Shown here: positions 1 to 64,000 of the stretch, piece by piece
Numbering within the stretch: the stretch's first letter is position 1
How the letters are laid out: the number at the start of each line of letters is the position of its first letter
From: Casimicrobiaceae bacterium
GTDB lineage: Bacteria; Pseudomonadota; Gammaproteobacteria; Burkholderiales; Casimicrobiaceae
NCBI GenBank assembly: GCA_036382945.1
Contig: DASVPH010000030.1
Coordinates: forward strand, 7,387-71,386
Direction of reading: 5' to 3'
DNA: 64,000 nt
Position numbers and translations under genes: made by a program
The notes under the pieces: generated by a model
What the model saw: the letters and a program-made list of their open reading frames with translations, nothing else
The model's database searches: none
Told to the model about the DNA's origin: nothing

Positions 1-143
1 TCCCGGGTGCGGAGACCGCCGGCGGCGGCTCGGGGGTCGCGGCGAAGGTCCGCCTGGCTGAGTATTCGTTGAGGCTCGCTTTCGCCATTCCGGGAATTCT
101 AGTGAGGTTTTCGGCGAGGCACGTAGGATGTGTTCATATTCAC

Positions 144-168
144 GTCATCCCGGCGCAGGCCGGGATCC
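144..168. repeat. REP-like GC-rich hairpin
   Basis: GTCATCCCGGCGCAGGCCGGGATCC has an 8-bp stem ATCCCGGC/GCCGGGAT with loop GCAG. Related copies lie at 5253-5299 and 42747-42773. Confidence 0.6.
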
Positions 169-300
169 AATTTCGGGTAAGCGCCGAAAGGCGAGTATAG
201 ACTTCGACGAACGACTGCGAGGCGACGAACGAAGCCGGAGGCGCAGACTACGGCACCTTCAGTTGCAACGCGCCCCAAAACCTCCGAGAAGGCTAGACAC

Positions 301-1011
301 GTGACCACTTCGAGACTCCTCGCCGGTGCCAGCGGCTATTCCTTCAAGGAATGGAAGGGCAACTTCTACCCGGAAAAGATCAAGCCGGAGGACATGCTCG
401 CCTTCTACGCCGCGCGTCTGCCGACAGTCGAGATCAACAACACTTTCTACCAGATGCCGAAGGTCGCGGTGCTCGAGGCCTGGACCGCTGCGACGCCGCA
501 GAGCTTCCGGTTCGCGATCAAGGCCTCCCGCCGCATCACGCACATCGCGCGTCTCAAGGCCGACGCTGCGGCCGGCTCGGTCGAGTTTCTCTACCGGAAC
601 CTCGCCGCGCTCGGCGGCAAGCGCGGTCCGGTGCTCTTCCAGCTCCCGCCGTTCATGAAGAAAGACCTGCCGCGCCTCACCGAGTTTCTCGCCCTCCTCC
701 CCGAGGGACACGCGGCGGCGTTCGAGTTCCGCAACGAGAGCTGGTTTGCCGAGGACGTCTACGCCGCGCTGAAGCGCGCCGGCGCGGCGCTCTGCCTGTC
801 CGAGCGCGAGGACAACGCGCCGCCGCCGCTTTTCGAGACCGCGCCGTGGGGCTACGTCCGGCTTCGGCTCGAAACGTATTCGGACGCCGAGCTCGAGCAG
901 TGGGCGCGCAGGCTCGACGCCACGTCGTGGCGCGAGATCTACGTCTACTTCATGCACGAGCCCACCGCGCCGGCCTACGCGCGCAAGCTGATGGGCTTCG
1001 CCTCAGCGTAG
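301..1011 (+). CDS. DUF72 (YecE-like) family protein
   Basis: 236-aa ORF with a GTG start. GASGYSFKEWKGNFYP...VEINNTFY and C-terminal YVYFMHE match my memory of DUF72/UPF0759. Stop is TAG. Confidence 0.85.
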   Translation: MTTSRLLAGASGYSFKEWKGNFYPEKIKPEDMLAFYAARLPTVEINNTFYQMPKVAVLEAWTAATPQSFRFAIKASRRITHIARLKADAAAGSVEFLYRNLAALGGKRGPVLFQLPPFMKKDLPRLTEFLALLPEGHAAAFEFRNESWFAEDVYAALKRAGAALCLSEREDNAPPPLFETAPWGYVRLRLETYSDAELEQWARRLDATSWREIYVYFMHEPTAPAYARKLMGFASA

Positions 1012-1078
1012 CGAGGTGCGAGCACACGCATCGCAAGCGTCGCGGCGCGCGCACGTTCTGCGCACCGTGCCGATCGAG

Positions 1079-1225
1079 TCAAGCCGGCGCGGCCGCGCCG
1101 TCGGCCGCGCAGACGCGGTCTCGTCCGGCCGGCTTGGCCGCGTAGAGCGCGCCGTCGGCGGCCTTGATGAAATCCGCCATGTTCGCGCCGTGCTGCGGAT
1201 AGGAGGCCCCAGCAAAGGCACGCCC
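1079..1225 (-). pseudogene. GGDEF-domain C-terminal remnant
   Basis: A start-less minus-strand frame reads RAFAGASYPQHGANMADFIKAADGALYAAKPAGRDRVCAADGAAAPA*. ADxALYxAKxxGRDR is the classic end of a diguanylate cyclase domain. No upstream part is present. Confidence 0.45.
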
Positions 1226-1318
1226 GCAAGCGCCCATCCTGCGGGCTCGAAGCCCTCAAGGTGTGCTTTGAACTGAGCGATCCAGCAAAGGCGCGCCCGC
1301 AAGGGCACATCCTGCGGG
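1209..1318. repeat. two copies of a 37-nt hairpin repeat (73-nt period)
   Basis: Copies at 1209-1245 and 1282-1318 follow CCAGCAAAGGCRCGCCCGCAAGSGCMCATCCTGCGGG with 3 mismatches. Each contains a CCCGCA/TGCGGG stem. Confidence 0.7.
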
Positions 1319-1321
1319 TGT

Positions 1322-3283
1322 TTAGGACCGCGCCGGAATCGGCTCGTCGTTGACGTTGGGCTCGGGCTGCTCGGCGCCGCGCATCTCGTCGAGCGGGGCG
1401 TCTTCGATCACCGGCGAGTCTTGTTCGATCGCCAGCCGCGACTCCTCCGGCATGTCCTTCGGCAGGAAGCCTCCGGATTGATGCTTCCAGAGCAGCGCGT
1501 AGTGTCCGTCCAGGCGCAAGAGCTCGTCGTGCGTGCCCTGCTCGACGATGCGGCCCTGCTCCAGAACGATCAAGCGGTCCATGCGCGCGATGGTCGACAG
1601 CCGGTGCGCGATGGCGATCACGGTCTTGCCCTGCATCAGGCCCAGGAGCTGGTCCTGGATCGCGAGCTCCACTTCGCTGTCGAGCGCGGAGGTCGCCTCG
1701 TCGAGCACCAGGATCGGCGCGTTCTTGAGGATCACGCGCGCGATGGCGATGCGCTGCCGCTGGCCGCCCGAAAGCTTCACCCCGCGCTCGCCGACGTGCG
1801 CGTCGTAGCCGGTGCGCCCCTTCCAGTCCTGCAGATCGACGATGAACTCGTGCGCGTGCGCCTTGCGCGCAGCGGCCCGGATCTCCTCGGCGCTGGCGTC
1901 CGGACGACCGTAGCCGATGTTGGCGGCGATCGAGCGGTGCAGGAGCGAGGTGTCCTGCGTGACCACGCCGATTGCGGCGCGCAGGCTCTCCTGCGTGACC
2001 AAGCCGATGTCCTGCCCGTCGATGCGGATGCTGCCTCGCTCAAGCTCGTGAAAGCGCAGCAGCAGGTTCACCAGCGTGGACTTGCCCGCGCCCGAGCGGC
2101 CGACCAGCCCCACGCGCTCGCCGGGGCGGATGACGAGATTCAAATCGTCGAGCACGCGCTTGCCGTCGCTGCGCCCGTAGGCGAACGAGACGCGCTCGAA
2201 CCGGACCTCGCCGCGCGAAACCTCGAGCTCGCGCGCACCGGGCCGATCGACGAGCGTATGCGGCACGGCAATGGTCTGCATACCCTCCTGCACCACCCCG
2301 ATGTTCTCGAAGATGCCGGTGACTTCCCAGCTCACCCAGCCCGCGACGTTGGCGATCTGCCAGGCGAGCGGCAAGGCGGTCGCCACCACGCCGGCGCTGA
2401 CCTGGCCGTGGCCCCAGAGCGTGATGCCGATCGCGGCGGTGGCGACCAGCAACACCGCGTTCATCGTGGAGAGCGCCGTCATGAAGCGCGTGATGAGCCG
2501 CATGTGGGCGGCGATCGCGCCGGTGTGCTCGTCGACGACTTCGCGCACGTAGGCGTCCTCGTCGCGCGACCGAGCGAAGAGCTTCACGGTGAGGATGTTG
2601 GTGTAGCTGTCGACCACGCGTCCCATCACCAGCGAGCGCAGCTCCGAGCTCGCCTTGGCGAGATCGCGCATCCGCGGCACGAAATAGCGCAGGAAGACAA
2701 AGTAGCCCGCGAACCACAGCACGGTCGGGAGGGCCAGTCGCCAGTCGGCTGCCGCCATCAGCACCAGCGCGGAGAGGCCGTAGATCGCGATGTACCAGAC
2801 GGCCCGAATGCTCGACACGACCGACTCGCGCAAGGCGTTGCTGGTCTGCATCACGCGGTTGGCGATGCGCCCGGCGAAGTCGTTCTGGAAGAACGGCCAG
2901 CTCTGGCGCACCACGTGCCAGTGGCTCTGCCAGCGGATGAGGCTGGTCACGCTGGGCACCACGCCGTTGTTGCGCACCAGGCTGTCGGCGAGCAGCGCCA
3001 GCGGGCGACCGAATACGACGAGCGCCGCCATGCCCAGCAGCATCGGCGTGGCGGCACGAAACGCGGCGGCGCGGTCGGTCGCTTGCATCAGCGTGACCAG
3101 CTTGCCGATGAAAACGGGGATCAGGGTGTCGATCAGCGCCACCGCGATCCCGGTGACGAACATCGCGGCGTACAGAGCGCGCGTCTGGCGGATGAAATGC
3201 CAGTAGAACGCGACGAGGCCCGCCGGCGGTGCGCTCGGCGGCAACGCGGTGGGTCGGACGCGGGTTTCGAAGAATGCGAACAT
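1322..3283 (-). CDS. ABC exporter, fused permease/ATPase (MsbA/ABCB type)
   Basis: 653 aa from the ATG at 3283. The N-terminal half is TM-rich, followed by Walker A GRSGAGKST, signature LSGGQRQR and Walker B ILVLDEATSALD. The 1020-aa track ORF is an antisense over-extension. Confidence 0.9.
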   Translation of the reverse strand: MFAFFETRVRPTALPPSAPPAGLVAFYWHFIRQTRALYAAMFVTGIAVALIDTLIPVFIGKLVTLMQATDRAAAFRAATPMLLGMAALVVFGRPLALLADSLVRNNGVVPSVTSLIRWQSHWHVVRQSWPFFQNDFAGRIANRVMQTSNALRESVVSSIRAVWYIAIYGLSALVLMAAADWRLALPTVLWFAGYFVFLRYFVPRMRDLAKASSELRSLVMGRVVDSYTNILTVKLFARSRDEDAYVREVVDEHTGAIAAHMRLITRFMTALSTMNAVLLVATAAIGITLWGHGQVSAGVVATALPLAWQIANVAGWVSWEVTGIFENIGVVQEGMQTIAVPHTLVDRPGARELEVSRGEVRFERVSFAYGRSDGKRVLDDLNLVIRPGERVGLVGRSGAGKSTLVNLLLRFHELERGSIRIDGQDIGLVTQESLRAAIGVVTQDTSLLHRSIAANIGYGRPDASAEEIRAAARKAHAHEFIVDLQDWKGRTGYDAHVGERGVKLSGGQRQRIAIARVILKNAPILVLDEATSALDSEVELAIQDQLLGLMQGKTVIAIAHRLSTIARMDRLIVLEQGRIVEQGTHDELLRLDGHYALLWKHQSGGFLPKDMPEESRLAIEQDSPVIEDAPLDEMRGAEQPEPNVNDEPIPARS

Positions 3284-3460
3284 GGCTACCGAGGAGCGCG
3301 CCGCGGCGCGCTCGTGACGCGCCGCAGGACAATATGCGATTGTAACGGGACGGGCGACGACGCGTAAGGCGTCGGATCGGTCGTCGAACTGCGAGCGTTC
3401 GCGCTGTCTAACCTCTCTGGCTCGCAAGCCCGGAGCCGCGCATTCTGCTATCGTCGTTCC

Positions 3461-4386
3461 ATGCAGCCGATCATCTCGATTACGAACCTTTCCAAGACGT
3501 ATGCCTCGGGTTTCCAGGCGCTCAAGCGCATCAACCTGGACATCCGCCGCGGCGAGATCTTCGCCTTGCTGGGCCCCAATGGCGCGGGAAAGACCACGCT
3601 GATCAGCATCGTCTGCGGGATCGTCAACGCTTCCGCGGGGACCGTGCTCGTCAACGGTCACGACATCGCTGCCGATTACCGTGCCGCGCGCTCGATGATC
3701 GGGCTCGTGCCACAGGAGTTGACGACCGACGCGTTCGAATCGGTGTGGAATACGGTGTCGTTCAGCCGGGGGCTCTTCGGCAAGCCGCCCCGTCCGGCGC
3801 TCATCGAAAAGGTGCTGCGGGACTTGTCGCTGTGGGACAAGAAGGACAGCAAGGTGATGACGCTCTCCGGCGGCATGAAGCGGCGGCTGCTCATCGCCAA
3901 GGCCCTGTCGCACGAGCCGCAAATCCTCTTCCTCGACGAGCCGACCGCGGGGGTCGACGTGGAGCTGCGGCACGACATGTGGACGCTGGTGCGCTCGCTC
4001 AAGGTGGAGGGCGCGACCATCATTCTCACCACGCACTACATCGACGAAGCCGAGGAGATGGCCGACCGGGTCGGCGTCATCAACAAGGGCGAGCTCATCC
4101 TCGTGGAGGATAAGACGCAGCTCATGCGCAAGCTCGGTACCAAGCAGCTGACGCTCCAGCTTCTGCATCCGCTGGAGCGCATTCCGCCGGCACTGGTCGA
4201 CCAGGGGCTGGAGCTCTCCAGCGACCGCAGCGAATTGATCTATACCTACGACACCCTGGACGGCGAGAGAACCAGCATCGCGGCGCTGCTCAAGGCTCTG
4301 GATGAAGAAGGCGTGCGGTTCAGGGATCTGCAAACCACCCAGAGCTCGCTCGAAGACATCTTCGTGAGCCTGGTGCGGAAGCAACG

Positions 4387-4390
<4 letters not shown>
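3461..4390 (+). CDS. yadG: ABC-2 type transporter ATP-binding protein (YadG-like)
   Basis: Walker [10 protein letters not shown], signature LSGGMKRRL and Walker [17 protein letters not shown] overlap with the downstream permease. Confidence 0.85.
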
Positions 4391-5148
<758 letters not shown>

Positions 5149-5252
5149 CCCAGCAAACGCTTGTCCCCCCCCCGGCCCCGGACTCAAACACTCCGGGGCA
5201 GGCTGCGGCCGGGGCCCAAGCTCGTGCGACTGCCGCGACACCGCGTCCACTT

Positions 5253-5299
5253 GGATCCCGGCCCCCGGCCTGCGCCGGGGCAGGCTTCGCCGGGATGAC
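5253..5299. repeat. REP-like nested palindrome
   Basis: GGATCCCGGC[CCCCGGCCTGCGCCGGGG]CAGGCTTCGCCGGGATGAC is the reverse orientation of the 144-168 element with an internal CCCCGGC/GCCGGGG hairpin. Confidence 0.55.
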
Positions 5300-5489
5300 G
5301 CATTTGTTCCCGATCACGGGCCGCTCACGCGACCCGCTCTCGGACAGCCCTCGTCACTTGGCCAGGAGCGCCTCCACCGCCTGGATCGACCCGCCGGACG
5401 CGCCGGCCGCCGCCCTCAGGTTCTTGACACCGAGCGAATCGACCCGGGTCGAGTAGAATCGCGTCCTCGCTTGACGCTCGGAGCTCGGG

Positions 5490-7334
5490 ATGGCCTTCCG
5501 CCTCGCATTGCTCGTGGTCGTAACGGTCTGGCTCGCGCCAGCGCTGGGCGAGACCCCTGCCGACCGCTGGAATCTCGCCGAGGTGTATCCATCGCTCGCG
5601 GCGTGGAACGCCGATGCGGCCAAGCTCGAAGGGCAGATCGCCGAGTTCGCGGCCTGCAAGGGTCATCTCGGCGACGGCGCACAGCGCTTCCGGCAGTGCC
5701 TCGATCTGCAGGCGGACATGACCAAGCGCTATTACCGTCTCGCCATGTATGCGAGCGAAAAGCTCGCCGAGGACACCGGGTCCGGGCCCTCGCTCGAGCT
5801 CGACCAGCGCGCCGACCTCGTGGGCAACAAGCTCAACGAAGCGCAGGCGTTCGTCGATCCGGAAGTCCTGCGTCTGGGCAGGGAGCGCATCGCGCAGTTC
5901 CTGCGCGAGGATGGTGCGCTCGCCATCTATCGCTTCCCGCTCGAGCGCATCCTGCGCAGGGCCCCGCATACGCTCAACGACGAGGGCGAAGCGCTGGTGG
6001 CGCGCTTCGGCCTGATGAACGGCGCCGGCGCCTCGGCCTACTCGATCCTCACCAACGCCGATATTCCCTGGCCGAAGGTCAAGATCGGCGCGCAAGAGGT
6101 CACCCTCGACCCGTCCGCCTACACCAAATACCGCGAGGCGCCCGACCGCGACGACCGCAAGCGGGTGATGGATGCGTTCTTCGGCACCTACAAGACCTAC
6201 GAGCGCACGATCGGCGTCGACCTCTATTCGCAGCTCAAGCAGGATGCCGTCTACAGCAAGGTACGCAACTATCCGGACTCGATCACGCGCGTGCTCGACC
6301 GCGAGAACGTCCCTGTCGCCGTGTTCGATACCCTTATCGCCCAGGCCAACGCCAACCTGGCCACGCTCCACCGCTACTTCCGCCTGCGGGCGAAGATGCT
6401 CGGCGTGACGCAGCTCCAGTACTACGACATCTACCCGCCGCTCGTGCGCGGCGAATACACCTTCCCGCTGGCCCTCGGAAAAAAGCTCGTGCTCGAGGCC
6501 GTGGCGCCGCTCGGCAGGGACTACGTCGCGGCGATGAAGAAAGGTTTCGACAACCGCTGGATGGACGCGTATCCGCGGCCGCGCAAGCAATCCGGGGCGT
6601 ACATGGACGACCACGCCTACGACGTCCATCCCTACGTGCTCATGAACTACAACGACGACTACGACTCGGTGACGACGATCGCGCACGAATGGGGCCATGC
6701 GCTGCACTCGTACCTGGCGAGCCGCGCGCAGCCGTTCGTCACCTCGCGCTACGCGATATTCGTCGGCGAGATCGCCTCCACCTTCAACGAGGAGTTGTTG
6801 CTGCAACAGATGCTCAAGCAGGCGAAGACCGACGAGGAGCGCCTCTTCTACCTCGGCAACGCGCTGGAGCAGATCCGCGCCACGTTCTTCCGGCAGGCGA
6901 TGTTCGCCGAGTTCGAGCGCAGCATCCACGCGCGGGTCGACGCCGGCGAGCCGCTTTCCGGCGAGGCGCTCACCAAAACCTACTGCGACATCCTGAAGCG
7001 CTACCACGGGGCCCAGGAGGGTGTGGTGGCGATCGACGACCGGTACTGCGTCGAGTGGGCCTACATTCCGCATTTCTATAACGCGTTCTACGTGTATCAG
7101 TACGCGACGTCGATCGCGGCCGCGTCGCTCTTCGCGCAGAGGGTCGAGCGCGGCGAGCCGGGCGCGCTCGAGCGCTACCTCGAACTGTTGCGTGCCGGCG
7201 GATCCGATTATCCGTACGAGCTGGTCAAGAAGGCAGGCGTGGACCTCGCCACGCCCGCGCCGTACCAGGCGCTCTTCGCGCGCATGAACGCGATCATGGA
7301 CGAGATCGAGGTGATCCTGGCAAAGCGGAAGTAG
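5490..7334 (+). CDS. M3-family oligoendopeptidase (PepF-like), secreted
   Basis: 614 aa with an N-terminal signal-like segment LLVVVTVWLAPALG. It carries the zinc motif HEWGHALH, and length and layout fit oligoendopeptidase F. Confidence 0.85.
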   Translation: MAFRLALLVVVTVWLAPALGETPADRWNLAEVYPSLAAWNADAAKLEGQIAEFAACKGHLGDGAQRFRQCLDLQADMTKRYYRLAMYASEKLAEDTGSGPSLELDQRADLVGNKLNEAQAFVDPEVLRLGRERIAQFLREDGALAIYRFPLERILRRAPHTLNDEGEALVARFGLMNGAGASAYSILTNADIPWPKVKIGAQEVTLDPSAYTKYREAPDRDDRKRVMDAFFGTYKTYERTIGVDLYSQLKQDAVYSKVRNYPDSITRVLDRENVPVAVFDTLIAQANANLATLHRYFRLRAKMLGVTQLQYYDIYPPLVRGEYTFPLALGKKLVLEAVAPLGRDYVAAMKKGFDNRWMDAYPRPRKQSGAYMDDHAYDVHPYVLMNYNDDYDSVTTIAHEWGHALHSYLASRAQPFVTSRYAIFVGEIASTFNEELLLQQMLKQAKTDEERLFYLGNALEQIRATFFRQAMFAEFERSIHARVDAGEPLSGEALTKTYCDILKRYHGAQEGVVAIDDRYCVEWAYIPHFYNAFYVYQYATSIAAASLFAQRVERGEPGALERYLELLRAGGSDYPYELVKKAGVDLATPAPYQALFARMNAIMDEIEVILAKRK

Positions 7335-7423
7335 CGGGCGCGAGCAGCGAGAGGGGATCGGGCGTAAAGGAGGCTGCGGGCGCGGCCGGATGCGCCGCTA
7401 CGGCTTCGGTGCCTTCGGTGCCA

Positions 7424-8248
7424 TTACTGCCTCAGCCCCACGATCTGCCCCGTGCTGCTGCAGTCGGTGGCTGCGCTCGTGGAGCTGAATCGAGCGCGGA
7501 GGCTGTAGAAGCTGTTGGCCATCTCGTAGAACACGAACGAGCCGAAATCGCCGTTGCTGCAAGTGTAATTGCCGTCCAGCGCCCCGAAATGCCCTACCTG
7601 GCTATAGACGCCGCTATAGGTGCAAGTCACCGTCAGCGTGCTGCCCGTGAGCACGGTGACGGTCATCGCGGTGTCCGCTTGCGCTATGGTGGCAGCCAAA
7701 GGTGCGGCCGCGGTGTTTGCGTCCGCGGGGCACCCGGCGCCGCTCACCTGTTGGTTGTAAATGCCGAAGAACGTTCCGTTGAAGTTCTCGTAAACCAACA
7801 CCTGGCGCGTGATCGCCTTGTTCACGACCACGCCATCGACCGAGTAGGTCAGACTGGCCGTTTCAATGAACTCGGCGGTAAAGGTCATCGACCCGACCGG
7901 GGTGGCCGTCACCGTCGCGGGGTCGAAGGGAACCGTCCCGAACCAAGGACCGGTCGTAGCGTAAAGTGTCCCGGTCCAGAAGTTCTTGTCGTTCGAGTCC
8001 AGTCCCCCGTAATCCAGGGTCGCGACATACCAGGTTGGCTTGCCCGCGGCGTCGTAGACGAACATGGTGGCGAACAGGACACTGCCCTGGTGGACGATCT
8101 GCATTCCCCAGCCGCTCTCGGCGGGGATCCACCACAGGTCGGACTGATCGGTGCTAAAGGAGGTGGCTCTTGCTTTGGAGCCGTACAGCGCGGTCAATCC
8201 CAGCACGACCGCGACGGAAATCGCACCTACCACGCGACGCAGCTTCAT
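7424..8248 (-). CDS. secreted hypothetical protein
   Basis: Start taken at MKLRRVVGAISVAVVLGLTALYG (signal peptide), with GGAGAAGGGA upstream. I recognise no family. Confidence 0.6.
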   Translation of the reverse strand: MKLRRVVGAISVAVVLGLTALYGSKARATSFSTDQSDLWWIPAESGWGMQIVHQGSVLFATMFVYDAAGKPTWYVATLDYGGLDSNDKNFWTGTLYATTGPWFGTVPFDPATVTATPVGSMTFTAEFIETASLTYSVDGVVVNKAITRQVLVYENFNGTFFGIYNQQVSGAGCPADANTAAAPLAATIAQADTAMTVTVLTGSTLTVTCTYSGVYSQVGHFGALDGNYTCSNGDFGSFVFYEMANSFYSLRARFSSTSAATDCSSTGQIVGLRQ

Positions 8249-8357
8249 GGTAATCCCTTCTCCCGAGACGGTCGTGCCAGCAAGCGGCGCGCCGACGCGT
8301 CGCCGCACACCATAATACGCCGCGACGCCAAGCGCCGGCAGCGCCCTCGAAGACCCG

Positions 8358-8936
8358 CTAGCGCCGCTTCTGGTACGTCCCCATCAGCACCGCCTGCGCC
8401 AGGATGTGTCCCTGCATCGCTTTCTCCAGCGCGGCCTTGTTCGGCCGCTTGAGATCGGGCAGCAGCGTATCGAGCGCGTAGAGCTTGTGGAAGTAGCGAT
8501 GGCGGCCGGTGGGCGGGCACGGACCGCCGTATCCGGTACGGCCCCAATCGTTCGTGCCTTCGCGAGCCCCCGCAGGCAAGGCAGCCACCTTGACCGCTTC
8601 AGGCAAACCCGTCGCGGTGGGCGGAATGTCGTAGAGCACCCAATGCACCCACGTCATCTTCGGCGCCGCAGGGTCGGGCGCGTCGGGGTCGTCGACGATG
8701 AGCGCGAAGCTCTTGGTGCCTGCCGGTGCGCCGCTCCAGGCGAGCGGTGGCGAGATGTCCTTGCCTTCGCAGGTGTAGACCGACGGGATCGCGCCCTCGG
8801 GCGCGAAAGCGCTGGAAGTGATCGACAGGCTCATGGGCTTTTCCTCCGCGAAAGCGGCCGACGTTGCCGCGAAGATCACAGCGAGCGCGACGCCCCCCGT
8901 CGGCCGGATCGCTCGGGTCGCAGCGAGCTCGCGCAT
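8358..8936 (-). CDS. YbhB/YbcL family (PEBP) protein, secreted
   Basis: PPLAWSG.P.GTKSFALIVDDPDAP...WVHWVLYDIP...GYGGPCPP.G.HRY.F.LYALD are PEBP/Raf-kinase-inhibitor-like motifs. ATG at 8936 is preferred over GTG at 8957. Confidence 0.85.
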   Translation of the reverse strand: MRELAATRAIRPTGGVALAVIFAATSAAFAEEKPMSLSITSSAFAPEGAIPSVYTCEGKDISPPLAWSGAPAGTKSFALIVDDPDAPDPAAPKMTWVHWVLYDIPPTATGLPEAVKVAALPAGAREGTNDWGRTGYGGPCPPTGRHRYFHKLYALDTLLPDLKRPNKAALEKAMQGHILAQAVLMGTYQKRR

Positions 8937-9054
8937 AGGACGATTCCTACAGTCCACGTATGCCTATCCTACTCCACGAATCGGACAGGGCCGACACACG
9001 GAACCGGACCTCGCCGATAGTGGAGGCGTCCCGTCGCAGCGCAGAATTCGAGCC

Positions 9055-9261
9055 ATGGAAATGCTCAAACCTAGGTCACGAGAGATGCTCCACTTGCTTC
9101 AAGCGAGTACGACTCCGAGCGCCGACTCGGCGTTGACGCCTTTCGTCGCCGCGTCGATCGAGGAAATCCGCTACGCGCAGCAGCTCCGGCAGCGCATCAA
9201 AGACCGGTATCTGAACCGGCCGACTCCGCCGGTCAGCTTCTGGAGCGTCGGGGCCGACTGA
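9055..9261 (+). CDS. small hypothetical protein (68 aa)
   Basis: Internal ATG of the 8818-9261 ORF. No recognisable domain and no strong SD. Confidence 0.3.
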   Translation: MEMLKPRSREMLHLLQASTTPSADSALTPFVAASIEEIRYAQQLRQRIKDRYLNRPTPPVSFWSVGAD

Positions 9262-9335
9262 GGTCCTCTTCCGCGGGCGGCGAACCGAGCCCCTCCGGAT
9301 CCAAGGCGCCCAGGCCGCTGCCGTACGCACCCGCG

Positions 9336-9785
9336 TCAGGCCCAGTCGATATCGCTCTTGTGCTTGCGCCGGTCCTTGCCGGAGCGGCGGTCTTTCGAGT
9401 CGATGTTCTCACCTTCCGCCGGCCGCTCCTTAGCCGAGCGGCGCTGCCCTTTGCGGCGGTCGAACAACTTGGTGTAATAGCAGGCGCATTGGTGCGGATA
9501 CGGGCAGTGCGGTAACGGCAGCGGCGGTTTCTTATCGAGCGGAAACTCCCTGCCGATGATCTGCCGCGCTTCCGGACAGGCCTTGTCCCTCGTCGGTGCC
9601 GCTATCCGCACGCCCCATTGCTCGGCTTGCTTCTTGTGCTCGCCTTTTGCCTTCGCGACGGGTTTCGCCTCGTTTCTTCTGTTGCGGATGCGTGGCTGTG
9701 CAGATGAGCGCCGATAGGCCCATAGCCCGACCGAGCTGGCTGTTAGAGCGACGATAATGACGACCAGCGCTGTCGATACACCCAT
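9336..9785 (-). CDS. membrane-anchored basic Cys-rich hypothetical protein
   Basis: Start at MGVSTALVVIIVALTASSVGLWAY (TM helix) with GGAGAAGGAG upstream. It has a CP...HCPYPHQCAC cluster and DRR-rich tail. Confidence 0.55.
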   Translation of the reverse strand: MGVSTALVVIIVALTASSVGLWAYRRSSAQPRIRNRRNEAKPVAKAKGEHKKQAEQWGVRIAAPTRDKACPEARQIIGREFPLDKKPPLPLPHCPYPHQCACYYTKLFDRRKGQRRSAKERPAEGENIDSKDRRSGKDRRKHKSDIDWA

Positions 9786-9871
9786 GGCGCTCCTTCTCCG
9801 CGCGCAATATATTCCGAGAAAGGGTTCGCTGTCGACCAAGCGCGACCCGTACACTCTCCGCGACGAACTGT

Positions 9872-10789
9872 ATGGCACATCCTCACTGGCCCGACCTGCC
9901 GTACGATGCCTGGAAGGAGACGTACGCGACGCTGCACATGTGGACGCAGATCGTGGGCAAGATCCGGCTCGCTCGCATGCCCTGGCTCAACCACTGCTGG
10001 CAGGTGACGCTCTACCCCACCGCGCGCGGCCTCACGACGGGGCCGATGCCGTACGCGGAAGAACAGCTGCAGATCGACTTCGATTTCGTCGCCCACGAGC
10101 TCGACATCCAAACCACTCGCGGCGAGCGGCATAGCATTGTCTTGGCTCCGATGCCGGTGTCGGTGTTCTACCGATCCGTGATGGATGCGCTGCGGGCGCT
10201 GGGAATGCCGGTCGAGATATACCGCAAGCCGGTCGAAGTGGACAGTCGCGTTGCGTTCGACGTCGACGACGAGCATCGGGCCTACGATGCGGAGCATGCG
10301 CATCGGTGCTGGCGTATCCTCGCGTCGTCGGCGAAGGTGTTTCAGCGCTTTCGATCACGCTTCTGCGGCAAGGCCAGTCCCGTGCACTTCTTCTGGGGCA
10401 GCTTCGATCTCGCGGTCACCCGCTTTTCGGGACGGACCGCGCCGCCGCATCCGGGTGGCGTCCCCAACCTTCCCGATCGCGTGACACGCGACGCCTATTC
10501 GCACGAGGTGAGCAGCTGCGGCTTCTGGCCAGGTGGTGCCGCGGCGCCGTTTCCGCTCTTCTACAGCTATGCCTATCCGGAGCCGGCCGGTTTCGGCCGA
10601 GCGCCGGTGCAGCCCTCCGAGGCCCGGTACGACGCTGCGTTGCGCGAGTTCGTCTTGCCCTATGAGGCGGTCAGCGGGGCGGACACGCCCGAGGAGAAGC
10701 TGCTGGCGTTCCTGCAGACGAGCTATGAGGCGGCCGCCGATCTCGCGCATTGGGACCGACGGTCCCTAGAAGCTTCTCAAGCCGAATGA
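9872..10789 (+). CDS. DUF5996 family protein
   Basis: 305 aa. The N-terminus HWPDLPYDAWKETYATLHMWTQIVGKIRLA matches my memory of DUF5996. Confidence 0.7.
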   Translation: MAHPHWPDLPYDAWKETYATLHMWTQIVGKIRLARMPWLNHCWQVTLYPTARGLTTGPMPYAEEQLQIDFDFVAHELDIQTTRGERHSIVLAPMPVSVFYRSVMDALRALGMPVEIYRKPVEVDSRVAFDVDDEHRAYDAEHAHRCWRILASSAKVFQRFRSRFCGKASPVHFFWGSFDLAVTRFSGRTAPPHPGGVPNLPDRVTRDAYSHEVSSCGFWPGGAAAPFPLFYSYAYPEPAGFGRAPVQPSEARYDAALREFVLPYEAVSGADTPEEKLLAFLQTSYEAAADLAHWDRRSLEASQAE

Positions 10790-10887
10790 GTATGCCTATA
10801 TGCGGATGAACTCCCGGCACGAGAACGATTTCATCATGGCGGCCAAAACGAACCGGCTCGCCGAGCCGTGAGCGGGCGCAACCGGTC

Positions 10888-11259
10888 ATGACCGCGAAGG
10901 ATCCGAGCAAGCTCGATCGGCTGCTGGCGGAGGCTCGCCGCGCCGCCAAGGAGCGCGAGCAAAGCTACCGGGAACTAGCGCTCAAGATCTATCCCTGGAT
11001 CTGCGGTCGCTGCGGCCGCGAGTTCACCCGCGCCAACCTGCGCGAGCTGACGGTGCACCACCGCGACCACGATCACGACAACAACCCGCCCGACGGCAGC
11101 AACTGGGAGCTCTTGTGCGTGTATTGCCACGACAACGAGCACCAGCGGCAACTGGAAGCCGCGGGCGGCGGCACGGTCACCTCCGGTGAGCGCCGCGGCG
11201 CGACGCACGCGCCGTTCGCCAATCTGCGCGAGATGCTGGACCGCAAGAAGCAGCCCTGA
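10888..11259 (+). CDS. yajD: HNH endonuclease, YajD family
   Basis: CGRCGREF...LTVHHRDHDHDNNPPDGSNWELLCVYCHDNEH is the YajD-type HNH motif. Confidence 0.85.
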   Translation: MTAKDPSKLDRLLAEARRAAKEREQSYRELALKIYPWICGRCGREFTRANLRELTVHHRDHDHDNNPPDGSNWELLCVYCHDNEHQRQLEAAGGGTVTSGERRGATHAPFANLREMLDRKKQP

Positions 11260-11394
11260 AGGTCGCCGGCCGAATCGCGAAGCTCGCGGCGCCTCCAAGG
11301 CCGGCAGGACGCACGGCGCGGGCCGCTTGACCGCCTCCACAGCGACGAAGATACTTCCAGCCGTGTTGCCTCCGTGGCAGCGGAAGGGGGATGG

Positions 11395-12540
11395 ATGAGC
11401 CGCTTGAGCGTCCTGATTCTCTCCGTACTGGTTGTCGGCTGCGCGACCGTGCCGGCGCCGCAGCCGAACCCCCTGTTCCGAGATCAGCTCTTCGCCCCTG
11501 CGTCGCAGCGCATCAGCGCCGACGACGTGTTCGCGTTGAGCGACGACATGCGCAACTACCTCCGCACCGAGATTGCCGACCAGCTTCGCTTCGAGGGTCC
11601 GCTGCGCGGACTCGTCGATGCGCTCTACAGCAAGGGCCAGCTCAAGCTCGAATACGACGCGGAGATCACGCGGAATGCGGCGCAGACCTTCGCCGCCCGG
11701 GCCGGAAACTGTCTGTCGCTGGTCATCATGAGCGCGGCGCTCGCGAAGGAGGTCGGGCTGACGGTTCGCTACCAGCAGGTGCTCGTCGATGACGCCTGGA
11801 GTCGGAGCGGCGACATGTACTTTTCAAGCGCTCACGTGAACCTGACGCTCGGCACGATCCAGCGCGAGCGCGTCCTCGACGAATCGAACGCGGTGATGAC
11901 GATCGATTTCCTGCCGCAGCAGGACATCCGGGGCCTGCGCTTGCGCGCGCTCGAGGAACAGACCATCGTCGCGATGTACATGAACAACCGGGCCGCCGAA
12001 TCGCTCGCGCGCGGGCAGGTGGATGATGCTTATTGGTATGCGCGCGAAGCCATCGAACGCGACCCGAAGTTCCTGAGCGCCTACAACACGCTGGGGCTCA
12101 CCTACCGCCATCACGGCAATCTTCCGGAGGCCGAACAGGTGCTCGCCCGCGTCCTCGAGCTCGAGCCGGCCAACACGGAGGTCATGTCGAACCTGGCGCT
12201 CGTGCTGCGCGACGAGGGTCGGATCGCGGAAGCCGAAGCCTTGACCCGCAAGCTGCAGCAGTTGCAGCCGTATCCGCCGTTCTACTTCTTCAACCTCGGC
12301 ATGGCGGCGATGCGCGAGCGCGACTACAGGAAGGCGCGGGATCTGTTCACCAAGGAGCTCGAGCGCGACGCCTACTACCACGAGTTCCACTTCTGGCTCG
12401 CGGCCGCGTACCTTGGCCTCGGCGACACCAAGCAGGCGCGCGCGCAGCTCGAGCTTGCGCTGCAGAACAGCTCGACCCGCAAGGAGCACGACCTGTACGC
12501 GGCGAAGCTCGATCGCATCAGCCCACACCGCACGCAGTAG
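11395..12540 (+). CDS. TPR-repeat lipoprotein with transglutaminase-like N-domain
   Basis: Lipobox LVVGC after MSRLSVLILSV, with GGAAGGGGG upstream. GNC...SAH resembles a transglutaminase-like core. The C-terminal half has TPR repeats. Confidence 0.75.
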   Translation: MSRLSVLILSVLVVGCATVPAPQPNPLFRDQLFAPASQRISADDVFALSDDMRNYLRTEIADQLRFEGPLRGLVDALYSKGQLKLEYDAEITRNAAQTFAARAGNCLSLVIMSAALAKEVGLTVRYQQVLVDDAWSRSGDMYFSSAHVNLTLGTIQRERVLDESNAVMTIDFLPQQDIRGLRLRALEEQTIVAMYMNNRAAESLARGQVDDAYWYAREAIERDPKFLSAYNTLGLTYRHHGNLPEAEQVLARVLELEPANTEVMSNLALVLRDEGRIAEAEALTRKLQQLQPYPPFYFFNLGMAAMRERDYRKARDLFTKELERDAYYHEFHFWLAAAYLGLGDTKQARAQLELALQNSSTRKEHDLYAAKLDRISPHRTQ

Positions 12541-12546
12541 CTGCAC

Positions 12547-12571
12547 GCCGCGAGCCACGGGCCCTCGCGGC
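12547..12571. terminator. GC hairpin between convergent genes
   Basis: GCCGCGAG-ccacgggcc-CTCGCGGC forms an 8-bp stem. There is no U-tract, so function is uncertain. Confidence 0.3.
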
Positions 12572-12606
12572 TCGATCGCGGCCTCGCCGCGCCGCCGCGG
12601 CGATCG

Positions 12607-13008
12607 CTACGGCTTCGGTCGGACGCCGACGACCGTCAGCTCCTGGTTCTTCACCTGCTCGATCAGCGGTCCGGTAACGGCGAGAAATTCGAGGTCGATG
12701 TCGGCTTTGTCGTTGGGGTTGAGGACGGGACGTTTCGTGGTCGCGGTCGCCGTGCCCAGCACCTTTCCGTCGGCGTCGAAGACCTTCCCGGCGACCTCGA
12801 CCGGCCCGACCGGCTCGGCAGCGAGGTTTTGCACCGTGCCCTTCAGGTGAAGGTGTCCGCCCGCGCAGACATACGCTCCCGGCGCAGCCTCCGAATGCAT
12901 ACCCGTGCTTCTGACCTCGACCTTGATCTTGTCGTTCAACTCGCCGGCCAGGGCAACCCCGCCGAGCATCATGGTTGCGACGATGGGCCATGCACTGGCT
13001 GCTTTCAT
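12607..13008 (-). CDS. secreted hypothetical protein (133 aa)
   Basis: Signal peptide MKAASAWPIVATMMLGGVALAG. Coding-like composition, no recognised domain. Confidence 0.55.
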   Translation of the reverse strand: MKAASAWPIVATMMLGGVALAGELNDKIKVEVRSTGMHSEAAPGAYVCAGGHLHLKGTVQNLAAEPVGPVEVAGKVFDADGKVLGTATATTKRPVLNPNDKADIDLEFLAVTGPLIEQVKNQELTVVGVRPKP

Positions 13009-13180
13009 GGAAGCACCTCCGACAGATCGCGCCGGCCCTGAGGATCGCGGCCCGCGGGAAGTGACCCAACATACGCCACAGCGCCGCGACGATCAAGGCG
13101 AGCCGCCCCGCCGTCATCCTCGCCTGGCCCGGCGCGGGTCCGCGGTCGACCGCCCGGCGCGCCGCCATTACAATTGAGCG

Positions 13181-14581
13181 ATGGCTTCGCTCAGTTGCGC
13201 CGACATCCTCGCCGGCCGGGCGCCGCAAGACACCTCCGTCACCCTCAAAGGTTGGGTGCGTACCCGGCGCGACTCTAAAGCCGGCATCTCCTTCGTGCAC
13301 GTCTCCGACGGGTCGTGCTTTCATCCGGTGCAGGTCGTCGCGCCGAACACGCTTCCCAACTACGCGGACGAGGTTCTGCACCTCACGACCGGCTGCGCGG
13401 TGGAGGCCTCGGGCGCGATCGTGCCTTCGCCGGCGAAAGGCCAGCCCTTCGAGATGCAGGCGAGCGCGATCAAGGTCCTCGGCTGGGTCGAGGATCCAGA
13501 TTCCTACGCGATCCAGCCCAAAGCGCACACGCTCGAGTTCCTGCGCGAGGTCGCGCATCTGCGGCCGCGCACCAACGTCATCGGCGCGGTGACGCGCGTC
13601 CGGCACACGATCGCGCAGGCGATCCATCGCTTCTTCCACGACCACGGCTTCGTCTGGGTCAACACGCCGATCATCACGTCGTCGGACGCGGAGGGCGCAG
13701 GGGAGCTGTTTCGCGTGTCGACGCTCGATCTCGCCAATCTGCCGCGCACCCCACAGGGCAAGGTCGACTTCGCGCAGGATTTCTTCGGGCGCGAGACGTT
13801 TCTCACCGTTTCCGGGCAGCTCAACGTTGAAGCCTACTGTCTGGCCCTGTCCAAGGTCTACACCTTCGGCCCCACCTTCCGCGCTGAGAACTCCAACACC
13901 AGCCGGCACCTGGCGGAGTTCTGGATGATCGAGCCCGAGATCGCCTTCGCCGACCTCGCCGACGACGCCGCGCTGGCCGAAGGCTTGCTCAAGCACATCT
14001 TCCGCACCGTGCTCGCCGAGCGGCCCGACGACATGGCCTTCTTCGAGGAGCGCATCGAAAAGGGCGTGATCGCCAAGCTGCAGGGCATCGTCGACTCCGA
14101 GTTCGTGCGGATGGATTATTCCGAAGCGGTGCGCATCCTGGAACAGGCGAAGCGCTCGTTCGAATTTCCGGTCAAGTGGGGCATCGACCTGCAGTCCGAG
14201 CACGAGCGCTACCTCACCGAGCGCTACGCCAAGCGGCCGGTGGTGGTGATGAACTATCCAAAGCAGATCAAGGCGTTCTACATGCGCGCCAACGACGACG
14301 GCAGAACCGTAGCCGCGATGGACGTGCTCGCGCCCGGCATCGGCGAGATCGTCGGCGGCAGCCAGCGCGAGGAGCGGCTCGAGATGCTCGACGCGCGGCT
14401 GGCCGCGTCCGGGCTCGACCCGGAACACTACGGCTGGTACCGCGACCTGCGCCGCTACGGCACCGTGCCGCACGCGGGATTCGGCCTGGGCTTCGAGCGC
14501 ACGGTGGCGTACGCGACCGGCCTCGCCAACGTGCGCGACGTCATTCCCTTCCCGCGAACGCCGGGCAACGCCCGCTACTGA
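13181..14581 (+). CDS. asnS: asparagine--tRNA ligase
   Basis: 466 aa with an OB-fold N-domain and class II core. [21 protein letters not shown] and GFGLGFER are typical of AsnRS. Confidence 0.95.
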
Positions 14582-14597
14582 CGCGGACCCAGCGGCC

Positions 14598-14643
14598 GCG
14601 CCGGCACGTGTGGCTCTGGCCGCTCGCTTGCGCCGGCACGTGT
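14598..14643. promoter_or_regulatory. direct repeat of a 14-mer containing CACGTG
   Basis: GCGCCGGCACGTGT occurs at 14598-14611 and 14630-14643, 32 nt centre to centre, 130-170 nt upstream of the 14771 gene. Confidence 0.3.
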
Positions 14644-14770
14644 TGTTCGGGCAGATCGCTTCCGCGAGCTTGTTGTCGAAATCGGGGTTGCCCGCACGTC
14701 ATTCCCGTTAGCAAACCTCCGGTCGGCGGCGACTGATAAGATCGACGAGATCATTCCAGAGGAGTCGCTC

Positions 14771-16039
14771 ATGGCTCGTCTCAGCCGGGTTGTTTCCTTT
14801 CCCAGTGCCGCCGGGCACGCGCTCGCGGCGCGGCTGGATCTGCCCTCCGGCGTCCGCTGGTCGCGCCCGCGCGCCTACGCGCTGTTCGCGCACTGCTTCA
14901 CCTGCTCCAAGGACAGCAAGGCCGCAACCTTCATCAGCGAGGCGCTCTGCGCTGCCGGCATCGGTGTGCTGCGCTTCGATTTCACCGGTCTCGGCGGATC
15001 GGAGGGCGAGTTCGCGAGCACGACCTTCTCGTCGAACGTCGCCGACCTCGTCGCCGCCGCGGCGTGGCTTCGACGCGAGCACGCGGCGCCGGCGATCCTG
15101 GTCGGACACAGCCTCGGCGGCGCCGCAGTGCTCGCGGCCGCCGGGCAGATTCCCGAAGCGGTCGCGGTGGCGACGATCAATGCGCCCGCCGATCCCGCGC
15201 ACCTCGCCACGCTCTTCTCCGGCCAGCGCGCCGCGATCGACGCTCACGGCGAAGCCGAGGTCGAACTCGCCGGGCGGACGTTTCGCATCCGCCGCGAATT
15301 CCTCGAGGACGTCGCCGCGCAGAAGCTCTCCGCGGCGCTCGCTCGGCTCCGGCGCGCGCTCATCGTCTTTCACGCGCCGCGCGATGCGACGGTCGGCATC
15401 GACAACGCGTCGCAGATCTTTCTCGCGGCCAAGCATCCGAAGAGCTTCGTCTCCTTAGACGATGCCGATCACCTGCTCACCCGGAAGGGCGACGCCCAAT
15501 ATGTCGGCGCGGTGCTCGCCGCGTGGGCGAGCCGCTACCTCCCGCAACCCGCCCGAGAGGCGCCGGCAGTGGACGCCCCGCGCGAGACGGTGCTGGTGAG
15601 CGAGACCCACGCCGGCAAGTTCGAGCAGGAGATCGCGATCGGCCCGCACCGCTTGACCGCCGACGAACCGACCTCGGCCGGCGGCGAGGACGCGGGCCCG
15701 TCGCCGTACGATCTGCTCTCCGCGGCGCTCGGTGCATGCACGGCGATGACCATCCGCATGTACGCCGATGCCAAGCGTCTCCCGCTCGAGCGCGTCGGCG
15801 TCAGCCTCAGGCACGAGAAGATCCATGCCAGCGACTGCAGCGAGTGCGAAACGAAAGAAGGGCGCATCGACCGCATCGAGCGCGTCATCGACTTGAGCGG
15901 GCCGCTCGACGACGCGATGCGCGCGAAGCTCCTCGAGATCGCCAACAAGTGCCCGGTGCACCGCACGTTGAGGAGCGAGGTGTGGATACCCACTCGGCTT
16001 GTCGAGCCGACCGCGCGCGAAACGCCTCCGTCAGGTTGA
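14771..16039 (+). CDS. bifunctional alpha/beta hydrolase / OsmC-family protein
   Basis: The N-half has FAHCFTCSKDS and nucleophile elbow GHSLGG. The C-half is OsmC-like (GPSPYDLL..ALG.C, CPVHRTL). Confidence 0.85.
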   Translation: MARLSRVVSFPSAAGHALAARLDLPSGVRWSRPRAYALFAHCFTCSKDSKAATFISEALCAAGIGVLRFDFTGLGGSEGEFASTTFSSNVADLVAAAAWLRREHAAPAILVGHSLGGAAVLAAAGQIPEAVAVATINAPADPAHLATLFSGQRAAIDAHGEAEVELAGRTFRIRREFLEDVAAQKLSAALARLRRALIVFHAPRDATVGIDNASQIFLAAKHPKSFVSLDDADHLLTRKGDAQYVGAVLAAWASRYLPQPAREAPAVDAPRETVLVSETHAGKFEQEIAIGPHRLTADEPTSAGGEDAGPSPYDLLSAALGACTAMTIRMYADAKRLPLERVGVSLRHEKIHASDCSECETKEGRIDRIERVIDLSGPLDDAMRAKLLEIANKCPVHRTLRSEVWIPTRLVEPTARETPPSG

Positions 16040-16082
16040 ATCGCCGCCGCTGATTGTGCCGGCGGCGCCGCAGCGACGGCGC

Positions 16083-16712
16083 TCACGCGCTCGTCGCAGC
16101 GGGCGCATGATGCACCAGCACCAGCGCCAGCTCGGCCCAGCCGCGCGGGTGCGGCACACGCGGGTACGGCGGCGAGGGCCATGCCCACCGCGGCGGCGCG
16201 AAGAGCGCGCGCATGGCGTTGATGTCGCAGTGGTACGGCGGCCCCTCGACGAGCCCGTCGGCTGCACCCGGACGCGTGGCTTGCAGGAACAACGCATAGA
16301 GCCGCGCGCCGGGGGCGAGCCAGGCGTCGAGCTGATCGGCATAGGCGCGCCAGTGATCGGGATGCAGCGCGCACAGACACGTCTGCTCGTAGACGGCGTC
16401 GAACGGCGCGGCGGGAGTCCATTCGAGCGCGTCCGCCTGAACCAGCGTGGCTCGCGCCCCTGCCTGCGCGAGGCGCTCTCGCGTCAGCGCGATCGCCGCC
16501 GGCGCGTAGTCGAGCGCCGTGACCTCGAAGCCCATACGGGCGAGCAAGGCGACCTCGTGGCCGCTGCCGCATCCGGGCACGAGGATGCGGCAGGGCGCGA
16601 GCGAGCGCGCTTCGAGCCAGGCCGCGAGCTGCGGACTCGGCGCGCCGCGATCCCACGGTGTCTCCCTGGCCACGAAGCGCTGCTGCCAGAACTCGCGCGT
16701 GGGTCCGGTCAT
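16083..16712 (-). CDS. SAM-dependent methyltransferase, TPMT family
   Basis: FWQQRF....TPWD plus the SAM motif ILVPGCGSGHEV. ATGA overlap with the upstream gene. Confidence 0.8.
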   Translation of the reverse strand: MTGPTREFWQQRFVARETPWDRGAPSPQLAAWLEARSLAPCRILVPGCGSGHEVALLARMGFEVTALDYAPAAIALTRERLAQAGARATLVQADALEWTPAAPFDAVYEQTCLCALHPDHWRAYADQLDAWLAPGARLYALFLQATRPGAADGLVEGPPYHCDINAMRALFAPPRWAWPSPPYPRVPHPRGWAELALVLVHHAPAATSA

Positions 16713-17479
16713 GCTCGCGCGCCGGGGCGGGGCCGCAGCGACGCGTCACGGCCCCGGAGAATCAAGCTGAAATTGTTCGCGGGCATGTCGAGGACTTCGG
16801 CGAGCTCCAGCCCGACTCGATCCGCCGCCGCGCAGATTTGCTCGAGATCGCGCAGTCCCCATTCGGGATCGTAAGCGCGGAGCTTGGCGTCGAAAGCCTC
16901 GTTGCTGGGCGCCGTGTGGCGACCGTGGCGGCGGTAGGGTCCGTAGCAATACAGCACGCCGCCCAGCGGCAGGATATCCGCCGCACCTGCAAGCAGATCG
17001 AGCGTGGTGGCCCACGGCGAGACGTGAACGACATTGATGCACACGACGGCATCCGCCGCGCTCACCGGCCACGGGCGCTCACGCACGTCGAGCGCGAGCG
17101 GTTCTCGAACGTTGCCCAACTGCTCGTGCCGGACCCAGAGCGCGATCGAGCGGCGCAGCGCCGCGTCGGGCTCGGTCGGCTGCCACGTGAGCCGAGGCAG
17201 CGCTTGCGCGAAATGCACGACGTGCTCTCCCGTGCCGCTGCCGACCTCGAGCACGAGGCCCGTCGGCGGAAGCACGCGCGTGAGCACTTCGAGGATCGGG
17301 CCGCGGTTGCGTTGCGCGGCGGGTGCGTGCCACCGGCCGTCGCCCAACTCCTCGCCGATTTGCCACGTCACGCCGAGAAGCTCGCCACAGCGAGCCCTTC
17401 GCGTTGCACGCCCACCCTGCCTTTCATGTTTCGATGCTAGACGACCCATCGCGACGGCGCAAGGCGTTATCATCGGCAT
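16709..17479 (-). CDS. DUF938 domain protein (methyltransferase-like)
   Basis: APAAQRNRGPILEVL...VLEVGSGTGEH is DUF938-like. The true start is probably internal (ATG 17449 or GTG 17371). Confidence 0.75.
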   Translation of the reverse strand: MPMITPCAVAMGRLASKHERQGGRATRRARCGELLGVTWQIGEELGDGRWHAPAAQRNRGPILEVLTRVLPPTGLVLEVGSGTGEHVVHFAQALPRLTWQPTEPDAALRRSIALWVRHEQLGNVREPLALDVRERPWPVSAADAVVCINVVHVSPWATTLDLLAGAADILPLGGVLYCYGPYRRHGRHTAPSNEAFDAKLRAYDPEWGLRDLEQICAAADRVGLELAEVLDMPANNFSLILRGRDASLRPRPGARA

Positions 17480-17496
17480 TATCGCGTCGAGCGAGA

Positions 17497-17628
17497 ATGG
17501 TCATGGTCATCGCCTGCTTCATCGCCTATCAGATCGATCCCTTCCTGCGCAACGCGTTCCGAGAGTACGCCGAGGGCGACGGCGCGTTTCGCCTCGCCGC
17601 CGCAGCCGCCAGCGCAGAGCACGCATGA
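17497..17628 (+). pseudogene. NIPSNAP-like N-terminal fragment (43 codons)
   Basis: MVMVIACFIAYQIDPFLRNAFREYAE resembles the first ~26 aa of ~100-aa NIPSNAP-type proteins, then diverges and stops. ATGA overlap with the next gene. Confidence 0.3.
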
Positions 17629-17975
17629 TCGCCGTGATCTTCGAATTGCAACCACGCCCCGGTCGAAAGGACGCCTACCTCGACGCCGCGGCCCGCCTCC
17701 GCCCGTTGCTGGAGAAGATCGACGGCTTCGTGTCGATCGAGCGCTTCGAGAGCCTCACTACCCCGGGCAAGATCCTGTCGCTGTCGTTCTGGCGCGACGA
17801 AGCTGCGGTGCGCGAGTGGCGCAACGTCGAAGAGCATCGCCGCATCCAGGCGCTCGGCAGGCAGTCGATCTTCGCCGACTACCGGCTACGGGTCGCCGCG
17901 GTGGTCCGCGACTACGGGATGCGCGACCGAGCGCGGGCGCCGGAGGATTCGCGCCGGGCGCACGGCGAGTCTTGA
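17625..17975 (+). CDS. antibiotic-biosynthesis-monooxygenase (ABM) family protein
   Basis: MIAVIFE...GFVSIERFESL...SFWRDEAAVREWRN..EH follows the ABM-domain pattern. Confidence 0.75.
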   Translation: MIAVIFELQPRPGRKDAYLDAAARLRPLLEKIDGFVSIERFESLTTPGKILSLSFWRDEAAVREWRNVEEHRRIQALGRQSIFADYRLRVAAVVRDYGMRDRARAPEDSRRAHGES

Positions 17976-17993
17976 CTCCCGCGCTGCCGCCGA

Positions 17994-20342
17994 CTATGCG
18001 GTCGCGGCAGCGGACTGCCGCGAGCGCCGCGTAACCAGGCGCGCCATCGCACGGTCGAACAGCGGGACGGCTTCGATCGCGAGCACGGCATGGCCGTTCC
18101 GGAACGCTTCGGTGAGGCTCTCGGGCGTGTGCACGAACGCGGTGGTTCCGTCGCGATGCGTGAACAACAGGCGCCGGCGCTGCGGCGCGCGCCAGGCGAG
18201 CCGCGCCAGGACCGGCTCGCTTTCGCTTCTGAATTCCACCCAGTCGCCGCGCACCAGCGAGAACACCTGCTCGTCGTGCTCGTCGGGCTCGGCTGGGGGC
18301 GGCGCGATGGCGGCGAGGGTTGCCATGGTGGCGACCGCCGGCGCCGGCGCGGCCGGGGCGGCGCCGGCGGGCTCGGCTGCGGCTTTGAGCGAGCGCACGT
18401 GCAGATCGAACAGGCACGCCATGAGCGCCTGCCGGCGGGCCTGCGCATCGTTCTCCGGCGACCAGTCGCGGTCGATGCGCTTGAGCAGCGCCGGCAGGAG
18501 GCTCGCCAGCTTCTTGCGCGCCGCGTTGCTCGTCTTCGGCGTGATGCTCCACAGCAGCTCCTCGATCATCGCGAGCTCGCCTTCCCACGCGTAGCCCTCG
18601 GGCCCATCCTTGAGGCAGATCGCGGAGAGCCGCCCGACGCATTCGTGGTCGAGGAACGCGCGGATCTCGGGCGGCACCGGGCGTCCGGCAAGCCGCGCAT
18701 CGATCGCCGCCTGCGCTTCCGCGCGCGCGTCGGCGCGTTCGTCCTGCGCGATCAACGGCGGCACGGCTTCGGCGAGCCGCGCATTGACCTCGGCCCGCTC
18801 GGCGTCGAGAAAGGCGTCGAGCTCGCTCAGCGCGGCGTCGAAGATGGCTGGATCGCCGTCGAAGTCGTCCCGAATCTCCTCGGCGAGGCTGCGGGCGAGC
18901 TCGATCAACGCGCGACCGCGCTCGGTTCCGGGTTGCAGGTCGACCGAAGCCTGCGCCAGGGAGTCGAAGAAGCGGCGCGCGGGGTGACGCGGCTGCGAGA
19001 CCAGCCGCGGGTCGAGGAGCGCGGCCCGGAGCAAGGGAATCTGCAGGCGCCCGAACACCGCCTTGATCTCGTCGGGCAGATACCGATCGTCGAACACGGA
19101 CTCGAGCACACCCGCCACGACGTCGATCGAGGCGCGCGCCGCGGGCGAGCCGGTCTTGCCTTCGAACGCCGCTCTCAGCGCGGGCAGCTCGTTGGCGCTC
19201 CCGCTGCGCAACGCTTCACGATCGATGCCCGAGAGCTCCGGCAACCCCGGTGCGAGCGGCTGGCCGCGTTGCAGGCTGCCGAGCGCCGCGACGAGCGCCG
19301 ACCAGAGCAGCGTATTCTGCTGGCGGGCCCACTCCTCGGCACTCGCCGCCCAGGCGCGCCCGGAGCGGGTCGTTGCGCCGGCGGCCGGCCACATCGATCC
19401 GGGCCCCGCACCGAGCCTGCCCGGCGCAACGCCTCCCGGCGCCGGCGCCCCGACGCGGGCGAACGACGCGGTCGGTTGGGCGCTTGCGCTGGCGCCCAGG
19501 AGCTGCACCAGCCGCTCGAACAGCGCATGGCTGTCGGTCTCCTGCGGTATCGGCGCGCCGCTTCGCGCGCGGGTGCGCACGCGCAGCATCGGGAGCACGT
19601 CGCGGTCCTGCAGCAGCACGTTGAGCTCGCGGTGAAGCGCGGCGACTTGCGGCGTAGTCGCGCGCACGAGACGCTCCATGATCGATCGCCACAGGCCGTC
19701 CTTCGGCCAGAGCTCGCGGCAGGCGCTGCCGAACGCGTCGCAGATGTAGTCCGCGCTCCAGGGATTGTCGAACGTACCGGCGGGCGCCGGCGGCTGGCGC
19801 AGGATCAGGCGCACCCGGAAGTCGAGCGCGAAGGCCTCCTCCAGCGTCGCCTCGCGCATCGCCTTGACCGCGCCCTTGAGCGCGATTTGCGCGGAGTGGT
19901 CGCCGTAGTCGACGATCGCGAGTTGCGCTGACTTGTCGCCCTGGGTGCGAGGTCGCGGCTTGCCTTCGCGACGGCGCTGGAAGGCCTGGTGGAACGCCGC
20001 CCGGAAGCGCGGTATGAACTCGCTACGCTGCTCGAGGACGGCTCGCGCGATCCTCTCGTCCAGGGTGCGGGCCTGCGGCGTGAGCAGCGCGGCGTCCGGC
20101 GCGGTCGCCGTCGCGTCGGTGGGATCTTCGTCATCCTCGCCGGCCGCGCCCTGCAGGCGTTGCAGCGCGCGCCAGATCGCGGCGTCGAGTCGCTTGTGGG
20201 TGAGCGCGAGACACTCCCGCAGCAAACCCTCCGCTTCGACCGGACCGACCTCGCGCGAACCCTGCACCTCGACGACGAGCCGCTCGGGTGGTGCTCCGTC
20301 GGATGTGGCATCGGCCGCCATGCAATGTCCCGAACCAAACAA
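17994..20342 (-). CDS. DUF1631 family protein
   Basis: 782 aa. Layout (LLRECL..THKRL near the N-terminus, C-terminal GDWVEF....LARLAWR....LLFT.R.G) matches my memory of DUF1631. An alternative ATG lies at 20321. Confidence 0.65.
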   Translation of the reverse strand: MFGSGHCMAADATSDGAPPERLVVEVQGSREVGPVEAEGLLRECLALTHKRLDAAIWRALQRLQGAAGEDDEDPTDATATAPDAALLTPQARTLDERIARAVLEQRSEFIPRFRAAFHQAFQRRREGKPRPRTQGDKSAQLAIVDYGDHSAQIALKGAVKAMREATLEEAFALDFRVRLILRQPPAPAGTFDNPWSADYICDAFGSACRELWPKDGLWRSIMERLVRATTPQVAALHRELNVLLQDRDVLPMLRVRTRARSGAPIPQETDSHALFERLVQLLGASASAQPTASFARVGAPAPGGVAPGRLGAGPGSMWPAAGATTRSGRAWAASAEEWARQQNTLLWSALVAALGSLQRGQPLAPGLPELSGIDREALRSGSANELPALRAAFEGKTGSPAARASIDVVAGVLESVFDDRYLPDEIKAVFGRLQIPLLRAALLDPRLVSQPRHPARRFFDSLAQASVDLQPGTERGRALIELARSLAEEIRDDFDGDPAIFDAALSELDAFLDAERAEVNARLAEAVPPLIAQDERADARAEAQAAIDARLAGRPVPPEIRAFLDHECVGRLSAICLKDGPEGYAWEGELAMIEELLWSITPKTSNAARKKLASLLPALLKRIDRDWSPENDAQARRQALMACLFDLHVRSLKAAAEPAGAAPAAPAPAVATMATLAAIAPPPAEPDEHDEQVFSLVRGDWVEFRSESEPVLARLAWRAPQRRRLLFTHRDGTTAFVHTPESLTEAFRNGHAVLAIEAVPLFDRAMARLVTRRSRQSAAATA

Positions 20343-20561
20343 GGGCGGCGGGGGAGCGACGCGCCGGAAATGAGCCGCCGCCCTTCCTTGGACAGCTTAG
20401 GCGCTCGCCCGCGGCCCCGCAAGCCGGCCGAAGCCGTTCGCCGGAAAGACCCGACGGCGCTCGCCTGCGGGATATCTCCCCGCACATGAGCGAGGCGAGC
20501 TTTACACAACGCGCTCGCCCTCACAGAATACCGCCAGACCCTGTCCGCCTCGCCCGCGCCC

Positions 20562-21554
20562 TTGCTCGACCCGACCGTCAAGCCGAGCTCCATCGCCAGC
20601 TATCTCGACCAGTACGTGATCGGTCAGGACGAGGCGAAGAAGACCGTCGCCGTGGCGGTCTATTCGCACTTCAGGAAGATCGCGCAGTTGCGGCGCGACG
20701 ACACCCCGATGTTCAAGAGCAACATCCTGCTCATCGGCTCCTCGGGAACCGGCAAGACCCTGCTGTGCAACACGCTATCGAGCTTCCTCGGAGTGCCGTT
20801 CGTGACCGCGGAAGCGACCTCGCTCGCGCAGACCCGCTATGTCAACGAGGAGATCGAGGCGATCCTGCAGCGGCTCGTCGACAAGGCGAACGGCGATATC
20901 GCGCACGCGCAGCACGGCATCGTCTTCATCGACGAGATCGACAAGCTCAAGGCGATCGATGGCGAGCCGCGCGGCACCTCCGGCGAGAGCGTGCAGCACG
21001 CGCTGCTCAAGATCATGGAAGGCGCGCCGGTCAAGCTCCCGGGCGGCCAGTACATCGACACCACCGACATTCTGTTCATCTGCGGCGGGGCCTTCGTGGG
21101 CTTGGACGAGATCATGTCGCAGACGCACGGCTACGGGTTCATCGCCACCTCTAGCGCGGACAACCAGAAGATCCTGGACCGGCTCAACTCGCGCGTGAAG
21201 CCGACCGATCTGTTCACCTTCGGGCTGATCCCTGAATTCACCGGCCGGCTGCCGGTCGTGGCGCATTTCCAGGATTTGAGCCGGAAGATGCTGGTGCGGA
21301 TCATGACCGAGCCCAAGAGCTCGATCTACAGCCAGTTTCGCGAGATCTTCCGCACCGAGAACGTCGAGCTCGTCGTCAAGCCGCTGGTGTTCGAGCAGAT
21401 CGCCGAGATCGCGTTCGAGTACAAGACCGGCGCGCGGAGCCTGCGCGGAATCTTCGAGGAGCTGCTCACCCCGATCCTCTACGTCGTTCCCGACAACCCG
21501 GCGATCAGCAAGGTGGTCATCACCTCGATGTTTACCGAGCCGACCTACTCGTAG
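20562..21554 (+). CDS. ClpX-like AAA+ ATPase lacking the zinc-binding domain
   Basis: It aligns by eye to ClpX from [14 protein letters not shown] onward, with Walker A GSSGTGKT, Walker B VFIDEIDK and GARSLR. TTG is the only canonical start after the in-frame stop at 20487-20489. Confidence 0.8.
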
Positions 21555-21622
21555 CGGCGCGAGCGAGCGCCGGGAAACACTCCCCGCATGGCACAATCGC
21601 TGCTCCTCGAAAAAGGAGCGCG

Positions 21623-22846
21623 ATGAAGCAACCCGAGAACGAAGCAGAAGGCCGCCACGCCTGGCTGCGCCTGGCGGTGAGCCTTGCGCTGTCGACCATC
21701 GGCGGCGTAGGCATGTGGTCCGTCGTCGTCGCGCTTCCCGCCGTGCAGGCCGAATTCGGGGTCGCGCGCGGTGCGGCGTCGCTGCCCTACACGCTGACCA
21801 TGATCGGCTTCGGTCTGGCGAGCGTCGTCCTCGGACGGCTCGCGGATCGCTTCGGCATCATGCTGCCGGTGATCGCGGCGACGCTCGCACTCGCGCTTGG
21901 GTTCGAGGCCGCGGGTGCGGCGGGGAGCCTGTGGCAGTACGCGCTCGCGCAAGGCCTGTTGATCGGTGCCGGCAGCGCGGCAACCTTCGCGCCGCTGCTC
22001 GCGCACATCTCGCTCTGGTTCGTGCGCCGACGCGGTATCGCCGTGGCGATTTTCGCGAGCGGAAACTATCTCGCGGGCGCGCTGTGGCCGCCGATCGTGC
22101 AGCAGCTCATCCAGAGCGAGGGCTGGCGCCACACGTACGTCGCCATCGGCGTGTTCTGTGTGGCGACCATGGTCCCGCTCGCGCTGCTGCTGCGGCGCCC
22201 GCCGCCGGTCGTCGAGCTCAAGCCTTCGGCCGCGCGCGCCGGCTCGACCGTGCACGCCGGCACGCTCGGCCTGTCGAGCCGGGGCCTGCAGGCGCTCCTG
22301 ATCGTCGCCGGTGTGGCCTGCTGCGTGGCGATGTCGATGCCGCAGGTGCACATCGTCGCCTACAGCAGCGACCTGGGCTACGGTCCCGCGCGCGGTGCGC
22401 AGATGCTCTCGCTGATGCTCGCCAGCGGGATCGTGAGCCGGCTCGCCTTCGGCTTCATCAGCGACCGGATCGGGGGACTGCGCACGCTGGTGCTCGGCTC
22501 GAGCCTGCAGGGCCTCGCGCTGCTGCTCTTCCTGCCCTTCGACGGCATGGTGTCCCTGTACGTGATCTCGGGGCTCTTCGGTCTGTTCCAGGGCGGCATC
22601 GTGCCGAGCTACGCGATCATCGTGCGCGAGTATTTTCCGACGCGCGAGGCGGGGGCGCGGGTAGGCGCGGTCATCACCGCCACGCTCCTCGGGATGGCGC
22701 TGGGCGGCTGGGTGTCCGGCGCGATCTTCGACCTCACCGGCTCCTATCGCGCGGCGTTCATCAACGGGCTCGCCTTCAACCTGCTCAACGTTTCGATCGC
22801 GCTGTTTCTGCTGCGCCGGGCCACGGCGCGACCTGCGTTCGCCTGA
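21623..22846 (+). CDS. MFS transporter
   Basis: 407 aa, about 12 hydrophobic segments, with the GRLADRFG motif after TM2. Confidence 0.85.
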   Translation: MKQPENEAEGRHAWLRLAVSLALSTIGGVGMWSVVVALPAVQAEFGVARGAASLPYTLTMIGFGLASVVLGRLADRFGIMLPVIAATLALALGFEAAGAAGSLWQYALAQGLLIGAGSAATFAPLLAHISLWFVRRRGIAVAIFASGNYLAGALWPPIVQQLIQSEGWRHTYVAIGVFCVATMVPLALLLRRPPPVVELKPSAARAGSTVHAGTLGLSSRGLQALLIVAGVACCVAMSMPQVHIVAYSSDLGYGPARGAQMLSLMLASGIVSRLAFGFISDRIGGLRTLVLGSSLQGLALLLFLPFDGMVSLYVISGLFGLFQGGIVPSYAIIVREYFPTREAGARVGAVITATLLGMALGGWVSGAIFDLTGSYRAAFINGLAFNLLNVSIALFLLRRATARPAFA

Positions 22847-22851
22847 GGCAC

Positions 22852-23559
22852 TTACGCGCACCGCAGCCGGTCGGCGAGCGCGACGATGCTCTCGACCGAG
22901 AGCCCAACCGGCACGCTCGCGCGACGCTCGCCTTTGCCCCGGCCATGCTCGTTCGGGCGCGCGACGAACGCGGTGCGTAGCCCGCTTGCCGCAGCTGCCG
23001 CGAGATCGGAGGAATGCGCGGCGACCATCATCGCTTCCTGCGGCGCGCAGTCGAAGGCGGCTGCGGCAGCAAGGTAGACGATCGGCTTCGGCTTGTAGTC
23101 GCGCGCGATCTCGGCGCCGAGGATTGCATCCCAGTTCCAGCCGTTGCGTCGCGAGAGATCGACCATGAGCGAGATGTTGGCGTTCGAGCAGGGTGCGATC
23201 CGGAACTTCACGCGCAAGCGCGCGAGTCCCGCCGCCGTGTCGGGCCAGGCGTCGAGACGATGCCAGGCGAGGTTGAGCTCCGCGCGCGCGGCTTCGTCGA
23301 TGCGGCCGAGCCCGAAGCGTTCGAGCACCCGGTCGAGATTGCGCCGATGCAGGAGATCGAGCTTGGAAAACGGCGCTCGGCCGCTGCGCACTTCGTCCAT
23401 CGCCGGCTGATACTCGCCACGCCAGGCATCGGCGAACGCCTCCCAGTCGACGGCGACGCCGAGCGGCGAGAGGATCGATTGCGCTTCCCGGGCGACCGAG
23501 CCGCGCCAGTCGACCAGCGTCCCGAAGACGTCGAATAACAGCGCCTTGACGTTTTCCAT
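22852..23559 (-). CDS. haloacid dehalogenase, type II
   Basis: Start at MENVKALLFDVFGTLVDW (nucleophile Asp motif). SNAN...KPKP...AAHSSDL are HAD-II-like motifs. Confidence 0.85.
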   Translation of the reverse strand: MENVKALLFDVFGTLVDWRGSVAREAQSILSPLGVAVDWEAFADAWRGEYQPAMDEVRSGRAPFSKLDLLHRRNLDRVLERFGLGRIDEAARAELNLAWHRLDAWPDTAAGLARLRVKFRIAPCSNANISLMVDLSRRNGWNWDAILGAEIARDYKPKPIVYLAAAAAFDCAPQEAMMVAAHSSDLAAAAASGLRTAFVARPNEHGRGKGERRASVPVGLSVESIVALADRLRCA

Positions 23560-23715
23560 GAGCACGCTTCGTCCGGGCAGGCTCCATTGTTGCACCATGC
23601 GGGTCCGATGGGGTATCCCGGGCGACGGTGAATCCGGCACCGAAGGCCGCGCTCCTGTTGTCGCGTCACGATCGCGCTTTCCGCAGGTGAGCCGCTTGAG
23701 GCAGAATAAGCGTCC

Positions 23716-23997
23716 ATGGTCGTCGACAACGACACCGCGCATCACCGCTTCCTGGTGCGCCTGCCCGAGGGCGAGGGCGAGCTCGTCTACCATCGGCTCG
23801 CGCCGCACACGCTCGAGCTCGTCCACACCGGAGTCGATCCGAACCTGCGCGGACGCGGCGTCGCCGAGGCGCTCGCCGAGACGGCAATCGCCTACGCGCG
23901 CGGGCACGCAATGCGTATCGTCGCGACCTGTCCGTACGTCCAGCGCTGGCTCGCGAAGCATCCCGAGCACAACGACCTGGTCGTCGCGCGCGCTTGA
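23716..23997 (+). CDS. GNAT family N-acetyltransferase (YjdJ-type, ~90 aa)
   Basis: HRF.....G....Y........L.HT.V...LRGRGVAEALA..A...AR......V..CPYV fits the short GNAT type. Confidence 0.75.
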   Translation: MVVDNDTAHHRFLVRLPEGEGELVYHRLAPHTLELVHTGVDPNLRGRGVAEALAETAIAYARGHAMRIVATCPYVQRWLAKHPEHNDLVVARA

Positions 23998-24013
23998 GGC
24001 GCCGGCAGCGCTT

Positions 24014-24727
24014 ATGCCCACCGAGCTTCTGTTTCGCGACGACGCGTATCTGCAGACCACGCACGCGCTGGTCGTCGCCGTGCACCAGGGCGGCATCGAG
24101 CTCGACCGCACGATCTTCTATCCGCTGGGCGGCGGCCAGCCGGGAGACACGGGCGCGCTGGTGCGCGCCAACGGCGAGCGCATCGTGATCGTCGATACCC
24201 GCAAGGGCGAGGCGGTCGACACGGTGCTGCACCTCCCGGCGCCATCGATGCCGCGGCCGGAAGTCGGCGAGACGCTGACCCTCGAGATCGACTGGCCGCG
24301 CCGCTACGCCCTGATGCGGCTGCACACGGCGCTGCACGTGATGTCGTGCGTGGTAGTCGCGCCGGTGACCGGCGGCAACATCGCGCCGGACAAGGCGCGG
24401 CTCGATTTCGACATCGACATGAGCCTGCTCGACGCCGCGAAGATCGAGGGCGAGACGAACGCGCTGATCGCCCGCGGCGTCGAGACCGAGACGGTCTGGA
24501 TCACCGACGAGGAGCTCGACAATCGGCCCGGGCTGGTGAAGACGATGAGCGTGCAGCCGCCGCGCGGTGCAGGACGCGTGCGGCTGCTCAGGATTCCCGG
24601 CATCGACCTGCAACCCTGCGGAGGCACGCACGTGCGCAACATCGCGGAGATCGGCGGCATCCGCGTGCTCAAGATCCGGAGCGAAGGCCGGCGCAACCGC
24701 CGGGTGGAGATCGCTCTCGCCGGCTGA
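24014..24727 (+). CDS. alanyl-tRNA editing protein (AlaX-like)
   Basis: YPLGGGQPGD plus zinc motifs HTALHV and CGGTHV of the Ala/Thr-tRNA synthetase second additional domain. Confidence 0.85.
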   Translation: MPTELLFRDDAYLQTTHALVVAVHQGGIELDRTIFYPLGGGQPGDTGALVRANGERIVIVDTRKGEAVDTVLHLPAPSMPRPEVGETLTLEIDWPRRYALMRLHTALHVMSCVVVAPVTGGNIAPDKARLDFDIDMSLLDAAKIEGETNALIARGVETETVWITDEELDNRPGLVKTMSVQPPRGAGRVRLLRIPGIDLQPCGGTHVRNIAEIGGIRVLKIRSEGRRNRRVEIALAG

Positions 24728-24755
24728 CGCCGGTTCGACGCTGCGCGGGCAGAGC

Positions 24756-25571
24756 GTGACGGATCTCAATCCACAGGCCAAGCAAATGGCCGACGAGTCG
24801 ATGGTGCGCAACCTCGCGGCCCAGGCGCGCGCCATCTGGCCGCAGGAAGTCCCGTTGCTTTCGCGCTACGCTCTCCCCGCGCAGCCCAGCATTCTCGACG
24901 CCGGCTGCGGCACGGGAGAAGCCGCGTCGCGTCTGGCCGAGCTCTTCCCGACCGCCCGCGTGCTCGGCGTCGACATCATCGATGCGCATCTCGACCTCGC
25001 GCGCTCGCGCTACGCGCGCCTCGCGCCGCGGCTCGCCTTCGAGCACCAGAGCGTGTACGGCCTCGACGCCGCGGACGCGAGCTTCGATCTCACCGTGTGC
25101 CGCCACGTCCTCCAGTCGATTCCGCATCCGGAGCGCGTGCTCGCCGAGCTCGTGCGCGTGACGCGACGCGGCGGCCATCTGCACGTGATCGCCGAGGACT
25201 ACGGCATGCTGCATTTCCAGCGAGGCGCGCTCGAGCCGAGGGATTTCTGGCACGTGGCGCCCACGCACTTCGGAGCCGCGACCGGCACGGATCTGTTCAT
25301 CGGCCGCAATGCGTTCGGCATGCTAGCCGCGCTCGGGCTCGAGGCGATCGCCGTCGACTACATCATCGTCGATCCGTTGCACGTTCCGCGAGAAACCTTT
25401 GCCCAGATCATCGAGGCCTGGCGCGACGGCTATGTCGACTCGATCAGCGAGCTCACGCCGATCAGCCGCGACTCCGCGCTCGCCTACTTCGAGCAGATGA
25501 TCGCCAATATCCGCGATCCGCGCGGCTACGCGGTGTGGATGGTGCCGGTGTGGAGCGCGCGGGTGCTATAA
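24756..25571 (+). CDS. class I SAM-dependent methyltransferase
   Basis: SAM motif ILDAGCGTGEA. A GTG start at 24756 is favoured from homologue memory, with ATG 24786 as the alternative. Confidence 0.8.
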   Translation: MTDLNPQAKQMADESMVRNLAAQARAIWPQEVPLLSRYALPAQPSILDAGCGTGEAASRLAELFPTARVLGVDIIDAHLDLARSRYARLAPRLAFEHQSVYGLDAADASFDLTVCRHVLQSIPHPERVLAELVRVTRRGGHLHVIAEDYGMLHFQRGALEPRDFWHVAPTHFGAATGTDLFIGRNAFGMLAALGLEAIAVDYIIVDPLHVPRETFAQIIEAWRDGYVDSISELTPISRDSALAYFEQMIANIRDPRGYAVWMVPVWSARVL

Positions 25572-25682
25572 GACTGCTCGATCGTCACGCGATTTGTAAG
25601 TCTCAGTCCGACAGGTCTCCCGGGAACCTCTCCCGCCAACGCCGGCCTCAACTTCCGGGACGATCCCGATAGGAGGTTGCCC

Positions 25683-25835
25683 ATGAAGGTGGTTGTGAGA
25701 ACTCTCCTCGCCGCGCTGGTGCTCGGCGTACTCGCCGGTTGCGCCACGACGACGACGATCGATGCTCCGTACTACCACTATCGCGGCTACATCGGTCCGG
25801 ACGGCATCGATTACCGGTTCAGCAATCGATACTGA
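25683..25835 (+). CDS. small lipoprotein (50 aa), absent from the ORF track
   Basis: AGGAGG lies 6 nt upstream of the ATG. Sequence is MKVVVRTLLAALVLGVLAGC|ATTTTIDAPYYHYRGYIGPDGIDYRFSNRY with lipobox LAGC. A terminator follows. Confidence 0.55.
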   Translation: MKVVVRTLLAALVLGVLAGCATTTTIDAPYYHYRGYIGPDGIDYRFSNRY

Positions 25836-25860
25836 TCGCGGAGACTGATTCGCTCAAAGT

Positions 25861-25887
25861 AACGGCCGCGTGTGTTGCCGTTTTTTT
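25861..25887 (+). terminator. intrinsic terminator
   Basis: AACGGC-cgcgtgtgtt-GCCGTT followed by TTTTTTT. Confidence 0.5.
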
Positions 25888-25888
25888 G

Positions 25889-26149
25889 GTTCTTCGCCGA
25901 ATTGCCTGGACCCCGGTTCGTGCACAGCGGCGAACGCTACGGCACGACGCGGCAATGCGCTGAACTGCTGGGCCTGAGCGCGTTGTGGCGCAGTCGTCGT
26001 TAAGCGGGTGGCTCGTGCGCGGCCATTCATGTGTTTAGTGGCCGCCGCGAGCCGGACCCGCTCGACGACGTGCTTTGCGCCACCACGCGCGAAGGCCCAG
26101 CGGCTCACCGCCTACGTAGCGAGATTGTTTCCGGAATTCGGCGAAGAAC
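25889..26149. repeat. 261-bp segment bounded by 15-bp perfect inverted repeats
   Basis: GTTCTTCGCCGAATT at 25889-25903 pairs with AATTCGGCGAAGAAC at 26135-26149. Both outer flanks are T-runs. Confidence 0.4.
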
Positions 26150-26170
26150 TTTTTTGCGCTTGCTCCGCTG

Positions 26171-28531
26171 CTATATCGTCAGCTTGCGCAGCATCTCCGG
26201 GTTCTTGATCACCGCCTTCTGCCGGCCGACCGGAGCGCCGTACAAGCCGGCGGGCGGATTGGTTTCGAGCCGGTTCAGCACCGAAGCCTGGGTGCAGCGC
26301 GAGTCAAACGTGACCGACACCCGGTCTGCGTTGACGCCACCGAGGCCGAAACAGGTCTGGCCGAGCTTCGCGTTGAGCGGCTTGAGCACGCCGTTCGCGA
26401 CGATGTCGCCCGGATCGCCGGTCGCCGCAGCCTGCAGCTCGTAGAGGCGCGGTTTGGCCGGGGGGCGCGCGATGGCCGCGATCAGCTCGGGCAGGCCGAG
26501 GAGCTCGCGCGCGAGCAGCTCCTCCGCGGCCGCGTCGGGCATGCCGGTGACAAGCAGCCTGATCGGCCGGCTCGTGACACTCGCGTGCTGCACGAAGAAC
26601 TCGCGCGAGAACTCGTCGGCGATCTTCGCGCCGACCGCCCGCAGCGCCTCTTCCTCGCTGGCCCAGCTCCCGACGCCTTTGGGCAGCGCCGTGTTGTAGT
26701 AGATCTCCTCGCCCGTCTCGCGATCCACGCCCTTCACCGTCCACGAGGTGAGCGCGTATTTCGTCACCGTGAGACCGGAGGCTTGCAGGCGCCTGGAAAG
26801 CCTCTTGATCTGTGCTTCGCCGAGCACCGCCACGTCGGCGCTCTTGCCGCTGTCGCCGGCGCCCTGCACCCACGTGCGAAAGCCGAACGCCTTGATGCGC
26901 TCCTTCAAGATGTTCTCGGCGACCGGGGAAGGCTGCGGCGGAGCATCCGGCCGATCGGCGTCGCGCACCGTGATCTGCACCGACACCTTCGGATCGCCGC
27001 TGGCGCGAATAAGCTCGACGCGCTCGTCGCGCGACATCTGGTTGAGCGACTTCTGGACGGCCTTGACGTTGACCAGCGCTTCGGTCGTGATCGACATCAG
27101 CCCGTCCTTGCCCAGGCGCGGCTCGCTCTCGCGCACCACGGCGGTGATGTAGTTGCTGCTGTTCGCGAGAAGGCGCTCCTTGAGCAGGTCGTAGTTCTTG
27201 GCGAACGAGCTCGCGTCGAGCAGGAGAGCCACCGCCTTGGCGACGACCTGGCTCTTGGAGTCCAGCCGCAAATCGCTCTGCAGCAGCGCCTGGTCGCCCT
27301 GGTAACGCGGATCGCTCGGATCGATCAGGCCCACCGCGGCGATCCGCAGCGTTCCAGGCTCGGATTCGGGTGTCGCCGCCGTCGCGCCCGGCGCGGGCGG
27401 GGTTGCGGACGGCGAGGCGGGCGCTGCGCGGCTCGCCATGGACATGGGCATCGCCGGTGGCTGCGCCGATTTGGCGCTATCGGTCGCTTGGCGCGGAAAG
27501 ATGAACCATGCTACGGCACCCACGACGACGGCTGCCGCCACGGCGACGATCGGGACTGCGGCGCTGCGCGCCGTCTTGGGCGGCGGTGCGGCCGCGGTCG
27601 ACGTCTGCGCCGAGAGATTGACGGCGGCCGCCGTGTTGGCCAGGGTCGCCTCTGCGGCGGCAACGAGCGTCGGGTCGGAATGCCCGGCAGACGTCGCCGA
27701 GGCGATGCGCGAGGCCGTTGCCGCCGCGCGCATCGCCTCGGCAAACTCCTGCGCGCTCTGGAAGCGCTCCTCAGCGCGCTTGGCCATCGCTTTGTTCACC
27801 ACCGCGTCCATCGCCGGCGGGAGCTGAACGTTGAGCGTGGAGGGCGGCAGCGGCTCTTCCTTGAGCACTTTCTGCATGGTCGTCGCCGCCGATCCGGCGA
27901 AGGGTTTCTCCCCGGTCAGGAACTGGTAGAGCACCACACCTGCCGAGAACAGGTCCGAGCGTGCGTCCACCGGCAGGCCCATGATCTGCTCGGGCGACAT
28001 GTAGCTCGGCGTGCCCATCACCGTGCCGACCTGCGTCAGGTTCGACGATTCGATGTGCGCGATCCCGAAATCGGCGACCTTCACCGAGCCATCGGGAAGC
28101 AGGAAGATGTTCGCGGGCTTGACATCGCGGTGGATCACGCCCTGGCGATGCGAGTAGTCGAGCGCGCTGAGGATCTGCGTCATGATCCGCACGATCTCGG
28201 CGATCCCGAAGCGCTCGTTCGCGTCGAAGCAGCGCTTGAGCTCGCGACCCTGGACGAACTCCATGGCGATGAACCAGGCGCCGTCTTCCTCGCCGAAGTC
28301 GTAGATCGATACGATGTTGGGGTGATTGAGCCGGCCCGCCGCCTGGGCTTCGCGGCGGAAGCGGGCGATCACCGCGGCCGCGTCTTCGCCGGCGAGCTGG
28401 TCCGAACGGATCGTTTTGAGCGCGACGATGCGCTTGATCATGGGATCGTAGCCCTCGTAGACCACGCCCATCGCGCCACGTCCGAGCTCGCGTCGGATCT
28501 CGTATTTGCCGATGCTCTCCTGCTCTGCCAT
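26171..28531 (-). CDS. Hanks-type Ser/Thr protein kinase with TM helix and large periplasmic domain
   Basis: GRGAMGVVY, VALK, HRDVKPAN, DFG and GTPSYMSPE. TM helix at about aa 324-345 (AVPIVAVAAAVVVGAVAWFIF), then ~440 aa extracytoplasmic. Confidence 0.9.
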   Translation of the reverse strand: MAEQESIGKYEIRRELGRGAMGVVYEGYDPMIKRIVALKTIRSDQLAGEDAAAVIARFRREAQAAGRLNHPNIVSIYDFGEEDGAWFIAMEFVQGRELKRCFDANERFGIAEIVRIMTQILSALDYSHRQGVIHRDVKPANIFLLPDGSVKVADFGIAHIESSNLTQVGTVMGTPSYMSPEQIMGLPVDARSDLFSAGVVLYQFLTGEKPFAGSAATTMQKVLKEEPLPPSTLNVQLPPAMDAVVNKAMAKRAEERFQSAQEFAEAMRAAATASRIASATSAGHSDPTLVAAAEATLANTAAAVNLSAQTSTAAAPPPKTARSAAVPIVAVAAAVVVGAVAWFIFPRQATDSAKSAQPPAMPMSMASRAAPASPSATPPAPGATAATPESEPGTLRIAAVGLIDPSDPRYQGDQALLQSDLRLDSKSQVVAKAVALLLDASSFAKNYDLLKERLLANSSNYITAVVRESEPRLGKDGLMSITTEALVNVKAVQKSLNQMSRDERVELIRASGDPKVSVQITVRDADRPDAPPQPSPVAENILKERIKAFGFRTWVQGAGDSGKSADVAVLGEAQIKRLSRRLQASGLTVTKYALTSWTVKGVDRETGEEIYYNTALPKGVGSWASEEEALRAVGAKIADEFSREFFVQHASVTSRPIRLLVTGMPDAAAEELLARELLGLPELIAAIARPPAKPRLYELQAAATGDPGDIVANGVLKPLNAKLGQTCFGLGGVNADRVSVTFDSRCTQASVLNRLETNPPAGLYGAPVGRQKAVIKNPEMLRKLTI

Positions 28532-28600
28532 CGCCCGCTCCCAAGCCCGAAAACGGCGACGCCGGCGGCGCCGGCGTCGCGAACCCGCACCCTCAACCGA

Positions 28601-29437
28601 TCACTTGTACTTGTTGTCGATATCCCACACCGATTTCTGCACGAGGCGCTGCACCATGGTGTCGAGCGACACGCCGCCCTGCTGCGACTGGGAAACGCCG
28701 AGCGCCCCCGACGAGGTCGCGCCGATCTCCATCTTTTCCTCGGTGTAACCGGTGGCGACCTGCTCGGTGGTCTCGGCGTTGATGATCTTGTAGCGCATGC
28801 CGATGACCCAGACGCTGGTCGCCTCGTTCGAACGCACCGAGCCCACCGCGGTGCCGCCCAGCGCACCGGCTTCGGCTCCGCCGCGCGAGCCACTGAACGC
28901 GCCCAGGATCCCCACCATCTGCCCGAGCGTGCGGCCGTCGAACCCCTGTTGAGCCGCAGCGACCTGTTCGGTCTTGAGGATGTCGAATTTCACGACGTAC
29001 TTGGTGGTTTTGAGCTTGCCCATGCGCAACATCTTGCGCGCTGAGTCCTGGTCGCCCAAGTTGTAGGCGAGCTCGAATTCCTTGAGCAGCGGGCCCAGGT
29101 TCGAACGCTCCAGCACCGTGAAGTTGGCGCTGGACAGCTCGACCTCGCCGAAGTCCGCGATGTTGTTGGCCGTGAACTTCTGCAGGAACGTCGCATTGTT
29201 GCTCTTGATCTCGCCGGGGATCACGATCACCGCCGGTCCTTTCTTGCCGGCGTTGGTGTACGTGACCGGCTGATAGATCGTCTGGTCGGCCGCGGCGTTC
29301 GCCTTCTGCGAGGTCTCTTTGCCGGCGGTCGGCGACGGGTTGCCCCACGTCGGCTGGGCGGAGGCGAGCGAGGCCGCCGCGAAGAGCGCCGCCCCGAGCA
29401 GGTACTTGGAGATGTCGACTGACGCGCGATGTTTCAT
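28601..29437 (-). CDS. CsgG/HfaB-like secreted protein (no lipobox)
   Basis: 278 aa with signal peptide ...AAASLASA|QP. VLERSNLGPLLKE and WVIGMRYKIINAETTEQV follow the CsgG-like pattern. Confidence 0.7.
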   Translation of the reverse strand: MKHRASVDISKYLLGAALFAAASLASAQPTWGNPSPTAGKETSQKANAAADQTIYQPVTYTNAGKKGPAVIVIPGEIKSNNATFLQKFTANNIADFGEVELSSANFTVLERSNLGPLLKEFELAYNLGDQDSARKMLRMGKLKTTKYVVKFDILKTEQVAAAQQGFDGRTLGQMVGILGAFSGSRGGAEAGALGGTAVGSVRSNEATSVWVIGMRYKIINAETTEQVATGYTEEKMEIGATSSGALGVSQSQQGGVSLDTMVQRLVQKSVWDIDNKYK

Positions 29438-29486
29438 GGCGATTGCTCCCTGTAGAGATCGGACCCCTTGCCAGATCCGAAGCGTT

Positions 29487-30173
29487 TTACTTCGCCGCCG
29501 GCTTGCGGGCAGAAGCCGGTCCGGCCCTGCGACAATAATCCGCGTAGAGTGCGGGTACCACCTCGTCCGCGTTCTCGTTGACCAGCGTCAGCGCCATGCG
29601 CTCGACGTTCGCTCCCGCATACGAGCTCGAGCTCGTTTCGGTGTCGGAAATGAGCCGACCGTCGCTGCCGTAGAGCGTGAACTTCATGTTCACCGACACC
29701 TGGTTGACCGCCATCATGGGATTGCGGGCGGCCTGCGACGAGATCAGCCCGCGCAGCACGAAGCTCGCCCCGAGGCGCTTCGAAGCGCTGAGCATGGCGT
29801 CCGGGTCGTTCCTGAAGTAGGCGTCGATCTCGGCTTGCGCGATCTGCCGGCGGATTTCCTCGGGCGTATAGGTGCGAAGCCCGAGCGCGCGCAGCCGCGC
29901 GTTGATCGACTGGAAGTGCGGGCCGTAGTTCTGCTGCTGCGCTGCAATATAGCCGTTCGACTGCCGCTCGCCGATCACCAGCATGATCTTCTTGCCCTTG
30001 AGCTCGGCGCGGCACGGCGTTGAGAGCTGTTCGGCGATGCGATCCTGGCGCGCCTCCTGCTCGAGCCGGTCGGACTCGTCGGGTTGCGAGAACTTGAAGC
30101 CTTGAGCGAGCGCCGGTCCCGACGCAAGCATGGCGAGCGCAACGAGCGTCGGCAGGACAGGTCCTATTCGCAT
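29487..30173 (-). CDS. secreted hypothetical protein (228 aa)
   Basis: Start at MRIGPVLPTLVALAMLASGPALAQG (signal peptide). Same strand, 49 nt upstream of the CsgG-like gene. Confidence 0.6.
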   Translation of the reverse strand: MRIGPVLPTLVALAMLASGPALAQGFKFSQPDESDRLEQEARQDRIAEQLSTPCRAELKGKKIMLVIGERQSNGYIAAQQQNYGPHFQSINARLRALGLRTYTPEEIRRQIAQAEIDAYFRNDPDAMLSASKRLGASFVLRGLISSQAARNPMMAVNQVSVNMKFTLYGSDGRLISDTETSSSSYAGANVERMALTLVNENADEVVPALYADYCRRAGPASARKPAAK

Positions 30174-30351
30174 CGGTTTGGGTCGTAGCGCCGGTCGGGC
30201 GGGGGCCATCAAAAGCTTTCGCAGGTTAGCCCAACGCCAACCGGAAATCCATAGGACTATTCGACAACGCGGTAGACGCGCAGCAAGCCCCGCGCCCCAA
30301 GCCTCGCCGAGCGCTCGGAGCGGGTCCCTCTGTACAACGTGTAGCGCTCGA

Positions 30352-31242
30352 TCAGGCCTTGAGATTGGCCTTCAGGAAGTCGAGGGTGCGCGACCATGCG
30401 AGCTTGGCCGCGGCCTCGTCGTAGCGGGGCGTCGTGTCGTTGTGGAAGCCGTGATAGGTTCCCGGGTACATGTACATCTGATATTTCACGCCGTTCGCCT
30501 TGAGCGCGGTCTCGTAGGCCGGCCAGCCCGCATTGATGCGCTCGTCGAGCCCGGCGTAGTGCAGCAGCAGCGGCGCTTTGATCTTGGCGGCATCCGCGGC
30601 GGCCGGCTGCGGGCCATAGAACGGCACCGCCGCGGCGAGCTCCGGTATCCGCACCGCCATCGTGTTCACGATGCCGCCGCCGAAACAGAAACCGACCGCG
30701 CCGACCTTGCCGTTACTTTCCGGACGCGACTTGAGATACGGGACCGCGGCCAGGAGGTCTTCGGTGCGCTTCACCGGGTCGAGCTGGTTGAAGAGCTGCG
30801 CCGCCTTCTCCTCGTCGCCGGGATAGCCGCCGAGCGGCGTGAGCGCGTCCGGGGCGAATGCGAGGTAACCCTCCACCGCCAACCGGCGCGCGACATCCTC
30901 GATGTACGGGGTGAGGCCGCGATTCTCGTGGACGACCACCACCCCGGGCAGCTTGCCGCTCGCATTCGCCGGGCGGGCGAAATAGCCGCGCATCGTTCCC
31001 GACCCCTTCGGCGAGGCATAGGTCAGGTACTCGGTCTTGATTCGGGGGTCGTTCTTGGCGACCTGCTGCGCCCACGCGTAGTTCGGCCGGAGACTCTCGA
31101 GCATGGCGGCCGCTGTGAACCCGCCCACGGCGTATTTGGCGGCACGGTCGAGGAATTCCCGGCGGCTGATCATGCCGTGGATGTACCCGTCGAACAGCTT
31201 GAGAACTTCCGGAGGAAAATCGCTGGCTTTTTTTCTTTCCAT
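30352..31242 (-). CDS. dienelactone hydrolase family protein (Tat-type signal)
   Basis: SRREFL twin-arginine motif, VVVVHENRGL, and GFCFGG nucleophile region. Confidence 0.85.
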   Translation of the reverse strand: MERKKASDFPPEVLKLFDGYIHGMISRREFLDRAAKYAVGGFTAAAMLESLRPNYAWAQQVAKNDPRIKTEYLTYASPKGSGTMRGYFARPANASGKLPGVVVVHENRGLTPYIEDVARRLAVEGYLAFAPDALTPLGGYPGDEEKAAQLFNQLDPVKRTEDLLAAVPYLKSRPESNGKVGAVGFCFGGGIVNTMAVRIPELAAAVPFYGPQPAAADAAKIKAPLLLHYAGLDERINAGWPAYETALKANGVKYQMYMYPGTYHGFHNDTTPRYDEAAAKLAWSRTLDFLKANLKA

Positions 31243-31718
31243 CGGGTGGCTCCTTCGGTTGGAGAGATGCGCCCGCTGCGATGCTACGACCGCGGCCCGA
31301 GCCGGCCGGTTGCACCGTGGCCTTTTCGGGGCCGCGAGGCGACGGTTGCCGGCTCAATGTGACGATCGGCGGCACTTGGCGCGCACTGTGCAGAACAGTC
31401 TGTTCGGGTGCTTTGCTCCGCCCTTTGCTCTCTCGAAAACGGGGTGCCGGTGCAAGGCGGTGGTCTCGGTGGCATGGTAGTTGCGTGGCCCGACAGGCCG
31501 GTCCCACCTTGGACCGCCTGTCCTCCGATACCGGACGCTCGATCATAGGTACCGCCCCACGCAGACGGGCACTCTGCCGCTGGCCCTGCGAACGGGCACC
31601 TCCCACGGCCGCCCGCCGACGCTCCGTTCAAGCGGCTATGCCACGGAGCTCGAGGGTGGCGCGAAGCGCATGCGCTCAGGCGGCTTCGGCCTTGAGCGTC
31701 CTCCAGGTTCGCCGCGGG

Positions 31719-33161
31719 TCAGGCCTTCCCGGTCCGCAGGTCGTATTCGCGTCCGCCCCAATGCGTGGGCTTGCGCGCGTGCAGGTCGTGCGCGGCTTCG
31801 CTCAGCAAATTGGCGGTGAGCCACGCGCCGACGATGTGCAACGGCGCTGTCCAGCGCGGTGCGTGTGCCAAGGCGCAGATGCGCACCAGCGCACCCAGCC
31901 ACAACAGCAGCGCGACCGGCCACAGCCCGAGCGTCCACCCCAACTGCGGGTCGCGCGCGGCGAAGAGCGCCGCGAGCGGCGCGGCGCCCAGCATCCACGC
32001 CGGCAGGATGGTGCCGAGCCAGCGTATCCAGCGCGCCGCGTGCACGAGACGCCGCGGCTTGCGATTGGCCGCCTCGATGTAGATGCGCTTCCAGCCGCGC
32101 CGGAACTCGGCCCAGCTCGCGTACATTCGGCAATGGAACAGACCCGCGGCGAGAAAGACGCCAGCCTTGCGGCCCTGTTCCTCGATGCGCCGCGCCAGCG
32201 CCAGGTCTTCGAGCAGCGCCTGCTTCACCGCCGCATGACCGCCGAGCGCTTCGTAGGCGCTGCGCGTGAACAGCATGAACTGGCCGTTGGCGAACGCGCG
32301 CCGGTCGGTGAGCGCGTTGGCGCGCGTCAGGGGATATTGCCGGAGGAGCTCGAATACCGCGGCGGTCTGCACCACGCGCTCGAACCACGCGTCGTGCGAC
32401 AACGTGGAGAGCAGGCTCAACAGATCGAGCTTGCGGTGGCGCATCATCGCCACCGACGCGCCGACGCAGCCGGGGCTGAACACCGTATCGGCGTCGGCGA
32501 ACAACAGATAGTCGGCTTGGGCCGCGCCGCGCGAGCGCGCGACACCGGCATGGACCGCGTGAACCTTGCCGGCCCAGTGGGCGGGGCACGCATCGATTTC
32601 GACGATCTCGAAGCGCTCGTCGCCGCCGATCTCGGCGCGGGCGAGAGCGGCGGTGTCGTCCGAGCAGCGGTCGAGCGCCAACACGATACGCAACTGCGGG
32701 TAGGTTTCGCTGCGCAACGAGCGCACCAGGGTGCCGATCACGCGGGCTTCGTTGTACGCCGGCACGACCACGCAGACGCGACCGGTGGGGGGATCGGCCG
32801 AGGCGAGGTCGCGGCCCAGGCGCAGCGTGGGAACGACCCGCATCCAATGCTCGATGCGGATCCAGACCGAGCCCCAGAGCAGGATGGTGCCGATCGGACC
32901 GACGCAGAGCGCCGAACCGGCGATGACCCATAACCAGTACGGAATCGACAAGGAGCGGACTCCGATCGGCGCCCCGGCAAACAAGACGCGAAACAAAGTG
33001 TACACGAGACGCCTGTCCGCCGCAGTGAGCCGCAGCTCTGGTGCGCGAAACGCTTCCCGCCGGGGGGCATCGGTGCGCAGCGCTACTGCGGTGTGCTTGA
33101 GAGGGACGTGATTGACCGCGAGACGACCGCGACCTAAAGTCTCTCGATTTGCACCCATCTC
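31719..33161 (-). CDS. family 2 glycosyltransferase, membrane-bound
   Basis: VVVPAYNE, DDT, FADADT (DxD) and QFMLF within a GT2 core flanked by TM segments. Start is uncertain (ATG 33161 or a downstream GTG). Confidence 0.75.
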   Translation of the reverse strand, partial: EMGANRETLGRGRLAVNHVPLKHTAVALRTDAPRREAFRAPELRLTAADRRLVYTLFRVLFAGAPIGVRSLSIPYWLWVIAGSALCVGPIGTILLWGSVWIRIEHWMRVVPTLRLGRDLASADPPTGRVCVVVPAYNEARVIGTLVRSLRSETYPQLRIVLALDRCSDDTAALARAEIGGDERFEIVEIDACPAHWAGKVHAVHAGVARSRGAAQADYLLFADADTVFSPGCVGASVAMMRHRKLDLLSLLSTLSHDAWFERVVQTAAVFELLRQYPLTRANALTDRRAFANGQFMLFTRSAYEALGGHAAVKQALLEDLALARRIEEQGRKAGVFLAAGLFHCRMYASWAEFRRGWKRIYIEAANRKPRRLVHAARWIRWLGTILPAWMLGAAPLAALFAARDPQLGWTLGLWPVALLLWLGALVRICALAHAPRWTAPLHIVGAWLTANLLSEAAHDLHARKPTHWGGREYDLRTGKA

Positions 33162-33202
33162 GGGCGCCGCCGTCGCCAGCGTCGCCATCCAGGAGGCCCT
33201 GC

Positions 33203-35011
33203 ATGACATCCACACCGCTGCCGCGCCGAGAATCCGCTCAGCGCTGGGCCTGGCTTCCGCGCATCGGCTCATGGCAGTACTACGCGCTGCTCGCCGCCAT
33301 CGGCATTCTGGTCCTGGGGCCGCTGGGCGGGCTTGCCGCGTCGTACATGAACTTTTCGCTCGGCTTCTTCGTAGGCGGCCAGGTGCTCGCCGGGATTCTC
33401 GGCTCGACGGTGACGTTCGGCTACGGCGCGCAGGGAAGGCACGGCGCGAACTTCATCCAGACCACCGCCGCGTCGGTGGCCGGAATGAGCGGCTTGGCGG
33501 TCGTGATCCAGGCCATGGTCTGGCTGGGCCTGCCGCAACCGCCGCTATGGCAACTCGTCTTGTACCTGCTGTGCATCGGCATGTTCGGGGTCGGCGTGGG
33601 GATGCTCTACACGCCGATCCTGGTGGACCGGATGCAGCTCAAGTTTCCTTCGGGACTCGCGGTGGCCAACATCCTGCGCGCGCTGACCGACCTGGACCTG
33701 CTGCGCAAGTCGGTATCGCGACTGTTCGGCGGGATGGCGCTCGGGATCGCGGGGGGCATCGGCGCGGCCAAGATCGCGGCCCTCGGCGCGATCGAGCTGT
33801 CGACGTCCACCTTCGGCGCCGGGATGATCGTCGGCGCGCGCATCGGCGTGCCGGCGATCGTCGGAGGCTTGGTGGGCTGGGCCCTGATCCCGTACTTCAT
33901 CTCGATCGGTTGGCTTAAGGAAGGCGAGCCGTTCCGCAAGATCACCTTCCTGATCGCGCTGGGCATGATCATGGGCGCGGCGCTGATCGACGTTTCGCTG
34001 ATTCTGTTCCGCGCCTACCAGCGCGTGCGGCAGCACGCCGCCAAGCCGGTCGAGCAGGAGGACTGGAAGCGCACCAATATTCGGCGGCTGGTCGCGTGGG
34101 TCGTGTTCTGGGGGATCGCGGTCGTGCTGACGGGCTCGCAGGTGCTGCATCAGCCGGTGGGCTATCTCGCACTCGCGGTCTCGCTGGTGTTCGTATTCGC
34201 CATAGTGAACGGCATCTCCCTCGGCATCACCGACAGCAACCCCATCTCCTCCGCGTTCGTCGTGACCGTGATCCTCATGGCCGCGCTCGGGCTCAAGGAT
34301 CCGACCGTCGGCCTGCTGGCGGCGACCGTGCTGCTCGTCTCCACGAGCGAAGCGTGCGACATGCAGCAGGACCGCTCGACCGGCTGGCGTCTCGGCACCA
34401 ACCGTACGATCCAGTTCCGCTTCCAGGTCGCCGGCATCATCATGGGAGCGATCATGGCAGTGGTCTTCGCCGAGCTCTTCATGAGCGCCTACCCGGTGCT
34501 GCAGCTCGACCAGACCGTGCTTCCGGCGGACAAGCAGCCTGAGCGCTGGGCTTCCGCCATGACCTACAAGTTCGTCGGCGTGCTGCGCAGCTTGACCGAC
34601 GACAAGCCGTATCAGCGCACCGCCATCTGGATCGGGGTGGGCATCGGCTTCGCGACCGAGATCCTGCGCAAGATCATCAAGTCGCACCAGAAGTACAAGC
34701 GATTCGTGGCGTCCGGTCGGGTGGGATTCTCCACCGATTTCGTGCTCGACGCCGTGGTCCTGCCCTCGCCCTATGCTTCCTCGTTCGGCGGCTTCCTCAA
34801 TCTCGCCACCTCGAGCTGGTTTGCCGCCGGCGGCGTGCTCTCCAGCCTGATGAACAGCCTGCCGAAGCACAAGGACAAGGACAAGGCGGGGTCCGCGCTT
34901 CCCGAAGACATGAGCACGGCTTCGCTCGTCGGCGGCGGCCTCATCGCGGGCGATGCGCTCGCCGCGCTGGGCCTTGGGCTCGCGGGGCTGCTTTCGACCG
35001 TGCTCGGTTGA
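33203..35011 (+). CDS. OPT family oligopeptide transporter
   Basis: 602 aa polytopic protein with AGGAGG 6 nt upstream of ATG 33203. KFPSGLAVANIL is an OPT-type motif. Confidence 0.85.
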   Translation: MTSTPLPRRESAQRWAWLPRIGSWQYYALLAAIGILVLGPLGGLAASYMNFSLGFFVGGQVLAGILGSTVTFGYGAQGRHGANFIQTTAASVAGMSGLAVVIQAMVWLGLPQPPLWQLVLYLLCIGMFGVGVGMLYTPILVDRMQLKFPSGLAVANILRALTDLDLLRKSVSRLFGGMALGIAGGIGAAKIAALGAIELSTSTFGAGMIVGARIGVPAIVGGLVGWALIPYFISIGWLKEGEPFRKITFLIALGMIMGAALIDVSLILFRAYQRVRQHAAKPVEQEDWKRTNIRRLVAWVVFWGIAVVLTGSQVLHQPVGYLALAVSLVFVFAIVNGISLGITDSNPISSAFVVTVILMAALGLKDPTVGLLAATVLLVSTSEACDMQQDRSTGWRLGTNRTIQFRFQVAGIIMGAIMAVVFAELFMSAYPVLQLDQTVLPADKQPERWASAMTYKFVGVLRSLTDDKPYQRTAIWIGVGIGFATEILRKIIKSHQKYKRFVASGRVGFSTDFVLDAVVLPSPYASSFGGFLNLATSSWFAAGGVLSSLMNSLPKHKDKDKAGSALPEDMSTASLVGGGLIAGDALAALGLGLAGLLSTVLG

Positions 35012-35187
35012 GGCTTCGCTGGCGTCGGTCCCGGGGTTGCCCCGGAATCGAGTGCGGGGGTTCACCCCGAGCTGCAGCACGCATGCCGACCTGGCGACAG
35101 GGGTTTTGCTCCGGCACGAGCTGTGTCGCCGGGTGCGACGGGTCTCGAATCGCGGGATAATGACCGTCTTGTTCCCGGAGATTCATC

Positions 35188-36378
35188 ATGAGCGAAGCGA
35201 GACAAGTGGTCATTCTGAGCGGCGTGCGCACCGCCATCGGCGATTACGGCGGCAGCCTCAAGGACCTCGCGCCCACCGAGCTCGCCGCCCGCGTCGTGCG
35301 CGAGGCGGTCGGCCGGGCCAAGATCGATCCCAAGGAGATCGGCCAGTGCGTGTTCGGCAACGTGATCCACACCGAAGCAAGGGACATGTACCTGTCGCGC
35401 GTCGCGGCGTTGAAGGGCGGCTTGCCTCCCGAGTCGGGCGCGCTCACCCTCAATCGCCTCTGCGGCAGCGGCATGCAGGCGATCATCACCGCGTCGCAGT
35501 ACATCCTGCTCGGCGACATCGACGCCGCGGTGGCCGGCGGCGCGGAGAGCATGAGCCGCGCCGCGTATGCGAACGTCACCCAGCGCTGGGGTGCGCGCAT
35601 GGGCGACGCCAAGGACATCGACATGATGGTCGGCGCGCTCACCGATCCCTTCGACACGGTGCACATGGGCGTCACGGCCGAGAATGTCGCCGCCAAGTGC
35701 GGCATCAGCCGCGCCGACCAGGATGCGTTCGCCGTCGAGAGCCACAAGCGCGCCGCCAACGCCATTGCCAAAGGCTATTTCAAGGACCAGATCCTGCCGA
35801 TCGAGGTCAAGACCAAGAAGGGTCCGGTGCAGTTCGATACCGACGAGCACGTGCGCGCCGAGGCGTCGCTCGAGGGCATGGCGAAATTGAAGGCCGTGTT
35901 CGCGAAGGAGAACGGCACCGTGACCGCCGGCAACGCGTCGGGGATCAATGATGCCGCCGCCGCGGTGGTGCTGATGGAGAAGTCCATCGCCGCCAAGAAG
36001 GGCTTGAAGCCGATGGCGCGGCTGGTCTCGTACGGCCACGCGGGCATCGACCCGAAGATCATGGGTCTCGGGCCGGTGTCCGCGGTCAAGAGCGCGTTAT
36101 CGAGGGCCGAGCTCAGGCTCGACCAGATCGACGTCATCGAATCCAACGAGGCCTTCGCCGCACAGGCGCTGGGCGTGTCCAAGGAGCTGGGGCTCAACCC
36201 GGCCAAGGTCAACCCCAACGGCGGGGCGGTAGCGCTCGGTCACCCGATCGGCGCGACCGGTTGCATTCTGACCGTCAAGGCGATGTACGAGCTCGACCGC
36301 ACCGGCGGCCGCTACGCGCTCATCACCATGTGCATCGGCGGCGGGCAGGGGATCGCGGCGATCATCGAGCGCCTGTAA
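35188..36378 (+). CDS. acetyl-CoA C-acetyltransferase (thiolase II)
   Basis: 396 aa with NRLCGSGMQA (active Cys), NEAFA, GGAVALGHPIGATG and CIGGGQG. Confidence 0.93.
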   Translation: MSEARQVVILSGVRTAIGDYGGSLKDLAPTELAARVVREAVGRAKIDPKEIGQCVFGNVIHTEARDMYLSRVAALKGGLPPESGALTLNRLCGSGMQAIITASQYILLGDIDAAVAGGAESMSRAAYANVTQRWGARMGDAKDIDMMVGALTDPFDTVHMGVTAENVAAKCGISRADQDAFAVESHKRAANAIAKGYFKDQILPIEVKTKKGPVQFDTDEHVRAEASLEGMAKLKAVFAKENGTVTAGNASGINDAAAAVVLMEKSIAAKKGLKPMARLVSYGHAGIDPKIMGLGPVSAVKSALSRAELRLDQIDVIESNEAFAAQALGVSKELGLNPAKVNPNGGAVALGHPIGATGCILTVKAMYELDRTGGRYALITMCIGGGQGIAAIIERL

Positions 36379-36466
36379 GCACCGTCTTGGCGGCGCGGTG
36401 CCTTGGTGGTCTAGAGAGAGCGTGGAGTTTCGCTAGGCTGTCGCTCGGCGAAGCGCCACCGGCCGA

Positions 36467-37582
36467 TCAGTGGCCATGACCGGGACCACCGCCCGCGATC
36501 CGAGCTGCCGGCGCAATGAACCCGTACAGGCCGTTGTTCTCGTCGTTCGGTCCGGCGGCGAAGAACAGCACGTTAGTCGGCTGGCCTCTTACGCCGTTGC
36601 CGAAGGCGATGCCCCAGAGCCCGTCGATCGCGAGCGTGTCGTTGCTCGGGGTACGCAGTTGGCCCAGCGGCGTGCCGTTCTTGAGATCGTAGGCGTTGAT
36701 TGTCCCGTCGCCGAAGTTGCCCACCAGCAAGGCGTTGCCGAACTTGCCGAAGTTGGTGGGCGCGAGCGCCATGCCCCACGGCGCATTGAGCTTGCCGCGC
36801 GTCGCCAGGCGCCTGAGCAACACGCCGTCCGCATCGAAGACATCCACGAACCCCAGACCCGGCCCAGCGACCTCGTCGTCGCTGTCTTGCTTTTTCATCG
36901 CGTAGGCAACGTAGAGGTCGCCTTGGATGTTCATGATGTTGAACGGACCGAACTCGGGCGGGATGGCCGGGTCGACGAAGCGCTCTGGCGGCAGAAAGAC
37001 CTGGGCAAAACTGGCGTCGAGCACGTCGATCTTCTTGTTGCGAAAGTCGGCGGCGTAGAGCATGTGCGCCGTGCCGTTGCCGGCGATGGCGATCCCTTTG
37101 TAGGAGGCCGTCGGGGTCACGCCTGCGGGCGGGAACACCCGGGTCGCCGTGGCGCCACCATTCCATCCGGCGATCAGGCCGTCCTCGGTGGCGAAGAGGA
37201 ACAGCGCTCCGGTTGCGCCGACTTTGAAGTCGCTCGAGCTGTTGAAGGTGATGCCGGTCGGCGTGCCCTGGTCGGTCCCGTTCGCGCTCGGGATCGTCAC
37301 GACCAGCGCTTGCTTGGTCCCCAGCCCGTCGTAGAGCGTGGACACACCGATCTCGTTGTCGGCGACCCACACGACGGCGTTCGGGTTGAACGCAATACCC
37401 CAGGGGTTGACCAGATCGGCGTCCTGCTGGTCGGCGACGCCGGCCTGGTCGGAGACGAGATTGTGCTGCGCGTAACTGTTCGGCGCGCTCGGATCCGCAG
37501 CGGCCGACGCGCTCAGCGCGAGGCTCGCGGCGAGCAACGCCGCAGGCAGGCCCGGCCGTACGACGGTAGAAAAGGCGGTCAT
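36467..37582 (-). CDS. TIGR03118 family secreted protein
   Basis: Start at MTAFSTVVRPGLPAALLAASLALSASAA. NLVSD...LVNPWGIAF....VWVADN matches my memory of TIGR03118. Confidence 0.7.
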   Translation of the reverse strand: MTAFSTVVRPGLPAALLAASLALSASAAADPSAPNSYAQHNLVSDQAGVADQQDADLVNPWGIAFNPNAVVWVADNEIGVSTLYDGLGTKQALVVTIPSANGTDQGTPTGITFNSSSDFKVGATGALFLFATEDGLIAGWNGGATATRVFPPAGVTPTASYKGIAIAGNGTAHMLYAADFRNKKIDVLDASFAQVFLPPERFVDPAIPPEFGPFNIMNIQGDLYVAYAMKKQDSDDEVAGPGLGFVDVFDADGVLLRRLATRGKLNAPWGMALAPTNFGKFGNALLVGNFGDGTINAYDLKNGTPLGQLRTPSNDTLAIDGLWGIAFGNGVRGQPTNVLFFAAGPNDENNGLYGFIAPAARIAGGGPGHGH

Positions 37583-37706
37583 GGGTTTGAGCTCCACTTG
37601 TTGAGGCTGTCGAGGCACCGCGCCCGGGCGTGCCGGGCAGCGTTCGTATCGTCGTGCCGACCGCAGTTGGAGCCTCCGACGCAGCGAGGCTCTCGCGACG
37701 AGTTAG

Positions 37707-37980
37707 GGAACCTCTGAACAAGCCCCGCGTGGCCGCGACGGAGGCTTTCCGGGATGAGATGCGCGAAGCGACGCGAAGCCCGTGGCAGGTCCCACGGGCG
37801 AGCGGCGCGACAAAGCAGATCGCCCGGAAAGCCCCGTCCCTTCGGGTTTCGGCGCAATGGCCTCATCTGCGTTGTTGCGCGGCTTGCGAATAGGACGAGC
37901 TATTCGCTGCGCCGCGACGCCTAGCATCTGAGGCCTTTGCGCCAGAAACGCGGCTCATGTGGGGCTTGTTCAGAGGTTCC
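37707..37980. mobile_element. MITE-like 274-bp element with 20-bp perfect terminal inverted repeats
   Basis: GGAACCTCTGAACAAGCCCC at 37707-37726 pairs with GGGGCTTGTTCAGAGGTTCC at 37961-37980. The interior has several hairpins (e.g. GCGAATAG/CTATTCGC) and no credible ORF. Confidence 0.45.
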
Positions 37981-38169
37981 TTATCACCGGCGGTTCGCCG
38001 GCAGGAGTAGAACAGCGTGCCGCCCATCGCTATTCCGGCAGCAGCCGGCTTACGCGTTGCGACAGGTCTGCGCGGAGACCCTGCGGCCGTTGTAAAGTAG
38101 CGGCAGCGTTGCGCCGAGCCCTTCCGGCATGCGAATTTTTCAAACACCTCCCGCCGAAGGCCTGCGCCG

Positions 38170-38889
38170 ATGACCTGGTCGATCGTCGCGCGTGATGCCA
38201 CGGGTGCGCTGGGGGTGATCGTTGCCAGCCGTTTCTTCGCGGTGGGTGCGCTGTGCCCCTATGTGCACAGCGGCGTCGGCGCGCTCTGCACGCAAGCCCT
38301 GGTCAATCCGCTCTACGGGACACGCGGGCTTGCGTTGCTCGCGCAAGGCAAGGCGCCGGCCGACGTCGTGCGCGCGCTCAGCTTCGCCGACGCGGGCCGC
38401 GACCATCGCCAAGTGCACATGATCGACGCCGAAGGCAACATCGCCGCGCACACCGGGCTCGAGTGCATCGACTGGTGCGGCCAAGTCGCGGGCGACGGCT
38501 TTTCGGTTGCCGGGAACATGCTCGCCGGGCCGCAGGTGATCGAGGGCACCGCGCAGTTCTACGACGCCGGGCGCGAGTTGCCGTTCGCCGAGCGCCTGAT
38601 CGCGGCGATGGAGGCCGGCGAGGCGGCCGGAGGCGACAAGCGCGGCAAGCAGGCCGTGGCGCTCATCATCTGCACGACCGAAGCCTACCCCGCGCTCGAT
38701 CTGCGCGTCGACGATCACCCCGATCCGCTGGGCGAGCTCAATCGCCTTTACGTCAAGAGCCTCGAGCGATTCCAGCCGTTCGTCGCTTGCCTCCCCAGTC
38801 GGGCGCGACCGGCAGGCATTACCGATCGCGCGACGATCGAGGCGGAGATCCAGCGCTTTCAGGCAGAGCGGACCCGACGCCAATCATGA
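38170..38889 (+). CDS. DUF1028 domain protein (Ntn-hydrolase-like)
   Basis: [25 protein letters not shown] is the typical DUF1028 N-terminus. Confidence 0.8.
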
Positions 38890-39977
38890 GCGCCGCAGGG
38901 CCGTCCCAAGGCGCGAATTGCGCCCCCGCTTTTGGGGGCAGCGCAGCGGCCGAATTGGCCAATGAGGCCGCAAGCGTGGGGGCACACCAACATGCCCTCC
39001 TCGATGTTCGCGACCTCCGGACGTCGTTCGCGGTCGAGGGTGGCGAGCTGGCCGCCGTCGATGGGCTCAGCTTCGCGCTCGAGCCGGGACGCACGCTCGC
39101 GATCGTCGGCGAATCCGGTTGCGGCAAGAGCGTGACCGCGCTGTCGATCATGGGACTCATCGCGGCGCCGCCGGGACGCGTGCGCGGCGAGATCCTGTTC
39201 GAGGGCGTCGATCTCACCCGGCTTTCTCCGGCCGAGATGCGCGAGCTCCGCGGTAACCGGTTGTCGATGATCTTCCAGGAGCCGATGACCTCGCTCAATC
39301 CGGCTTTCAGCGTCGGCGAGCAGATCGCCGAAGTGCTGCTGCGGCATCGCCGCGTCTCGCGCGACGAGGCCCGGACGCGGACGATCGAGCTGCTGCGGCA
39401 GGTGCAGGTTCCTTCACCGGAACGGCGCTTCGCCGACTATCCTCACCGGCTCTCGGGCGGCATGCGGCAGCGGGTGATGATCGCGATGGCGCTCGCCTGC
39501 GAGCCGAAGCTTCTCATCGCCGACGAACCGACGACCGCGCTCGACGTCACCATCCAGGCGCAGATCCTGGATCTCATGCGCACGCTGCGCGAGCAGACCG
39601 GTGCGGCGATCATCCTGATCACGCACGATCTCGGCGTGGTCGCCGAGCTGGCCGACGAGGTCGCAGTGATGTACGCGGGCCGGATCGTCGAGCGCGCGGG
39701 CGTCGCGCGGCTGTTTGCCGAGCCGCAGCATCCCTACACCGTCGGCCTCCTGGGGTCGATTCCTCGGCTGGAGCTCGAGCAGGAGCGGCTGCCTGCGATC
39801 GAGGGCCTGGTGCCCAATCCGCTCGATCCGATCGCCGGCTGTCGCTTCCATCCGCGCTGTCCGTTCGCGGTCGAGCGCTGCCGGACCGAATGCCCGCCGC
39901 TCAGCGCGATGGGAGTCGCGCACGTTAGCGCGTGCTGGCGCGCTCCGCTCGACGCCGATGTTCTGGTGCCGGCGTGA
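38886..39977 (+). CDS. peptide ABC transporter ATP-binding protein (DppD/OppD-like)
   Basis: [27 protein letters not shown] and the C-terminal oligopeptide-type extension. ATGA overlap with DUF1028. An alternative GTG start is at 38976. Confidence 0.88.
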
Positions 39978-40040
39978 GCCCGCGCGTCGCTCACCCCGGG
40001 GTTCGCCCCACTTTGGCCGGGGCTGCGGCCTGAGGGAGAA

Positions 40041-41132
40041 ATGAATATGAAGCCGCTCCTTTGCGTCGCGAAACTGGTCAAGCATTTCCCGGTGCGAAGA
40101 GGATTCTTCGGGCGCCACGGCGGCGCGGTGCGCGCCGTCGACGGCATCGACTTCGCGGTGGGCGAAGGCGAGACGCTGGCGCTGGTGGGTGAGTCGGGCT
40201 GCGGCAAGTCGACCACCGGACGGCTGATCCTGCGTCTGATCGAGCCCACGGCGGGGCGGATCGAATTCGAAGGCGAAGATCTGCTCGCGCTCGATCCGGC
40301 GGCCTTGCGTGCGCGACGACGCGCGCTGCAGATCATCTTCCAGGATCCGTACACCTCGCTCAACCCGCGCATGACCGTCGGCCAGATGCTCGCCGAGCCG
40401 CTTGCGCTGCACGGTCTGGCCGTCGGCCGCGAGCGCGAGCGCATCGCGGAGCTGCTTTCGCTGGTCGGGCTTTCCCCGCAGCACGCCAAGCGCTACCCGC
40501 ACGAATTCTCCGGCGGCCAGAGGCAGCGCATCGGCATCGCCCGAGCGCTCGCCGCCGAGCCGCGGCTCATCGTCTGCGACGAGCCGGTCTCGGCGCTCGA
40601 TGTCTCCATCCAGGCGCAGGTCGTCAACCTGCTGACCGACCTGCAACGGCGCTTCAAGCTCTCGTACGTCTTCATCGCCCACGATCTCGCGGTGGTCAAG
40701 CACATCGCCGCGCGCGTCGCGGTGATGTATCTCGGCCGCATCGTGGAATATGCCGATACGCGCGCCGTGTTTGCGACTCCGCAGCACCCGTACACGCGGG
40801 CGCTGCTCTCTGCAATACCGGTGCCGCGGCCCGCGGCGCGCCGCCAGCGCATCATCCTCCAGGGCGACGTGCCGAGCGCGCTCGATCCGCCGTCGGGTTG
40901 CCGCTTCCGCACGCGATGTCCGCACGCGCGCGCGCGCTGCGCCGAGGAGGATCCGCCGCTTGTCGCCGACGGCGGACACGCCACCGCGTGTCATTTCCGG
41001 CGGGAGATAGGGCCGCCGGCCGCCGCGCTCCCGCGCGCGGCGACGCACTCCGACGCACGCCTCGAGCGGCTGCAGTCGGCGTTCAAGCGCGGGCGAGCCG
41101 GCGAAACCTCGGCCGGGCGCGAGCTGTTGTAG
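40041..41132 (+). CDS. peptide ABC transporter ATP-binding protein (DppF/OppF-like)
   Basis: [17 protein letters not shown] and [11 protein letters not shown]. Confidence 0.88.
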
Positions 41133-41219
41133 ACTCCCGTTGCCGGACCCGACGCCGCTCGCGCGGCGGAAGCCCGCAGTAAAGAACGATCCGTCCAGCC
41201 AGAACAAAAGGAGGAGACC

Positions 41220-42734
41220 ATGAGTTCATCGATGTCGACCATACGCGCGCTGCTCGCCGCCGGGGCGGTGGCGACCACGCTGGCGCAGGCGCAGACGCTT
41301 CGCTTCGGTCTCGCCGAAGACCCCGACATCCTCGACCCGACGCTCGCGCGCACGTTCGTCGGACGGATCGTGTTCTCGGCGCTGTGCGACAAGCTCTTCG
41401 ACATCGACGAGAACCTCAACATCGTTCCCCAGCTCGCGACCTCGTACGAGTGGTCGCCCGACAGCAAGGCGCTCACGCTCAAGCTGCGCCAGGGCGTGAC
41501 GTTCCACGACGGCGAGAAATTCGACGCGGCGGCGGTGAAATACAACATCGAGCGGCACAAGAACATGCCGGGCTCCAACCGCCGCGGTGAGCTGGCGCCG
41601 GTCAAGAGCGTGGACGTGATCGATCCGTCCACCGTGCGCCTGAACCTGTCGGCACCGTTCTCGCCGCTGCTCGCCCAGCTCGCCGATCGCGCCGGCATGA
41701 TGGTCTCGCCCAAGGCGGCGCAGGCCGAAGGCGACAAGTTCGGCGCCAAGCCCGTGTGCTCGGGACCGTTCCGCTTCGTCGAGCGCGTGGCGCAGGACCG
41801 CATCGTGCTCGAGCGTTATCCCGACTACTGGAACAAGGCCGAGATTCACTTCGATCGCATCGTCTACCTCCCCATCCCCGACTCGACCGTGCGGCTCGCC
41901 AATCTGAAGTCGGGACAGCTCGATTTCATCGAGCGCATGGCGGCCTCGGATGTGCCGCAACTCGAGAGCGACAGCCGGTTCAAGATCTCCAAGATCACCG
42001 AGATCGGCTATCAGGGCATCACCATCAACGTGGGCAAGAGCGATCTCGCGCAGAAGAACCCCCTGGGCAAGGACCCGCGCGTGCGCGAAGCCTTCGAGCT
42101 CGCGCTCGACCGCGAGGGCATCGTGCAGGTGGCGATGGACGGCGAGGCCGACATCGGCAACCAGTGGGTCGCGCCGAGCAATGGCTTCTACGCCAAGAAC
42201 GTGCCGATCCCCAAGCGCGACGTCGCCAAGGCGAAGGCGCTGCTGCAGGCCGCCGGCGTGCCGAAGCCGAGCTTCACCCTGATGACGGCGACCACCTCCG
42301 ATGCGCAGAAGATCGCACAGGTCGTGCAGTCGATGGCCAAGGAAGCGGGGTTCGATGTGAGGATCCAGTCGACCGAATTCGCCACGTCGCTCAACATGGC
42401 CGACAAAGGTGACTTCGAAGCTTACGTGCTGGCGTGGAGCGGCCGCGCCGATCCCGACGGCAACATCTTCAGCTTCGACGGCTGCAAGCAGCCGCTCAAC
42501 TACGCGGGCTATTGCAAGCCCGAGGTGGACGAGCTGCTCACCAAATCGCGGACCACGCTCGATCCGGCGGAGCGCAAGAAGATCTACGGCCAGATCGCGG
42601 CGATCGTGCTCAAGGACCGGCCGATCGTGTATCTGTTCCACCGCCACTGGCTGTGGGCGTACACGAACCGGCTCTCCGGCCTGCGCACGATTCCCGACGG
42701 GCTGGTGAGGGTGCAGGGATTGAAGATGAATTGA
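41220..42734 (+). CDS. ABC transporter substrate-binding protein, family 5
   Basis: 504 aa with a signal peptide. TFHDGEKFDA and layout fit DppA/OppA-type SBPs. Confidence 0.88.
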   Translation: MSSSMSTIRALLAAGAVATTLAQAQTLRFGLAEDPDILDPTLARTFVGRIVFSALCDKLFDIDENLNIVPQLATSYEWSPDSKALTLKLRQGVTFHDGEKFDAAAVKYNIERHKNMPGSNRRGELAPVKSVDVIDPSTVRLNLSAPFSPLLAQLADRAGMMVSPKAAQAEGDKFGAKPVCSGPFRFVERVAQDRIVLERYPDYWNKAEIHFDRIVYLPIPDSTVRLANLKSGQLDFIERMAASDVPQLESDSRFKISKITEIGYQGITINVGKSDLAQKNPLGKDPRVREAFELALDREGIVQVAMDGEADIGNQWVAPSNGFYAKNVPIPKRDVAKAKALLQAAGVPKPSFTLMTATTSDAQKIAQVVQSMAKEAGFDVRIQSTEFATSLNMADKGDFEAYVLAWSGRADPDGNIFSFDGCKQPLNYAGYCKPEVDELLTKSRTTLDPAERKKIYGQIAAIVLKDRPIVYLFHRHWLWAYTNRLSGLRTIPDGLVRVQGLKMN

Positions 42735-42746
42735 TGCCCTCGATTC

Positions 42747-42773
42747 GTCGTCCCCGCGAACGCGGGGACCCAG
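42747..42773. repeat. REP-like hairpin
   Basis: GTCCCCGCG-aa-CGCGGGGAC is a 9-bp perfect stem between the SBP and permease genes. Confidence 0.6.
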
Positions 42774-42915
42774 TGACGTCCGTCGCACGACGCTGGATGG
42801 CTGTTCCTCGAGACTTCGGCCTTCGGCCTCGTTTGGCCGCAAGCTCGAAGCTCGCCGCTCCGCGGCTTCGCTTGGCCGCTTGCGCGGAAATGACGATCGT
42901 CGGGCGCTCCCGCCA

Positions 42916-43863
42916 ATGTTGAGCTACCTCCTCCGCCGCCTCGCGACCATCGTCCCGACGCTGTTCTTCGTCTCGGTCCTGATCTTCGGGCTGCAGCAGC
43001 TCCTGCCCGGCGATCCGGCGATGATCCTCGCCGGCGAGGAGCGCGACCCGACGGTGATCGCCTACCTGCATCAGAAGCTGCACCTCGACGAGCCGCTGCC
43101 GATCCGCTATCTGTACTGGGCGGGCGGCGTGCTCACGGGCGACCTGGGCGAGTCGGTGCGGATCCAGAAGCCGGTGCTCGAGCTCATTATCGAGAAGCTT
43201 CCGGTCACGCTGGAGCTCGCGCTGCTCGCGATCCTGATCGCGCTCGCGATCGGCATCACCGCCGGAATCGTCTCCGCGGTCGCCAAGGACAGCGTGTGGG
43301 ACTACGCGGCCAACGTGTTCGCGCTGTGGGGATTGTCGACGCCGAATTTCTGGCTCGGGATCATGCTGATCCTGCTCTTCTCGGTGACGCTGGGCTGGCT
43401 TCCCGCGTCCGGCTATGTGAGCCCGTTCGACGATCTCAAGGGCAACCTGGCCGCGATGATCATGCCCGCGTTCGTGCTCGGCAACGCGATCGCGGCGGTC
43501 CTCATGCGTCACACCAGGAGCGCGATGCTTCAGGTGCTCAACGCCGACTACGTGCGCACCGCGCGGGCCAAGGGGCTCGACGAGCGCGTGGTCGTGCTCA
43601 AGCACGCGCTGCGCAACGCGCTCACCCCGGTGATCACGCTGGGCGCGCTCGAATTCGGGACGCTTCTCTCGGGCGCGGTGCTCACCGAGCAGGTGTTCAC
43701 GATTCCTGGGTTCGGCAAGCTCATCGTCGACGCGGTGTTCAACCGCGACTATGCGGTCGTGCAGGGCGTCGTGCTATTCACGGCGACTGCGTACATCGCG
43801 CTCAATCTCATCGCCGACCTCGCCTACTTCCTGGTCAATCCGCGGTTAAGGGATAGCGCATGA
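42916..43863 (+). CDS. ABC transporter permease (DppB-like)
   Basis: Start at MLSYLLRRL, the canonical DppB/OppB N-terminus. Six TM segments with an EAA-type loop. Confidence 0.88.
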   Translation: MLSYLLRRLATIVPTLFFVSVLIFGLQQLLPGDPAMILAGEERDPTVIAYLHQKLHLDEPLPIRYLYWAGGVLTGDLGESVRIQKPVLELIIEKLPVTLELALLAILIALAIGITAGIVSAVAKDSVWDYAANVFALWGLSTPNFWLGIMLILLFSVTLGWLPASGYVSPFDDLKGNLAAMIMPAFVLGNAIAAVLMRHTRSAMLQVLNADYVRTARAKGLDERVVVLKHALRNALTPVITLGALEFGTLLSGAVLTEQVFTIPGFGKLIVDAVFNRDYAVVQGVVLFTATAYIALNLIADLAYFLVNPRLRDSA

Positions 43864-44075
43864 GCGCGGCGCGAGAAGTTAAGGCGCGAAGCGCTCGGCG
43901 CCGCGCGATTGCGGAGCGGCCGACGCGCGACGCTGCGCATGCGCTCGGTCTGAAGGAGGCCGCATGAGCGCGGCGCGAGAAGTTAAGGCGCGAAGCGCTC
44001 GGCGCCGCGCGATTGCGGAGCGGCCGACGCGCGACGCTGCGCATGCGCTCGGTCTGAAGGAGGCCGCATGAGCGC
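43857..44075. repeat. perfect 104-bp tandem duplication (2.1 copies)
   Basis: Units 43857-43960 and 43961-44064 read identical, and the next 11 nt repeat again. Each unit carries GAAGGAGG-N4-ATG. Confidence 0.9.
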
Positions 44076-44126
44076 CGCTCCCCGCGCCCTGGCCCTCTGC
44101 CCGCGCGGCGCGGAGAGCGAGCAGCG

Positions 44127-45005
44127 ATGACCACCGCCGTAGTCTCCACGGCAACCATTCCGCGCGACGTTTCGCCCGGACAGCGCGCGCTCAGGCGGCT
44201 CGTCCGACGGCGCGGCGCGATGGTGGCGCTGGGCGTAGTGGCGTTTTTCGTCGCCGTCGCGCTGCTCGCGCCGCTGCTCTCTCCGTACGATCCGGTCGCC
44301 ACGAGCTGGAGCGCGGTGCGCAAAGGCCCGTCCGCGGCGCACTGGTTCGGCACCGACGAGATCGGCCGCGACGTGCTCGCGCGCGTGATCTTCGGCACAC
44401 GGGCGTCGCTCCTCGCCGGCGTGGTGTCGGTGTCGATCGCGCTCGCCTTCGGCGTGCCGATCGGACTCACGGCAGGGTATGTCGGCGGCTGGGTCGACGC
44501 GCTCATCTCACGCATGACCGACGCGATGCTCGCCTGCCCGTTCCTGATTCTCGCCATCGCGCTCGCGGCGTTCCTCGGGCCGAACCTCACCAACGCGATG
44601 ATCGCGATCGGCATCTCCGCCACGCCGATCTTCATCCGCCTGACGCGCGCCCAGGTGCTGCACGTCAAGGTCGAGGACTACGTCGAGGCCGCGCGCGCGG
44701 TCGGCAACTCGCACCTGCGCATCGCGCTCCGGCACATCCTGCCCAACATCGTGCCGCCGCTGATCGTGCAGGCGACACTCGCGGTGGCCGCGGCGATCAT
44801 CGCCGAAGCCGCGCTGTCTTTCCTTGGCCTGGGCCAGCAACCCCCGGCGCCCTCGTGGGGTAGCATGCTCAACACCGCGAAGAACTACATCGACAACGCG
44901 CCCTGGATGGCGATCTGGCCCGGGCTGTCGATCTTCCTGCTGGTGCTCTCGTTCAACCTGCTGGGCGACGGCTTGCGCGACGCGTTCGATCCGCGGGGCG
45001 GGTAG
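44127..45005 (+). CDS. ABC transporter permease (DppC-like)
   Basis: 292 aa. GTDEIGRDVL and the C-terminal GDGLRDAFDPR are typical of DppC/OppC. Confidence 0.88.
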   Translation: MTTAVVSTATIPRDVSPGQRALRRLVRRRGAMVALGVVAFFVAVALLAPLLSPYDPVATSWSAVRKGPSAAHWFGTDEIGRDVLARVIFGTRASLLAGVVSVSIALAFGVPIGLTAGYVGGWVDALISRMTDAMLACPFLILAIALAAFLGPNLTNAMIAIGISATPIFIRLTRAQVLHVKVEDYVEAARAVGNSHLRIALRHILPNIVPPLIVQATLAVAAAIIAEAALSFLGLGQQPPAPSWGSMLNTAKNYIDNAPWMAIWPGLSIFLLVLSFNLLGDGLRDAFDPRGG

Positions 45006-45147
45006 CGGCGCGAGCCCGCAGCGAGGGGCCCCACGCGTGAGCGGGGGGATCGCGCGAGGCGAGTCGACGCTGGCGGCCGACGCGCAATGGGACCCTTCAC
45101 AGTCAGGGGTTCAAGGAGGCCGCGGCGCGAGCCCGCAGCGAGGGGCC
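45005..45147. repeat. 65-nt GCGAG-rich element plus a 26-nt partial second copy
   Basis: 45006-45070 is about 88% identical by eye to the reverse complement of 62281-62344. GCGGCGCGAGCCCGCAGCGAGGGGCC repeats at 45005-45030 and 45122-45147. Confidence 0.8.
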
Positions 45148-45201
45148 TCCGCCACGGCCACGCGAATTCCTCTCGTCGGGTCGTCGGCCCTTGCGTCCGG
45201 C

Positions 45202-46590
45202 TCACTCGAACTCGATGAAGCCGACTTCGCGGAGGAACGCGCCGCGCTCCTGGCTGCCGAGGTGATCGGCGACGAGCTGGACGAATTGCTGGCGATTCGC
45301 CGCTTTCTGGGCAGCCTTGCGCGTCACGACCTTGGCGATCGGGCCCAAGTACACCGTGAGCCGCGACGTCGTCTCCTCGACGAACGCCGGGTCGAGCGGC
45401 GCCAGCGCTTCCTGGTTGCCCGAGAACGAGCGCAGCTGCGGCGGCAGCGTCCCGCGCACGCTCGTGGCCGCCGGCCGGGTGCTCGAACGCTCCGCCGCGG
45501 CGCGCTGCAACCCGTCGATGAATCTCTGGCGCACCTCGGGGTCGGTGATGCTGTCGGAGATCAGCGCGTAGAGCTCGGAGGTATCCCGCGACTTCGCCGC
45601 AGCCTTCTTCACCATCACCCGCGCCATCGGCCCGACCAGGTCGGCGAGCTCGCGCTCGATGGTGTGCAGCGTGGTGTCGTCCCAGACCGGCGGGCTTTGA
45701 GCCTGCAGCGTCACCGCGGCCAGATTGATCTCGGTGGCGTCCTGCATCTCGCGCTTTCCGGAAAGCTCGGGATCGAGCGCGAGGCGAAGCGCCCGGTTGA
45801 AGGCCTTGGCGTTCTGGAAGCGCGCCGCGCAATCCTTGGCGAGCGCGGTTTGCACCACCGCGTCGAGCGTCGGCGAGATCGAAAGCTTGGAGATCGCGGA
45901 GGGCGGGCGGGGATCCTCATAGCAGATTTTGAAGGCGATCGCCTCGATCGAGCCCGAGAACGGCTTCTCGCCGGTGAGCAGCTCGTAGAGAACCACGCCC
46001 ACGCTGAACAGGTCGGAACGCCGATCGATCTCCTTTCCCTGGCACTGCTCCGGCGACATGTACGACGGCGTCCCCATGACCATGCCGGCGTTGGTCAGGT
46101 TCGAGGTGTCGATGCGTGCGATCCCGAAGTCGGCGACCTTGAGCGCGCCGCTGCCGGTGAGGATCAGGTTGGCGGGCTTGACGTCGCGGTGCACCACCCC
46201 GCGCTCGTGCGCGAAGTCGAGCGCCAGCAGCAACTGCGAGGTGATGGCGACGATCTGGCCGATGTCGAAGGTCGCCTTGCGGTTCAGGTACTCGCGCAAC
46301 CCCGTGCCTTCGACGTACTCCATGGCGATGAAAGCGTTGCGCTCGTCCTCGCCGTATTCGTAGACGCTGACGATGTTCGGATGCAGCAGGCGTCCGGCGG
46401 CCTTCGCCTCGTTCTGGAAGCGGGCCATCACCTGCGCGGCGAGGTCCGGGTCGACCAGATCCTTGCGCACGGTCTTCACCGCCACCACGCGCTCGATGCC
46501 CGGATCGAACGCCTTGTACACGACCCCCATCGCGCCCTTGCCGAGCACGCTCTGGATCAGGTACTTGCCGATTTTTTCCGGTTCGCTCAT
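45202..46590 (-). CDS. Hanks-type Ser/Thr protein kinase, soluble, with C-terminal tandem repeat
   Basis: GKGAMGVVY, VAVK, HRDVKPAN, DFG and GTPSYMSPE, with no TM segment. Two ~55-aa repeats are centred on LVGPMARVMVKKAA and LGPIAKVVTRKAA. Confidence 0.9.
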   Translation of the reverse strand: MSEPEKIGKYLIQSVLGKGAMGVVYKAFDPGIERVVAVKTVRKDLVDPDLAAQVMARFQNEAKAAGRLLHPNIVSVYEYGEDERNAFIAMEYVEGTGLREYLNRKATFDIGQIVAITSQLLLALDFAHERGVVHRDVKPANLILTGSGALKVADFGIARIDTSNLTNAGMVMGTPSYMSPEQCQGKEIDRRSDLFSVGVVLYELLTGEKPFSGSIEAIAFKICYEDPRPPSAISKLSISPTLDAVVQTALAKDCAARFQNAKAFNRALRLALDPELSGKREMQDATEINLAAVTLQAQSPPVWDDTTLHTIERELADLVGPMARVMVKKAAAKSRDTSELYALISDSITDPEVRQRFIDGLQRAAAERSSTRPAATSVRGTLPPQLRSFSGNQEALAPLDPAFVEETTSRLTVYLGPIAKVVTRKAAQKAANRQQFVQLVADHLGSQERGAFLREVGFIEFE

Positions 46591-46612
46591 CGCAGTGTGC
46601 GCCGCTCGGCGG

Positions 46613-47485
46613 TTACGCCTCGAGCATCTTGATCGCCTGTACCAGGCTCTTGTTCATCCGCGCTAGCGCCTGGGTGAGCACGCCGATCTCGTCCTTGCTC
46701 TTCGACTTGAACTCTCCGCTCTCCAGGTGGCCGAGGCTCACGTCGTCGGCGAGCTTCGCCAGGTGCTTGACCCGCTGGACCACGATCGAGTGCAGCATGA
46801 CGTTGATCAGGATGAAGGTGACGACGAGCACGAGAGTGAGCAGCAGCATGAACACCTTGAACGTAGTGTTGGCGCGTTGGATCGGGAGCGCGCTGGGCAC
46901 GGAGACGATCTGGGCGCCGATGATCTCGTTTAACTTCCAGCCGAAGCCGTTGGCCGGCCCGTAGAGCGCGACCATGGTCTTCGGCGCCTCGGCGACCGTG
47001 TTGTGGCAGGCGAGGCACGCGCCGTCCTTGATCTGGATCGGCCGCGCCAGGTAGAGCGAGCGCCCGGCGGGCGTTTCCCGCTCGCCGGTGAGCTCACCCT
47101 TGACCGCTCCGTTGCGAAACTGGTTGACCACGTCGGCCTCCCAGTCGGTCGCGCGATCGCGCGGATTGGTCGGGTTGAGCGTGGCCTCCTTGTAGCTGTA
47201 ATCGGGGTACTTCTTGCGCAGATCGTTGAACTGCTCGGTCGCGGCGTACGCCGGCACCGACTGCGGCAGGAAGGAGTACTTGAGCTGCGTCTCGAGCAGG
47301 GGCTTGATCTGGGTGTTGGTATAGGTGCGCGAGGACAGTGCGGATTCCATCATCACCCGCGCGTTGTCGAGGATCTCCTCGCGGGCGTTGGCCCGGAGCA
47401 CGCCGTAGGAAACCAAAGCGGTGATCGCGAAGCCGATGACGAACACCGCCAGCAGCGCAATATTGAATTTCCACATCAGCTTCAT
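46613..47485 (-). CDS. DUF3365 (Tll0287-like, CxxCH) periplasmic domain - TM - HAMP protein
   Basis: 290 aa: TM1, a periplasmic domain with CLACH, TM2, then HAMP (DEIGVLTQALARMN). It ends right after HAMP. GAGAGGGGA lies upstream of the ATG. Confidence 0.8.
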   Translation of the reverse strand: MKLMWKFNIALLAVFVIGFAITALVSYGVLRANAREEILDNARVMMESALSSRTYTNTQIKPLLETQLKYSFLPQSVPAYAATEQFNDLRKKYPDYSYKEATLNPTNPRDRATDWEADVVNQFRNGAVKGELTGERETPAGRSLYLARPIQIKDGACLACHNTVAEAPKTMVALYGPANGFGWKLNEIIGAQIVSVPSALPIQRANTTFKVFMLLLTLVLVVTFILINVMLHSIVVQRVKHLAKLADDVSLGHLESGEFKSKSKDEIGVLTQALARMNKSLVQAIKMLEA

Positions 47486-47513
47486 GCGATCCCCTCTCGT
47501 GCTCGCCGCACGC

Positions 47514-48422
47514 TCATTTCTTGTTGTCGCCGCCGAACGGCCATCGGAATCTCGGTTCCACCTTCTCCGCTGCCTTGGGCGGCGGCTCGGGCGGAGGCGG
47601 CGCGACCACGGCCTGCCACTCCGGGTACGCTTGGAGCTTCGCCATGACCGGCGCGCGAAAGTCGGGATCGGAAAGCCGCGGCTGCAGCCGCTTGAGAAAC
47701 ATCCGCCGGTACGGACCGGTGAGCCATGGCTCGGCTTCGACGTAGCTGATCGGTCGGTCGGCGGCAAGCTGCGCGCGGACCACCTGATATTGCGCGGCGC
47801 GCGCGGGCAGCGCGTCCCGGAAAGGCCGCGGCATCGCGGCGACGAAGCTCTGCGGTGGGGCACCCGCCGTCGCGAACGGCCGATCGGCGGCGCGCAGCGC
47901 GAAATCGCCGCTCTTGACGTCGTGCGCGGCGCCGTCTGCTCCGCTCTTGCCCGGCTCCAGCATCTTCGCGTTTCCCGCTTCGACGAAAGCCTCGAGCGCA
48001 TCGCTCGACGCGTGCACCACCGCCACGGCATCGGCCGCGCTGAGCGCTCCGGCTGCGGTGCGCACCCGCAGCGCCGCGCCGGGCGGTTTGGCGGAGAGCT
48101 TCACCCAACCGGAAGGCAGGTACATTTCCGCGGGCGCCGCCCTGGCGCCTTCGCGGGTACCGGACGCAACCGCGAGAAGCGACGTCGGCCCGACGAAATT
48201 CACGATCGGCCCCGTGGCGAGCTCGACCTGAACCTGCGCGCGATCCGGCGCGTCGATCAGATCGCCGTCCTGCACGCGCGCCCCTTCGACGAGCTTGTAC
48301 CAGGTCGCGCCGCGCAGGATGCGCGCGTTGCCGTCGAGGATCGTGACCACCCCGACCTCGGCGCCGTAACACAGGGCGGACGCGAGAAGGAAAAAACACC
48401 CGGCCAGCCAAGTCGTCTTCAT
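47514..48422 (-). CDS. FecR-like secreted protein
   Basis: Signal peptide MKTTWLAGCFFLLASALCYGA. GNARILRGATWYKLVEGARVQDGDLI is a FecR-domain-like beta segment, and the tail is Pro-rich. Confidence 0.55.
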   Translation of the reverse strand: MKTTWLAGCFFLLASALCYGAEVGVVTILDGNARILRGATWYKLVEGARVQDGDLIDAPDRAQVQVELATGPIVNFVGPTSLLAVASGTREGARAAPAEMYLPSGWVKLSAKPPGAALRVRTAAGALSAADAVAVVHASSDALEAFVEAGNAKMLEPGKSGADGAAHDVKSGDFALRAADRPFATAGAPPQSFVAAMPRPFRDALPARAAQYQVVRAQLAADRPISYVEAEPWLTGPYRRMFLKRLQPRLSDPDFRAPVMAKLQAYPEWQAVVAPPPPEPPPKAAEKVEPRFRWPFGGDNKK

Positions 48423-48572
48423 CGCGGGACACCGCCTGATCGCCATCCAGAACGGCGGCGCGCGTTGGATACTAGGACGCGCGCTCGAAGACTGTCAACG
48501 TGATTATTCTCGGGCGGCGGGGCGAGCTGCGCCGGGCTTGGCCCGCGTGCCTTATACTTGTCCGCCGGGCCC

Positions 48573-49460
48573 ATGGAAAAAGCGCCGCGCAACCTCGCCG
48601 TGCTGTTCGCCGACATCAGCGGCAGCGCCAAGCTCTACGAAACGCTGGGCGACGCCGAGGCGCTCGCCACCGTCGAGCGCTGCCTCGCGATCATCGAGCA
48701 GGCGTGCGTCGACAGCGGCGGCCGGATCGTCAAGACGATCGGCGACGAAGTGATGGCGGTCTTTCACGCGGCCGACGGCGCGGCGCGCGCCGCGACCGAC
48801 ATGCAGGCGCGGATCTCCTCGCAGCGGACCGCGCGCGGCGCGCCGCTCGCGATCCACGTCGGCTTCAACTTCGGCCCGGTGCTCGAGGAAGGCAACGATG
48901 TGTTCGGCGACGCGGTCACCATCGCGGCGCGGCTGGCGAACCTCGCCCGCGGCGGCCAGGTGTTCACTTCCGCGCCGACGGTCGCCGAGCTGGCGCCGGG
49001 GCTGCGCGCCCGGACTCGCAGCCAGCAGGCGCACACCGTCAAGGGCAAGCAGAAGGACATCGATCTGTTCGAGCTGGTATGGCAGGAGACCGAGGACGAG
49101 CTGACGGCGCTCTCCACCCACGTCAAGCTCCGCCCCGCGCACCTCACGCTGACGCACGGCGAGCGCCGGATCGAGCTCTCCGAGGCAATGCCGGCGCTCT
49201 CCATCGGCCGCGATCTGCAGAACGACGTCGTAATCGCCGACCGCAAGGCTTCGCGCATGCACGCCCGCATCGAGCGGCGGCGCGACAAGTTCGTGCTGAT
49301 CGACCACAGCTCCAACGGGACCTACGTCACCGTGCAGGGCGAGGCCGAGATCCTCCTGCGCCGCGAGGAGTTGATCCTGCGCAACCGCGGCCAGATGAGC
49401 TTCGGCCACGCCTATCGGGACGATACGGCGGAGTTTCTCGGGTTCTCCTGCCTCGATTGA
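48573..49460 (+). CDS. class III adenylate/guanylate cyclase domain fused to FHA domain
   Basis: LFADISGS, KTIGDEVMAVF and FGDAVTIAARL (cyclase), then SIGRD..NDVVI.D...SR.HA.I......F.L.D..S.NGT (FHA). Confidence 0.85.
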   Translation: MEKAPRNLAVLFADISGSAKLYETLGDAEALATVERCLAIIEQACVDSGGRIVKTIGDEVMAVFHAADGAARAATDMQARISSQRTARGAPLAIHVGFNFGPVLEEGNDVFGDAVTIAARLANLARGGQVFTSAPTVAELAPGLRARTRSQQAHTVKGKQKDIDLFELVWQETEDELTALSTHVKLRPAHLTLTHGERRIELSEAMPALSIGRDLQNDVVIADRKASRMHARIERRRDKFVLIDHSSNGTYVTVQGEAEILLRREELILRNRGQMSFGHAYRDDTAEFLGFSCLD

Positions 49461-49511
49461 GGCGAAGCCAAGCCTTCGGCCCGGGATGGACCGCCTTCCT
49501 ATATAGATCGA

Positions 49512-49910
49512 TCAACCGCTGCCCGAGCCGCTGTTGCGTAGCGTTCTTGCCAGCGCCAGCACCGGCTCCGGCGCGTCGCGCAACGCCTCGCTCCGCAGCG
49601 CTATCTCGTCGATGAGCCGGGCGACCGTACCTTCCTGCGGCAGCGCGATGCCGTAATGCAGAAGCGAGCCGCCGCGATAGATCGCGATGGTCGGGAAATT
49701 CTCGACGTCGATGTCACCGCACACCGCAGCGTCGTCCTCGATGTCGAGCCAGAGGCAAAGCGCTTCGGGACGCATGCCGGCGATGCGCTCGAACGCCGCC
49801 CTGAACTCGGTGCAGGTATCGCACCAGGCGGCGCACAACACGACCGCCACCAGCCGATCCTCGGTCCAGCGCGACGCGATGGCGCTCCGATCCGCGGCAG
49901 TGGCGATCAT
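49512..49910 (-). CDS. thioredoxin-like protein (WCDTC)
   Basis: 132 aa. VVLCAAWCDTC plus FPT...Y fit a Trx fold. It starts 9 nt after the metH stop on the same strand. Confidence 0.7.
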   Translation of the reverse strand: MIATAADRSAIASRWTEDRLVAVVLCAAWCDTCTEFRAAFERIAGMRPEALCLWLDIEDDAAVCGDIDVENFPTIAIYRGGSLLHYGIALPQEGTVARLIDEIALRSEALRDAPEPVLALARTLRNSGSGSG

Positions 49911-49919
49911 GCGATCATG

Positions 49920-52589
49920 CTACGCGAGACTCGGCGAGAGCGCCCGGCGCAGCGCGTCGCTCGCCTCACCCGAGCGGCGCGCGAGGTCGGCGAGCTGGTC
50001 CTCGCCGATCTTGCCCACCGCGAAGTAGACCGCTTCCGGGTGCGCGAGGTAGAAACCCGCTACCGACGCGGCGGGGAGCATCGCGTAGCTCTCGGTGAGC
50101 TGCATCCCGATTTTGCGCGCCTGCAAGAGCTCGAACAGCGCCGCCTTGGCGGTGTGGTCGGGACAGGCGGGATAGCCCGGTGCGGGGCGGATGCCGCGGT
50201 ATTCCTCGCGGATCAGCGCCGCGTTGTCCAGCGCCTCCTCCGGCGCGTAGCCCCAGTATTCGCGCCGCACGCGCATGTGCAGCCATTCGGCGAAGGCCTC
50301 CGCCAGGCGATCGGCCAGCGCCTTCAACATGATCGCGCCGTAATCGTCCTTCCTCGCTTCGAGCTCGGCGAGCTTCTTCTCGATGCCGAGCCCCGCGGTA
50401 ACGGCGAACGCCCCCGCGAAGTCCGCCACACCCGACGCTTTGGGCGCGACGAAGTCGGCCAGACAATAATTGGGTTTGCCCGGCGGCCGCAAGTTCTGCT
50501 GGCGCAAGTTGCGCCAGGTTAGCGCGACTGTGGCGCGCGAAGCGTCGGCGTAGAGCTCGATGTCGTCGCCCGCCGAGTTCGCGGGCAGGAGCGCTATCGC
50601 CCCGTTGGCGGTGAGCCAGCGTCCCTGGACGATTTGCTCGAGCATCGCCCGACCGTCGGCGTACACGTTGCGTGCAGCCTCGCCCACGACCGGGTCGTCG
50701 AGGATCGCGGGAAACGGCCCGGAGAGCTCCCAAGTCTGGAACAACGGCGCCCAGTCGATGTAGCGGGCGAGCTCCGCGAGATCCGCGTTGCGGATTTCCC
50801 GCCGGCCCACGAGCGCCGGCCGCGGCGGCGCGTAGCCGCGCCAATCGGCCTTGAAGGCGTTGGCGCGCGCCGTCTCCAGAGAGATCAGCTCGGGTCCCTT
50901 CTTGGCGGCATGCTGGGCGCGGACCCTGTCGTAGTCCGCGGCGACCTCGCGCGCATAGGCGTCGCGCCGCTCGGGGGAGATGAGGCTCGCCGCCACACCC
51001 ACCGCGCGCGAGGCGTCCGGCACGTACACGGTAACGCCGGCGTAGTTGGGCGCGATCTTCACCGCGGTGTGCACGCGCGAGGTCGTCGCCCCGCCGATCA
51101 AGAGCGGCTGCCGCATCTCAAGCCGCTGCATTTCGTGCGCGACATGTGCCATCTCCTCGAGCGACGGGGTGATGAGTCCCGAGAGCCCGACGATATCGGC
51201 GTTTCTCTCGCGCGCGGTGTCGAGGATCTTCTGCGCGGGCGCCATGACGCCCAGATCGATTACCTCGAAGTTGTTGCACTGGAGCACCACCCCGACGATC
51301 TTCTTGCCGATGTCGTGCACGTCGCCCTTCACCGTTGCCATCACAATCGTGCCTTTCGGCTTGCCGCCCTCACCGGAAGCCGCCTTCTCCGCCTCGATGA
51401 ACGGCACCAGGTGCGCCACCGCCTGCTTCATCACCCGCGCGCTCTTCACCACCTGCGGCAGGAACATCTTGCCCGCACCGAACAGATCGCCCACCACGTT
51501 CATGCCCGCCATCAGCGGCCCCTCGATGACCTGGATCGGCCGCGGATACTTGCGCCGCGCCTCCTCGGTGTCGTCGATGATGTAGGTGGTGATGCCCTTG
51601 ACCAGCGCGTGCGTGAGGCGCTCCTCGACGCTGCCCGCGCGCCATGCGAGATCCTCTTCCGCCTTGCGGCCCTTCGCCTTGTAGGTTTCGGCGAACGCGA
51701 CCAGGCGGTCGGTGGCATCGGGACGGCGGTTCAAGACCGCGTCCTCGACCCGCTCGCGCAACTCCGGATCGAGGTCGTCGTAGACGCCGAGCTGACCGGC
51801 GTTGACGATGCCCATGGTGAGCCCGGCGCGGATCGCGTGATAGAGGAACACGGTATGGATCGCCTCGCGCACCGGATCGTTGCCGCGGAAACTGAAGCTC
51901 ACGTTGGAGATGCCGCCGGAGACCTTGGCGTGCGGCAAATGCTGCTTGATCCACGCGGTGGCACGTATGAAATCGACCGCGTAGTTGGCGTGCTCCTCGA
52001 TGCCGGTGGCGATCGCGAACACGTTCGGGTCGATGATGATGTCCTCGGCCGGGAAGCGGACCTTGTCGACCAACAGATCGTAGGCGCGGCGGGCGATCGC
52101 GATCCGGCGCTCGTAGGTGTCGGCCTGTCCGTGCTCGTCGAAACACATGACGATTGCCGCCGCGCCATAGCGCCGAACGAGCCGCGCCTGGCGCAGGAAC
52201 TCCGCCTCACCCTCTTTCAGCGAGATCGAGTTGACGACCGGCTTCCCCTGCACGCATTTCAAGCCGGCTTCGATCACCTCCCATTTCGAGGAGTCGATCA
52301 TGACCGGCACGCGGGCGATGTCGGGCTCGGCGGCGATCAGGTGCAGGAATTTCACCATCGCCGCCTTGGAATCGAGCATCGCCTCGTCCATGTTGACGTC
52401 GATCATCTGCGCGCCGTTGCCGACCTGCTGCCGCGCGACCTCGACCGCGCCCGTGAAATCGCCGGCGAGGACCAGCTTGGCGAAGGCGCGCGAGCCGGTG
52501 ACGTTGGTGCGCTCGCCCACGTTGACGAACAGCGAGTCCTCCGCGATGGTGAGCGGCTCGAGGCCGGCTAGGCGGAGCGGCTGCGGCAT
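49920..52589 (-). CDS. metH: methionine synthase, pterin-binding + B12-binding + activation domains (split MetH, large subunit)
   Basis: It begins [12 protein letters not shown]...[13 protein letters not shown], equivalent to E. coli MetH from about residue 350. It has the B12 motif DVHDIGK and an AdoMet activation domain. Confidence 0.92.
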
Positions 52590-52606
52590 GGGTCGGATCG
52601 TTTCAC

Positions 52607-52683
52607 AAAGAGACACACAGACACTGAGAGGACCTCAGGCATTTCCCAGAAAAGCTCCTCTCTGTGTCTCTGTGCCTCTCTTT
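52607..52683 (-). promoter_or_regulatory. long AG/CT-rich intercistronic hairpin
   Basis: Arms 52607-52632 and 52656-52683 pair over about 26 bp (2 mismatches, 2-nt bulge) with a 23-nt loop. It spans from the metH-N stop codon to 17 nt before the metH-C ATG. Confidence 0.6.
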
Positions 52684-53720
52684 CAAACAACAGTCGGCAG
52701 CCGCCTCGGCGCAACGTTCTTCACCGCTTCGGCGATCGCCCGAATGTGCTCCGGTGTGGTGCCGCAGCAGCCGCCGACGATGTTGACGAAGCCGTTCTGG
52801 GCGAAGTCGCGGATCAACCGCGCGGTGGTCTCCGGCGCCTCGTCGTAGCCGGTCTCGCTCATCGGGTTGGGCAGCCCCGCGTTGGGGTAGCACGACACGA
52901 ACGTGTCGGCCACCCGCGCCATCTCCTCGATGTAGGGCCGCATCAGCGCCGCGCCGAGCGCGCAGTTGAGTCCCACCGCGAGCGGGCGCGCGTGCCGCAC
53001 CGAATTCCAGAACGCCTCGGTGGTCTGGCCCGAGAGCGTGCGGCCGGAGGCGTCGGTGATCGTCCCCGACACGATGAGCGGAAGCCGAACGCCGTGCTCG
53101 TCGAAGTAGGTGTCGATCGCGAACAGCGCCGCTTTGGCGTTGAGCGTGTCGAACACCGTCTCGACCAGCAGCAGATCGACGCCGCCCTCGATCAGCGCGC
53201 CCGCCGCTTCGCCGTAGGCGGCGACGAGCTCATCAAAGCTCACGTTACGAAAGCCCGGGTCGTTCACGTCGGGCGAGATCGTCGCGGTGCGGTTGGTCGG
53301 GCCCAGCGCGCCGGCGACGAAGCGCGGCTTGTCGGGCGTGGCCGCGGTCCACGCGTCGGCGCGCTCGCGGGCGAGCTTCGCTGCGGCGAGATTGATCTGG
53401 CGCACGCGCTCTTCCAGCCGGTAGTCGGCCTGCGCGATCCGCGTCGCGTTGAAGGTATTGGTCTCGATGATGTCGGCGCCCGCGGCGAGAAACTGGTCGT
53501 GGATCGCGCGGATCACGTCCGGCTGGGTGAGGACGAGCAGATCGTTGTCTCCCTTGAGCTCGCCGGGGTGCGCGTGCAGCCCGCACGCCGCGGGGCCGCG
53601 AAACTGCGCCTCGCTCAGCTTGCGTGCCTGGATCATCGTGCCCATGGCGCCGTCGAGGATCAGGATGCGCTCGCGCAGGAGCTTCATGAGCAAGGCCGTC
53701 TTGTCGCTCTTCGCCGTCAT
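52683..53720 (-). CDS. metH: homocysteine S-methyltransferase domain protein (split MetH, small subunit)
   Basis: [20 protein letters not shown] and [11 protein letters not shown] correspond to MetH residues 1 to about 350. ATG 53720 is preferred over TTG 53732. Confidence 0.9.
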
Positions 53721-53730
53721 GATGAGACCC

Positions 53731-53770
53731 AAAATAAAAAAACCCGTTCAGCTCGCCGCCGAGCGGGTTT
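53731..53770 (-). terminator. intrinsic terminator inside the metH leader
   Basis: The minus-strand RNA is AACCCG-CUCGGCGGCGAG-CUGAA-CGGGUU followed by UUUUUAUUUU. It ends about 11 nt before the metH ATG. Confidence 0.55.
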
Positions 53771-53863
53771 CGGTCGAAAGCCGCTTTAGCAGGATTTGTA
53801 GAGCGCCCGCAAGCTGTCGGACAAGGCACGCACCCAGGCCCGGGTCAAATCGGCGCTGCTGGA

Positions 53864-53892
53864 AAGGTAAGGGCTGCGGGGCAGGTTGTCAA
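53864..53892 (-). promoter_or_regulatory. sigma70-like promoter for metH
   Basis: TTGACA (53892-53887), a 17-nt spacer, then TACCTT (53869-53864) on the minus strand. Confidence 0.4.
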
Positions 53893-54038
53893 CCACGATA
53901 CCGCCACCACGATACCGCCGCCGGGTGGCGCTTGCCGTGTAACCGGATGAAGCGTTCAATCGAGTCGACGTACGCCTGCTCGGCGCGGATGCTGTAGTGC
54001 TTGAGGATCCTGTCCCGCATGCGGGCGAGTGGGCGCGG
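53889..54038 (-). pseudogene. intI: integron-type tyrosine recombinase, N-terminal stub
   Basis: RPLARMRDRILKHYSIRAEQAYVDSIERFIRLHGKRHP parallels IntI1 [34 protein letters not shown]. The frame then runs into SWWRYRG* with no catalytic domain. Confidence 0.55.
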
Positions 54039-54140
54039 GGAATCGGGGCGTCCATGGGCCGATCGTGGCGTAGTGGCTCGCGCGGTGTCTTTAGGCACCA
54101 CCATTGGCAGCGACCAGGTTGATTCGGGGCGCATTTTGCC

Positions 54141-54240
54141 GCTCGAACCAAGCCTTTCGGGTGAGTGACGGTTTATTTCCCGTCGTTGATAGCGGCGCTG
54201 GCGCGGCGTCCGCTCGGCGCCGGTTATTGGTTCGTTAGCC
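54141..54240 (+). other. attI/attC-like site (non-canonical)
   Basis: The right half GCGGCGCTGGCGCGGCGTCCGCTCGGCGCCGGTTA..TTGGTTCGTTAGCC is near-identical to the 54892-54941 segment. CGAACCAA (54144-54151) pairs with TTGGTTCG (54227-54234), and it ends in GTTAGCC. Confidence 0.3.
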
Positions 54241-54291
54241 GTGGTCTGGCGCTCGGAGTAACATCTGTCCAACGATTCGAGAGGCAACCGC

Positions 54292-54513
54292 ATGAAGCAG
54301 TCGTCCGTTGTTCACTCCGATCCCGACATCCTGGGTGGTACCCCGGTGCTCGTTGGCACACGGGTCCCCGTCCAGGCACTGATTGACTACATCGAGGGCG
54401 GACACTCCCTCGAAGAGTTCCTCGATGACTTCCCGACTGTGAGCCGGGAAATCGCGGTGGCCGCCCTCGAGCAGGCGAAGGCGCACCTGCTCGCCGATGC
54501 GCGTGCTTCTTGA
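54292..54513 (+). CDS. DUF433 domain antitoxin-like protein
   Basis: DPDILGGTPVLVGTRVPVQALIDYIEGGHSLEEFLDDFP is the DUF433 signature. GAGAGG lies upstream. It overlaps the next ORF by 17 nt. Confidence 0.8.
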   Translation: MKQSSVVHSDPDILGGTPVLVGTRVPVQALIDYIEGGHSLEEFLDDFPTVSREIAVAALEQAKAHLLADARAS

Positions 54514-54683
54514 CGAGTGCGTTCCCCGAGCCCTACGCGCGGAGCCTCCTGACCACGAAGTCAAGACCGTTGCTGAGGCCGGGTGGGCCGGCGTCAAAAA
54601 CGGCTTGCCGCTGCAGCGCGGCAACGCGCTTCGACGTTCTCCTGACCGTCGTGCGAATGCGTCGCGACGAAATACCCGCGTGA
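54497..54683 (+). pseudogene. DUF5615 (PIN/Mut7-C-like) toxin gene, frameshifted and 3'-truncated
   Basis: Frame 0 reads MRVLLDECVPRALR...HEVKTVAEAGWAGVKNG. Similarity continues only in the +1 frame (AATRFDVLLTV) and stops at TGA 54681-54683. Confidence 0.55.
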
Positions 54684-54768
54684 ACACGATCCTGCCGGCG
54701 CGCTCCGCTGCACACGCGGCAATCACATCCTTTTCCAGATCCACACCTACCGTAGTAATCCCGTTCAT
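54649..54768 (-). mobile_element. IS110-family transposase 5' fragment
   Basis: MNGITTVGVDLEKDVIAACAAERAGRIVFTRVFRRDAF resembles the DEDD transposase N-terminus (ITxxGxDLAKxVF...GKxVxxRKLRR). GAGAGGGGAAG lies upstream, and similarity is lost after ~40 aa. Confidence 0.45.
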
Positions 54769-54868
54769 GACTTCCCCTCTCGTTCAGATTGACGGGACAA
54801 CACTTCAATCTTGGCACTTCGATGCCGTGCGGTTCCACCGCTTCGAGTAGGGGAAGTCCCTTCTATTC

Positions 54869-54928
54869 GCTCAACCCGGATGCCTCGCCGGCGGCGCTTG
54901 CGCGCCGTCCGCTCGCGGCCGGTTAGCT
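54869..54928 (+). other. attC-like recombination site
   Basis: GCTCAAC (RYYYAAC) ... GGCGC-TTGC-GCGCC ... GTTAGCT is a 60-bp imperfect palindrome directly after the DUF433/DUF5615 cassette. Confidence 0.45.
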
Positions 54929-54968
54929 TGGTTCATTAGACCTCGCAGCGTCACCGCTTGCGTAGTAC

Positions 54969-54979
54969 ATACAATGTAT
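54969..54979. promoter_or_regulatory. 5-1-5 palindrome in the brnTA promoter region
   Basis: ATACA-A-TGTAT overlaps TACAAT and TATATA -10-like hexamers, 15 nt upstream of the brnT ATG. Confidence 0.35.
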
Positions 54980-54993
54980 ATACCCTCTGAGGC

Positions 54994-55261
54994 ATGGGAT
55001 TCAAGCACGATCCGGCCAAGGCGGCGGCAAATCTCAAGAAACATGGGGTTTCGCTCGCGGACGCCGAAGGCGTGCTTGAGGATCCGCTCGCGGATCACTG
55101 TCGAGGATCCGGATGCCGAAGGTGAACAACGCTTCGTTACGATCGGCCTGGGAAACGCTGGTGACCGTCTTGTGGTGGTCTGGACAGAGCGCGACGCAGA
55201 ATGCCGCCCGATTTCGGCGCGGCGGGCGACGCGAAAGGAACGGAAACAATATGAGGGCTGA
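54994..55261 (+). pseudogene. brnT: BrnT-family toxin gene with +1 frameshift
   Basis: MGFKHDPAKAAANLKKHGVSLADAEGVLEDPLA (frame A, stops at 55125) joins ITVEDPDAEGEQRFVTIGL...ISARRATRKERKQYEG (track ORF frame) if one G of GCGG at 55090-55093 is removed. Confidence 0.7.
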
Positions 55262-55556
55262 GTACGATTTTTCAAAAGGCAAGCGCGGAGCGGTCATCCC
55301 GCAGAAGGGCAAGACGCGCATTTCTATCTTTATCGACAATGCTGTGCTCGACGAATTTCGGGCGCGCGCGGACAAGGCTGGGACGGGATATCAAACCATG
55401 ATGAATGATGCGCTTCGGAAGTACCTATCCGAACCAGACAATCCGGTGACTGAGAAGACGCTACGCCAAGTCTTGCGCCAGGAGATGCCTGAGTACCTAC
55501 GAGGTCTAACCGCCGCATCCACTCGGACGCGCGCCAAAGGCGACGCTCGCCGGTGA
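55251..55556 (+). CDS. brnA: BrnA-family antitoxin
   Basis: MRAEYDFSKGKRG...KTRISIFIDNAVLDEFR...GTGYQTMMNDALRKYL. It overlaps the brnT stop by 11 nt. Confidence 0.8.
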   Translation: MRAEYDFSKGKRGAVIPQKGKTRISIFIDNAVLDEFRARADKAGTGYQTMMNDALRKYLSEPDNPVTEKTLRQVLRQEMPEYLRGLTAASTRTRAKGDARR

Positions 55557-55571
55557 TGCGGATCGTTAGGC
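55504..55571 (+). other. attC-like recombination site
   Basis: GTCTAAC (RYYYAAC)-CGCC-GCATC ... CGCC-AAA-GGCG ... GATGC-GGATC-GTTAGGC (GTTRRRY). It is 68 bp and overlaps the 3' end of brnA. Confidence 0.55.
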
Positions 55572-55579
55572 GTAAAACG

Positions 55580-56086
55580 ATGGGACCAAAGTCAGCCGAG
55601 CTGCGAGCGTTTATGATTCTGCTGGCACTCGCGGCGTGGTTCGGGCCGATAGGCGGGGCGCACGCCGGCACCATGGTCCGCGTGGTCGAAACATGGCCAT
55701 CCGGCGAGGACGTCGTGTTGGGGCGAAACCAGAATTTCTACCTGCGCCTGGCTTATGACACGGACACGCCCGTCGGCATCTGGGTAGCGCCGTACCTCCA
55801 CGGCAAGCGAGTGAGCGCGGGTAGCAGTCCGTCGCAGACTTATTCGGGCAGCGGGGAGACTTTCGGCTCGTTTTTCTTCATGCGGCCCGGAGACGAGGTG
55901 GATGAAATCCGCGTCACTGCGGGGGACGGCAGCACGGACCATACGCCGGTCGTCGCGACCTGGAGCGGACATGTGGCGGGTAGCAGCGAGGCCGTCGGTG
56001 CACAAGCGCAGCCGGCGTGGGTAGCGCAGATGAGCGCGCGTGCCAAGGCGGCGCAGGATCAAGCCTACCGGGAGCGCTGCTCCTGA
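55580..56086 (+). CDS. secreted hypothetical protein (cassette-borne)
   Basis: The ATG lies 9 nt after GTTAGGC. It has signal peptide MGPKSAELRAFMILLALAAWFGPIGGAHAG and no recognised domain. Confidence 0.55.
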   Translation: MGPKSAELRAFMILLALAAWFGPIGGAHAGTMVRVVETWPSGEDVVLGRNQNFYLRLAYDTDTPVGIWVAPYLHGKRVSAGSSPSQTYSGSGETFGSFFFMRPGDEVDEIRVTAGDGSTDHTPVVATWSGHVAGSSEAVGAQAQPAWVAQMSARAKAAQDQAYRERCS

Positions 56087-56202
56087 TCGCCATCGCTTCC
56101 GGTGTGCTCGCGGTGGCTTATCGCGGCTCGATACCTGGGCACCACGATGCCTGGGCGCGAATCGGCTAACATCCTCCGCAGACAATTGCGCGCTCACCGC
56201 CG

Positions 56203-57138
56203 ATGCTCGATCCGGACATCCGTCGCCTGCTCGACACCATCTTCAGCGCACCGCCGCCGGTCGGACCGCCGGATATCGCCGAGCTGCGCGCGGCTGCGGA
56301 GGCCGCGCCCGCGCTCCTGGGCGGTCCCGCCGTCGAGCTCGCCTCGATCCGCGACGTAAGCGCGCCGGGTCCTGCCGGCCCGTTGCCGCTGCGGATCTAC
56401 ATGCCGGACTCGCCTTCGCCTCTGCCGCTCGTGCTCTACGCACACGGCGGCGGCTGGGTCACGGGCTCGCTCGATTCGCACGACAAGCTCTGTCGCATTC
56501 TCGCGCAGGGCCTGCGCGCGCTCGTGGTTGCCGTCGACTATCGACTCGCGCCCGAGAGCCCCTACCCAGCGGCGCTCGACGACGTCGAGGCCGCGTGGCG
56601 GTGGGCGGGCACGCAGGCGCATGCGCTCGGCGCGCACGGCGGACGCTTCGCGCTCGCCGGAGACAGCTCGGGGGCCAATCTGGCCGCGGCGCTGACGCTG
56701 CGCCTCAGGCGCGACGGCGCGGCGCAACCGTGTCTGCAGCTCCTGCTCTATCCTGCGCTCGACGCGACCTGCTCGCGGGCCTCGTATCGCGCCTTCGCGA
56801 GCGGCCACAACCTGACTGCGGCGCAAATGGCGTGGTACTGGGACAGCTATCGCGGCCGCGCTGCGGTCGATGCGCCCGAGCTCTCGCCGCTCGCTGCCGC
56901 CGATCTCGCGCATCTGCCGCCGGCAGTGATCGCAGTCGCCGCAGCCGATGTGCTGCGCGACGACGGCCTGGACTATGCGCGCCGCCTCGAATCCGCTGGC
57001 GTTCCCGTCCGCGTCGTGCAGTGCACCGGCATGATCCACGGCTTTCTGCGCTGGACCGGCGAAGTGCCCGCGGCGGCGCGCTGGATCGATGCGATCGTCG
57101 CGGCGGCGCGCGGCCGGCTCGCGCCCGAGCGCGCCTGA
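56203..57138 (+). CDS. alpha/beta hydrolase, HSL/esterase-lipase family
   Basis: HGGGW oxyanion motif and GDSSG nucleophile elbow. 311 aa. Confidence 0.85.
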   Translation: MLDPDIRRLLDTIFSAPPPVGPPDIAELRAAAEAAPALLGGPAVELASIRDVSAPGPAGPLPLRIYMPDSPSPLPLVLYAHGGGWVTGSLDSHDKLCRILAQGLRALVVAVDYRLAPESPYPAALDDVEAAWRWAGTQAHALGAHGGRFALAGDSSGANLAAALTLRLRRDGAAQPCLQLLLYPALDATCSRASYRAFASGHNLTAAQMAWYWDSYRGRAAVDAPELSPLAAADLAHLPPAVIAVAAADVLRDDGLDYARRLESAGVPVRVVQCTGMIHGFLRWTGEVPAAARWIDAIVAAARGRLAPERA

Positions 57139-57215
57139 ATCGGGTGCAGAGCGTCTCGGCTACGAAAGCCTCGGCGCGGTTGCTGCCGGCGGCGGCCCGC
57201 GGTCGTGTAACCCGA

Positions 57216-57446
57216 TTACCAACTCCCCGAGCTTCCCCCGCCACCCGAGCTGCCTCCGCCGAAGACGAACGCGCCGAGCAGGATGCGTTGCGGCCAGGCA
57301 AGGTTGGGCTCGCGCAAGCGCAAAGCCGAGCTGCTGCTCGTCATCGACGCGCTCGCAGCGGCATCGGCCGCAACGCCAGGGTTGCCTTCGAGCCCGGAGA
57401 TGATCGCGTCGAGGCCTTCGGCGATGCCCCTGTCGCGAGCGCCGGA
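57216..57446 (-). pseudogene. YgcG-like TPM-protein C-terminal remnant
   Basis: RGIAEGLDAIISGLEG...ILLGAFVFGGGSSGGGGSSGSW* is the TM and Gly-rich tail typical of YgcG-type proteins. It has no N-terminal TPM domain and no start. Confidence 0.4.
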
Positions 57447-58100
57447 TCACGACGGGCCCTGCTCTTCGAACGGACCGTCGGGCAGTTCGTCCTCGCCGCC
57501 GGCACGCCGGGCGAAACCCTTGGCGGCGAGCACCTGCCCGAGCAGCGCCACGCCCGCGTGCAGCGCCTCGGGGAAGCGCCCGGCGCGCAACAGCGGCGCC
57601 ATCGCGGCGATGACGCGGTCCCAATCGGCGCCGGCCATCCGACCGTACAAACCGACGTCAGGCAGGATCTCGACCTTGCGCTCGAACTTGCAGACCAGGA
57701 TGAGAATGCCGGTGCGCGCGCGGGTCTTGAACAGCTCGCGGCGCAAGAAGAGCGACTGCGCGTAATGCCGTACCTCCAGGTCGCGCAACGCCCGACGCAG
57801 GAACAGCCGTGCGTACGCGGGGATGAATACCGCGGCGAGCGCGCTCGCGCCGCCGGCGGCGAGGATCGTCACGGTGGTGAGCAGCGCCACCTGCGCCGTG
57901 ATCCAGTCCGGTCGCACCCAGTCGACGATCACCGCCGTCAACGCTGCGAGCGAGACGCCCAGCGCGAAGGCCATCCACGGCAGCCCGGCATAGGCATCCG
58001 CCTTGCCGACGATCGCGGTGACGACCTGCACCCCGGTGCGCGCCTCGACGCGCGCGATGGCGGCGTCGATCGTCTCGGTTTCGCTTCGGGAGATGAACAT
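57447..58100 (-). CDS. TPM domain-containing membrane protein
   Basis: Start at MFISRSETETIDAAIARVEARTG, with TM insertions. FERKVEILPD.G....W is TPM/DUF477-like. Confidence 0.75.
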   Translation of the reverse strand: MFISRSETETIDAAIARVEARTGVQVVTAIVGKADAYAGLPWMAFALGVSLAALTAVIVDWVRPDWITAQVALLTTVTILAAGGASALAAVFIPAYARLFLRRALRDLEVRHYAQSLFLRRELFKTRARTGILILVCKFERKVEILPDVGLYGRMAGADWDRVIAAMAPLLRAGRFPEALHAGVALLGQVLAAKGFARRAGGEDELPDGPFEEQGPS

Positions 58101-58131
58101 GAATGGCTTTCGCGACGAAGAACTGCCCGCT

Positions 58132-58683
58132 CTAGAGCGCGAGCGACATGTACACGACGCCGGCGAGCGGGTTCTCATAATACGGCGCGCACTCGCGGAA
58201 GCCCAGCGCCGCATAGAGCGCGCGCGCCGCCTGCATCCAGTCGAGCGTATCGAGCTTGAGCTCGCGATAGCCGATGGCGCGCGCCTCGCCGACCACCGCA
58301 CGCGCGAGCCGCGCTCCCCAGCCTTCGCCGCGCCGCGCGCGCTGCACGTAGAGGCGTTTTACTTCGCCGACGGCGATTGCGGCCTCGGGTGGGGCCGCAC
58401 TGCAGGCGCACCCCGAGCCGGCGGCGAGCGGTCGCAAGGCCACGCAGCCGAACGCCGCGTCGGTTTCGCCCGCCAGAAGCAACCGCCCGCGCGGCGGCGC
58501 GTACGCGCCGGGCAGGCCCGCGAGCTCGCGGTCGAAACCTTGAAAGCACAGGTCGACCTTGAGCCATCGGGCGTATTCGACGAACAGGGCCCGCGCGAGC
58601 TCGATGTCGCGCGGCGAGCGCGCGGTGCGGATCGACTCGGCACTCGCGGTGCGCTGCGCGCCGGTCAAGGCGTCTTCTCGCAT
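58132..58683 (-). CDS. GNAT family N-acetyltransferase
   Basis: VKRLYVQRARRGEGWGARL (Q/RxxGxG/A motif) ... LYAALGF. Confidence 0.8.
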   Translation of the reverse strand: MREDALTGAQRTASAESIRTARSPRDIELARALFVEYARWLKVDLCFQGFDRELAGLPGAYAPPRGRLLLAGETDAAFGCVALRPLAAGSGCACSAAPPEAAIAVGEVKRLYVQRARRGEGWGARLARAVVGEARAIGYRELKLDTLDWMQAARALYAALGFRECAPYYENPLAGVVYMSLAL

Positions 58684-59315
58684 GTGCCGGTGTTGATCTC
58701 GGTGCCGCTAAAGCCGGTCTGCAGCTCCTTCATTCGCGCCACGGCGCTCGCCGGCGGATCGCGCACGACCAGCACCGTCTCCGTGACCGACTGCACCCGC
58801 GGTCCGACTTTCGCCGTGCTGACGCCTCGCGCCTGCAACGCGGCGAGCCGCGCCTGCGCCGCCTCCTCGGTGCGGAACACGCCAAGCGAGATCGCCAAGC
58901 GTTGCGCTCCGCTGTCGATCAGCGCGACGTCTCGAATGCCCTGTGCCTTGAGCTCCTCGAGCCGTCGATCGGCTGCCGCCTTGTTGGCCGCCGGGGCGAT
59001 GAACACCCAGTAGTTGACAATGACCTCGGCCTTCTTCTGGCTGATCAGGCGCGAGAGGTCGAGCGGCTCGAGCGCGGCGAGCGCGCGTGTCTTGTCGCCC
59101 TCGGTGAACGGTCCCCATTCGACGCACACGTCGGCGAGCTCGGAGGCTTTGGCCGGACCGAGCGCGGCGACCTGCTGCGGCGTGAGCAGGCTGATCTTGT
59201 CCGGCTGCACCTGCTGCGACAAGCGTATGCCCTCGCCCGCGCTCATGTTGTCGAGATAGATGTAGCCGACCAGCGCGAGGTTGGCGAGCAGCAGCAGGAC
59301 GACGAGCGTTCTCAT
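58665..59315 (-). CDS. SPOR domain-containing protein
   Basis: N-terminal TM helix MRTLVVLLLLANLALVGYIY. The C-terminal SPOR-like segment is YWVFI......AA......L...G......SLGVF...EAA. Confidence 0.75.
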   Translation of the reverse strand: MRTLVVLLLLANLALVGYIYLDNMSAGEGIRLSQQVQPDKISLLTPQQVAALGPAKASELADVCVEWGPFTEGDKTRALAALEPLDLSRLISQKKAEVIVNYWVFIAPAANKAAADRRLEELKAQGIRDVALIDSGAQRLAISLGVFRTEEAAQARLAALQARGVSTAKVGPRVQSVTETVLVVRDPPASAVARMKELQTGFSGTEINTGTCEKTP

Positions 59316-59338
59316 CCTCGGCTCAGGAGCCTGTCGGG

Positions 59339-60082
59339 CTAGTAACCGCTTTCGGCAAGGGCGAGCACGCCCTCGAGCACCAGATTATCCACGACCTCCA
59401 CCGGAGCGGTAAGGTACGGCGCGATGTCGGCAGCTGCACCGCCGGCGAGGAAAGCCTTCGGCGCGGGACCGTCGCCGGCCAGGCGCCGGCGCATCTGTTC
59501 GATCGCACCGCACACCGCCTGCATCGTCCCGGAGGCGAGCGCATCGGCGGTGTTGATGGGGAAGTCGTGCACGCGCCCCGGCGGCACCTTGAGCGCCGCG
59601 GTGCTCGCCGAGAGCGCCTGCAGCATCATGTTGAGGCCGGGCAGCACGAACCCGCCGCGGAATACGCCGTTCTCGTCGAGCGCGTCGACCGTCACCGCGG
59701 TGCCGGCGTTGACGACCACGCAGGAGGAGGGAAAGAGCTCGTTCGCCGACCGCCGCCGGGCTGCGATCAGCGAAGCCCAACGATCCGCGCCGAGCTGCGA
59801 CGCTCGCGCGTAGCGGTTGTAGACGCCGCAGGCTTCCTCCTGCGCGATCAGCCACTCCGGGGTCAGACGCCAGCGCACGAGCTGCGCTTCGACGCGCACG
59901 CGGGTCGCCTCGCCGGCGACGTTCACGCCGACCACGCGCGAAGGTCGCGCCAGGCTCTGCCAGTCGCGCAGCGCGAGCGTCCCGATCTCCTGATTGAGGA
60001 TGTTGCCTTGCGCGATCCAGCCGTGCGGCCCGGCCAGCGCCCACTTGAAGCGGCTGTTGCCGCAGTCGAGCAACAGGATCAC
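59339..60082 (-). CDS. coaX: type III pantothenate kinase
   Basis: MILLLDCGNSRFKWA and VVVNAGTAVTVD. ATGA-type overlap with birA. Confidence 0.9.
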   Translation of the reverse strand: MILLLDCGNSRFKWALAGPHGWIAQGNILNQEIGTLALRDWQSLARPSRVVGVNVAGEATRVRVEAQLVRWRLTPEWLIAQEEACGVYNRYARASQLGADRWASLIAARRRSANELFPSSCVVVNAGTAVTVDALDENGVFRGGFVLPGLNMMLQALSASTAALKVPPGRVHDFPINTADALASGTMQAVCGAIEQMRRRLAGDGPAPKAFLAGGAAADIAPYLTAPVEVVDNLVLEGVLALAESGY

Positions 60083-61059
60083 GGCCGCCGCAGCGAGACT
60101 TCGCCGTTGACGAAACGCAGCCGCCGTCCGCCGCTGTCGAGAACGAGCGCGCCGTCGGCGTCCACGCCGAAGACCTCGCCGCGCACCCGCCCGCCGTCAG
60201 GCAGCAGCACCTGCACCGGCTTTTTCTGCAGCACGTGCCGCCGCTGCCACGCGGTACGCAGCGGCGCGAAGCCCGCGGCGGCGTAGGCGTCGAGCACGCC
60301 GGCGAGCTCCGCCGCGATGCGCGCGGTGAGCGCATTGCGATCGATCGTGCGTCCCGGCACCATCTCGGCGAGATCGACGACCGGGTGCCCGACGTCGCGC
60401 CGCGCTCCGGTCGGCAGGCGGACGTTGAGCCCGACGCCGATCACCGCGAGTGAGGGCCCGAGCGCGTCGCCGGAGAGCTCGACCAGGATGCCGCCGAGCT
60501 TGCGCGCGTCGTAGATCAGGTCGTTCGGCCATTTGAGCCCGACCCCCGCGAAGCCTTCGGCCTCCAGCGCGACGGCGAGCCCAAGCCCGACCGCGAGCGG
60601 CAGCGCCGAGAGGTAGCCCGCGCCCTGCTCGAAGCGCCAGCCCAGCGAGAACGTGAGACTGCCGCCGATGACCGACGTCCAGGTGCGACCGCGCCGGCCG
60701 CGTCCCGCCGTCTGGCATTCGGCGGCCAAAAGATGCCGGTGGATATCGCCGTGCGCGGCGCGGCGCGCGAGCTCGCTGCTGGTGGAATCGAGCACGTCGG
60801 CGATCTCGATCGAAAGCGCAGGGGTCCGCGGCCCCAGCATGCGGCTGATCGCGTCGCGCTCGAGAAACGGCAGCGCATCGCGCAACCGGTAGCCGTGGCC
60901 GCGCCGGCGCTCGAGCTCGAGCCCCGCCGCGAGCGCTTCGCGCAACACCTGCGAAACGCGGGCGCGGGTGACGCCGCTCGCCGCAGCCAGCGCCTCGCCC
61001 GAGTGCAGCTCGCCGTCGGAGAGCCGGCGCAACAGGGAAAAGCCGAGAGGCGAGAGCAC
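60079..61059 (-). CDS. birA: bifunctional biotin--[acetyl-CoA-carboxylase] ligase / repressor
   Basis: N-terminal HTH (SGEALA...GVTRARVSQ) and the GRGRRGRTW biotin-binding loop. Confidence 0.88.
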   Translation of the reverse strand: MLSPLGFSLLRRLSDGELHSGEALAAASGVTRARVSQVLREALAAGLELERRRGHGYRLRDALPFLERDAISRMLGPRTPALSIEIADVLDSTSSELARRAAHGDIHRHLLAAECQTAGRGRRGRTWTSVIGGSLTFSLGWRFEQGAGYLSALPLAVGLGLAVALEAEGFAGVGLKWPNDLIYDARKLGGILVELSGDALGPSLAVIGVGLNVRLPTGARRDVGHPVVDLAEMVPGRTIDRNALTARIAAELAGVLDAYAAAGFAPLRTAWQRRHVLQKKPVQVLLPDGGRVRGEVFGVDADGALVLDSGGRRLRFVNGEVSLRRP

Positions 61060-61084
61060 GGGTGGAGCGCTACAAGCGCGGACT

Positions 61085-62167
61085 TTAGCCCTTCAACACG
61101 CCGCGCCGGATCTGATCGAGCTCGATCGACTCGAACAGCGCGCGGAAGTTGCCTTCGCCGAAGCCCTCGTTGCCCTTGCGCTGGATGATCTCGAAGAAGA
61201 TCGGACCGATGACGGTGGTGGTGAAGATCTGCAGCAGCATCTCGTCCTTCGCGGGCGTGCCGTCGAGGAGGATGCGGTTGCGCTTGAGCCGCGCGGTGTC
61301 CTCCTTGTGATTCGGCAGGCGGGTCGCGAGCAGCTCGTAGTAGGTGTCGGGGGTGTCCTGGAAGGCGACCCCGCGCCGGCGCAGCTCTTCCACGGTGGCG
61401 TGGATGTCGCCGGTGCCAAGCGCGACGTGCTGGATGCCTTCGCCGTGGTACGCGACGAGGTACTCCTGGATCTGCGACTTGTCGTCGGCGCTCTCGTTCA
61501 CCGGGATGCGGATCTTGCCGCAGGGGCTCGCCATCGCCTTGCTCTTCAAGCCGGTGAGCTTGCCCTCGATGTCGAAGTAGCGCACCTCGCGGAAGTTGAA
61601 CAGCCGCTGGTAGAAGCCGGCCCACTCGTCCATCCGGCCGCGGTGCACGTTGTGGGTCAGGTGATCGATGTAGGTGAGCCCTGCGCCCGCCGGATGCTGA
61701 TCGGCGCCGGCGAGCGGAACGAAGTCGACGTCGTAGATCGACACACCGGTGCCGTTGCCCGGATAGCGATCGACGAGATAGATCAGCGAATCGCCGATGC
61801 CCTTGATCGCCGGAATGTTGAGCTCCATCGGCCCGGGGTGCGCTTCGACGCCCCACGCGCCCTGGGCGATCGCGCTCCGGTAGGCGTGCGCCGCGTCCTT
61901 GACGCGAAAGGCAATCGCGCAGATCGACGGGCCGTGCACGCGCGCGAACGCCTGCGCGAAGCTGCCCGGCTCGGCGTTGACGATGAAGTTGATCTCCCCC
62001 TGGCGATACAGGGTCACGTTCTTGGAGCGGTGCCCGGCGACCGCTGCGAAGCCCAGTCGGCGGAAGAGCTTGCCGAGAGCCGGGGGATCGGGCGCGGCGT
62101 ATTCGACGAACTCGAAGCCGTCGGTGCCGAGCGGATTGTCCCAGAGCGGTGGCTGCGCGCTGCCCAT
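61085..62167 (-). CDS. hppD: 4-hydroxyphenylpyruvate dioxygenase
   Basis: 360 aa from the ATG at 62167. GFEFVEY, IDHLTHNV, GIQHVAL and FFEIIQRKG are HPPD hallmarks. Confidence 0.92.
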   Translation of the reverse strand: MGSAQPPLWDNPLGTDGFEFVEYAAPDPPALGKLFRRLGFAAVAGHRSKNVTLYRQGEINFIVNAEPGSFAQAFARVHGPSICAIAFRVKDAAHAYRSAIAQGAWGVEAHPGPMELNIPAIKGIGDSLIYLVDRYPGNGTGVSIYDVDFVPLAGADQHPAGAGLTYIDHLTHNVHRGRMDEWAGFYQRLFNFREVRYFDIEGKLTGLKSKAMASPCGKIRIPVNESADDKSQIQEYLVAYHGEGIQHVALGTGDIHATVEELRRRGVAFQDTPDTYYELLATRLPNHKEDTARLKRNRILLDGTPAKDEMLLQIFTTTVIGPIFFEIIQRKGNEGFGEGNFRALFESIELDQIRRGVLKG

Positions 62168-62280
62168 GCCGGTTTTCGTGCCGCTAGCCAAAATATTGTA
62201 GAGCAGCCGTGTGGCGCGTGGTGAGCCCGTGGCCTGCTTGGGGCACGGCTCGTGGAACGCCACGTCGCGTGTCGGTCACT

Positions 62281-62344
62281 GCGTCGACTCGCCTCGCGCG
62301 ATCCCCGCGCTCCGCGCGGGGGCCCTCGCTGCGGGCTCGCGCTG
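62281..62344. repeat. 64-nt GCGAG-rich element (inverted copy of 45006-45070)
   Basis: It directly follows the TAG stop (62347-62345) of the oxidoreductase gene. It contains the CCCCGCGC-tcc-GCGCGGGG hairpin. Confidence 0.8.
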
Positions 62345-63256
62345 CTAGCGCTCCACGATCTTCACCCCGGCGAGCTTCTCCTGCGCCTCGATCAGTGACG
62401 CGACGAATTTGTCGCCGAAGCCGAGCAGGTTGGCGTTGACCAGGCTCTGATGCACGGCCGAGGCAACCAGCGCGGGCGTGGGCAGCGATTCGGCGAAGTG
62501 CGTGTAGTAGCGCAGATCCTTCATCGCATTGACCAGCGTGAACTTGAGCCCCGAGAGGTCGCCGGTTTCGAGCATCTTGCCAACCATGAGTTGGAAGATG
62601 CCGGAGTTGACCGCTCCGGCGGAGATGAGCTCGTGCAGCTTGCGGATCGACACGCCCGACTTCGCACATGCCGCGCACGCTTCGGCGGTCGCCGCGGCGA
62701 TCGACATGGCGATGAAGTTGTTGACGAGCTTGAGCATGTGGCCGTGCCCGGGCGGGCCGGCGTGGATGACGTTCTCGCAGTACGCGGAGAAGACGGGCTT
62801 GAGCCGGGCAAAGGTCGCCTCGTCGGCGCCGACCATGGTGTTGAGCCGTCCCTCTTCGGCTTCCTTCGGCGTACGCGCGAGAGGCGCGTCGACGTACAGC
62901 GTAGCTTTGGGCGCCAGGTCGCCGCGAATCTTCGCCGTCGATGCGGGCTCGGCGGTCGAGGTGTCGACCACGATCAGACCCGCGCGCGCGGCGCCGAGGA
63001 TACCGTTCTCGCCGTAGACGATCTCCTCGATCTGCGGCGATCCGGTCACGCACAGGATGACGATGTCGGAGCCCCTCGCCACCTCGGCGTTGGTCTTCGC
63101 CTCGCGCGCGCCCGCGGCGAGGAGGTCCTCGGCGGGCTTCCGGTTGCGGTGCACCCGCAGCGTGAGGGGAAAGCCCTTGGTCACGAGGTTCTTGGCCATA
63201 CCGTGGCCCATCAACCCGAGGCCGATGAATCCGATGCGCGGCTTGTCGCTGGTCAT
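62345..63256 (-). CDS. NAD(P)-dependent oxidoreductase, 3-hydroxyisobutyrate dehydrogenase family
   Basis: Start at MTSDKPRIGFIGLGLMGHGMAKNL (Rossmann motif), with GGAGAA upstream. 303 aa. Confidence 0.85.
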   Translation of the reverse strand: MTSDKPRIGFIGLGLMGHGMAKNLVTKGFPLTLRVHRNRKPAEDLLAAGAREAKTNAEVARGSDIVILCVTGSPQIEEIVYGENGILGAARAGLIVVDTSTAEPASTAKIRGDLAPKATLYVDAPLARTPKEAEEGRLNTMVGADEATFARLKPVFSAYCENVIHAGPPGHGHMLKLVNNFIAMSIAAATAEACAACAKSGVSIRKLHELISAGAVNSGIFQLMVGKMLETGDLSGLKFTLVNAMKDLRYYTHFAESLPTPALVASAVHQSLVNANLLGFGDKFVASLIEAQEKLAGVKIVER

Positions 63257-63465
63257 GCGCTTCTCCGAGGAAGGACGGTGAAGATGCGATTCTACCGCGG
63301 CACGACCCGCCATCGCGAAGGCGCGCGTCGCGCCGTGCGGGCGAGCGGCGCATCCGGCTCCGCGGCCGGTGGCGCTCACCCCAACGCAGCGCAGCCGATC
63401 AACGCTACGATAGTCGTACCCTCCGGACCGGAACGCCCCTGGTATGATCGTCTCGAACCCCGACC

Positions 63466-64000
63466 ATGCAGGCCGCAACTATCCACTACTTCCCCCTCGC
63501 GCTGCCCTTCTTTCTGATCCTCGTCGCGTTGTGGATCGGGCTGCTCACGATGGTGCTCCTGCGCGTGCTGCGCTATGCCTCGGAGAGCATGGGGATCGCC
63601 CCGCAATACGCCTTCGGGGTGCTGGTGCTCTCGCTCATCGGCAGCTACGTCAACATCCCGGTGGCCCAGTTTCCTCACGAGCGCGTGCTCAGCCAGCAAG
63701 AGGTGCTCTTCTTCGGCATGGTCTACGTCGTTCCCGTCGTGCGCGACTGGCCGGGAACGCTGGTCACGGTCAACGTCGGCGGCGCAGTGATCCCGATCTT
63801 GCTGTCGGTATACCTGCTGGTGAGGAGCGGCCTGTACTGGCGCGGCCTCGCCGGAATCCTCATCGTCAGTCTGGTTACCAATGGGCTCGCTTACCCCGTC
63901 CCCGGCCTGGGCATCGCGATCCCGACATTCATCCCGCCGATCATCACCGCGGTCGTGGCACTGCTGCTCTCGCGCCGCCACGCAGGCGCGCTGGCCTACG
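63466..64000 (+). CDS. DUF1614 family membrane protein (3' end outside the window)
   Basis: Open frame from ATG 63466 to the window end: MQAATIHYFPLALPFFLILVALWIG...VNVGGAVIPILLSVYLL. It is not in the track because no stop is reached. Confidence 0.6.
   Translation, partial: MQAATIHYFPLALPFFLILVALWIGLLTMVLLRVLRYASESMGIAPQYAFGVLVLSLIGSYVNIPVAQFPHERVLSQQEVLFFGMVYVVPVVRDWPGTLVTVNVGGAVIPILLSVYLLVRSGLYWRGLAGILIVSLVTNGLAYPVPGLGIAIPTFIPPIITAVVALLLSRRHAGALAY

Follow-up and report, generated by a model that had tools for sequence, protein, structure and literature searches.

What does a receptor-type Hanks kinase sense when its gene follows those of two secreted proteins? To our knowledge, such kinases are common in Gram-negative bacteria, their periplasmic partners and signal are known for almost none of them, and TagQRST-PpkA is the main worked example. 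The question is raised by a locus in a Casimicrobiaceae MAG, which represents an uncultured betaproteobacterium from soil, where its lineage is abundant. Within the stretch of 64,000 nucleotides that was analyzed (the window), three minus-strand genes encode protein A (228 amino acids), protein B (278 amino acids), and a Hanks kinase (786 amino acids) with an extracytoplasmic domain termed E. The trio is probably an undescribed set of envelope proteins, one of which is fused to a kinase, and it probably represents a new route for reporting from the outer envelope to the cytoplasm.

The gaps of 49 nt (A to B) and 69 nt (B to kinase) given in a preliminary description of these same-strand genes are exact, and GenBank holds the same calls for A, B, and the kinase (HEX8009812.1, HEX8009811.1, and HEX8009810.1). 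The Shine-Dalgarno sequence GGGAG lies 5' of both the B gene and the kinase gene. Because databases contain 3494 homologues of B and 633 of the kinase ectodomain, these are real genes and not chance ORFs.

Table 1. Features of the A-B-kinase locus, in positions of the window
Feature	Position	Strand	Remarks
Gene A	29487..30173	-	228 aa counted from ATG; ORF extends to TTG at 30212
Gene B	28601..29437	-	278 aa, secreted; predicted CsgG/PelC/LpoB fold superfamily
Hairpin, terminator- or attenuator-like	28546..28580	-	GC-rich, in B/kinase spacer
Kinase gene	26171..28531	-	786 aa
Hanks Ser/Thr catalytic domain, cytoplasmic	27758..28504	-	kinase aa 10-258; Pfam Pkinase E 6.7e-54
Single TM helix	27494..27562	-	about aa 324-346; Kyte-Doolittle
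Periplasmic linker	27353..27493	-	~47 aa, Pro/Ala/Ser-rich; predicted disordered
Domain E	26174..27352	-	kinase aa 394-786; AF2 model and homology to free-standing proteins

The order A-B-kinase is kept at 80 of 80 related genome loci, taken from up to 242 matching genomes, and A adjoins B at every one of them. The preliminary description had made its proposal depend on the three genes occurring together in other genomes, and throughout this set the transmembrane kinase is indeed linked to a protein of the CsgG fold and to another secreted protein. Among metagenome loci with room for the respective gene, the kinase domain is found at 59 of 59; the corresponding counts are 40 of 42 for B and 32 of 33 for A. 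The flanking genes vary: dienelactone hydrolase, GT2 glycosyltransferase, and methyltransferase genes are the neighbours here, and a dienelactone hydrolase gene lies upstream of A, as it does here, at just 6 of the 80 loci. Every example of the kinase fusion belongs to a betaproteobacterium that is uncultured or little studied.

The complete Hanks domain and the one TM helix reported earlier are both borne out. The Pfam profile PF00069 scores the kinase at 183.5 bits against a cut-off of 31.7, and all motifs are present (GRGAMG at G17-G22, VALK with K39, HRD134, DFG154, and SPE179); judged by these motifs, the enzyme is catalytically complete. Its only Kyte-Doolittle hydrophobic segment spans about aa 319-349, and an Ala/Thr/Ser-rich juxtamembrane segment (aa 270-323) precedes the TM helix. 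The disorder predicted for the linker corresponds to AF2 pLDDT values below 50 for ectodomain residues 1-41, and linker length differs across the family.

Domain E is a folded region of ~390 aa (AF2 pLDDT 79.8, pTM 0.71). The preliminary description had seen in it repeated α/β modules resembling those of CsgG-type proteins. The model does contain three α/β modules, followed by a C-terminal helical segment with a Cys pair (C727, C746) that is conserved in kinase-fused E; the resemblance is less clear, because all PDB matches of the model in Foldseek (LptE, PelC, DUF330, CadC, anticodon-binding domains, and CsgG) are weak. PASTA repeats or another known sensor family in the ectodomain had been named as evidence that would speak against the proposal. 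The ectodomain matches no such family, and Pfam finds no VWA domain in it.

In Desulfobacterota, E is a free-standing secreted protein encoded within kinase-less A-E-B operons. It carries a signal peptide, and its gene is flanked by those of A and B homologues in Desulfolutivibrio (L081) and Trichloromonas (L084), and likewise at metagenome loci L086, L090, and L091. With phmmer, the E domain of the kinase matches free-standing E (L081, L084, L086) at E-values of 3e-88 to 4e-84, and A homologues at kinase-less loci are matched at about 1e-45. Fused and free-standing E align end to end with 39-41% identity (alignment A5). We conclude that the kinase arose by a fusion, specific to its lineage, to an A-E-B module that is older. 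Adjacent A-, E-, and B-like secreted genes were found at 80 of 80 genome loci. Other fusions occur as well: in Sulfuricystis a Peptidase_C14 (caspase-like) domain is joined to an A domain beside two B paralogues, and in P0251 an FGE-sulfatase domain is joined to B.

The module corresponds to no Pfam or NCBIfam family and has no solved relative detectable by sequence. Profile comparison reveals no significant similarity of A, B, and E to one another, so weak fold and Pfam hits are the basis for regarding all three as variants of one fold. Candidate partners of the kinase can be read from the genome, in that the sensor domain is a former subunit still encoded beside the other two. A hypothesis of who binds whom is therefore directly testable. 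Moreover, because cultured bacteria carry the module (Desulfolutivibrio sulfoxidireducens, Trichloromonas acetexigens, and, in the caspase-linked form, Sulfuricystis multivorans), the basic function of A-E-B is open to study.

B is the most conserved of the trio, with 85-94% identity among its top 120 homologues, and its family comprises 254 clusters at 50% identity (representative search, E <= 0.001). As described previously, it has a cleavable signal peptide, which is of the SPase-I type with cleavage between ASLASA and QP, and no lipobox Cys. A lipobox-like motif is rare among close homologues (1 of 120) but common among distant ones, 94 of 116 of which are lipoproteins by this feature. Thus, the contrast drawn earlier with the canonical lipoprotein CsgG applies to this B, and it reflects a lineage-specific loss of the lipobox.

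The CsgG/HfaB-like label given to B stands at the level of fold superfamily and not at that of family. The Pfam CsgG profile (PF03783), proposed earlier as a test, does match B, with a score of 20.6 bits that falls just under the cut-off of 20.8; the match is limited to aa 102-155, or 50 of 210 profile positions, and falls weakly on the α1-β2 'F-x-V-L-E-R' motif. Sub-threshold PF03783 matches with E < 0.1 are also seen in 40 of 70 relatives of B (best 3.9e-5). Searched against the PDB, a B-family profile retrieves no CsgG chain, and hhalign gives E. coli CsgG a probability of 26% over 21 residues. Foldseek searches with the AF2 model of B, which is of low confidence (pLDDT 51.2), place CsgG (4uv3/4uv2) first at E-values of 3e-7 to 1e-5, followed by HpaA, FlgT, GNA1162, PelC, and LpoB (C-terminal domain, 4q6l). 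On the evidence of this model, B belongs, as a distant relative, to the CsgG/PelC/LpoB fold superfamily.

B could also be a true CsgG-type oligomeric outer-membrane channel, with A as its periplasmic adaptor, the ectodomain capping or monitoring it, and the kinase reporting or gating secretion; this would fit the secretion-status sensor suggested in the preliminary description. In CsgG itself, an α/β core with a C-terminal helix bears two β-hairpins that form the barrel of a nonameric, 36-stranded outer-membrane channel. The top structural match is the membrane form of CsgG (4uv3_A, ~280 aligned columns, E 3.1e-7, probability 1.0), B is CsgG-sized, its predicted topology includes two long β-hairpin arms with a Gly-rich tip between them, and most of its distant homologues are lipoproteins, as is CsgG. 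As possible cargo, relatives have as neighbours either a small secreted protein rich in Cys (L087, L089) or proteins with autotransporter domains (L083, L090). However, the TM-scores of that match are only 0.39-0.43, the putative hairpins are rich in Gly, Ser, and Gln with weak hydrophobic alternation and no aromatic girdle, and hairpin 2 is polar. Furthermore, B has no lipid anchor, which CsgG needs for outer-membrane targeting, and no csgA/B/E/F-like gene is found among its neighbours. Together with the PF03783 score under the cut-off, these features leave B at most a candidate member of the CsgG family, and they make a channel unlikely.

A has the signal peptide attributed to it (SPase-I type, cleaved between PALA and QGFKFS), with no lipobox and no Cys at the cleavage site. 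The F-x-F motif at its mature N-terminus and a Cys pair (C54, C214) are invariant (alignment A6). Pfam matches are to DUF2066 (E 0.012) and LpoB (PF13036, E 0.1), the latter at 12.9 bits against a cut-off of 22.3. Of four A orthologues that are free-standing in other lineages, three likewise give sub-threshold LpoB matches in the same profile region (E 0.016-0.034, 14.5-15.6 bits), which suggests that A is weakly LpoB-like.

LpoB, an outer-membrane activator of PBP1B, spans the periplasm by a long disordered linker, to which the linker of the kinase is comparable. The module might similarly steer peptidoglycan or envelope biogenesis, with the kinase as a Gram-negative counterpart of PknB/StkP. 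The repeated LpoB matches of A and its orthologues and the structural matches of B to LpoB, PelC, and GNA1162 are consistent with such a role, as is the fact that, among NCBIfam models, the kinase domain scores best with PknB/Stk1 (NF033483), at 341 bits. Like PknB and StkP, the kinase has an N-terminal Hanks domain, one TM helix, and a multi-module extracytoplasmic part. Unlike them, it has no PASTA repeats, resides in a Gram-negative host, matches NF033483 below the cut-off of 450 bits and only in the catalytic half (aa 8-356), and has an ectodomain with dedicated, co-encoded candidate protein partners. All LpoB matches lie under the cut-off, A has no lipobox, and its Cys pair and F-x-F motif do not feature in the LpoB family descriptions consulted. 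No PBP or other cell-wall gene is conserved beside the trio, and we regard this role as quite improbable.

Least probable of all is that the main task of the fusion is to anchor E in the inner membrane or to regulate from the inside out, so that the cell would control A/B/E assembly by phosphorylation and would not be informed by the structure: the Desulfobacterota module exists and presumably works without a kinase, and the joining of caspase-like and FGE-sulfatase enzymes of the periplasm to A and B, respectively, suggests that these subunits are localization scaffolds, but the recurrent FHA-cyclase neighbour discussed below points to a cytoplasmic output, and the characterized single-pass Hanks receptor kinases known to us all signal from outside to inside.

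The statement that no described system is known to couple a CsgG-like protein to a Hanks kinase is upheld insofar as full-text searches yielded no description of a CsgG-like protein, a secreted protein, and a Hanks kinase acting together. However, wiring from the envelope to such a kinase has a precedent. In TagQRST-PpkA-Fha1-PppA, the threonine phosphorylation pathway that belongs to the H1-T6SS of Pseudomonas aeruginosa, a single-pass Hanks kinase acts downstream of an outer-membrane protein and its partner in the periplasm, the phosphothreonine output of PpkA is read by the FHA protein Fha1, and the pathway answers envelope perturbation (PMC7817224). By analogy, the sequence TagQ/TagR to PpkA to Fha1 is the closest known logic, given that the trio likewise combines a secreted pair (A and B) with a single-pass Hanks kinase and often an adjacent FHA-domain protein. 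The two systems differ in that the sensor proteins of the trio have no detectable sequence or domain relationship to TagQRST, the ectodomain lacks the VWA domain of PpkA, and the locus contains neither a TagS/T-like ABC transporter nor a T6SS gene, being flanked by unrelated housekeeping genes. In addition, Fha1 is a T6SS scaffold, whereas the FHA partner of the trio's relatives is a nucleotide cyclase, and the sensor domain of the trio, unlike that of PpkA, was once a separate subunit of the putative complex.

This FHA-adenylate/guanylate cyclase gene is convergent with and directly downstream of the kinase gene at 23 of 80 genome loci and 12 of 57 metagenome loci, and also at L087 and L089. 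A paralogue in the window (48558..49460; 52-59% identical) adjoins a second Hanks kinase. Because this gene lies 19 kb from the trio and beside a different kinase, its link to the trio's kinase is indirect; the FHA-cyclase is a plausible output of the kinase. No PP2C phosphatase was identified.

We therefore favour, with somewhat more confidence than doubt, a reading in which A, B, and E are subunits of an old envelope module and the E-kinase fusion signals through the FHA-cyclase. The module would consist of LpoB/PelC/CsgG-type α/β domains in the periplasm or near the outer membrane, a location supported by the signal peptides, the invariant Cys pair of A, and the conserved Cys pair of fused E. 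In Desulfobacterota the three parts are made separately, as secreted proteins or lipoproteins, from genes in the order A-E-B. Casimicrobiaceae and neighbouring Betaproteobacteria, by contrast, have E linked to the cytoplasmic Hanks kinase by the flexible linker and the TM helix. Whereas the gene trio, its conservation, the fusion history, the fold class, and the neighbourhood statistics are shown by the data, we infer physical contact among A, B, and E, the stimulus, and the output: tethered E may dock onto or assemble with the other two, and the clustering or orientation of the kinase molecules in the inner membrane would change as a result. This change would govern trans-autophosphorylation, both in the activation loop and in the juxtamembrane segment with its many Thr and Ser residues. 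FHA-domain proteins would recognize the resulting phosphothreonines; foremost among the candidates is the downstream FHA-cyclase, which would turn the state of the envelope into a cyclic-nucleotide signal. The trio would thus act as an envelope sensor, one of the two possibilities (envelope or secretion status) presumed in the preliminary description.

A more specific version, which we hold less likely than not, is that one undescribed A-E-B envelope complex, distributed from Desulfobacterota to Betaproteobacteria, had its subunits captured several times, for sensing or targeting, by different signalling enzymes (E by a Hanks kinase, A by a caspase-like protease, and B by an FGE-sulfatase domain). 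In Casimicrobiaceae a new trans-envelope pathway would then pass on the assembly or integrity of a ring in the outer envelope, first by Ser/Thr phosphorylation and then, through an FHA-cyclase, as a cNMP signal. If the link to the FHA-cyclase is true, one pathway would combine the sensing of the envelope with Ser/Thr phosphorylation and signalling by cNMP.

The subunit reading also includes a role for a hairpin located between B and the kinase, with the sequence GCGACGCCGGC-GCC-GCCGGCGUCGC and then CGUUUUCGGG. The element looks like a transcription terminator or attenuator and, if leaky, would allow A and B to be made in excess over the kinase. Its U tract consists of 4 U only, and it folds with an energy that is ordinary for this GC-rich spacer (z = -0.96); it could alternatively be a stabilizer or a protein-binding palindrome and not a terminator. 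The pattern occurs once in the window, with 0 occurrences expected. Among related loci, 51 of 80 genome loci and 50 of 80 metagenome loci have a single copy each, which without exception lies in the spacer that separates B from the kinase. The loops vary, and some stems show compensatory changes.

A, B and the kinase are encoded by three adjacent minus-strand genes of the window, and this triad may be interpreted as a trans-envelope sensor in which a Hanks kinase has been added to a module of three envelope proteins not described before; this interpretation is partly supported. The open reading frames confirm the placement, shared strand and spacers of 49 and 69 nt reported in the preliminary description. 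A GGGAG ribosome-binding site precedes B and the kinase, each, and GenBank annotates the same proteins as HEX8009812.1, HEX8009811.1 and HEX8009810.1 (Casimicrobiaceae, Betaproteobacteria MAG). The kinase has a full Hanks catalytic domain (Pkinase E 6.7e-54; GRGAMG, VALK, HRD, DFG and SPE all present) and a single hydrophobic segment at about residues 319-349, after which about 440 residues follow, as had been read from the sequence. Genes for a dienelactone hydrolase, a GT2 glycosyltransferase and an OPT transporter lie upstream of the triad, and those for a methyltransferase, an AlaX-like editing protein, a GNAT protein and a HAD hydrolase downstream; these flanking genes bear no relation to the triad or to one another. 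PADLOC defence models gave zero matches, Rfam no credible match and a sigma-70 promoter scan no promoter. A small ORF that looks unannotated (25683..25835, plus strand) codes for a lipoprotein of 50 aa (MKVVVRTLLAALVLGVLAGC...) and is preceded by a good AGGAGG ribosome-binding site. It converges on the kinase gene, with about 335 nt of non-coding sequence before the kinase stop codon.

Features of the triad, its hairpin and the associated signalling genes (positions in the window unless a retrieved locus, L, is named)
Feature	Position	Strand	Remarks
A gene	29487..30173	minus	228 aa from ATG; open frame reaches up to TTG at 30212
B gene	28601..29437	minus	278 aa
GC hairpin	28546..28580	minus-strand RNA	11-bp stem, then CGUUUUCGGG; between B and kinase
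Kinase gene	26171..28531	minus	786 aa
Soluble Hanks kinase	45202..46590	minus	462 aa; 51% identical to triad kinase catalytic domain
Tll0287-like CxxCH (haem) membrane protein	46613..47485	minus	
Family-less secreted protein	47514..48446	minus	310 aa
Adenylate/guanylate cyclase-FHA gene	48558..49460	plus	divergent; second cluster
Cyclase-FHA gene in relatives	L006, L008, L010 and 20 other genome loci, ~11300-12460; L087, 11203-12126; L089, 10381-11277		

The database contains 3494 homologues of B (85-94% identity among the top 120) and 633 of the ectodomain, whose full-length members bear a Pkinase domain. Among genomes scanned at one per species, 242 stretches with a B relative were found. 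The best 80 of these, all from Casimicrobiaceae or Betaproteobacteria MAGs, keep the order and spacing of A, B and kinase without exception (80/80), the four that lack the ectodomain being cut by contig ends. A further 80 soil and sediment metagenome loci were found via the ectodomain. Counting only those with sufficient upstream sequence, a kinase domain lies upstream in 59 of 59, B in 40 of 42 and A in 32 of 33. Hence the co-occurrence on which the preliminary description had staked its reading is found in all 80 genome loci and nearly all metagenome loci. The flanks are unconserved, a dienelactone hydrolase being present 5' of A in just 6 of the 80 genome loci. Because the order of the triad is kept while its flanks vary, the triad itself is the unit under selection. 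Both scans yielded closest relatives only (64-92% identity) and left the phylogenetic sample no broader; distant contexts come from eleven loci, taken from contigs encoding distant B homologues.

The 64-kb window contains the pattern of the B-kinase hairpin a single time, where the number expected by chance is zero. It is present exactly once per locus, and always in the same spacer, in 51 of 80 genome loci and 50 of 80 metagenome loci; its loops are variable, and some stems show compensatory changes. The T-tract of 4 T falls under the 5 T of the terminator scan, which missed the hairpin. Its reading rests on positional conservation, the folding energy being unexceptional for a spacer this rich in GC (z = -0.96). 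The element is probably a leaky terminator/attenuator or a transcript stabiliser that would keep A and B more abundant than the kinase.

The folded ectodomain (E, kinase residues 394-786) was modelled with AF2 from a 40-sequence alignment (pLDDT 79.8, pTM 0.71). After the membrane comes a linker of about 47 residues, disordered and rich in Pro, Ala and Ser; it leads into three alpha/beta modules and a helical C-terminal segment in which a Cys pair is conserved. E matches none of the known sensor families (PASTA, which the preliminary description had named as an example of a refuting match, VWA, Cache and others), and neither its single sequence nor its family profile found anything meaningful in the PDB. 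The proposed resemblance of its modules to CsgG and LpoB is plausible, with PelC (probability 1.0, target TM 0.52, a weak match) and CsgG among the best weak structural matches, but Foldseek gave no PDB match at E 1e-3 or better. The others are LptE, DUF330, the CadC periplasmic domain and anticodon-binding domains; as a whole, these best weak matches are small periplasmic alpha/beta domains of a single structural class.

Several distant relatives carry the same envelope proteins and no kinase. In Desulfolutivibrio sulfoxidireducens (L081), an A-like protein of 214 aa and a free-standing secreted protein of 515 aa precede a lipoprotein B; the corresponding trio of Trichloromonas acetexigens measures 216, 459 and 252 aa, and three metagenome loci (L086, L090, L091) share the arrangement. 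The first protein of such trios matches A (phmmer E ~1e-45), and the middle protein matches the kinase ectodomain (phmmer E 3e-88 to 4e-84) in an end-to-end alignment at 39-41% identity. Because kinase-less trios carry these full-length homologues, E was ancestrally a subunit of the A-E-B module. A Hanks kinase, TM helix and linker were joined to the N-terminus of E in Betaproteobacteria; the fused form is seen in Casimicrobiaceae and in the Rhodocyclales-like loci L087 and L089. In the alignment of E proteins, free-standing forms are extended at the C-terminus by about 30 aa, closing in an invariant Phe (...VKNF, ...AASF, ...AGAF); kinase-fused forms end in ...KKL-x-I, and the Cys pair is found in them only. 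Some Desulfobacterota A-E-B operons run on into further secreted proteins and lipoproteins, which hints at a larger envelope structure. L091 (7862-10993) continues with a true Pfam CsgG/LpoB-like protein and a FlgT_N/LPP20-like protein, and L081 (8812-12894) and L090 (7788-12137) with a TPR lipoprotein and secreted proteins of no family, L090 with an autotransporter as well.

The earlier designation of B as CsgG-like holds at the level of the fold superfamily. B scores 20.6 bits against the Pfam CsgG model (cut-off 20.8), over residues 102-155 only. Similar sub-threshold matches occur in 40 of 70 diverse B relatives. An hhalign comparison of the B family with E. coli CsgG aligned 21 residues at 26% probability, covering just an 'F-x-V-L-E-R' alpha1-beta2 motif. 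The B-family profile found no PDB chain, and the single sequence nothing meaningful. The AF2 model of B is of low confidence (pLDDT 51) despite a 70-sequence alignment (43-94% identity to B), and has a strand-helix-strand-helices topology with two long hairpin arms and a C-terminal helix. Its top Foldseek match is CsgG (4uv3_A, E 3.1e-7), followed by HpaA, FlgT, GNA1162, PelC, CT253 and LpoB, a result that, given such a model, indicates fold class only. We concluded that B is a member of the CsgG/PelC/LpoB fold superfamily and at most a putative member of the CsgG family proper.

The absence of a lipobox from B, noted at the outset, was borne out: the signal peptide is of the SPase-I type, and a lipobox-like motif occurs in one of 120 close homologues. 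Because a classic lipobox is present in 94 of 116 distant homologues (Desulfovibrionales, Desulfuromonadales, other Thermodesulfobacteriota and Rhodocyclales), the missing anchor is a lineage-specific loss. Rhodocyclales-like relatives encode tandem paralogues, a non-lipidated B1 and a lipidated B2; the 64-kb window holds no second, lipidated paralogue. A genuine CsgG-like channel for secretion, which the kinase would monitor, would accord with the top structural match of B, but we consider it unlikely. The would-be TM hairpins are rich in Gly, Ser and Gln, without aromatics and with weak hydrophobic alternation, and the signal peptide of this lineage does not provide for the lipid anchor of a CsgG-type barrel.

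Protein A has a signal peptide. In its mature form the N-terminal F-x-F motif is invariant, and so is a pair of Cys residues. The protein matches an LpoB profile weakly (E 0.1), as do three of four free-standing orthologues of other lineages in the same profile region (E 0.016-0.034). An LpoB-like regulator of wall synthesis is nevertheless a doubtful reading, to which we give rather less weight than to the channel. The single sequence and family profile of A found nothing meaningful in the PDB; a weak match to an N-terminal segment of human MAT2A (E 0.008, 48 residues) was rejected as local helix-strand resemblance. Comparisons of A, B and E with one another by hhalign were not significant (19%, 5% and 0.4% probability), so common origin or paralogy cannot be claimed from sequence.

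In Sulfuricystis multivorans, the C-terminal part of a secreted Peptidase_C14 (caspase-like) protein is an A domain, and its gene adjoins B1 and B2, without E or a kinase; there the same envelope module is coupled to a protease in place of a kinase. Another protein (P0251) fuses lipoprotein B to an FGE-sulfatase domain. Because of such gene fusions and the fixed neighbourhood, which are classical evidence, the A, B and E partners are predicted to work together physically. The Sulfuricystis locus (AP018718.1; L083, 4565-8903) encodes two secreted Peptidase_C14 proteins, the second ending in the A-like domain, then B1 and B2; an autotransporter-domain gene lies farther upstream of the pair. An apparent fusion of a B domain to the start of a Pkinase domain (P0270) was rejected as probably a gene call that runs on from B into the kinase. 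In the Rhodocyclales-like loci L087 (6095-6430) and L089 (5078-5398), a Cys-rich secreted protein of 106-111 aa is encoded just 5' of A; its defensin or Ole e 6-like matches are faint, and the window has no counterpart.

We somewhat favor a mechanism in which the assembled state of A, B and E is read out by the tethered kinase. A, B and E would assemble close to the outer membrane, the long flexible linker tethering the E domains to the inner membrane. Through E, the state of the assembly would determine how the cytoplasmic kinase domains cluster, this clustering would govern autophosphorylation, and the phosphothreonines would recruit FHA proteins, such as a cyclase. The reverse, inside-out control of assembly by the kinase, seems the least probable of the alternatives.

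For the outside-in readout, FHA domains are phosphothreonine binders. A convergent nucleotide cyclase gene with a C-terminal FHA domain lies directly 3' of the kinase in 23 of the best 80 of 242 genome loci, in L087 and L089, and in 12 of 57 metagenome loci. Because of this binding and this position in relatives, the FHA-cyclase is the best candidate reader of kinase output. The genes adjoining kinase-E are 52-59% identical to the window copy, which lies elsewhere, a methyltransferase holding the downstream slot.

The preliminary description knew of no comparable system. In full-text literature searches on CsgG-like proteins with kinases, caspases or FGE-sulfatase, and on Casimicrobiaceae, no account of the module turned up; however, a like logic exists in the Pseudomonas TagQRST-PpkA-Fha1-PppA pathway, in which an outer-membrane protein and a periplasmic partner stand upstream of a Hanks kinase whose output, on envelope damage, is read by an FHA protein (PMC7817224). 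This is the closest logic to the triad, but the proteins are unrelated, and the triad has no VWA domain, ABC transporter or T6SS. With the module, its fusion history and its named partners, the long-standing question of what Gram-negative receptor Ser/Thr kinases sense becomes directly testable.

The window copy of the cyclase-FHA gene belongs to a second Ser/Thr signalling cluster (45202..49460), which includes a soluble Hanks kinase.

Follow-up and report, generated by a model that had tools for sequence, protein, structure and literature searches.

Four genes in the window (the whole 64-kb stretch of DNA that was analysed) would, in the reading towards which we lean slightly, make up a four-part transmembrane signalling module consisting of a Cache_heme-HAMP receptor (CHH), a Ser/Thr kinase docked on it, a FecR-domain accessory protein and an adenylate cyclase-FHA protein as the likely output. 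The receptor and the kinase are, by sequence, orthologues of the Pseudomonas azotoformans pair described in 2026 by Deshpande, Xu, Dunleavy, Zhulin and Crane (bioRxiv 10.64898/2026.05.25.727664), and the cyclase-FHA protein is a plausible candidate for the missing output of that pair. The gene arrangement recurred, far beyond chance, in dozens of independent contigs with differing flanks. The FecR-domain core member, the divergent cyclase-FHA gene, the T6SS alternatives and the cyclase-like fusions replacing the kinase are new here; the main text of the preprint contains neither "FHA" nor "FecR", and uses "cyclase" just in passing, within domain names.

Organization of the locus

Re-derivation of the gene layout from the sequence placed the four genes where the original prediction had put them, with small corrections (Table 1), and the intergenic gaps of the operon were exactly 28 and 22 nt, as announced.

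Table 1. Genes and promoter elements of the locus, with positions in the window
Feature	Position	Strand	Size	Remarks
Ser/Thr kinase	45202-46590	-	462 aa	re-derived from sequence
Cache_heme-HAMP receptor (CHH)	46613-47485	-	290 aa	re-derived from sequence
FecR-domain protein	47514-48446 (alternative ATG 48422)	-	302-310 aa	first gene of the operon
Sigma-70-type promoter of the FecR-receptor-kinase operon	48469-48498	-		TTGACA + 18 nt + TAGTAT
Conserved motif TGCCTTATACT, putative cyclase promoter element	48548-48558	+		-10-like TATACT
Class III adenylate cyclase-FHA	48573-49460	+	295 aa	Pfam and homologue starts

The cyclase most likely starts at the ATG rather than at a TTG located at position 48558, since the 120 homologues listed are all of about 295 aa and open with MxxxxRNLAVLF, and since the -10-like TATACT covers positions 48553-48558. 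The divergent layout that had been proposed stands, its spacer therefore measuring 126-150 bp instead of 150 bp. The promoter of the operon, which matched at 10 of 12 positions, was the sole promoter-like match between positions 44800 and 50000; its TTGAC...CTAGTAT pattern keeps the same place in orthologous spacers, 27 of 38 of which contain the 8-mer CCTAGTAT. The second motif, which reads AGTATAAGGCA on the operon strand, is located 14 nt 5' of the cyclase ATG and aligns just before the cyclase start in orthologous spacers (8-mer AGTATAAG in 21/38); its conserved TATACT element is a putative cyclase promoter.

The flanks are occupied by housekeeping genes (a dpp-type ABC transporter, a thioredoxin-like gene and metH). 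A second Hanks kinase, a membrane protein 56% identical in its catalytic domain, is encoded 17 kb away at positions 26171-28531, and BLAST found no T6SS or PP2C genes in the window. The host is an uncultured soil betaproteobacterium of the Casimicrobiaceae type.

The receptor and its docked kinase

The receptor had been described as a protein with two transmembrane helices, a DUF3365/Tll0287 domain carrying a CLACH motif and a HAMP after which it ends, and Pfam searches and inspection by eye bore this out. TM1 and TM2 were located by eye at about residues 7-29 and 208-232, the periplasmic domain matched Tll0287/DUF3365 with an E value of 7e-42, and C157-L-A-C160-H161 forms the heme c motif, its cysteines and histidine being invariant among 44 diverse members of the family. 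The HAMP match was weak (E 0.005 with Pfam and 0.009 against the Af1503 HAMP); this domain contains an invariant stretch, A-D-x-V-S250-L-G252, and the protein stops directly past it, with no output domain. The more than 8000 homologues are nearly all of about 290 aa, and in one relative (P0358) the Cache_heme domain is fused straight onto a protein kinase domain.

The kinase has a PknB-like catalytic domain at residues 8-266 (Pfam Pkinase, 1.6e-53; PknB structures, 4e-56), and no transmembrane helix was visible by eye in its translation, consistent with a soluble protein. Its C-terminus consists of two helical repeats bearing the HAMP-docking helices VGPMARVMVKKAAA and LGPIAKVVTRKAAQ, which match the published IGPLARFLVRKSLN and IGPIARIVVSRALR; orthologues carry a precomputed annotation of PF26309 (DUF8082). 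Comparison of 104 kinases showed conserved threonines at positions 166, 174 and 286, with T166 and T286 kept at about 100%, and alignment to PknB structures made T166 the equivalent of PknB T171.

The link to the published pair was made through locus L085, the kinase of which shows full identity to the published N-terminal sequence along 113 aa and contains both published docking peptides verbatim. The L085 and window receptors are 51% identical over their full length, and the kinase catalytic domains 57%. In P. azotoformans, the CHH, a member of the Cache_heme family (defined in bioRxiv 10.64898/2026.02.01.703092), binds the kinase of its own operon by way of two helical bundles at the C-terminus, with an affinity in the nanomolar range, and NO raises phosphorylation of the HAMP, where Thr256 is the only mapped phosphosite (bioRxiv 10.64898/2026.05.25.727664). 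The view that such a pairing was uncharacterized is thus outdated. The first half of the relay proposed at the outset, in which a periplasmic c-type heme sensor signals by way of a HAMP without output domain to a Hanks kinase, has been demonstrated in this orthologue, but with NO as the tested ligand and little difference between the ferric and ferrous states without NO; moreover, the HAMP is both docking site and substrate of the kinase, and direct control of the catalytic domain is deemed unlikely by the authors (bioRxiv 10.64898/2026.05.25.727664). The demonstration of NO sensing concerns one Pseudomonas protein only (same preprint).

Conservation of the FecR-domain protein

The protein predicted to be secreted and FecR-like matched Pfam FecR at residues 59-152 below threshold (E 0.03), whereas 27 of 59 orthologues matched at E values of at most 0.01 (best 2.8e-8) and a Caballeronia orthologue is named "FecR domain-containing" by NCBI PGAP. 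The N-terminus looks by eye like a signal peptide (...LLASALCYG/AEV). The gene had been treated as incidental; it was found directly upstream of the receptor gene, on the same strand, in 107 of 124 evaluable loci (63/76 genome and 44/48 metagenome loci), which makes it a core part of the module.

Synteny of the cyclase-FHA gene and alternative contexts

Synteny of the four genes across genomes had been suggested as a check. The kinase gene was downstream of the receptor gene in 67 of 76 genome loci; in the set anchored on the kinase, its presence is by construction. The cyclase-FHA gene was divergently upstream in 40 of 107 evaluable loci (26/71 genome and 14/36 metagenome loci, about 37% overall), with orthologues 43-87% identical. 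The spacer was usually 150-200 bp long (range 108-459) across the 46 loci for which the starts of both genes could be assigned; two of these loci (L001 and L002) came from direct look-up and the remainder from two scans. Each of the five look-ups that started from the cyclase-FHA gene, and one that started from the receptor, showed the module, with varying outer neighbours; in the L167 look-up the FecR-like slot was left empty by the gene caller. On a neighbour-joining tree of receptors, cyclase-FHA linkage occupies a broad clade, the trait changing state about 10 times.

Sister loci bear TagH (FHA plus T6SS_FHA_C), TssM, TagF, TssA or PP2C genes instead of the cyclase-FHA gene. The two kinds of context never overlapped, a mutual exclusion that one would predict if a single core had alternative outputs. 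In one locus the gene directly 3' of the kinase gene encodes a stand-alone FHA protein, and in four loci a cyclase-like domain takes the place of the kinase and is joined to the docking helices described above. Tblastn found no cyclase-FHA, TssM/TagH or PP2C in 30 genome loci that had at least 2.1 kb of upstream and 4 kb of downstream sequence, although checks of individual loci turned up a stand-alone FHA protein in L014 and TssA in L050.

The cyclase-FHA protein

The fusion of a class III cyclase to an FHA domain, as originally proposed, was confirmed by Pfam (Guanylate_cyc, 2.5e-14; FHA, 6.9e-13). The cyclase occupies residues 1-170, a disordered linker residues 173-185 and the FHA domain residues 190-295. 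The metal-binding aspartate pair, the adenine-specifying Lys/Asp pair and the transition-state arginine are present (D14, K54, D58, D109 and R120), and alignment to 3mr7 and Ma1120 placed Thr116 where the transition-state asparagine is expected. Position 116 is a threonine in every homologue at least 67% identical and an asparagine in every one at most 65% identical. The cyclase, which had been called divergent, is so at this one catalytic position, the others being canonical. The phosphothreonine-binding residues of the FHA domain (G212-R213, S227-x-x-H230 and N248-G249) are invariant, as is Thr178 of the linker among 39 sequences 46-85% identical. The AlphaFold2 model had a mean pLDDT of 84.9, with values below 50 for the linker containing Thr178; Foldseek gave target-normalised TM scores of 0.85-0.90 to Ma1120 and Rv1900c and, in the searched PDB copy, no solved structure spanning both cyclase and FHA (query-normalised TM at most 0.52).

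Proposed relay and alternative explanations

In the proposed relay, the periplasmic domain of the receptor would sense a small heme ligand, NO being the ligand shown in the orthologue, and the output-less HAMP would act as a platform onto which the soluble kinase clamps with its two C-terminal repeats. Ligand binding would alter which targets the docked kinase phosphorylates, and the FecR-domain protein, a presumed periplasmic accessory, could act on the sensor domain. The FHA domain would then bind a phosphothreonine made by the kinase and so recruit or dimerise the cyclase, changing cAMP synthesis. The sensing and docking steps draw on experiments in the 51%/57%-identical orthologue, and the FecR and cyclase steps on gene context and residue conservation. 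The step from kinase through phosphothreonine and FHA to cyclase is plausible on the basis of gene context and comparative genomics, namely the conserved divergent synteny, the TagH and stand-alone FHA proteins that sister loci have instead, and the four fusions of a cyclase-like domain to the docking helices. Weighing against it are the presence of the cyclase-FHA gene in no more than about 37% of evaluable loci and the lack of a PP2C phosphatase gene in the cyclase-type loci, along with the second kinase and the residue changes at the HAMP phosphosite and in the cyclase discussed below.

The phosphorylated HAMP itself could be what the FHA domain reads, so that the receptor would become the platform recruiting the cyclase, and the NO-enhanced phosphorylation of Thr256 by the P. 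azotoformans kinase favors this, as does the fact that the HAMP is the only cytoplasmic part of the receptor. However, Thr256 aligns with Leu254 of the window receptor; nearly all receptors have L, M or F in this column, and among 34 T6SS/PP2C-type sequences only 5 have a threonine there. The 38 cyclase-linked receptors share no conserved threonine in the HAMP, the best column (271) having one in 17 of 38. The hydroxyl residue that is invariant in this domain is a serine, Ser250, and phosphoserine is strongly discriminated against by FHA domains, which favor phosphothreonine. We therefore give this explanation little chance, and the original prediction, if it meant a phosphothreonine on the HAMP, does not hold in that respect. 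With Leu254 in place of Thr256, the phosphothreonine that the FHA domain reads is most likely to lie at another site, for which T166 of the kinase activation loop, T286 of its post-catalytic linker and Thr178 of the cyclase linker are candidates. The Asn-to-Thr change raises a further alternative, that the window-clade cyclase is a weak or inactive pseudo-enzyme and the protein a phospho-dependent scaffold rather than a source of cAMP. Mutational loss of the transition-state asparagine cuts the kcat of mammalian cyclases substantially, and Thr116 is clade-wide; but the five other catalytic residues are invariant in the same clade (67-100% identity), which argues for a selected active site over decay, and the modelled fold is that of an intact class III cyclase. 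We consider a pseudo-enzyme improbable.

Independence of the neighbouring cyclase-FHA gene carries somewhat more weight, although it too is unlikely in our estimation: the cyclase-FHA protein could answer to another kinase or to none, its adjacency reflecting inheritance as a block and not function. About 60% of the CHH-kinase loci are without it, the divergent genes are not co-transcribed and each have their own conserved promoter-like element, which would allow separate regulation, and the kinase encoded at positions 26171-28531 could be the true partner of the FHA domain. Against such independence, orientation and spacer hold over 43-87% identity while the outer neighbours change, the T6SS/PP2C contexts exclude the cyclase-FHA gene, and receptor and kinase accompanied it in each of the five cyclase-anchored look-ups. 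An anti-phage defence module, made of a PD-T4-6-type kinase and a Pycsar-type cyclase, is barely credible: the kinase matched the PADLOC PD-T4-6 models (best 2e-100) and the cyclase weakly PycC (1.7e-8), but these matches were confined to generic catalytic domains, the receptor and FecR-like proteins had none, and no gene for a cyclic-nucleotide-activated effector adjoins the cyclase gene. The docking repeats of the kinase, the orthology of the operon to a characterized sensory system and the housekeeping flanks also speak against defence.

Comparison with known systems

The signalling module that we favor shares with P. azotoformans the receptor architecture (TM1, periplasmic DUF3365 with CXXCH, TM2 and terminal HAMP; 290 versus 292 aa), the soluble PknB-like kinase with two C-terminal repeats and IGPxAR-type docking helices, and the gene order, with the receptor gene before the kinase gene; in the P. 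azotoformans-like loci L086 and L124, too, a FecR-like gene comes ahead of the receptor gene. It differs by the leucine at the phosphosite, by the absence of a PP2C phosphatase gene after the kinase gene and by the divergent adenylate cyclase-FHA gene. The FecR domain, weak in the window and clear in orthologues, is held in common with the FecR-type anti-sigma regulators of iron-transport signalling (PF04773). Unlike these, the window protein has, by eye, neither an N-terminal cytoplasmic anti-sigma segment nor a transmembrane anchor; no neighbouring gene in the window encodes an ECF sigma factor or a TonB-dependent receptor, and the constant partners of the protein are a heme receptor and a kinase. 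The fold and the catalytic pairs are common to the solved class III adenylate cyclases of Mycobacterium avium (Ma1120), M. tuberculosis (Rv1900c) and Ruegeria (Silicibacter) pomeroyi (3mr7), from which the window clade is distinguished by the threonine for the transition-state asparagine and by the C-terminal FHA domain.

The T6SS threonine phosphorylation pathway comprises the kinase PpkA, a membrane protein with a periplasmic domain which acts on Fha1, the PP2C phosphatase PppA, the FHA protein Fha1/TagH, and TagF. It is described as positively regulating T6SS (PMC5995506). It likewise leads from an envelope signal through a Hanks kinase to an FHA-domain reader, and TagH, TssM, TagF, TssA and PP2C are borne by sister loci of the receptor-kinase core; in the window, by contrast, the FHA domain forms part of an adenylate cyclase fusion, and the soluble kinase docks on a separate heme receptor. 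Hanks kinases also drive FHA switches: GarA/OdhI act as intramolecular phosphothreonine-FHA switches, and FHA domains dock on PknB at its activation loop or linker once these are phosphorylated. The window resembles these switches in pairing a PknB-like kinase, with the activation-loop threonine kept (T166), with a single FHA effector that has an invariant threonine (T178) in a disordered segment beside the FHA domain. It departs from them in that the effector is a nucleotide cyclase and not a metabolic inhibitor, and in that the threonine proposed as phospho-acceptor is located between the cyclase and the FHA domain instead of at the N-terminus.

Gene organization and the divergent control region

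The module is flanked by convergent housekeeping genes, a dpp-type ABC transporter on one side and a thioredoxin-like gene with a split metH on the other. The gaps of 28 nt and 22 nt that the original prediction gave for the three-gene operon were exact when re-derived from the sequence. The start of the cyclase-FHA gene is most likely the ATG at 48573 because all of the close homologues are about 295 aa long with an MxxxxRNLAVLF N-terminus, and because a conserved -10-like TATACT spans the TTG used as the start in the ORF list. An NCBI protein of a Casimicrobiaceae metagenome-assembled genome matches the cyclase-FHA protein with 100% identity.

The sole sigma-70-like site of the region, TTGACA-18-TAGTAT, lies on the minus strand. 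The -35 and -10 of the operon promoter are kept across the orthologous spacers (pattern TTGAC-N17/18-CTAGTAT, 38 loci), with the 8-mer CCTAGTAT present in 27 of the 38. Next to the start of the cyclase gene lies another conserved element, AGTATAAGGCA, which is -10-like in both orientations. The presence of these two elements indicates that both transcription units share a conserved back-to-back control region, and no shared regulator site was identified in the divergent spacer.

Coordinates of the module, of features within it and of related features in the window and at other loci (L handles: other loci)
Feature	Location	Strand	Description
FecR-like protein gene	47514-48446	minus	302-310 aa (alternative ATG 48422); N-terminus signal-peptide-like by eye
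Receptor gene	46613-47485	minus	290-aa membrane protein
Kinase gene	45202-46590	minus	462 aa; no TM helix visible in the sequence
Cyclase-FHA gene	48573 (likely start)-49460	plus	295 aa
Conserved spacer pattern	48469-48558		Divergent spacer
Sigma-70-like site	48498-48469	minus	TTGACA-18-TAGTAT
-10-like TATACT	48553-48558		Spans the TTG of the ORF list
Receptor Ser250 codon	46736-46738		HAMP
Cyclase Thr116 codon	48918-48920		Transition-state Asn position
Second Hanks kinase gene	26171-28531	minus	786 aa
Neighbors of the second kinase gene	28601-29437, 29487-30212	minus
TagH	L067:5822-6976
TssM	L067:12129-15698
PP2C/TagF/TssM	L084:8283-12870
Cyclase-like/docking-helix fusions	L062:8890-10005, L066:4908-6071, L081:8881-9978, L082:1660-2793
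FecR-like genes of P. azotoformans-like loci	L086:4197-5078, L124:4107-5078		Directly upstream of the characterized receptor

Conservation of the arrangement

A receptor alignment of 11 sequences was used to scan a single genome for each GTDB species, which gave at least 595 loci. The best 80 of these were kept and are mostly betaproteobacteria of Burkholderiales type (among them Casimicrobiaceae, Rhodocyclaceae, Variovorax, Piscinibacter, Azohydromonas and Rubrivivax). A metagenome scan anchored on the kinase provided 80 further loci. The final counts were made from tblastn coordinates since the simple GC3-based gene caller missed genes, such as the cyclase in loci L006 and L035.

Genes at receptor/kinase loci, counted from tblastn coordinates
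Gene and position	Genome scan	Metagenome scan
FecR-like, directly upstream, same strand	63/76	44/48
Kinase, directly downstream	67/76	51/51 (by construction, kinase-anchored)
Cyclase-FHA, divergently upstream	26/71	14/36
T6SS genes (TssM or TagH)	12 loci	18 loci
PP2C	5 loci	25 loci
Cyclase-FHA together with T6SS or PP2C	0	0

The linkage of the four genes in other genomes, on which the original prediction depended, was borne out: the arrangement recurs across loci whose neighbors change, with the cyclase-FHA gene at 26 of the 71 genome loci and 14 of the 36 metagenome loci. The module was also seen in five of five look-ups anchored on the cyclase-FHA protein and in one anchored on the receptor, the outer neighbors differing; in the look-up of locus L167 the FecR-like slot was left empty by the gene caller. 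The cyclase-FHA orthologues are 43-87% identical to the window protein, and the divergent spacer usually measures 150-200 bp (range 108-459) in the 46 loci where both starts could be placed, a set that includes L001 and L002, which came from direct look-up outside both scans. In a neighbor-joining tree of the receptors, the cyclase-linked loci populate one broad clade with about ten inferred gains or losses, and the T6SS-linked loci occupy the other part of the tree.

The receptor and its docked kinase

DUF3365 has been redefined as a heme c-containing Cache domain, and its signaling-type members have spectra and ligand binding typical of NO rather than O2 sensors (bioRxiv 10.64898/2026.02.01.703092). 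A Cache_heme-HAMP (CHH) receptor of P. azotoformans, which likewise lacks an output domain, has been described together with its docked Ser/Thr kinase, and a kinase gene of this kind lies beside the CHH-type receptor in most genomes (bioRxiv 10.64898/2026.05.25.727664). The affinity of that kinase for the receptor is nanomolar and does not depend on ATP; one kinase binds each receptor dimer by means of two helical bundles at its C-terminus, with the helices IGPLARFLVRKSLN and IGPIARIVVSRALR of these bundles packed against the HAMP domain; NO bound to the heme raises phosphorylation of HAMP Thr256 (bioRxiv 10.64898/2026.05.25.727664). Covalent heme and NO binding have been shown for the P. azotoformans CHH protein only (bioRxiv 10.64898/2026.05.25.727664). 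The view that the arrangement had not been characterized thus fails for the receptor-kinase pair, which this 2026 preprint already describes.

The window receptor matches Pfam Tll0287-like (DUF3365, PF11845) over residues 32-197 (E 7e-42), and hydrophobic segments read from the sequence at about 7-29 and 208-232 flank this periplasmic sCache_heme domain. Its heme c motif, C157-L-A-C160-H161, is a canonical CXXCH whose two cysteines and histidine are invariant in 44 receptor members of 35-56% identity. The Pfam HAMP match is weak (E 0.005); residues 233-289 align with the HAMP domain of Af1503, the only match of the receptor in the searched PDB set, from which the cryo-EM entries 35YX and 35YV are absent. 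The protein ends at residue 290, directly after HAMP, without an output domain, and its homologues are also about 290 aa long. Among its close relatives in the representative library, five (P0358, P0318, P0346, P0257 and P0262) have Cache_heme fused to other outputs, and in P0358 it is fused directly to a protein kinase domain. In the others the direct fusion is to a TIR domain, a SpoIIE/PP2C phosphatase with HATPase_c_2, or histidine kinases; HATPase_c_2 is the type found in anti-sigma-factor kinases.

The kinase has a Pfam Pkinase match (E 1.6e-53), matches the PknB structure 1mru (4e-56) and contains the ATP-binding Lys, the HRD Asp and the DFG Asp in the motifs VAVK, HRDVKPAN and DFG. It has two C-terminal helical repeats and shows neither a TM helix nor PASTA domains. 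The helices VGPMARVMVKKAAA and LGPIAKVVTRKAAQ of these repeats are the counterparts of the two published docking helices (IGPxAR-type). Orthologues of the kinase are annotated with PF26309 (DUF8082), and the C-terminal part of the window protein had no match in a Pfam set that does not contain PF26309.

The reference locus of the published pair, L085, was recovered by a scan of metagenome contigs with the kinase N-terminus from the preprint supplement. Its kinase is identical to the published N-terminus over 113 residues and contains both published docking peptides verbatim, and its receptor, of 292 aa, has Thr at residue 256 in VSLGE-T-DVPP. Compared with L085, the window receptor is 51% identical over its full length and the kinase catalytic domains are 57% identical. 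Given the identity of L085 and the equivalent docking helices, we are highly confident that the window pair belongs to the CHH-kinase family.

The FecR-like protein

The window protein matched Pfam FecR below the cut-off (E 0.03). Twenty-seven of 59 orthologues match the same family at E <= 0.01 (best 2.8e-8), and a Caballeronia orthologue is named FecR domain-containing by NCBI PGAP; we accepted the FecR homology of the window protein by transitivity from these relatives. A profile of the family found no solved structure by sequence.

The cyclase-FHA protein

Both domains were matched in Pfam (Guanylate_cyc 2.5e-14 and FHA 6.9e-13). Alignment to 3mr7 and Ma1120 showed that the metal Asp residues D14 and D58, the substrate-specifying residues K54 and D109 and the transition-state R120 are present. 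D14, D58, D109 and R120 do not vary among 39 orthologues, and position 54 is occupied by K in 32 of them and by Q in the other 7; all five are invariant in the clade of the window cyclase. From the Lys/Asp pair, the substrate is predicted to be ATP.

The deviation of this cyclase from canonical class III enzymes comes down to one catalytic position: the window protein reads GDAVT instead of GDxVN, with Thr116 at the position of the transition-state Asn. This leaves the activity of the window cyclase uncertain. The residue is Thr in all 31 sampled homologues of at least 67% identity and Asn in all 17 of at most 65% identity, and the transition-state Asn is present in 35 of 39 of the cyclases derived from the loci. 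As the Thr is fixed across the clade and the rest of the active site is intact, these sequences are more consistent with an altered enzyme that still functions than with decay.

The AlphaFold2 model had 10-residue block means of pLDDT of about 78-96 over residues 1-150 and 60-80 over residues 151-170; its sole low-confidence segment is the linker at residues 173-185 (pLDDT < 50), between two well-predicted domains. A Foldseek comparison of the cyclase model with Ma1120 and Rv1900c gave E 6e-13 and target-normalized TM scores of 0.85-0.90, and no solved structure spanning both cyclase and FHA was found in the searched PDB set. None of the phosphothreonine-binding residues of the FHA domain (G212-R213, S227-R-M-H230 and N248-G249) varies among 48 homologues.

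Partners of the core at other loci

At loci without the cyclase-FHA gene, the core often lies beside TagH (FHA plus T6SS_FHA_C), TssM, TagF, TssA and a PP2C phosphatase. The P. azotoformans-like order is FecR-like, receptor, kinase and PP2C, to which close Pseudomonas-like relatives add TssM. The core is T6SS-adjacent at L052, L055, L060, L061, L064, L067, L071, L075, L077, L084 and L088-L116, in Pseudomonas-like, Caballeronia, Variovorax, Azohydromonas, Piscinibacter and Rhizobacter sequences. This gene content suggests a PpkA-like role for the NO-responsive kinase in regulating the T6SS at such loci; the main text of the preprint does not discuss a T6SS link (bioRxiv 10.64898/2026.05.25.727664). 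At one locus, L014, a stand-alone FHA protein is encoded directly after the kinase. With cyclase-FHA, TagH and this protein, FHA proteins are the recurrent partner of the kinase, in at least three forms.

At L062, L066, L081 and L082 the kinase is absent. The gene immediately after that of the receptor instead encodes a cyclase-like domain fused to both docking helices, and no FecR-like gene was detected by tblastn at these four loci. From our reading of the sequences, the cyclase-like domain retains the metal Asp, the Asn and the Arg and differs from the window enzyme at the substrate-specifying positions. Through the fusion, receptors of this type are connected to cyclase-like outputs without involvement of the kinase.

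Candidate phosphothreonines and the proposed relay

FHA domains select phosphothreonine. The relay first put forward runs from the heme sensor through HAMP, kinase and FHA to the cyclase. Reading of phospho-Thr256 in HAMP by the FHA domain was rejected from the alignment: the published VSLGE-T-DVPP aligns with VSLGH-L-ESGEF of the window receptor, which has Leu254 at this position. Across about 130 receptors the column is mostly L, M or F, with Thr in five sequences only, all of T6SS/PP2C type, and this variability indicates that the HAMP phosphosite is not a conserved feature of the CHH family. In none of the HAMP columns is Thr conserved across the 38 cyclase-linked receptors. Ser250, part of the HAMP motif A-D-x-V-S-L-G, is shared without exception by the receptors examined (about 130) and may be structural, a docking contact or a conserved phospho-acceptor.

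Other candidates lie in the kinase and in the cyclase linker. T166 of the kinase aligns with T171 of the PknB activation loop, and T286, just past the catalytic domain, is 91-100% conserved in three context groups; no kinase threonine conserved only in cyclase-linked loci was decisive. T178 of the cyclase, within the low-pLDDT linker, is invariant in 39 sequences of 46-85% identity. In the orthologous system, NO binding to the periplasmic heme c causes a change that reaches HAMP, and the docked kinase then phosphorylates more (bioRxiv 10.64898/2026.05.25.727664). In the window, the FHA domain of the cyclase would recognize a phosphothreonine made by the kinase, located either in that kinase or in the linker of the cyclase, and this recognition would recruit or dimerize the cyclase and change cAMP synthesis, while the FecR-domain protein would modulate the sensor from the periplasm. 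We lean slightly toward this whole relay, including the cyclase as the output of the kinase.

The FHA domain could also be fed by a second Hanks kinase encoded in the window, whose catalytic domain is 56% identical to that of the docked kinase. This protein contains a single TM helix, and its large extracytoplasmic part matches no Pfam domain; the next gene is weakly CsgG-like with a signal-peptide-like N-terminus. An anti-phage function of the PD-T4-6/Pycsar type was rejected: only generic catalytic domains match, no gene for a cyclic-nucleotide-activated effector adjoins the cyclase, and the receptor and the FecR-like protein have no PADLOC match.

We also offer a broader reading tentatively, as somewhat less probable than not. 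The CHH receptor and its docked kinase would form a general input unit, with FHA-domain proteins as its outputs: an FHA-gated adenylate cyclase in a large clade of soil betaproteobacteria, and type VI secretion via TagH in Pseudomonas, Burkholderiaceae and Comamonadaceae. The sensor would have the periplasmic FecR-domain protein as a third subunit that it cannot do without, and Thr178 would be the switch residue, by a GarA-like intramolecular or a Chk2-like phospho-dependent dimerization mechanism. If true, the cyclase branch would be the first route in bacteria by which a periplasmic heme/NO signal reaches cAMP through Ser/Thr phosphorylation.

Significance and comparison with known systems

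The downstream consequences of the CHH-kinase are unknown according to the authors of the preprint, in whose main text 'FHA' and 'FecR' are absent and 'cyclase' occurs only as a passing domain name (bioRxiv 10.64898/2026.05.25.727664). The window locus and its relatives offer testable candidates for this missing part: an adenylate cyclase with its own phosphothreonine reader in one large clade, a T6SS FHA protein in another, and a FecR-domain periplasmic partner as a candidate sensor accessory. Searches of the literature on FHA-cyclase fusions, DUF8082 and NO with the T6SS phosphorylation pathway returned nothing relevant, and the FHA-gated cyclase coupling, the T6SS coupling and the constant FecR partner were not found in it. 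If confirmed, these couplings would tie Hanks-type kinase signaling to bacterial cyclic-nucleotide signaling via a fused FHA domain. Periplasmic NO sensors of this new class, which is very abundant in soil metagenomes, would then also gain a physiological readout in the form of cAMP or T6SS firing.

The FecR-like protein shares its domain with the FecR-type anti-sigma regulators but is not one of them: by eye it starts with a signal-peptide-like sequence and shows no cytoplasmic anti-sigma segment with a TM anchor at its N-terminus. Its gene is surrounded by those for the heme receptor, the kinase and the cyclase-FHA protein, and neither an ECF sigma factor nor a TonB-dependent receptor is encoded beside it. 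The window differs from the T6SS threonine phosphorylation pathway: a BLAST search of the window's ORFs detected neither PP2C nor TssM nor the C-terminal domain of TagH, all of which occur at sister loci. The receptor-kinase pair itself is a new member of the kind described in 2026.

Follow-up and report, generated by a model that had tools for sequence, protein, structure and literature searches.

Two kinds of decayed or immobile integron, together with the elements that travel in or attack them, form the background against which this locus is best read. Inactivated chromosomal integrons are known from the genome survey of Cury et al. (2016; PMC4889954), in which intI pseudogenes lay near 15 of 279 CALINs (integrase-less attC clusters) and insertion sequences (ISs) were present in about one quarter of complete integrons. 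Sedentary chromosomal integrons carry homogeneous, lineage-typical attC sites, such as the Vibrio and Xanthomonas types (Ghaly et al. 2021; PMC8352920), and toxin-antitoxin (TA) cassettes are given as typical cargo of chromosomal integrons in PMC13108822. PMC11187229 describes the architecture of IS1111 elements and records that certain members of the family target attC sites; it also cites the IS1111-attC group of Tetu and Holmes (2008).

Here, we analyzed a stretch of 64,000 nt (64 kb; the window) from a Casimicrobiaceae metagenome-assembled genome, and we hold with high confidence that positions 53920-56130 are a dead, non-functional fragment of a chromosomal-type integron. The parent family of this fragment is common in soil bacteria, and the remnant is a real but ordinary sort of genomic fossil. 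It occupies 2.2 kb of a variable intergenic region, flanked by the metH leader on one side and by an esterase gene on the other. Its surviving parts are an integrase stub, a damaged attI, and three damaged cassettes, within which only the antitoxin-type genes DUF433 and brnA and a single attC site, attC-2, are intact. The ancestral layout was intI on the minus strand, then attI, then plus-strand cassettes each closed by an attC. A sequence-only reading had called 53889-56172 a decayed integron; integron content is indeed found there, but its right end lies at about 56130 rather than at 56172. Cassette open reading frames are all on the plus strand and so point away from the stub, as that reading had it, and the region is AT-richer than its surroundings, with a G+C content of 57-60% at 54600-55600 against 65-73% in the flanks. 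The features, in window coordinates, are these:

53892-53919, no strand: perfect 14-bp tandem duplication (ACCACGATACCGCC twice), exactly at the intI truncation joint
53920-54055, minus strand: intI pseudogene stub, ATG at 54055-54053, matched by integron-integrase profiles
54092-54191, plus strand: remnant of the attI region, homologous to soil-integron attI up to ...TTTATTTCCCGTCGTTGATAGCGG
54192-54240, plus strand: attC-0, 3' half of a family-A attC, with R' GTTAGCC at 54234-54240
54292-54513, plus strand: intact, antitoxin-like DUF433 gene of cassette 1 (Pfam PF04255, E=5e-17)
54497-54655, plus strand: DUF5615/PIN-like pseudogene of cassette 1, found by tblastn to the L083 homologue
54661-54868, minus strand: left end of an IS1111-family element, 80% nucleotide identity to L194 across the IS-attC junction
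54869-54941, plus strand: attC-1, family A by the family consensus, L'' to R' only (79.7 bits)
54994-55261, plus strand: brnT toxin pseudogene of cassette 2, with one frameshift near 55100
55251-55556, plus strand: intact brnA antitoxin gene of cassette 2 (Pfam BrnA_antitoxin, E=1.8e-11)
55504-55571, plus strand: attC-2, with R'' GTCTAAC and R' GTTAGGC (30.1 bits, all pairs standard)
55580-56069, plus strand: cassette 3, fragment of a secreted or membrane protein, the N-terminal ~177 codons of a 278-aa protein
56067-56130, plus strand: fragment of the cassette 3 partner gene, codons ~4-24 of an 83-aa gene

The minus-strand stub encodes the peptide MRDRILKHYSIRAEQAYVDSIERFIRLHGKRHP. Its homology to intI ends after ...GKRHPA, at about codon 45, and a 1-nt deletion in codon 2 offsets its frame relative to the intI of metagenomic contig L096. 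The proposal that it is the N terminus of an IntI is borne out by profile searches: NF011946 matches at E=1.3e-8 (134-aa ORF) and E=8.4e-9 (46-aa peptide) and TIGR02249 at E=3.5e-5 and 1.4e-5, respectively, and no Xer, phage, or other recombinase model in the NCBIfam search matches at E<=1. By tblastn the stub is 51% identical to IntI1 residues 13-57, and at the nucleotide level it is 72.6% identical to the start of the L096 intI and 71% to that of L201. With TIGR02249, longer homologues that share this N terminus reach 210 bits (L201) and 104 bits (L189), versus 49 bits at most for XerC. The integrase class is thus read from ~45 N-terminal codons, a stretch that the IntI-specific C-terminal insertion lies outside; the catalytic C-terminal and IntI-specific regions are missing, and the intact intI of a complete integron is gone. 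A homologue search returned only the stub itself, as a 43-aa hypothetical protein of a Casimicrobiaceae metagenome-assembled genome, and neither a second integrase nor a second IS copy occurs elsewhere in the 64-kb window.

These matches bear on a reading in which no integron was ever involved, and in which a fragment of a phage or Xer-type integrase happens to lie beside unrelated REP-like palindromes and ordinary TA genes. Such a reading could draw on the Pfam PF13495 score of the stub (23 bits, under the curated cut-off of 27 bits, for a domain that is not exclusive to IntI) and on the unremarkable folding of the palindromes, whose z-scores taken alone are weak (-0.6 to -2.3), but the failure of any Xer or phage model to match the stub speaks against it, as do the attC and IS data given below.

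At the truncation joint, the 14-bp duplication adjoins TTGACA on the minus strand (53892-53887). The -35 element of the metH promoter had been placed on this joint; the TTGACA is there, within a TTGACA-17-TACCTT arrangement, but the arrangement falls below the criteria of the promoter scan, which calls no promoter, and no conservation of it was seen among relatives.

On the other side of the stub, the attI remnant is 76% identical to L140 over 97 nt (blastn, E=3e-12), and in a four-way alignment with L140, L096, and L189 the homology reaches 54191. The attI crossover core (TCTACTTCTCGTTAGGC) is gone from the window: the end of attI, including the GTTAGGC of the core, is replaced by half an attC, and no intact attI remains. 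This half site, attC-0, is fused to the truncated attI via a GCGG microhomology and is an 89% direct repeat of 54891-54925. The sequence-only reading had included neither attC-0 (54192-54240) nor the attI-attC hybrid nor the IS1111-type remnant.

More than 120 soil contigs contain the 26-nt core that 54201-54226 has in common with 54900-54925, arranged in arrays on one strand; this invariant core was itself the search pattern, and ~90% of the remaining positions are conserved. In an alignment of 104 sites, 96.2% of cells pair in the R''/L''/L'/R' structure, compared with 26-46% when the partners are slid, and compensatory GC<->CG swaps occur at two pairs. Left to itself, RNAalifold recovered just the inner stem, along with a spurious hairpin at the 3' side; the canonical R and L helices were specified and then tested on the alignment. 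Among 93 informative neighbouring pairs, R'' complements the R' of the preceding site rather than its own R' (71 versus 12, p=2e-11). This is the cassette-circle signature, by which family-A sites bound real mobile cassettes, and attC-1 and attC-2 obey the same rule: at the boundary of cassette 2, the preceding R' (A)TTAGAC complements the cassette's own R'' GTCTAAC at 6/6 positions. Intact relatives of the integron do occur in metagenomes: contigs L096, L189, and L201 combine an IntI N terminus, a homologous attI, and the same attC family, and a search for the host lineage with the L189 IntI fragment returned short fragments only.

With a family-specific covariance model trained on 104 metagenomic attC sites, zero of them from the window, and distinct from the curated model of IntegronFinder, the attC-1 region (54851-54947) scores 79.7 bits (E=3e-23) and the attC-2 region (55499-55577) 30.1 bits (E=6e-7); about 30 bits is also the range of true sites scored on the reverse strand, and attC-2 scores on the plus strand only. 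For attC-0 the model aligns just the 3' half (23.8 bits, hit 54165-54246). The three top hits of the 64 kb are all here, all on the plus strand, and within 1.4 kb, and the next best scores 18.3 bits. The locus therefore holds at least two co-oriented attC within 4 kb (79.7, 30.1, and 23.8 bits), of which attC-2 alone is complete. The two palindromes described from the letters do exist, and the attC model, which is the decisive evidence for them, matches each; together with the stub being IntI and not Xer or phage, this upholds the description of the locus as a decayed integron.

The boxes assigned to the first palindrome (54869-54928) had to be revised, because by the family consensus its supposed R boxes GCTCAAC and GTTAGCT are really the inner L'' and L' boxes. 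The boxes of attC-1 are L'' GCTCAACC (54869-54876), L' GGTTAGC (54921-54927), and R' ATTAGAC (54935-54941). This site lacks R'', which was lost with the IS, has ATT in place of GTT in R', and carries two stem mismatches, the model marking non-standard pairs in the R helix and inner stem. By contrast, attC-2 is the sole structurally complete attC of the remnant, with bulges in canonical places; its bottom-strand fold has the extrahelical bases that had been looked for, a G at 55520 and a T at 55527, on the R''/L'' arm. It differs in sequence type from attC-0 and attC-1, and its own end was read correctly, an ORF starting 9 nt past GTTAGGC (55565-55571) with an ATG at 55580. The R'' is lost for cassettes 1 and 3. 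We also considered GGCTAAC at 56164-56170 as the R'' of a final attC; it mismatches the expected GCCTAAC, draws no model hit, and is not an attC, since cassette 3 homology is already over at ~56130.

What interrupts attC-1 is the left end of an IS. Its 7-bp extension (GAATAGA) is still there, together with the subterminal repeat AGGGACTTCCCC, a leader, and approximately the first 41 transposase codons; these left 208 bp alone survive, and the right part of the element, including its right end, is absent. Those ~41 codons match amino acids 1-41 of the L194 transposase at E=5e-6 (tblastn) and Pfam PF01548 at only E=0.2, and 84 plasmid matches are annotated as IS110 family. In L194 the element is intact. 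Its transposase scores 353 bits against NF033542, its ends read GAATGGA + AGGGACTTCCCC ... GGGGAAGTCCAT + ATA (12-bp subterminal repeats, extended by 7 bp on the left and by 3 bp on the right), and it is inserted between ...CCTAACCTCTC and GCTCAACC. The left end in the window (GAATAGA + AGGGACTTCCCC) stands at the same attC position, and the IS-attC junction is identical. The subterminal repeats, extensions, and fixed insertion point that distinguish the IS1111-attC group are thus seen through L194, and the window shows the left end only. An attC-targeting IS at the same point as in L194, a palindrome family found in co-oriented arrays beside IntI and attI, and the cassette-circle signature of that family all tell against an assemblage of unrelated parts. 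That reading is already contradicted by the model hits, the R'/R'' signature, and the IntI profiles, and we give it next to no chance.

The cassettes of the decayed integron had been read as three units carrying two TA pairs. The units are present, but neither toxin gene is intact any longer, each being a pseudogene, and cassette 3 has an internal deletion and is cut short. Likewise, the TA cargo is recognized by Pfam for DUF433, BrnT, and BrnA, but DUF5615 stays under threshold (E=0.07 at best, on a repaired peptide). The DUF5615-like gene shifts frame after ...VKNG and breaks off near codon 55 of ~106; tblastn finds 47% identity to the L083 homologue over amino acids 1-36, and the homology continues in another frame as AATRFDVLLTV. 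Homologous DUF433/DUF5615 pairs are present in the family-A arrays L083 and L192. In brnT, the BrnT_toxin profile matches at positions 2-29 in one frame and 26-77 in another (Pfam), and the frameshift is reproduced in the independent contigs L205 and L206, in which a BrnA gene is also called; the 3' end of brnA overlaps attC-2. Neither BrnT/BrnA nor DUF433/DUF5615 is an intact pair: with its toxin gene broken and its antitoxin gene whole, each module is incapable of addiction.

The 278-aa protein of cassette 3 has more than 140 homologues, mostly of ~278 aa. The fragment is 91% identical in nucleotide sequence to L202 positions 1474-1942, and tblastn homology stops at 56083; the partner-gene fragment is 90% identical to L202 positions 2276-2337. 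Protein and DNA alignments agree that a 334-bp internal deletion joins the partner gene to the 278-aa gene fragment. Cassette 3 ends at ~56130, the right-hand end of the remnant, without an attC.

Since the source is a short-read metagenome-assembled genome, one might ask whether the assembler fused a Casimicrobiaceae chromosome with reads of an integron-bearing organism. Soil metagenomes are very rich in this attC family, a kind of repeat at which assemblies end or are joined wrongly, and Logan contigs do break within attC-1. Contigs from two other sequencing runs, however, match 54905-62086 ungapped at 99.6-99.98% identity, and run contiguously through brnA, the truncated cassette 3, the esterase gene, and the genes on to birA; the right joint is real because two independent assemblies carry this contiguous right half, whereas the left half (stub to attC-1) is known from one metagenome-assembled contig. 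The left joints (intI/metH leader and attI/attC) lie away from repeats, and attC-1 leads into cassette 2 with a matching R'/R'' signature. We therefore consider a chimera very unlikely. Exact-protein look-ups of the N-terminal part of MetH (with two start codons), the stub, and DUF433 matched nothing. An intact integron at the same site in relatives, for which the sequence-only reading had called for a comparison, was found at 0 of 80 metH loci, and no IntI lies within 10 kb of them. The idea that these relatives keep an intact integron here is rejected; in the closest of them (L001), the corresponding gap is filled by genes for a methyltransferase and a rhodanese.

At least seven lesions destroyed this integron; sequence comparison shows the lesions themselves, their order is inferred, and they may have arisen at the metH site or in a fragment that was already broken when it was acquired. 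The intI gene suffered the 1-nt deletion in codon 2 and the loss of everything past codon 45. A deletion at the GCGG microhomology, from inside attI to mid-attC, took the attI crossover site. The IS1111-type element entered attC-1 between the R''-side spacer and L'', and a later deletion took R'', half of the DUF5615-like gene, and the bulk of the IS. Frameshifts in the DUF5615-like gene and brnT, the 334-bp deletion within cassette 3, and the cutting short of cassette 3 ahead of its attC complete the series.

Could the remnant still serve as a CALIN, with an integrase encoded elsewhere acting in trans on its attC sites to excise or add cassettes? Excision requires two competent attC sites. 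Here attC-2 is structurally complete with canonical bulges, but attC-1 lacks R'', has ATT for GTT in R', and is mismatched at two places in its stem; only half of attC-0 exists, cassette 3 ends without an attC, and the attI core is deleted. Integrase-less attC clusters are common, and half of them lie in IntI-encoding replicons (PMC4889954); our integrase search covered 64 kb of the genome and found no further integrase there. At most, attC-2 could receive a new cassette, and we judge a usable CALIN quite improbable. With no integrase, attI core, or competent attC pair, the parts of the dead fragment alone support neither excision nor insertion of cassettes, and the most to be expected of the region is expression of orphan small ORFs.

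A further idea, which we think unlikely, is that the orphan DUF433 and brnA genes are kept as anti-addiction functions that counter toxins brought in by TA-bearing cassettes or elements, with attC-2 still accepting cassettes that an integrase from another locus delivers. Such retention would fit two observations, that both toxins but neither antitoxin have been lost and that the region is identical in three samples; these are equally expected from neutral decay, because losing the antitoxin first would be lethal.

The locus matters little outside annotation. It does offer a worked example of integron death, combining integrase truncation, an attI-attC microhomology deletion, and an IS hit on an attC followed by deletion, and it also illustrates toxin-first decay of TA cassettes and within-cassette deletions. 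Such remnants escape standard screens, which seek a C-terminal IntI motif and at least two good attC sites; for instance, the pseudogene screen of PMC4889954 targets the C-terminal motif and would miss a stub of ~45 N-terminal codons. By-products are a consensus with its covariance model, describing a soil attC family that is uniform and very abundant, and the intact attC-targeting IS1111-type element of L194, both of which could help classify soil cassette data.

Compared with known systems, the IS, as seen in its intact L194 copy, resembles attC-targeting IS1111 members such as ISPst6 and ISKpn4 (compared by description) in its DEDD/IS110-type transposase, subterminal inverted repeats, 7-bp left and 3-bp right extensions, and use of one fixed point, in one orientation, near one attC end; the element in the window is reduced to its left 208 bp, with a putative transposase start. 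The TA cassettes are two-gene pairs like those of chromosomal integrons, and the same pairs occur in the family-A arrays L083, L192, and L191, but here the toxins are disrupted and the antitoxins intact. As in sedentary integrons, the sites attC-0 and attC-1 come from a very uniform attC family known from long arrays; unlike such integrons, this one is reduced to a 2.2-kb fragment, its attC-2 differs in sequence type, and none of the relatives compared carries an integron next to metH. The locus is also like inactivated chromosomal integrons and CALINs with a neighbouring intI pseudogene (PMC4889954), with which it shares an intI pseudogene, co-oriented cassettes with attC sites between them, and involvement of an IS. 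Relative to CALINs with an intI pseudogene, decay has gone further here, with ~45 intI codons left, the attI core deleted, one intact attC, and deletion joints at both outer ends.

Between the 5' end of the split metH (minus strand, 52683-53732) and an esterase gene of the hormone-sensitive-lipase type (plus strand, 56203-57138) lies a dead integron fragment. The sequence-only reading had described a decayed integron here, and all the elements it listed lie where it placed them; this reading holds overall, although it misassigned the boxes of the first site, missed a half site and an insertion sequence (IS) remnant, and drew the right boundary too far out. In the source genome, a metagenome-assembled Casimicrobiaceae, the stub of the integrase gene intI lies on a contig of 82.6 kb and is annotated there as a hypothetical protein of 43 aa. 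G+C is 57-60% at 54600-55600, compared with 65-73% on both sides.

The peptide of the stub (53920-54055, minus strand), ...RPDSPRPLARMRDRILKHYSIRAEQAYVDSIERFIRLHGKRHPA, is 51% identical to residues 13-57 of IntI1, and in an NCBIfam search it matched integron-integrase models only (NF011946, E=1.3e-8; TIGR02249, E=3.5e-5), with no Xer or phage integrase model at E<=1, which agrees with the earlier assignment to an IntI N-terminus; its match to the Pfam SAM-like domain falls under the cut-off. Longer metagenomic homologues are clearly IntI: the fragment on contig L201 scores 210 bits against TIGR02249 versus 49 bits against XerC, and that on L189 scores 104 bits against TIGR02249. The ancestral ATG (54055-54053) is out of frame with the stub body, which, by comparison with contig L096, implies a 1-nt deletion in codon 2. 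IntI homology ends after RHPA, at 53919-53921, exactly where a duplication starts:

53892-53919: 14-bp perfect tandem duplication, ACCACGATACCGCC twice, abutting TTGACA on the minus strand

This duplication at the truncation joint could be a repair scar or a piece of a new promoter. The metH -35 had been placed on the joint, and TTGACA-17-TACCTT does lie there (53892-53864), but its promoter role fared worse: the scan rejects the match, and comparisons lend it no support. The 120 best database relatives of an IntI N-terminus (P0122-P0241) are all fragments of 100-200 aa, several of them within contigs 60 kb to 5 Mb long and therefore not cut by contig ends; truncated stubs of this kind seem common.

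A covariance model that we built from metagenomic attC sites alone, run on the whole window with filters off, gave these matches:

54165-54246, plus strand: attC-0, 23.8 bits, 3' half only
54851-54947, plus strand: attC-1, 79.7 bits (E=3e-23), with pairs in the R helix and the inner stem marked as non-standard
55499-55577, plus strand only: attC-2, 30.1 bits (E=6e-7), full length, all pairs standard
39819-39877: next best match in the 64 kb, 18.3 bits, background

Both palindromes proposed as attC sites, attC-1 and attC-2, are thereby recovered. The overlooked site was found in a repeat search, in which 54192-54226 is an 89% copy of 54891-54925; these are the sole two copies in 64 kb. Used as a search pattern, 26 nt of this core occur in more than 120 contigs from soil metagenomes, often several times per contig, on one strand and at a spacing of 300-1800 bp. 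The consensus of this family (family A, 104 sites) is GCCTAAC-CTCTC-GCTCAACC-CGGACGCC...GGCGCCGG-TTAGC-TTGGTTC-GTTAGGC, with the R'' and R' boxes as its outer heptamers. When the canonical attC structure is imposed on the 104-site alignment, 96.2% of cells pair, versus 26-46% with slid 3' partners; compensatory GC<->CG swaps occur at two pairs (in 33 and 37 sequences), and the single-base top-strand bulges C, C and A appear on the bottom strand, the recombinogenic one, as extrahelical G, G and T. GCTCAAC and GTTAGCT, previously taken as R boxes of the first palindrome, are ruled out as such by this consensus, which puts them at L'' and L'. The architecture of attC-2 is the same and its sequence different; its bottom-strand fold has the extrahelical bases looked for, a G at 55520 and a T at 55527, both in the R''/L'' arm. 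Family A is very uniform, about 84 nt from GCCTAAC to GTTAGGC across the more than 120 contigs (L081-L200, e.g., L097, L087, L092, L134, L137), forms arrays of up to at least 14 sites, and has two subfamilies set apart by a compensatory swap (CGCC/GGCG versus CCGC/GCGG).

Integron integrase cleaves between G and TT of R', so the next six bases belong to the following cassette and should be complementary to its own R''. Of 93 informative neighbours in the metagenomic arrays, 71 have an R'' that matches the preceding R' more closely than its own R', and 12 show the reverse (p=2e-11). The window obeys this rule: attC-1 ends ATTAGAC, and attC-2, the brnTA cassette's own site, starts GTCTAAC.

On contigs L096, L189 and L201, an IntI N-terminus points away from family-A attC sites or cassettes. 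Window 54092-54191 aligns with their intI-proximal DNA and with that of L140 (76% over 97 nt in the case of L140, E=3e-12). The attI region of these contigs ends ...TTTATTTCCCGTCGTTTTAGGCGG-TCTACTTCTCGTTAGGC; that of the window runs ...TTTATTTCCCGTCGTTGATAGCGG and then directly into the middle of a family-A attC (CGCTGGCGCGGCGTCC...), so a deletion through GCGG microhomology took the attI crossover core and everything between it and the attC. The L140 region (7200-7480) precedes a cassette array, with no recognisable IntI reading frame upstream, and may be another decayed platform. The L201 integron (1-2320) has an intI fragment and, beside its attI, an rve-family IS; as its first cassette-like unit it carries an ORF of 62 aa that resembles a homocysteine S-methyltransferase domain at the C-terminus of that domain.

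In place of the expected GCCTAACCTCTC, the sequence upstream of attC-1 reads ...GGGGAAGTCCCTTCTATTC. Window 54730-54939 shares 80% identity with contig L194, where the same junction leads on to a transposase gene of the IS110 family that is intact (353 aa; NF033542, 353 bits). The L194 element interrupts a family-A attC between ...CCTAACCTCTC and GCTCAACC...; its left end is GAATGGA + AGGGACTTCCCC and its right end GGGGAAGTCCAT + ATA. Of this IS the window retains no more than the left end with some 41 codons of the transposase (54661-54868, E=5e-6 against that of L194; plasmid matches are annotated IS110 family); the remainder is missing, as are the R'' box and the distal half of cassette 1. 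The L194 element is an intact IS of IS1111 type (about 4294-5679, transposase gene 4356-5417), has 12-bp subterminal repeats with 7-bp and 3-bp extensions, and has the R''-side spacer on one side and L'' on the other. The IS1111 family is defined by subterminal repeats that carry extensions of 7 bp (left) and 3 bp (right), and some of its members aim at one end of attC sites (PMC11187229).

In cassette 1 the DUF433 gene is intact (E=5e-17) and its DUF5615/PIN-like partner has a frameshift following ...VKNG and stops short at about codon 55 of 106; the family-A arrays on L083 and L192 contain homologous pairs. Cassette 2 has brnT split over two frames and brnA intact. Cassette 3 has more than 140 homologues of about 278 aa, always followed by an 83-aa gene, and in L201-L204 the pair is bounded by attC-like model matches. 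The window copy matches L202 1474-1942 (91%) and then skips to 2276-2337 (90%), an internal 334-bp deletion. Homology stops at about 56130, within the 83-aa gene and with no attC after it, so GGCTAAC at 56164 is not an attC box, and the remnant ends at about 56130 rather than at the 56172 claimed earlier. The conserved pair (L201-L204; window 55580-56130) encodes a first protein with a signal peptide and, at its C-terminal end, membrane helices, and a second, 83-aa membrane protein; neither has a Pfam family, and genome bins of Nitrospira, Dyella, Burkholderiaceae and Cellvibrionaceae are among those with homologues.

Over window 54905-62086, two Logan assemblies of separate sequencing runs align ungapped at 99.57% and 99.98%, both starting inside the attC-1 core, an assembly break at the repeat. 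The brnT frameshift, cassette-3 deletion and esterase joint are therefore reproduced and are fixed in this population. The left half of the remnant rests on a single assembled contig.

Among 80 metH loci of other species, not one has IntI within 10 kb, and the closest relative (78% MetH identity) keeps the birA-SPOR-GNAT...metH synteny with different gap genes, so the gap is a variable spot, not a conserved integron site. metH itself is two minus-strand genes (49920-52616 and 52683-53732) for an 898-aa pterin/B12/AdoMet part and a 349-aa homocysteine-binding part; in the betaproteobacterial relatives compared, matches to the N-terminal part likewise form a stretch of their own. A stem-loop with a T run after it precedes the metH start (53748-53762), and the native metH leader holds:

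53765-53866, minus strand: SAM-II (SAM_alpha) riboswitch-like element, 23.1 bits, under the gathering score of the family (36)

In a Usitatibacter genome, the homologous leader (L054 9884-9961) reaches 38.6 bits.

What remains, then, has neither integrase nor attI core and one complete attC site of three; of the DUF433/DUF5615 and BrnT/BrnA cargo read earlier, both antitoxin genes are spared and both toxin genes disrupted. Integron remnants, intI pseudogenes, IS insertions in attC sites and toxin-antitoxin cassettes are all well documented (PMC4889954, PMC11187229, PMC8352920).
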